Assembly: GCA_030642025.1 (NCBI GenBank) | Contig: DAOWOO010000004.1 | Coordinates: 1 to 14,700 of the forward strand | Length of the DNA stretch: 14,700 bases | From: Candidatus Zixiibacteriota bacterium | GTDB lineage: Bacteria > Zixibacteria > MSB-5A5 > GN15 > PGXB01 | Direction of reading: 5' to 3' | Shown: piece by piece, positions 1 through 14,700 of the stretch | How positions within the stretch are numbered: position 1 is the stretch's first letter | How the letters are laid out: every line of letters starts with the position of its first letter | Notes under the pieces: generated by a model | The model's input: the letters and a program-made list of their open reading frames with translations, nothing else | Databases searched by the model: none | What the model was told of the DNA's origin: nothing | Made by a program: the position numbers and the translations under genes

Positions 1-50
1 ATTGCGTTAAAGTGAAGGAACACAATTCAATCTTATACCAAGGAGGAAGT

Positions 51-860
51 ATGTCTGCCAATCAGAAAAAACTGTTGCCGCTGATGCTGGTCCTGGTGAT
101 GCTCACCGGACTGGTCGGTTGCGGGACTCAGGTGCCGTCCGGGCATCGGGGCGTGTTTTATTACAAGTTCGGCGACGGAACCGAAATGGGGAAAATCTAT
201 CCCGAAGGATTCAACTGGCATCTCCCGTGGAATAATATATTTGTTTACAAGGTCCAGCTTGAGGAACGCAAGGAAGACCTGACCGTGCTTTCATCAGACG
301 GAGCCAGTATCGGGCTGGAGGTTAGCATATGGTTTCGCCCGGAAGCAGCCAGACTGGATTCACTTCAGGTGACCGTCGGCCCCAACTACTATAATGTGGC
401 CATCGCACCGGCTCTTCGAGGTGTTGCCCGATCCGTGGTCGGTCAATATAAGCCGGAGGAGATATACTCCACCAAACGCGAGGCGATTGCCAATGGTATT
501 CTCACTGAATTGCAGGGTATGATGAAAGCCAAATTCATCAGCATTGAAAATGTCATAACTCGAAATGTCAGGCTTCCCGCCAGAATATCCGAGGCCATCA
601 ATGCCAAACTGGCGGCCGACCAGGAACAGCAAAAAATGGAGTTTGTTCTTCTTAAGGAGAAAAGCGAGGCGGAGAGAAAGAGAATCGAAGCCAAGGGTAT
701 TGCCGATTTCCAGAAGATAGTTTCCGCTGGCTTGACACCATCACTATTGAAATGGAAGGGGATTGAGGCAACTGAGAAGCTGGCCTCGTCTCCCAATGCA
801 AAGATAGTTGTAATCGGCAGCGCCAAAGACGGCTTGCCCATTATTCTTGGGAATCAGTAA
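51..860 (+). CDS. SPFH/band-7 (prohibitin/HflC-like) family lipoprotein
   Basis: ORF track 12..860 (+). ATG at 51 is preceded by AGGAGG at 41-46, whereas the GTG at 12 has no SD. The N-terminus MSANQKKLLPLMLVLVMLTGLVGC has a positive n-region, a hydrophobic core and a lipobox LVG|C, so a lipoprotein signal is predicted. The body is an SPFH-type domain followed by a charged coiled-coil tail (AINAKLAADQEQQKMEFVLLKEKSEAERKRIEAKGIADFQK) typical of prohibitin/HflKC-like proteins. The start coordinate is less certain than the identity. Confidence 0.8.
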   Translation: MSANQKKLLPLMLVLVMLTGLVGCGTQVPSGHRGVFYYKFGDGTEMGKIYPEGFNWHLPWNNIFVYKVQLEERKEDLTVLSSDGASIGLEVSIWFRPEAARLDSLQVTVGPNYYNVAIAPALRGVARSVVGQYKPEEIYSTKREAIANGILTELQGMMKAKFISIENVITRNVRLPARISEAINAKLAADQEQQKMEFVLLKEKSEAERKRIEAKGIADFQKIVSAGLTPSLLKWKGIEATEKLASSPNAKIVVIGSAKDGLPIILGNQ

Positions 861-875
861 ATCTATTAATATCTC

Positions 876-915
876 AGGCCGCCGCAGTTTCTGCGGTGGC
901 CTGGGAGTTTCTTTG
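876..915 (+). terminator. Rho-independent terminator downstream of the SPFH gene
   Basis: GGCCGCCGCAG (877-887), loop TTTC, then CTGCGGTGGCC (892-902) form an 11-bp GC-rich stem with one G.U wobble. This is followed by the U-rich GGGAGTTTCTTTG. It begins 16 nt after the stop at 858-860. Confidence 0.5.
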
Positions 916-1070
916 CAGTTATAACATATTTTTTTTGCAGTACTGAACTTCTTTGCATACTCTATACAACCCATATGACTGGATAAGCGAACTTCTATTA
1001 ATAATATCTGTGAGCCGAGCAAAAGTATAATCTTAATTAATGATTTACGAGAAATGGCTAACAGATAGTC

Positions 1071-1088
1071 TTGTAATGTGTTATAATG
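1071..1088 (+). promoter_or_regulatory. Candidate sigma70-type promoter with extended -10 (TGTTATAAT)
   Basis: TGT TATAAT at 1079-1087 is an extended -10. The TTGTAA at 1071-1076 is too close to serve as a canonical -35. It would give a ~460-nt leader for the giant gene. Prediction is by consensus only. Confidence 0.25.
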
Positions 1089-1339
1089 TGTCTATATGGT
1101 ATATTGGGAGTGCTAAGGCATCATTGTGCCGCCGCCCTAAACTCTTATATATATCCCCGGACATTGGATTTTTGGTGGCAAGGAAATTGCGTTGTTGAAC
1201 AGTGCGAATTAACGATGAATTAGTGATAAGAGGCCAAAGTTTATTGGCCGCCGAGGAAAGCGAAGAATCAAGTAATCGACGGAAAGCCTAATTACCTGCC
1301 TGCTAAGAAGTTGCAGGACGTTTGGACTACAGATATTGC

Positions 1340-1369
1340 TTGACAATTGAGCGATTAGAGATATATTAT
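1340..1369 (+). promoter_or_regulatory. Candidate sigma70-type promoter (TTGACA -N18- TATATT)
   Basis: A perfect -35 TTGACA lies at 1340-1345, with an 18-bp spacer and -10 TATATT at 1364-1369 (TATAAT also at 1367-1372). It sits ~190 bp upstream of the ATG at 1558. Consensus match only. Confidence 0.35.
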
Positions 1370-1548
1370 AATGGTTTACGACAAGATACTACATATTATT
1401 ACCTATGATCCGGCTCTGCCACTTCGGATTTTTGCGAGGCAAGCTGAAATAGAAAGTGAAGTTATATACCGGCATCATTACGGGGATTTAAAGAATCGAC
1501 ATCAGGTAGTTTCTTTTAAATATTGATGCCGTTGGATCTTAAATTTTT

Positions 1549-1553
1549 GGAGG
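1549..1553 (+). promoter_or_regulatory. Shine-Dalgarno for the giant ORF
   Basis: GGAGG-AATA-ATG. The SPFH gene shows the same SD/spacing architecture (AGGAGG-AAGT-ATG). Confidence 0.6.
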
Positions 1554-1557
1554 AATA

Positions 1558-1638
1558 ATGCGTGAGTTTAGGCTGCTTATAACAGTCGTTTGTACTCTCA
1601 CCTTCATCGCATTCGCCATACCCTTACATGCCGAGGCG
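1558..1638 (+). other. Sec signal peptide of the giant protein
   Basis: MREFRLLITVVCTLTFIAFAIPLHA|EA has n-region RxxR, a hydrophobic h-region and an A-x-A-like cleavage site (LHA or AEA). Confidence 0.6.
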
Positions 1639-4600
1639 CTCGGAGATATTAAATCGGGGGCTACATCGGCACAGATACCGACCGATGATCTATCTGCGGA
1701 TCCCGGGGATAATGATGTTGCGGTACCGCCATTAGCATCTCCCTGTGAAAATTGTCCACCGAATACACCGCCGTATTTCGAAAATTGCGGTGATCAGGAT
1801 ACTTTCTATATCTGTCTGGGCGAGACAATCTATGATACAATTGTCGTCCTGGATGATAATCCGGATCAGGAGATAACCATAACCAGGTCCTACGGGCCGG
1901 GCATATTTATATCGACACCATCGATATCTCCAGCCTATGCTTATTATGAATATACTCCCGATATTGAGGGTGTTTTTTCGATTACCTACACGGCCGTTGA
2001 CAGTGAGGGTGCTTCCGACCAACTTGTCCGGGTTTATGTTATCGGTGAGGATGAAGCACCAGTCATTATTACCAATTACCCGGATTTAACCAAATGCTGG
2101 ATCGGAATGCGGATTGATTTCCAGCTTCTGACAGATGAAAACTTCAGTGATCCGATTGACTGGCAGGTTATTGAGGGTGATGCAACTATTACATCATCGG
2201 GACTGCTGTCTTTCTTTGCCTATGATGACGGTGCATATTGCTTCACAATTGAGGCTTCCGGAATTTGCGGCGCCGATACGGCCGAAGTATGCCTGAATAC
2301 TGTCGATAATGATCCTCCAGAGATTATCAGTTCAGACACCACCTACTACCTGTGTGAGCCTGAGGAAATATGCTTTGATATTGAGGCTTATGACCCCGAA
2401 AACGATACTCTTACAATTACACAGATCGCGGGGCCGGGCATCTTTACCCGTCTTGATAATACTCACGGCCGAACCTGCTTCACCCCGGAAAATGTCGATT
2501 CAGCCGATTATACTTTTATATATGAAGTGGCCGACTCATGCCGGGGCGGTGTTTACAAATGCTCCACCTGTCCGCCGGGACCGCGCGACACGGTAGTTAT
2601 CACGGTTGTGATGGGGCAGATGTTCACTCTTGAATGTCCGGGCGACAGCGCGGTGTTCTTGTGTGAGGAAACCACAATCGGCTTTCCGATTGGAGGTGTG
2701 CCTGCCGACGCCCAGTTGACTCTGACTCCTGCCGAGGCCTGGATTAATAATACGAAAGACACTGTTTTTATATTAGCTGACCGGACAATGCATGAGATAA
2801 TCAAACTGGTTGTCGAGAGTGATTGCGGCAAGGACAGCTGTGAATTCACTCTTAATGCCGAAATGAACCAGCCGCCGGTTGTGACTCTGGGCGGGGATAT
2901 AGAACGATTTCTCTGTGAACCCGAAGAAATCTGCATAGATATTCTCGATTTCTTTGATGTGAACGATAATATTATTGACACTATTATTTCGCCTGAAGGC
3001 GCTGTATTTGACAATATCAACGGTAGAATCTGCTTCACTCCTACAGAATCGGGCGAGTATGCGGTTATCCTTAAGGCTGTTGATGAATGCCAGGCGGAAG
3101 CAATTTCATCGGCAACCGTTACCGTTCAATTCAACAGTCCGCCTCAGGTTTTCGCCCCTGATACATCTATTTTCTTATGCGACCTACCGGTGATGCCGAT
3201 TTGTATCAGCGATTCGATCTACGATCCTGACGACAATATCAGTTTTATTGAAGTTACCGGAGAAGGCGATTATTCCAACGGTTATATCTGTTTCACTCCG
3301 CAGGCGGAAGGCACTATTGAGTTTATCACGCATGTGATCGACGAGTGCGGAGTGGAGGTTTTTCATACGACCCAGGTTGAGATAATACTTAACACACCCC
3401 CTTCAATAAACAAACCGGATGATTTCACCATATTTCAGTGTGAGTGGGCCGAGATCTGCTTTACCGTTACTTTTGATGATATTGATGACAACTTCGTGAT
3501 GGCCTCGGTGTCCGCGCCGGCCTCATATAACCCGCAGGACAACCTGGTTTGTTTCACACCTGACGGTCCCGGGGTTTATGAAATTGAAATAACCGCTCTT
3601 GATGAGTGTACATCAGTAGTAGATACGCTTAAAGTAACGGTTGAAACCGGCACCGCTGCGGTAATAGAATGCCCGACCGACCCGATATATGAAAACCTGT
3701 GCGGCGCGGGAAGGATCTGTTATGACCTTCCGATTACGCCGGATCATGCCGTAATTAATATCGAAGGTGGGACAGGGAACGCTATTTATGAAAACGGGCA
3801 GTTATGCTTTGATGTTGAAACCTCAGGTATATATGAATTTACCGTTACTGCCGAAGCTGAATGCGGCGGTGACGAATGCGTGCTTACATTTGACGTCACG
3901 GTCGATGAAGCGCCTTATGTCGAATGTCCTAACGACACCGCTGTAACCCTCTGTGATCTAGGTGTGGTTTGTTTGCCGATAACCATAGAGCCGGAAAACG
4001 CCGTAATCTTGATCGAGCCGTACGGGATTCTGGACAATGGCAATATCTGTTTCTTTGCCGATGAATCGGAAGTGCATGAAATCACTGTCACCGCAACTAC
4101 GGAATGCGGACAGACATCATGTACCTTTACGGTTGATGTGCATATGAACGAGTTACCCATCGTTTCGACCGAAGATGTATCATACTTCGATTGTTTTTCC
4201 GAAACAGAACATGCATTTGCGATTACAGCCACGGATGCCGAAGATGATGACCTTATCTTTGCGCTTCTTTCTCCATACGGCAGTATCAATTCCGAAACAG
4301 GGGAGATAACCTTTATTCCTGACACAGCCGGTGTTTATTGCTTCGACATTGAGGTCTCTGACGACTGTGGAACCGTACCCGGTACAGTATGCGCAACTGT
4401 CGAATTCAATCATGACCCGGTGGTTGTCTCCGCGCCGGATACAACCGTTACCTCCTGTGTGGCCGCCGAGGTATGTTTTGAAGTTGATGTAAGCGACGAG
4501 GATGATAACATTGCGTCCATTAAAATAATCAATTATGAAAATGCCGTCTATAATGAGGGCACGGTCTGTTTCGTGCCAAGCGGGAGCGGCACATATACGA

Positions 4601-7600
4601 TAATTACACGGGCGACCGATGAATGCGGCGCTTATGATGAAGATACCACGGTTGTCACAGTTGAGATCGGGGATGTCTTCACGCTGGAATGCCCCGGCGA
4701 CCAGTTACTGTTTATCTGTGAGCCGGATACGCTCTGTTTTAATATCGGCGGCATCCCGACCGGTGCGGCGGTTGATATTTTCCCACCATCAGCCTGGTTT
4801 GATTATGAGACAAACTCAGTATGTTTCTATACCAACTGTTCGGTCCAAAAGAACCTTAAAGTGGTTGTCGAGGGCGAGTGTATCAAGGATAGCTGTATGT
4901 TCACGGTCGATGTAACCTTAAACTTTGCGCCTCTGGTTATAATGGCTCCGGATACGAGCCTGATTTTGTGTGAACCGGAGGAAATCGCCATTCCGGTAGC
5001 CATTGGCGATCTCAATTATAATATCGATACGGTTATCGTCTCCGAAGGCGCTACCTACAACATGATTACCGGTATGATATATTTTACTCCCACCCAGACC
5101 GATAATTATATGATTATCGTCCGCGTCATTGATGAGTGTCTGGCCTACGACGATGATACCACGCTGGTATCAGTTGTAATCAACGCGCCGCCGGTGGTGA
5201 CCATGCCGGATGAGGCTGATTTCTTCCTGTGCGAGTTGACCGAGGTTTGTTTCGATCAGGTGACAATTTTCGATGATAATGATGCCATAATCGATTATGA
5301 GGTTTCACCATTCGGAACTTATGATCCGCAATCCGGCAGAGTGTGTTTCCTGCCGCCTGATAGTGGGATATACGAAATAGTTTTGACCGTCACCGATCAC
5401 TGCGGCGCCACCGACAGTGATACAACCGTAGTTCATGTCGGGCTTAACAGCGCCCCGGTGGTCATCTCCGCTCCTGACAGCAGTCTGACGATTTGCGAGT
5501 CCGCCGAGATATGCTTCCCGCTTACCTATGACGATATTGACGGGAATATTGAATCGGTATCAATAACCGAAGGTGGCAGTTTCGCCAATGATACAATCTG
5601 TTTTATCGCCGATGAACAGCGCACCTATGAGATTATTACCATGGTGACAGATATCTGCGGCGCTGTCGGGGTTGACACGACGGTAATACATGTAACCCTT
5701 AATTCTCCACCGGTTATTACGTCACAGGACGATTTCGAGGTTTCGTTGTGTGAATTTGAGACGATATGTGTCAGTATCGAAAGCTATTCAGATGTTGACG
5801 GGAATATCAACTCAATTGTGCCGAATGTCGGCACATACAATCCGCAGACTGATTCGGTATGTTTTCTGCCGGATACGGTCGGTGTTTATACCATAATCAC
5901 CACTATAACCGATACCTGTGAAACCTCTGGCGTCGATACCACCCTGGTTACCGTAACTATGGGGCCGGTGGCGGAAATTGACTGTCCTGATCCGACCAGC
6001 TTCTTTCTCTGCCAGCCGGAAATTGTCTGTGTGGATTTACCGATATATCCTGCCGATGCCGTTGTCACTGTTCCTGACGGTGTAACTTATGAAAACGGTC
6101 AGCTTTGTTTCAATGCCACGGAATCCGGAACATTCCCGGTTAATGTGCTGGCTTCGGCCGAATGCGGCGATGATGAGTGCACGGTTATATTCGAGATTGA
6201 AATCGGCGAGTCGGCGCAGTTAACCTGTCCGGACGATACTGCCGTATTCCTTTGTGAACCGATTCAGATTTGCCGCACAATCGGAGTGGCGCCGCCCGAG
6301 GCTGTTGTATCGGTTTCAGATTTTGCCACATATGATAACGGGGAGGTTTGCTTCACTCCGGATACGGCCGGTCATTATCTGATTGACGTTTCGGCGTCGG
6401 CCGAATGCGGCGATGACGTCTGCAATTTTGCCGTCGATGTTGTCTTTAATTCGACGCCAACTGTCAATGCCGGAGAGGACACCTCGTATTTTCAATGTGT
6501 ATTCGAGGAAATCTGCCGCAAGGTTACACTTGCGGATATTGATAATAATATAGACCATGTAACGGTAACCCTTCACAGCACCGGCGAACCGTTTGGAATT
6601 TTCAATCTGGCAGATTCCACAGTTTGTTTCACTCCCCCTGATGTCGGTATTTATTGTCTTGATATTACCGTGTATGACGAGTGCGGCGAGTCCGCAGTCG
6701 ATGATATATGTATCGAAATAACCACCGGCGAGGTTGCCGAGATAGAATGCGCGGCCGAACCGTATGAATACCACCTCTGCACACCGGAAGATATTTGTAT
6801 CCCTCTGATCGTGACGCCGGAAACAGCCGAAGTTTCGGTTTCTTTCGGGAACTATGCCAATAATGAAATATGTTTCACTGCCGATACGGCCGGTGTTTAC
6901 GTAATCGAGGCAATTGCCGAAGAAGCTTGCGGCTCGGACACCTGTGAAGTGGTTGTGAATATTATCTTTGATGATTACGCCGAAATTATCTGTCCGGATT
7001 TGCCCACTTCGGTGACTCTTTGCGAACCGGATTCGGTCTTTGTGCCGCTGGTCATAAATCCGGTTTCTGCCAATGTAAGCGTATCTCCCGAGGGCATGTA
7101 TGATTTCAGCCGCCATGTGCTTGGATTCGAGGCCGACACCGGCGGTGTATATATGCTTACCGTCATTGCCGAGGCCCCCTGCGGTGCGGATACCTGTCTG
7201 ATTGAGATTGATGTATCAATTATCGGCATACCTGAAATTACCTGTCCGGATGATATTGATACCATGGTTTGCATACCCGAAACCAGCGAGATATGTGTGC
7301 CCGTAATTATTGAGGGAGCCGATTTTACGGTGGAAGTACTGCCCACTGGTATCTTCAGTGGCAATGAAGTCTGTGTCCCGATTAACGGGCCTGATACTTA
7401 TACTATTACGGTTACCGCATCATCAATATGCGGGAGTAATGAATGCACTTTCGATCTGGTGGTTCGTGAAAATCTCGCTCCGGAACTGGTCGTACCTGCC
7501 GATACGGTGCGGATACCCTGGTGCGAAGACGACGAAGGTACTATCTGTATAGACGGTATTTTCGCCACCGATCCCGAGGGCGATCCGATAACATTGTCTC

Positions 7601-9261
7601 TTTGCAGTAGTGAGGGGCTGTTTGAGTTGACCGGGGATGACAGTGGCCAGGTTTGCTTCACACCGCAGGCTTACGACACGACATATACATTCTGCATGTC
7701 AGCGGCTGACTGGTGCCAGGAGGTCATGGATACTTTTCATGTAAACCTCTATCCATCGGCAGTCTGCTCGGTATGTGTCGTGGTTTCCATCGAGACCGAT
7801 ACCTGTTATAATGTCGGACAGCGGATTCCGGTGAATATAAAAGTCCAGACTAATGACCCTATCGCCGGTTTTGACCTGCTTATTAAATACGACGAATCGG
7901 TCACAGACCTCTATGCCGTGACTCAGGGTGATGCTATCGACGAATGGGAATCATTTAGTTTCCGGAGAGGTGCGTCAGCCGGCTGTCCCAGTTGTCCGGA
8001 TGGAGTTGTCCATATTGTCGGCATCGCCGATATTAATAATTCTACCCATCCACCAGAGGAACAGTTGACACCCAATGGTATCCTGGCCCGACTGACCATG
8101 CAAATTGCCAATAACCAGAGCCTGGGCGGAATGTATATACCAATGAGTTTCCTCTGGCTTGACTGCACAGATAACAGTCCCTCGGATTTAACCGGTATGA
8201 AGCAGTATGTTGATTTAAGGATATACAATTCATATGGCTATCTCAAATGGGAAGAATTTGATGAGGTTCATTACCCCGAATCAAGCCGACCGGCATATCT
8301 GGGCACTCCTGATAGCTGTATGGTGGGCGACAAGGTTACCCCGGTACGCTGTGTTGAATTCTACGATGGCAGTATCTGCGTGATTCATCCCGATGATATC
8401 GACGCCCGAGGTGATGTAAATCTCAACGGTATTGCTTATGAAATCGCCGATGCCGTGGTGTTGACCAACTTCTTCATTTACGGTTTCGATGCCTTTACGG
8501 TAAACATTGCCGGACAGACGGCGGCGTCGGATGTCAATGCCGACGGCATGGCGCTGACGATTGCCGATCTGGTTTATCTTATACGCGTTATCACCGGTGA
8601 CGCCGACCCGCTGCCGAAACTGACTCCATACGAAAGCCCGGTCGCTCTTGGAACGATTATTGATGGCGACAAGTTATCGCTTTCATTAAGAACGCAGTAT
8701 GATGTTGGAGCCGGACTGCTGATCTTCGAGCATGACGGCATTAACCCGGAAATGCTGCGATTGGATGATGCTCCGCCGGGAATGGAGATGATATATTCGG
8801 TAACTGAGCGAGAAATTCGCATCCTGTTCTACAGTATGGAAAAAGGCGTCAAGCTGGACGCCGGCGAGTTCAACCTGCTTAATATGACTTATTCAGGAGA
8901 TGGCTCGATACGGCTGATTGAAGCTGAACTGGCCGGATACTACGGACGTGTCCTTAAAACCGATATTAACGATGCCATGGTACCGACCGAGTTCACAGTG
9001 GCGCAGAATTATCCCAACCCGTTTAATCCGTCAACCACGATTGAGATGGCCCTGCCGCAGGCCGGGCAATGGAGCCTGAATATATACAATGTCACCGGTC
9101 AGCTGGTACGGCGCTTCAACGGTGAGAACAGGGCGGGTAGGGTAGCCATTTACTGGGATGGCTGTAATGAAGCTGGTGGCCAGGTGGCTTCCGGCATATA
9201 TCTTTATAAAGCTGAGTTCGATGAGCATGTCATCAGTAAGAAAATGATAATGCTGAAATAA
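1558..9261 (+). CDS. Giant (2567 aa) secreted multi-repeat cell-surface protein with tandem HYR-like/cadherin-like modules, cohesin, dockerin and a T9SS type-A C-terminal sorting domain
   Basis: A single uninterrupted 7704-nt ORF with SD and ATG at 1558 and stop TAA at 9259-9261. The N-terminus is signal-peptide-like. The body is periodic (~258 nt) with recurring motifs ECPxD, FLCEPEEICF, D-x-D-D-N-I, xCFTP, DECG and CGDDEC. The C-terminus carries cohesin-like, dockerin-like and T9SS sorting-domain signatures. Composition is highly acidic (D/E/T/V/I rich, few K/R) and Cys-rich. Confidence 0.9.
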   Translation: MREFRLLITVVCTLTFIAFAIPLHAEALGDIKSGATSAQIPTDDLSADPGDNDVAVPPLASPCENCPPNTPPYFENCGDQDTFYICLGETIYDTIVVLDDNPDQEITITRSYGPGIFISTPSISPAYAYYEYTPDIEGVFSITYTAVDSEGASDQLVRVYVIGEDEAPVIITNYPDLTKCWIGMRIDFQLLTDENFSDPIDWQVIEGDATITSSGLLSFFAYDDGAYCFTIEASGICGADTAEVCLNTVDNDPPEIISSDTTYYLCEPEEICFDIEAYDPENDTLTITQIAGPGIFTRLDNTHGRTCFTPENVDSADYTFIYEVADSCRGGVYKCSTCPPGPRDTVVITVVMGQMFTLECPGDSAVFLCEETTIGFPIGGVPADAQLTLTPAEAWINNTKDTVFILADRTMHEIIKLVVESDCGKDSCEFTLNAEMNQPPVVTLGGDIERFLCEPEEICIDILDFFDVNDNIIDTIISPEGAVFDNINGRICFTPTESGEYAVILKAVDECQAEAISSATVTVQFNSPPQVFAPDTSIFLCDLPVMPICISDSIYDPDDNISFIEVTGEGDYSNGYICFTPQAEGTIEFITHVIDECGVEVFHTTQVEIILNTPPSINKPDDFTIFQCEWAEICFTVTFDDIDDNFVMASVSAPASYNPQDNLVCFTPDGPGVYEIEITALDECTSVVDTLKVTVETGTAAVIECPTDPIYENLCGAGRICYDLPITPDHAVINIEGGTGNAIYENGQLCFDVETSGIYEFTVTAEAECGGDECVLTFDVTVDEAPYVECPNDTAVTLCDLGVVCLPITIEPENAVILIEPYGILDNGNICFFADESEVHEITVTATTECGQTSCTFTVDVHMNELPIVSTEDVSYFDCFSETEHAFAITATDAEDDDLIFALLSPYGSINSETGEITFIPDTAGVYCFDIEVSDDCGTVPGTVCATVEFNHDPVVVSAPDTTVTSCVAAEVCFEVDVSDEDDNIASIKIINYENAVYNEGTVCFVPSGSGTYTIITRATDECGAYDEDTTVVTVEIGDVFTLECPGDQLLFICEPDTLCFNIGGIPTGAAVDIFPPSAWFDYETNSVCFYTNCSVQKNLKVVVEGECIKDSCMFTVDVTLNFAPLVIMAPDTSLILCEPEEIAIPVAIGDLNYNIDTVIVSEGATYNMITGMIYFTPTQTDNYMIIVRVIDECLAYDDDTTLVSVVINAPPVVTMPDEADFFLCELTEVCFDQVTIFDDNDAIIDYEVSPFGTYDPQSGRVCFLPPDSGIYEIVLTVTDHCGATDSDTTVVHVGLNSAPVVISAPDSSLTICESAEICFPLTYDDIDGNIESVSITEGGSFANDTICFIADEQRTYEIITMVTDICGAVGVDTTVIHVTLNSPPVITSQDDFEVSLCEFETICVSIESYSDVDGNINSIVPNVGTYNPQTDSVCFLPDTVGVYTIITTITDTCETSGVDTTLVTVTMGPVAEIDCPDPTSFFLCQPEIVCVDLPIYPADAVVTVPDGVTYENGQLCFNATESGTFPVNVLASAECGDDECTVIFEIEIGESAQLTCPDDTAVFLCEPIQICRTIGVAPPEAVVSVSDFATYDNGEVCFTPDTAGHYLIDVSASAECGDDVCNFAVDVVFNSTPTVNAGEDTSYFQCVFEEICRKVTLADIDNNIDHVTVTLHSTGEPFGIFNLADSTVCFTPPDVGIYCLDITVYDECGESAVDDICIEITTGEVAEIECAAEPYEYHLCTPEDICIPLIVTPETAEVSVSFGNYANNEICFTADTAGVYVIEAIAEEACGSDTCEVVVNIIFDDYAEIICPDLPTSVTLCEPDSVFVPLVINPVSANVSVSPEGMYDFSRHVLGFEADTGGVYMLTVIAEAPCGADTCLIEIDVSIIGIPEITCPDDIDTMVCIPETSEICVPVIIEGADFTVEVLPTGIFSGNEVCVPINGPDTYTITVTASSICGSNECTFDLVVRENLAPELVVPADTVRIPWCEDDEGTICIDGIFATDPEGDPITLSLCSSEGLFELTGDDSGQVCFTPQAYDTTYTFCMSAADWCQEVMDTFHVNLYPSAVCSVCVVVSIETDTCYNVGQRIPVNIKVQTNDPIAGFDLLIKYDESVTDLYAVTQGDAIDEWESFSFRRGASAGCPSCPDGVVHIVGIADINNSTHPPEEQLTPNGILARLTMQIANNQSLGGMYIPMSFLWLDCTDNSPSDLTGMKQYVDLRIYNSYGYLKWEEFDEVHYPESSRPAYLGTPDSCMVGDKVTPVRCVEFYDGSICVIHPDDIDARGDVNLNGIAYEIADAVVLTNFFIYGFDAFTVNIAGQTAASDVNADGMALTIADLVYLIRVITGDADPLPKLTPYESPVALGTIIDGDKLSLSLRTQYDVGAGLLIFEHDGINPEMLRLDDAPPGMEMIYSVTEREIRILFYSMEKGVKLDAGEFNLLNMTYSGDGSIRLIEAELAGYYGRVLKTDINDAMVPTEFTVAQNYPNPFNPSTTIEMALPQAGQWSLNIYNVTGQLVRRFNGENRAGRVAIYWDGCNEAGGQVASGIYLYKAEFDEHVISKKMIMLK
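1790..7745 (+). repeat. Array of ~23 tandem in-frame ~86-aa (about 258-nt) protein-domain repeats (HYR-like / cadherin-like Ig-fold modules)
   Basis: Recurrent (C/Y)F(T/L/V)P motifs fall at nt ~2236, 2476, 2758, 3031, 3288, 3549, 3805, 4046, 4305, 4566, 4821, 5080, 5344, 5598, 5859, 6105, 6349, 6624, 6871, 7123, 7370 and 7653, spaced 240-283 nt apart. Module boundaries are marked by V-x-V-x-x-N-(S/A)-P-P-V-(V/I) (cadherin-like linker) or E-C-P-x-D (HYR-like start). Short exact nucleotide repeats exist between modules, for example TCGGCCGAATGCGGCGATGA at 6154-6173 and 6397-6416. Confidence 0.75.
7765..8165 (+). other. Cohesin-like domain
   Basis: VVVSIETDTCYNVGQRIPVNIKVQTNDPIAGFDLLIKYDESVTDLYAVTQGDAI...GVVHIVGIADINN...TPNGILARLTMQIANNQSLGGMYIPMSF matches the cohesin pattern (G-x-V-x-VPV ... 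F-x-L-x-YD-x-x-(L)-x-x ... G-x-I-x-F ... DG-x-LA-x-I-x-F ... F). This is judged from sequence pattern, not a database hit. Confidence 0.55.
8400..8600 (+). other. Dockerin domain (two Ca2+-binding repeat segments)
   Basis: DVNLNGIAYEIADAVVLTNFFIYG (from nt 8412) and DVNADGMALTIADLVYLIRVITG (from nt 8530) are two copies of the dockerin EF-hand-like loop D-V-N-x-(D/N)-G-x-x-x-x-x-D plus an amphipathic helix, separated by ~16 residues. Confidence 0.7.
8992..9258 (+). other. T9SS (Por secretion system) type-A C-terminal sorting domain
   Basis: FTVAQNYPNPFNPSTTIEMALPQAGQWSLNIYNVTGQLVRRFNGENRAGRVAIYWDGCNEAGGQVASGIYLYKAEFDEHVISKKMIMLK fits the TIGR04183-type consensus (QNYPNPFNP-x-T-x-I ... IY-x-x-x-G-x-x-V ... 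AG-x-x-x-x-WDG-x-x-x-x-G-x-x-VASG-(I/V)-Y-x-Y-(K/R) ... KKM-x-LLK) at the extreme C-terminus. Confidence 0.8.
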
Positions 9262-9284
9262 ATTAATCCCCGCTTTATTCCTTC

Positions 9285-9328
9285 AAAAGGTCGGCCGGAC
9301 TCACATTCGGCCGGCTTTTTATTTGTGG
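9285..9328. terminator. Bidirectional rho-independent terminator at the convergent gene junction
   Basis: AAAAGG-UCGGCCG (9285-9297) pairs with CGGCCGGC-UUUUU (9308-9320) around a ~10-nt loop, giving a 6-bp palindromic CGGCCG core extended by G-C/G.U pairs. It is followed by TTTTTATTT on the + strand and preceded by an A-tract (a U-tract for the - strand transcript). The rlmH stop codon (TAA, 9319-9321) lies inside the distal arm. Confidence 0.55.
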
Positions 9329-9789
9329 TATTTTTCGCCGGAAATAATAGAAAAGGCGCGGTACAACTGCTCCAGCAGAACCGGGCGGATAAGCTGGTGC
9401 GACATTGTCATAGGGGAGAGGGAGAGGATGTCCCGGCTTTTTTTCAGGATGCTTTTGTCAATTCCATAGGCGCCGCCGATTATGAATTCACAACTGCCAT
9501 GACCTGCATTCATCAGGCCCGAGATGTACTTTGCAAATTGCATAGAGTCAACTCGAGTGCCTCTGTCTGACAATGAAATTGCGGGGCCGGAACCGAGATG
9601 TTTTTCAATTAACGGCGCCTCCCGTCGGAGCACCTCCGGGGCGTCGATACTTTTTGTTTTTTTTATTTTCCGGGTATAAATGATCGATACCGAGGCATGT
9701 TTTTTAATTAGCTTCAGATAGTGAGCGATGCCGTCATTAACCCATGCCTCTTTATTTTTGCCGACTGCTATAATTCTGATTTTAAACAT
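9319..9789 (-). CDS. rlmH: 23S rRNA (pseudouridine1915-N3)-methyltransferase RlmH (SPOUT family)
   Basis: The ORF track entry 9319..9792 begins with TTG. The ATG at 9789-9787 gives MFKIRIIAVGK... The C-terminal IIGGAYGIDKSILKKSRDILSLSPMTMSHQLIRPVLLEQLYRAFSIISGEKYHK matches the RlmH/YbeA core (IGGxxGL...SLSxxTxxHxLxRxxLxEQLYRAxSI...PYH). Confidence 0.9.
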   Translation of the reverse strand: MFKIRIIAVGKNKEAWVNDGIAHYLKLIKKHASVSIIYTRKIKKTKSIDAPEVLRREAPLIEKHLGSGPAISLSDRGTRVDSMQFAKYISGLMNAGHGSCEFIIGGAYGIDKSILKKSRDILSLSPMTMSHQLIRPVLLEQLYRAFSIISGEKYHK

Positions 9790-10187
9790 CAACCACTGAC
9801 AGATTTTATGTATAATCGACGGCTGCGCGGACCGTCATACTCGCAGAAATATATTGCCTGCCAGGTACCCAGAACCAGTCGGCCGCCGGATACTATTACC
9901 TGGAGTGACGGGCCGGTCAGTGATGATTTGATATGCGCGTCGGAGTTGCCCTCGGCGTGTTGGTAGCCGTCCCGCTGAGGGAATTCACGGCGCAGTTTAT
10001 CGAGAATGTCCCGCTTTACCGTAGGATCGGCGTTCTCGTTAATTGTTACCGCCGCCGTGGTGTGAGGGACAAACAGCGTTATCACCCCTTCGTCAAGACC
10101 GTGCTTCTGCACGAAATCGGCGATAACCGACGTTATATCGAGCAGTTCTTCACGATGATGCGTTTTGACTGAAACTTCCTCAAGCAT
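9789..10187 (-). CDS. yjbQ: YjbQ/UPF0047 family protein (secondary thiamine-phosphate synthase-like)
   Basis: The track ORF 9789..10325 is over-extended. The ATG at 10187-10185 (MLEEVSVKTHHREELLDIT...) is preceded by GGAGG with a 9-nt spacer and lies 2 nt after the ftsY stop. Conserved HTTAAVTINENADPTVKRD ... GNSDAHIKSSLTGPSL ... LGTWQAIYFCEYDGPRSRRL is the YjbQ signature. Its stop TGA (9791-9789) overlaps the rlmH ATG (TGATG). Confidence 0.85.
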   Translation of the reverse strand: MLEEVSVKTHHREELLDITSVIADFVQKHGLDEGVITLFVPHTTAAVTINENADPTVKRDILDKLRREFPQRDGYQHAEGNSDAHIKSSLTGPSLQVIVSGGRLVLGTWQAIYFCEYDGPRSRRLYIKSVSG

Positions 10188-11097
10188 TGAATAATGCCTC
10201 CGCATAACTATCGGCATCGAACAGTTGTAAATCCTCGATAGCCTCGCCGATCCCGATGAATTCAACTGGCACCGACAACTCCTCGGATATGGCCACGATA
10301 ACCCCACCCTTGGCGGTACCGTCAAGCTTGGTAACTACCAGGCCGTCGCACCCAACCGCCTCCATGAAGATTTTCACCTGAGAGAGGGCGTTCTGGCCGG
10401 TGTTGCCATCAATTACCAGATGCGCCTGAATCTGTTTGGCAGGTACCACTTTCTCGGCAACACGGCGGATTTTTTTAAGCTCTTCCATAAGGTTAGCTTT
10501 GGTGTGAAGCCGACCGGCGGTATCAATAAGAAGAATATCAACACCCCGGGATTTGGCTGCGGATACGGCATCAAAGGCGATTGCGGCTGGGTCGGCCCCA
10601 GTCTGGGCGCGGATAATATCCACGCCTGACCGCTCCGCCCAGATTTCAAGCTGCTCCACGGCGGCCGCCCGGAAAGTATCGCAGGCGGCAATCATGACTT
10701 TACGGCCGGTTTTCTTGAAATAATGAGCCAGTTTGCCAACCGTGGTGGTTTTGCCGCTTCCGTTGACTCCGGTGATCAGCCACACCATAGGCCGAGAGGC
10801 CGGATCAAAGACAATATCCCGTTTGTTCTTCTGCAGGATACCGGAAATGTCTGTTTTAAGAAGAGAAACCACATCCTCGTTTTCCGCCGTTTTCTCGCGT
10901 GCGGCTGTTTCACGAAGATTCTCCACGATCTTTTCGGTGGCGGATACCCCTATATCCGATTTTAACAGTAGTTCTTCAAGTTCATCCAGCAGGTCGTCAT
11001 CGATTTTCCTGCCGGTAAAGACCTGCGAGATCTTTCCAAATATGGAATCGCGGGTCTTGGTCAGCGATTCTTTCAGTTTTCTGAGTTTGGATATCAT
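10180..11097 (-). CDS. ftsY: Signal recognition particle receptor FtsY (short NG-only form)
   Basis: 305 aa. The N domain is followed by the G domain with GVNGSGKTTTVGKLA (G1), DTFRAAA, DTAGR (G3), TKLDGTAKGG (G4) and GIGE (G5). Confidence 0.95.
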   Translation of the reverse strand: MISKLRKLKESLTKTRDSIFGKISQVFTGRKIDDDLLDELEELLLKSDIGVSATEKIVENLRETAAREKTAENEDVVSLLKTDISGILQKNKRDIVFDPASRPMVWLITGVNGSGKTTTVGKLAHYFKKTGRKVMIAACDTFRAAAVEQLEIWAERSGVDIIRAQTGADPAAIAFDAVSAAKSRGVDILLIDTAGRLHTKANLMEELKKIRRVAEKVVPAKQIQAHLVIDGNTGQNALSQVKIFMEAVGCDGLVVTKLDGTAKGGVIVAISEELSVPVEFIGIGEAIEDLQLFDADSYAEALFNA

Positions 11098-11111
11098 AAA
11101 GATGCGGTTTC

Positions 11112-14100
11112 TCAGTCGGATTTCTGCTTGATATTTTGTTCTATGTTGATTTTAGGGGTAATACGTTCCTTTACAGCCTCAGGTATTTCGATATCGGAAA
11201 CGTCGGGAGCATAATCGGTTTTAACAAGCGATGTATCTATTACGCCTTCATCAGTATCTTCCTGGAAGCGAACGGAGACTAACTTGGAAATACCCGGCTG
11301 TTCCATGGTGATGCCGTACATATTATCCGCTGCCTCCATGGTGATCTTATTATGAGTGATAATAATAAACTGGGTTTGGTCCGAGAAGGTTTTGATAATT
11401 TTCAGAAAACGGTGGATATTTGCATCATCAAGAGGGGCGTCGATCTCATCGAGGACGCAAAATGGCGACGGCTTGACCAGGTAGATCGCGAACAGAAGCG
11501 ATATGGCCGTGAGGGCGCGTTCGCCCCCGGACATCTGGGTGATGGACAAAAGTTTCTTACCCCGCGGCCGCGCGGTTATTTCGATGGGGGATTCTAGCGG
11601 ATCCTCATCACTTACCAGATGGATGTTGCAATCTCCGCCGGCAAACAGTTCGGCAAAAACTTTCTGGAAGTTTTCTCGCACTTTTTCAAAAGTCTCCAGA
11701 AATAGATTACGGGCGGTAGTGTTGATTTTGGTGATAGTTGACTGGAGAGTCGACTTGGCCTGCATAAGGTCGTTAATTTGCGCGGAAAGGAATTCCTGGC
11801 GTTCTTTGGCAGTATCGTACTCATCGAGCGCCAGAAGGTTAACCGCGCCGAAAGTTTTAATTTGCTCCCTGATTTCCCGCATTCTCGCCCTTCGCTGATC
11901 GGGCGGAATGCTCATATCGGGAATCTTTGCCTGTACTTCATTAAGATCAATCTCATACTCATCGCGGATTTTGGTTGTAATGGATCGGGTGTCGGAATCG
12001 ATCTCAGCCAGCCGCAATTCAGTCTCGTGAAGCTTGGCACCGGTTTCCTCTCGCTCCTGACGCAGGACCTTAATTCTTCTTTCACGCTCATTAAGGCTGT
12101 CCTGGAGACTGGCCTGGGATTGTCGGTGACCGGTCTGTTCATCGGACATCTGTGCCCTGGCGTCAAAAATGCTCTTTAAATCTTTTTCGAGTGCGAGTGT
12201 TTTTTCATCGGTAACCCTGATGTCCTCTTCGGCGGTCATGATTTCAATCGATTTCGTCTTGATTCCGGAGTCGATTTCATAAATCAGTTCCCGGACATGT
12301 TTCAACTGGCTTTCACGCTGTTCTTTTTGACTTCGCTGTTCAACCATCCTGATCTGTAGCTGCGAGGCGCGCTCCGCCGCAGTTTCGGACTCCTGCTCAA
12401 GGTCGGAAATGCGAGCGTCGGATGAGGCTGCCGTTTTCAGCAATTTTTCTTTCTCCCGCGCCAGTTGATCGTAGTTAAGATTAAGGTCATACTGTCGGCT
12501 TTTCAGCGCTTCCAATTTCCCGGAAAGGATGCGCCGCTCGTTTTCGATCCGTCCGATATCCCGGCATATCTCCTCCAGTTTGAACTCGTTGGAGTCGAAT
12601 TCTTTTTGCGTTAACGACTGTTCCTGGGTAAGAGAACTCAGCAAGGTCGTTGTTTCAAGCAATTCCGACTGTAACGCGCCCAAGCGAGCAGTTGTATGAT
12701 TCTTTGATTCCTTGAGCCTGTTCAATTCTGTAGCCATGCGTTCAATAGCGCGCTCTTCCTCGGCAACCTTTTCCTTTCGTCCGAATAGTGGTATCTCATC
12801 TCTGGAACCACCGGTAATTATGGCTATATTATGATAAGCTGTGCCACTGGTGCTGACGGCGGCAAAGAAGGGCGGCAATTGTTCGAGAATGGCTTCGGCC
12901 GCATCAGGCTTTATTACCGCTGTCCTTGACAGAAGCATTTTCGCCAGTATCGATAAGTCATCGGGAATTTCGACCATATTATCCGCCCACCCGATAAAGC
13001 CTTCATGCTGAATATCCGGGCGGATAGTCTCGGTTTCGCGCGCCGATTCCAGAATCATGAATCCGGCTTTGCCTTTGCTTTCCGATTCAAGAAAGGCGAT
13101 CGCCTGGTCGGCGGTGTTTCGGTCTCGACAGATTACAAACCCGGCCATCTCGCCCAGGGCGGCTTCAATGGCCTGCTCATACCCCGGCTTCGGCTTGAAA
13201 CTGTCAGCCACAGTGCTGATCAAACCCGGCCAGCGATCCTTAAATTCCAGAAGGGGAGCTACGCCGGAACTGTAACCTTCATACTGGGTTATCATTTCAT
13301 TTAGCAGATGATGACGAGCCTCGGCCGCCTCCAGCGACGCCGAGATATCGAATATTTTACCCGAAAATTCGTCGATCTGATTATCCAGAGCATCGGCCTC
13401 ATTCGTCAATGATGTTTTTCTGTCGGTGGATTCCTTTAATTTCCGTTCTATGTCGGACAGGTTCTCCTTCAGCGAGCCAAGGATTGCCGTCAGGCCTTTT
13501 TTCCTTTCTCCGGCGGCTGAAAGTTGTTCATCCATTTCAGTGATTTTTATATTGGTTTCGCTTTCCTGCTCTTTCAGATTGGTGTCGTCTGTTTTTTCCG
13601 CGGAAAGGCATCTCTCCAGTGAGAGAAACTTTTGATTCAAATCAACGCGAATACGGCGCGCCTCAAGAACACGCTCATCAGCGGTGGCAAGGGCCGTTTC
13701 ACGGACCGAGACTTCGCTGTTCATGGACTCCAACCCTTGCTCAAGCTTATCAAGCTCAGTTTTGATCTCATCAACCTGATCGGTCAGCAGTTCTCTGCGT
13801 TTGCGGTAAGCTTCAATATCAACCAGGTTTTTTTCTTTCAGGCGGTGTCCATTGTCCCGGCGTTCCCGGCCGACATTGATTTCCGTTTCGATATTATGCG
13901 CCTGTTCGGACTTTTCATAGATATGTTTAGAAATGTCCGTCAGGTTGCGGTCCAGATCGGTCAACCGCTTGCGTTCCTCTTCCTGGTCGGCGGAAAATGA
14001 ATCGATTTCGGTATCATGTTGAGCGCGGATATCAACCATAGAATCCTTCTTGGATATTAGCTCGCGCCGTTCCTCCATAAGCTCATCCATAGCCAACTTG

Positions 14101-14700
14101 CTTAAGTAGATTTCCCATCCTTTAAGTTCCTCGGAATATTGCCGGTACCTCTCGGCTTTTTTCATCTGACGGTGAAGTGAGTTAACCTGGGTGTTAATCT
14201 CGGCAATAATGTCCTTTAGCCGCAGGAGATCCTGATCGGTGGCTTCGAGCTTGCGGACTGCGGCCTTTTTTCGGGATTTATATTTGGAAATGCCGGCCGC
14301 CTCTTCAAAGAGAAAGCGCCGATCATCGGTGCGGTCGGATAATATGGCGTCAATCATATCCTGCTGGATCATGGCGTAAATGTGCGCGCCGACACCGGTA
14401 TCCATTAAAAGCTCGGTGATATCTCTCAGGCGGCAGGGAACCTTGTTTAAGAGGTATTCCGATTCCCCGGATCGGAACAGACGGCGGGTGATCTGCACTT
14501 CGCTGTATTCGGTAGGGAGAATACCCTTATGATTCTGAATGATCAGGGTGACTTCAGCCATACCCAGTGGTTTCAGATCGCGAGTTCCATTGAAAATTAT
14601 CTCCTCCATTTTGGAGCCGCGAAGAAGCGATACTTTCTGTTCACCCAGAACCCAGCGGATAGCATCGAGGATATTGGTTTTGCCGCATCCGTTGGGGCCG
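11112..14700 (-). CDS. smc: Chromosome partition protein SMC (5'-partial; the N-terminal ~30+ aa lie beyond the window edge)
   Basis: The ORF track starts at an internal Met (14609), but the same frame is open to the window edge and encodes the Walker A motif GPNGCGKTNILDAIRWVLGEQ at 14699-14637. It contains long coiled-coil arms, a central hinge (GGSRDEIPLFGRKEK...), the ABC signature LSITQMSGGERALTAISLLFA and Walker B FCVLDEIDAPLDD near the C-terminus. Stop TGA at 11112-11114. Confidence 0.95.
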   Translation of the reverse strand, partial: GPNGCGKTNILDAIRWVLGEQKVSLLRGSKMEEIIFNGTRDLKPLGMAEVTLIIQNHKGILPTEYSEVQITRRLFRSGESEYLLNKVPCRLRDITELLMDTGVGAHIYAMIQQDMIDAILSDRTDDRRFLFEEAAGISKYKSRKKAAVRKLEATDQDLLRLKDIIAEINTQVNSLHRQMKKAERYRQYSEELKGWEIYLSKLAMDELMEERRELISKKDSMVDIRAQHDTEIDSFSADQEEERKRLTDLDRNLTDISKHIYEKSEQAHNIETEINVGRERRDNGHRLKEKNLVDIEAYRKRRELLTDQVDEIKTELDKLEQGLESMNSEVSVRETALATADERVLEARRIRVDLNQKFLSLERCLSAEKTDDTNLKEQESETNIKITEMDEQLSAAGERKKGLTAILGSLKENLSDIERKLKESTDRKTSLTNEADALDNQIDEFSGKIFDISASLEAAEARHHLLNEMITQYEGYSSGVAPLLEFKDRWPGLISTVADSFKPKPGYEQAIEAALGEMAGFVICRDRNTADQAIAFLESESKGKAGFMILESARETETIRPDIQHEGFIGWADNMVEIPDDLSILAKMLLSRTAVIKPDAAEAILEQLPPFFAAVSTSGTAYHNIAIITGGSRDEIPLFGRKEKVAEEERAIERMATELNRLKESKNHTTARLGALQSELLETTTLLSSLTQEQSLTQKEFDSNEFKLEEICRDIGRIENERRILSGKLEALKSRQYDLNLNYDQLAREKEKLLKTAASSDARISDLEQESETAAERASQLQIRMVEQRSQKEQRESQLKHVRELIYEIDSGIKTKSIEIMTAEEDIRVTDEKTLALEKDLKSIFDARAQMSDEQTGHRQSQASLQDSLNERERRIKVLRQEREETGAKLHETELRLAEIDSDTRSITTKIRDEYEIDLNEVQAKIPDMSIPPDQRRARMREIREQIKTFGAVNLLALDEYDTAKERQEFLSAQINDLMQAKSTLQSTITKINTTARNLFLETFEKVRENFQKVFAELFAGGDCNIHLVSDEDPLESPIEITARPRGKKLLSITQMSGGERALTAISLLFAIYLVKPSPFCVLDEIDAPLDDANIHRFLKIIKTFSDQTQFIIITHNKITMEAADNMYGITMEQPGISKLVSVRFQEDTDEGVIDTSLVKTDYAPDVSDIEIPEAVKERITPKINIEQNIKQKSD

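What the first reader, a model, noticed from the sequence alone, without database searches (positions are those of the whole stretch)
1558..9261. Giant 2567-aa acidic, Cys-rich secreted protein combining ~23 tandem Ig-like modules with cohesin, dockerin and a T9SS sorting domain
This 7.7-kb gene is by far the largest element in the window. Its architecture is signal peptide, a short Pro/Cys-rich linker (CENCPPNTPPYFENCGDQD), ~23 HYR-like/cadherin-like modules, cohesin, dockerin, an unassigned module and a T9SS CTD. That combination points to a surface-displayed adhesin or scaffold exported by the type IX secretion system. The protein is extremely acidic (many D/E, very few K/R) with 4-6 Cys per module, which suggests a Ca2+-binding, disulfide-stabilised stalk. 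Its flanks are housekeeping genes (SPFH lipoprotein; smc-ftsY-yjbQ-rlmH), so it sits in core chromosome context rather than on an obvious mobile element. The module family is not recognisable as a textbook domain and may be an undescribed variant of HYR/cadherin-like folds.
Basis: partly seen in the sequence, partly recalled or inferred. Interest (0 to 1): 0.75.

Follow-up and report, generated by a model that had tools for sequence, protein, structure and literature searches.

The report
Giant Zixibacteria surface protein, cohesin-dockerin base
This 7.7-kb gene encodes a giant, very acidic surface protein of a Zixibacteria bacterium: a long stalk of 23 disulfide-braced Ig-like beads on a conserved cohesin/dockerin-like/beta-sandwich base and a type IX secretion tag. 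The same base is shared by well over a thousand other proteins (proteases, scaffold-like proteins), which points to an undescribed cellulosome-like surface assembly system in this uncultured phylum.

Summary

The modules are Ig-like (AlphaFold pLDDT 97) and match no single curated family; HYR is not matched. Cysteine presence/absence across 3274 modules implies 2-3 disulfides per module.

The gene is the positional orthologue of a Zixibacteria-wide family. Members carry 15-42 modules and nearly all lie beside rlmH-yjbQ-ftsY-smc. They are annotated only as "T9SS type A sorting domain-containing protein".

The main new point is that cohesin, dockerin-like segment and X form one conserved unit. 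It occurs in 1634 protein clusters. Some have other passengers (S8 and C25 peptidases, VWA, BNR). Others are tandem multi-unit or multi-cohesin scaffold-like proteins, 28 of them with unequal cohesin and dockerin counts.

Best reading: a T9SS-anchored stalk that plugs into a cohesin-dockerin surface network. The architecture is shown; the binding, Ca2+ dependence and T9SS machinery are inferred. It is a new variant of known kinds, of moderately high interest.

The parts
1176..1190 (+). sigma-54-type -24/-12 element TGGCAAGGAAATTGC, about 380 nt upstream of the start codon
   Evidence: Read in the sequence. Aligned and conserved in L001 and L003. GGCA-N6-TTGC lies at -214 to -402 in 12 of 42 loci with a complete giant gene, about 16 times the background density. 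A consensus match only; function is not shown.
1340..1369 (+). sigma-70-type promoter TTGACA-N16/18-TATATT/TATTAT, implying a ~190-nt 5' leader with a conserved TACTAC motif at 1387-1392
   Evidence: 11 of 12 consensus match. The same element lies at -163 to -294 in 25 of 42 loci. TACT[AG]C lies 16-29 nt after the -10 box in 16 of 21 loci, against 2.5% background. No Rfam family matches.
1549..1553 (+). Shine-Dalgarno GGAGG
   Evidence: TGGAGGAA-N-ATG is invariant in L001, L003 and the window.
1558..1638 (+). Sec signal peptide, aa 1-27 (MREFR / hydrophobic core / AEA, then cleavage before L28)
   Evidence: Read by eye from the translation. No signal-peptide predictor was available, so this is an inference.
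1639..1761 (+). N-terminal acidic/Pro-rich tip segment, aa 28-68, leading into the Cys-rich start of module 1 (CENCPPNTPPYFENCGDQD)
   Evidence: Not covered by the module profile.
1762..7746 (+). 23 tandem Cys-stapled Ig-like modules (aa 69-2063), with no linkers. There are two types: A with 4 Cys (NxxPxV start and D-x-D-x-N loop) and B with 6 Cys (ECP start and CGxDxC). Order: AAABAAABBAABAAAABBABBBA
   Evidence: jackhmmer finds 23 domains; alignment. AlphaFold of modules 16-18 gives pLDDT 97.4, all beta. Foldseek matches titin, Robo and protocadherin tandem Ig/cadherin arrays. Cys covariation is and the type order.
7762..8388 (+). Cohesin module, aa 2069-2277. It is enlarged to ~210 aa, with Cys-containing insertions
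8389..8619 (+). Dockerin-like module, aa 2278-2354. It contains two duplicated loop-helix segments (RGDVNLNGIAYEIADAVVL and ASDVNADGMALTIADLVYL)
   Evidence: Internal duplication, with invariant D/N at loop positions 1, 3, 5 and 13 in both halves across 26 orthologues. Pfam Dockerin_1 hits 13 of 26 orthologues (best E 3.9e-4) but not this protein. Helices follow each loop in the model, but pLDDT is <50. No solved dockerin is found by profile search.
8620..8982 (+). X module, aa 2355-2475: a beta-sandwich of no assigned family, possibly a degenerate second cohesin
   Evidence: AlphaFold pLDDT ~85-90, all beta. There is no Pfam hit in this protein; 1 of 10 orthologues hits Cohesin at E 0.0011. 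The best Foldseek hit of the cassette is a cohesin dyad, 3l8q, aligned over 482 columns. hhalign of X against the cohesin gives no signal.
8983..9261 (+). T9SS type A C-terminal sorting domain (aa 2476-2567) and stop codon
12..860 (+). Flank: SPFH/Band 7 gene, followed by a terminator-like hairpin at 872-906
   Evidence: Pfam PF01145, 98.6 bits. Terminator scan. An SPFH gene lies upstream of the giant gene in several related loci.
9319..14700 (-). Flank: convergent rlmH (9319..9792), yjbQ (9789..10325), ftsY (10180..11097) and smc (11112..>14700, which runs off the window)
   Evidence: Pfam. The same four genes follow the giant gene in most related loci. The smc reading frame continues to the window end.

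Best explanation
**What it is (shown).** The gene encodes the positional orthologue, in an undescribed Zixibacteria lineage, of a phylum-wide family of giant T9SS cargo proteins. Its layout is: Sec signal peptide; a variable array of Ig-like modules (23 here, 15-42 in the family); then an invariant ~500-aa C-terminal block of cohesin, dockerin-like segment, X beta-sandwich and type A T9SS CTD.

**How it most likely works (inferred).**
1. Sec exports it to the periplasm, where each module is stapled by 2 (type A) or 3 (type B) disulfides.
2. The T9SS recognises the CTD, moves the protein across the outer membrane, removes the CTD and links the new C-terminus to a surface lipopolysaccharide, as for type A cargo in Bacteroidota.
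3. That places the cohesin/dockerin-like/X unit next to the membrane. The 23 modules project as a rigid, very acidic rod of roughly 90-100 nm that ends in the N-terminal tip.
4. The cohesin and dockerin-like modules bind in trans to the same unit on other proteins. This wires the stalk into a Ca2+-dependent, cellulosome-like surface network. That network would include triad-bearing proteases and other passengers, plus scaffold-like proteins made of tandem triads or several cohesins.
5. The stalk itself most plausibly acts as a spacer or adhesin that reaches particles or other cells.

**Confidence.** About 0.9 for the identity and architecture and about 0.45-0.5 for trans assembly; the single figure of 0.55 is for the whole statement.
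For: **Architecture.**

**Family and synteny.**
- 189 giant homologues were found, and the named ones are Zixibacteria.
- All 118 homologues that match align over the full 512-aa C-terminal block.
- Most of the 63 fetched loci that carry a giant (>=8-module) homologue have rlmH/yjbQ/ftsY/smc beside it.
- The A/B module order is identical to that of 50%-identical orthologues.

**Disulfides.** In 3274 modules, C2/C3 are present or absent together (phi 0.91) and so are C0/C5 (phi 0.91). C1 and C4 are each ~95% present.

**The triad is a reusable unit.**
- Cohesin, dockerin-like segment and X occur together in nearly every complete cassette-bearing ORF of the 83 loci; the few exceptions are ORFs cut by a contig end.
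- 1634 clusters at 50% identity carry it, 666 of them at E<=1e-30.
- Of 132 new top representatives, 50 have modules plus one triad, 31 have another passenger of >=300 aa, and 42 have several cohesins or dockerins.
- Passengers include Peptidase_S8, Peptidase_C25, VWA, a C39-like domain and BNR.

**Binding in trans.** 28 proteins have unequal cohesin and dockerin numbers. Examples are cohesin x4 with one dockerin, five cohesins with three dockerins, and (dockerin-X) x3 with no cohesin. Unpaired modules need partners on other chains. Several triad proteins occur per genome, with three loci on chromosome OY969724.1.

**Precedent.** A cohesin scaffoldin with a T9SS CTD, plus dockerin-bearing peptidases, has been described in Cloacimonadota (PMC8542988).
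Against: - No binding was tested.
- The dockerin-like segment fails Pfam in this protein, finds no solved dockerin by profile search, and is modelled at pLDDT <50, undocked.
- In almost all proteins the cohesin and dockerin are directly adjacent (about 8 residues apart) and in a fixed order. That also fits an intramolecular clasp.
- T9SS core genes could not be examined. Zixibacteria are not among the phyla listed as possibly having a T9SS in a 2024 paper's introduction (PMC11285876).
- CTD cleavage and lipid attachment are extrapolated from Bacteroidota.
- Ca2+ binding, rod length and the adhesive role are inferred only.
Confidence: 0.55

Rival explanations
1. **Intramolecular clasp.** In each triad the dockerin-like segment folds back on the neighbouring cohesin of the same chain. 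The triad is then one rigid pedestal domain in front of the T9SS CTD, with no role in joining proteins. The giant protein would be a stand-alone fibrillar adhesin or spacer.
For: - Cohesin and dockerin are adjacent, in a fixed order and with almost no linker, in the great majority of family members.
- The triad duplicates as a block, for example (coh-doc-X) x3.
- Both dockerin helices are very strongly conserved across orthologues, with 18 invariant positions out of 83. That fits one fixed partner.
Against: - 28 of 132 representatives have unequal numbers, including four tandem cohesins with one dockerin and (doc-X) x3 with no cohesin.
- AlphaFold did not dock the dockerin on the cohesin, although that region is low-confidence.
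Confidence: 0.25
2. **Adhesion by the stalk itself.** The function lies in the Ig-like array. It would be a cadherin-like, Ca2+-rigidified adhesin for cell-cell contact, mineral or particle attachment, or biofilm matrix, comparable to giant repeat adhesins such as SiiE, SraP and the RTX adhesins. The C-terminal block would serve only for export and anchoring.
For: - A profile of the 23 modules weakly hits Ig-like repeats of an RTX protein (36gk), SraP (4m03) and chain 2yn3, deposited as a "putative inner membrane protein" and recalled from memory to be SiiE (E 0.005-0.013).
- Foldseek matches protocadherin and cadherin ectodomains with TMq 0.57-0.62.
- There are Big_9 and Cadherin_5 hits.
- The family is strongly acidic: D+E 13.8% against K+R 2.9% on average.
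- Module number varies from 15 to 42, while the two ends of the array keep the same type order in the members compared.
Against: - No ligand-binding domain is recognisable at the tip.
- It does not explain why the same cohesin/dockerin-like/X block sits on proteases and on multi-cohesin proteins.
- It is compatible with the best explanation rather than exclusive of it.
Confidence: 0.15
3. **Metal or redox chemistry.** The many cysteines are free thiols used for metal binding or extracellular redox reactions, not structural disulfides.
For: - Cys makes up 4.75% of the protein, with short C-x5-C and C-x4-C spacings.
- Zixibacteria commonly live in anoxic sediments and groundwater (from general knowledge, not tested here).
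Against: - Cysteines are gained and lost strictly in pairs that are far apart in sequence: C2/C3, 2595 both, 589 neither, only 90 single; C0/C5, 1109 both, 2027 neither, 138 single. That is the signature of disulfide partners.
- The short-spaced cysteines are not the covarying partners.
- The modules are confidently predicted as ordinary Ig sandwiches.
Confidence: 0.04
4. **Artefact.** The giant ORF is an assembly chimera or a collapsed repeat.
For: None found. Repeat-rich genes are a known assembly hazard.
Against: - There are no tandem DNA repeats. The longest direct repeats are 20-38 nt at 61-90% identity.
- Modules are only 9-30% identical to module 1.
- The protein aligns end to end with independent assemblies, with the same 23-module order.
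- GC content is even across the gene and its flanks.
Confidence: 0.01

Closest known systems
Cellulosome scaffoldins of Clostridia, for example the CipA C-terminus (type I cohesin 9 / X module / type II dockerin; PDB 3kcp, 4fl4)
   Same: - A non-catalytic giant protein that carries both a cohesin and a dockerin plus an X-type beta-sandwich at its C-terminal end.
- At system level the same parts are present: enzymes carrying the interaction module and proteins with several cohesins.
   Different: - The order here is cohesin, dockerin, X, not cohesin, X, dockerin.
- Almost every component, enzymes included, carries both a cohesin and a dockerin fused together.
- The dockerin loops have ligand spacing 1-3-5-13 and fail the Pfam model.
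- Anchoring is by a T9SS CTD on a diderm outer membrane, not by SLH domains or sortase.
- No CBM or glycoside hydrolase was seen among the members examined; the passengers seen are peptidases, VWA and BNR.
- The CipA domain order is quoted from memory.
Cellulosome-like system proposed for Cloacimonadota 'Ca. Stygibacter' (PMC8542988)
   Same: - An FCB-group uncultured phylum.
- A 3755-aa non-catalytic scaffoldin-like protein with cohesins and a T9SS CTD.
- Dockerins on S8 and C25 peptidases.
   Different: - There, cohesins sit in tandem on the scaffoldin and dockerins sit on the enzymes, as separate modules, together with CBM2/CBM3.
- Here one cohesin and one dockerin-like module are fused in a fixed triad on each protein, and the giant protein's bulk is a Cys-stapled Ig array.
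- Neither system has been tested experimentally.
Non-cellulosomal cohesin/dockerin proteins (Peer et al. 2009), for example the Archaeoglobus fulgidus cohesin 2xdh
   Same: - Cohesin and dockerin-like modules outside cellulolytic Clostridia, sometimes in the same polypeptide.
   Different: - Those are scattered single cases.
- Here the fused unit is a large family of 1634 clusters, tied to one secretion system and, as far as the named members show, to one phylum.
- The Peer et al. paper could not be read, so its content is quoted from memory and from its citation in PMC8542988.
Giant repeat adhesins of diderm bacteria (SiiE, RTX/LapA-type adhesins, SraP cadherin-like modules) and large T9SS surface proteins such as SprB
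   Same: - A long array of Ig-like/cadherin-like modules with acidic composition.
- Weak profile hits to an RTX protein, SraP and 2yn3 repeats.
- Surface display. SprB is also a multi-thousand-residue T9SS cargo (from memory).
   Different: - Those adhesins lack the paired cysteines and the cohesin/dockerin block.
- SiiE and the RTX adhesins use type I secretion.
- SprB has a type B CTD and acts in gliding motility; this protein has a type A CTD (TIGR04183).

Membership tests
Cohesin (PF00963) | Match to the family HMM above the curated cut-off | tested here: met
   27.6 bits against a cut-off of 24.1, aa 2075-2186, profile positions 2-104 of 139. 26.7 bits on the isolated segment.
Cohesin (PF00963) | Nine-stranded jelly-roll fold of solved cohesins | tested here: met
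Cohesin (PF00963) | Binds a dockerin | not testable with these tools
   Needs a binding assay or a multimer prediction.
Dockerin type I (PF00404) | Match to the family HMM | tested here: not met
   This protein has no hit at E<=10. 13 of 26 orthologous segments hit weakly (best E 3.9e-4). A profile of 26 orthologues finds no solved dockerin.
Dockerin type I (PF00404) | Two duplicated ~22-residue segments, each a Ca2+-binding loop (ligands at 1, 3, 5, 12) followed by a helix | tested here: inconclusive
   The duplication is clear. D/N at loop positions 1, 3 and 5 and an Asp at position 13 (not 12) are invariant or nearly so in both halves. Helices follow both loops in the model, but pLDDT is <50 for aa ~2280-2334.
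T9SS type A cargo (TIGR04183 / PF18962) | CTD HMM above the cut-off, located at the extreme C-terminus | tested here: met
   TIGR04183 35.3 bits against 23. PF18962 27.8 and 32.4 bits against 27, aa 2485-2564 of 2567.
T9SS type A cargo (TIGR04183 / PF18962) | Ig-like beta-sandwich CTD fold | tested here: met
T9SS type A cargo (TIGR04183 / PF18962) | N-terminal Sec signal peptide | tested here: inconclusive
   A typical n/h/c layout with AEA before L28 can be read from the translation. No predictor was available.
T9SS type A cargo (TIGR04183 / PF18962) | T9SS core genes (porU, porV, sprA/sov, porK-N) in the same genome | not testable with these tools
   Only 14.7 kb of the genome is available, and no core-gene query sequence could be obtained. 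None was noticed among ORFs of >=900 aa in 1.2 Mb of related loci. The only indirect support is the abundance of type A CTD proteins in Zixibacteria.
HYR domain (PF02494) | Match to the family HMM | tested here: not met
   No hit for the whole protein at E<=1, or for any of the 23 modules at E<=0.01.
Bacterial Ig / cadherin-like domains (Big_9 PF17963, Cadherin_5 PF17892) | Match to the family HMMs | tested here: inconclusive
   On the whole protein, Big_9 scores 49.2 bits against 23.6 (3 stretches) and Cadherin_5 27.5 against 26.5. Taken one by one, only 3 of 23 modules (Big_9) and 1 of 23 (Cadherin_5) reach E<=0.01; Ig_SIBA-E_2nd, K319L PKD and PKD_4 take others. The modules belong to the same broad Ig-like class but to no single curated family.
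Classical cadherin repeats | Inter-domain Ca2+ sites (DxNDN, DxD and LDRE-type motifs) and Ca2+ dependence | not testable with these tools
   Type A modules have a conserved N-x-x-P start and a D-x-D-x-N loop.
Zixibacteria giant Coh-Doc-X-CTD family (unnamed; defined here) | Array of Cys-stapled modules plus the collinear ~510-aa C-terminal block, located next to rlmH-yjbQ-ftsY-smc | tested here: met
   The C-terminal block aligns end to end with 118 homologues, at 37-59% identity. The 23-module order is identical to that of P0005 and P0006.

The most novel reading that the evidence does not exclude
The fused cohesin/dockerin-like/X triad is a self-assembling connector. With it, Zixibacteria would build a T9SS-anchored protein network on their outer membrane, a Gram-negative and largely proteolytic counterpart of the cellulosome or of an S-layer.

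In this network every component would carry both the plug and the socket. The components would be 100-nm Cys-stapled stalks, S8 and C25 peptidases, VWA and BNR proteins, and multi-triad scaffolds. Chains and lattices could then form by head-to-tail or domain-swapped binding. The giant protein, conserved at one core-genome locus across the phylum, would be the main structural fibre of that coat.
Probability: 0.3. Interest if true: 0.8.

Novelty: new variant of a known kind. Interest (0 to 1): 0.6.

Why it matters
**Biology of an uncultured phylum.** Zixibacteria are widespread in sediments and aquifers, and nothing is known about their cell surface. This locus shows a conserved core-genome gene for a ~100-nm surface fibre. 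More importantly, it exposes a family of more than 1600 protein clusters that share one cohesin/dockerin-like/X unit in front of a T9SS sorting domain.

**If the unit mediates protein-protein assembly**
- It extends the cellulosome principle to a diderm phylum, to T9SS anchoring and to mainly proteolytic cargo.
- It offers a new architecture in which plug and socket are fused on every subunit.
- It supplies compact, orthogonal cohesin-dockerin pairs and disulfide-stapled Ig rods for protein engineering.

**Practical points.** The result gives a concrete marker for annotating these genes, which are now named only "T9SS type A sorting domain-containing protein" or "hypothetical protein". It also makes the question of T9SS function outside Bacteroidota directly testable.

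Tried and rejected
- **Exact look-up of the protein.** Not on record, so the source genome could not be retrieved.
- **Rfam on the window.** No RNA family, including in the 697-nt upstream region.
- **Pfam and PDB searches for the dockerin.** Nothing for this protein, and no solved dockerin even with a 26-sequence profile. The label is therefore downgraded to "dockerin-like".
- **Identity of the X module.** All three tests were inconclusive:
  - hhalign against the cohesin and against the CTD gave no signal.
  - Pfam on ten orthologues gave one sub-threshold cohesin hit.
- **Partner in the neighbouring gene.** The 1075-1092-aa T9SS protein next to the gene in relatives shares only the CTD, has no cohesin or dockerin, and is absent from this window.
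- **P0175 (Peptidase_C25 plus triad) as the T9SS sortase PorU.** Rejected: 83.8 bits against a cut-off of 420, and the best-matching stretch covers only the CTD end.
- **Looking for SprA-like giant ORFs in 1.2 Mb of fetched Zixibacteria loci.** Only smc and unrelated ORFs were found.
- **AFDB fold library.** Not available.
- **First alignment for structure prediction.** Too large and had to be rebuilt.
- **Literature.** No paper combines Zixibacteria with T9SS, with "type IX secretion" or with dockerin. Peer et al. 2009 is not held.
- **Cysteines as metal ligands, and assembly artefact.** Both considered and rejected.

Full report
**1.

The window contains one very large ORF, 1558..9261 on the + strand, encoding 2567 aa. 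GGAGG lies 4 nt before the ATG. The product has 432 Asp+Glu against 69 Lys+Arg, a pI of 4.05 and 122 Cys.

The N-terminus reads as a Sec signal peptide: MREFR, a hydrophobic core, then AEA before L28. This was read by eye because no predictor was available.

A self-search finds exactly 23 contiguous modules of about 85 aa, from aa 69 to 2063, with no linkers.

SPFH lies upstream. rlmH, yjbQ, ftsY and smc lie downstream and convergent, and smc runs off the window end.

The gene is not an assembly artefact:
- There are no tandem DNA repeats, and only short, diverged direct repeats.
- Modules are only 9-30% identical to module 1.
- GC content is even across the gene and its flanks.
- The protein aligns end to end with independently assembled 2514-aa homologues.

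**2. The domains**

| Part | Result |
|---|---|
| Cohesin | Pfam 27.6 bits against a cut-off of 24.1 |
| T9SS CTD | TIGR04183 35.3 bits against 23; PF18962 27.8-32.4 bits against 27; at the extreme C-terminus |
| C-terminal 512 aa, AlphaFold (30-sequence alignment) | cohesin pLDDT ~90; X beta-sandwich ~85-90; CTD ~85; first half of the dockerin-like segment <50 |
| CTD fold | matches the mirolase CTD, PorU and PorZ |

- Pfam does not see it in this protein, even at E<=10.
- Half of the orthologues reach only E 3.9e-4 or worse.
- A profile of 26 orthologues finds no solved dockerin.

Even so, the segment is an obvious internal duplication of loop plus helix. Asp/Asn at loop positions 1, 3 and 5 and an Asp at position 13 are invariant or nearly so in both halves. 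This is one residue longer than the canonical 1-3-5-12 dockerin loop. I therefore call it dockerin-like.

The X module stays unassigned. The only hints that it is a degenerate second cohesin are one sub-threshold Pfam hit among ten orthologues and a Foldseek top hit to a cohesin dyad.

**3. The modules**

AlphaFold of modules 16-18 gives pLDDT 97.4, all beta. Foldseek returns generic tandem Ig/cadherin arrays such as titin I67-I69, Robo1 and protocadherins, with TM (query) up to 0.62.

Pfam recognises few of the modules. Big_9, Ig_SIBA-E_2nd, K319L-PKD, Cadherin_5 and PKD_4 together cover at most 8 of 23 modules at E<=0.01, and HYR covers none. A module profile gives only weak hits to repeats of an RTX protein, SraP and chain 2yn3, which is deposited as a "putative inner membrane protein" and which I recall to be SiiE.

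There are two module types:
- Type A has four Cys.
- Type B has six Cys, adding an N-terminal ECP and a C-terminal CGxDxC.

Across 3274 modules from 121 family members, Cys presence and absence covary strongly:

| Pair | Both present | Neither | One only | phi |
|---|---|---|---|---|
| C2/C3 | 2595 | 589 | 90 | 0.91 |
| C0/C5 | 1109 | 2027 | 138 | 0.91 |

C1 and C4 are each about 95% present. This implies disulfides C2-C3, C0-C5 and, by elimination, C1-C4. It argues against free-thiol chemistry.

**4. Relatives and context**

The protein search found 189 giant proteins of 1800-4200 aa. Those with names are Zixibacteria MAG proteins, labelled only "T9SS type A sorting domain-containing protein" or "hypothetical". 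The best identity is 50-51%, and the exact protein is not on record.

All 118 homologues that match align over the full 512-aa C-terminal block. Module number ranges from 15 to 42 and tracks protein length (r = 0.94). The order of A and B types in this protein is identical to that in the 50%-identical orthologues P0005 and P0006. In the members compared, longer relatives keep the same type order at the two ends and differ inside the array.

In the three first loci, and in most of the 63 related loci that carry a giant (>=8-module) homologue, the giant gene is followed by rlmH-yjbQ-ftsY-smc. FtsY is about 75% and SMC about 59% identical to the nearest relatives. The window therefore comes from a distinct lineage of the phylum. 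The gene is a vertically inherited core-locus gene, not a mobile one.

**5.

A genome scan with the dockerin-like alignment confirmed 390 loci. In nearly every complete cassette-bearing ORF of the 83 loci held, cohesin, dockerin-like segment, X and CTD occur together and in that order; the few exceptions are ORFs cut by a contig end.

Many of those proteins have no Cys-stapled modules at all. Several occur per genome: chromosome OY969724.1 has three loci, and tandem gene pairs of about 870 and 665 aa recur.

An exhaustive HMMER search with aa 2069-2475 found 1634 clusters at 50% identity (E<=1e-3), 666 of them at E<=1e-30. The 132 new top representatives divide as follows:

| Architecture | Number |
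|---|---|
| Modules plus one triad | 50 |
| Another N-terminal passenger of >=300 aa plus triad | 31 |
| Several cohesins and/or dockerins | 42 |
| Triad only, or a fragment | 9 |

- Passengers include Peptidase_S8, Peptidase_C25, VWA with He_PIG, LTD with a C39-like peptidase, and a BNR propeller.
- The multi-unit proteins include (coh-doc-X) x3, cohesin x4 with one dockerin, five cohesins with three dockerins plus a CTD, and (doc-X) x3.
- 28 proteins have unequal cohesin and dockerin counts.
- All named members are Zixibacteria or "FCB group".

**6. Mechanism**

Shown: the architecture, the cohesin and CTD folds, the disulfide pattern, the orthology and synteny, and the modular reuse of the triad.

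Inferred:
1. Sec export, then disulfide formation in the periplasm.
2. T9SS transport, with CTD removal and lipid anchoring, by analogy with Bacteroidota type A cargo.
3. A rod of about 90-100 nm, taking roughly 4 nm per Ig-like module.
4. Ca2+-dependent binding in trans between cohesin and dockerin-like modules. This would link the stalk, the proteases and the scaffold-like proteins into a cellulosome-like surface network.

Two observations argue for trans binding. Unpaired cohesins and dockerins exist, and the same unit sits on enzymes, exactly as dockerins do in cellulosomes.

The main rival is an intramolecular clasp that makes the triad a rigid pedestal. It is favoured by the fixed adjacency of cohesin and dockerin. 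I put trans assembly at about 0.45-0.5, the clasp at 0.25, and a purely stalk-based adhesin role at 0.15. The last is compatible with the first.

**7. Comparison with what is known**

The closest described systems are:
- Clostridial scaffoldins. The CipA C-terminus has cohesin, X and dockerin, in a different order.
- The cellulosome-like system proposed for Cloacimonadota 'Ca. Stygibacter'. It has a 3755-aa cohesin scaffoldin with a T9SS CTD, and dockerins on S8 and C25 peptidases (PMC8542988).
- Scattered non-cellulosomal cohesin/dockerin proteins.
- Giant Ig-repeat adhesins.

This case differs in four ways: the fused cohesin/dockerin-like/X unit on every component, the atypical dockerin loops, the Cys-stapled module family, and the phylum.

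No paper in the searchable library mentions Zixibacteria together with T9SS, "type IX secretion" or dockerin. The introduction of a 2024 paper lists other FCB phyla, but not Zixibacteria, as possible T9SS holders (PMC11285876).

**8. Verdict**

The finding is real and its architecture is largely as described. The HYR label should be dropped, and the dockerin should be called dockerin-like.

The protein is one member of a large family that exists in databases but is unnamed and undescribed. As a kind, it is a new variant of known kinds: T9SS cargo combined with cohesin-dockerin assembly.

I score interest at 0.6. The giant gene alone would be an ordinary large adhesin. The conserved triad and its more than 1600 relatives make it a good entry point to an unstudied surface system.

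The main gaps are the lack of any binding test, the low-confidence dockerin model, and the untested presence of T9SS machinery.

Noticed in passing
window 861-1557 (elements at 872-906, 1176-1190, 1340-1369, 1387-1392): The 697-nt non-coding region upstream of the giant gene holds several elements. There is a terminator-like hairpin after SPFH. There is a sigma-54-type TGGCA-N6-TTGC element, present in 12 of 42 related loci (about 16 times background). There is a near-consensus sigma-70 promoter, present in 25 of 42 loci, which implies a ~190-240-nt leader. There is also a leader motif TACT[AG]C, 16-29 nt after the -10 box, in 16 of 21 loci against 2.5% background. No Rfam family matches.
   Followed up: partly
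L001:6035-9262 (-), L003:5950-9228 (-); absent from window 861-1557: In the nearest relatives a divergently transcribed 1075-1092-aa T9SS protein (fn3 hits, and a CTD very similar to that of the giant protein) sits directly upstream of the giant gene (after SPFH in L001 and L002). This window lacks it and has only non-coding DNA there.
   Followed up: partly
P0121, P0123, P0124, P0126, P0174, P0189, P0208 (proteins found): Zixibacteria encode scaffold-like proteins made of tandem cohesin/dockerin-like/X units or several cohesins. Examples are (coh-doc-X) x3, cohesin x4 with one dockerin, and (doc-X) x3. Most are annotated as hypothetical.
   Followed up: partly
P0173, P0175, P0184, P0191; L081:6737-10789: The same triad plus CTD is attached to Peptidase_S8, Peptidase_C25, VWA with He_PIG, LTD with a C39-like peptidase, and a BNR propeller. 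This suggests a mainly proteolytic set of displayed enzymes. The C25 protein is not PorU by the NCBIfam cut-off.
   Followed up: partly
L054, L066, L073, L074 (about 8150-13300 in each locus): There is a recurrent tandem pair of triad-bearing genes of about 870 and 665 aa. The larger type (also seen as single genes in L059, L064 and L071) appears, by eye, to start with an extra unpaired cohesin-like domain followed by Cys-containing Ig-like modules. The smaller has Big_9/cadherin-like domains.
   Followed up: partly
window 9789-10325 (-) and 10180-11097 (-): The yjbQ ORF as listed (178 aa, TTG start) overlaps ftsY by 146 nt. The UPF0047 match starts at residue 62, and relatives have 132-142-aa proteins. 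The real start is probably internal, near the end of ftsY.
   Followed up: no
window 11112-14700 (-): The smc reading frame continues to the window edge, and the Walker A motif GPNGCGKTN lies in the last codons. The listed 1165-aa ORF, which starts at an internal Met, is therefore N-terminally truncated by the window.
   Followed up: yes
loci L007, L010, L012, L013, L015, L022, L025-L027, L029-L031, L033, L038, L039 and others; L068, L081: Many MAG records that carry this Zixibacteria-type locus, with the same synteny, are titled "uncultured Ignavibacteriales/Ignavibacteriaceae". Two contigs are titled "Candidatus Deferrimicrobium sp.". These are probably coarse or wrong taxonomic labels, or binning contamination, rather than real spread of the family.
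   Followed up: no
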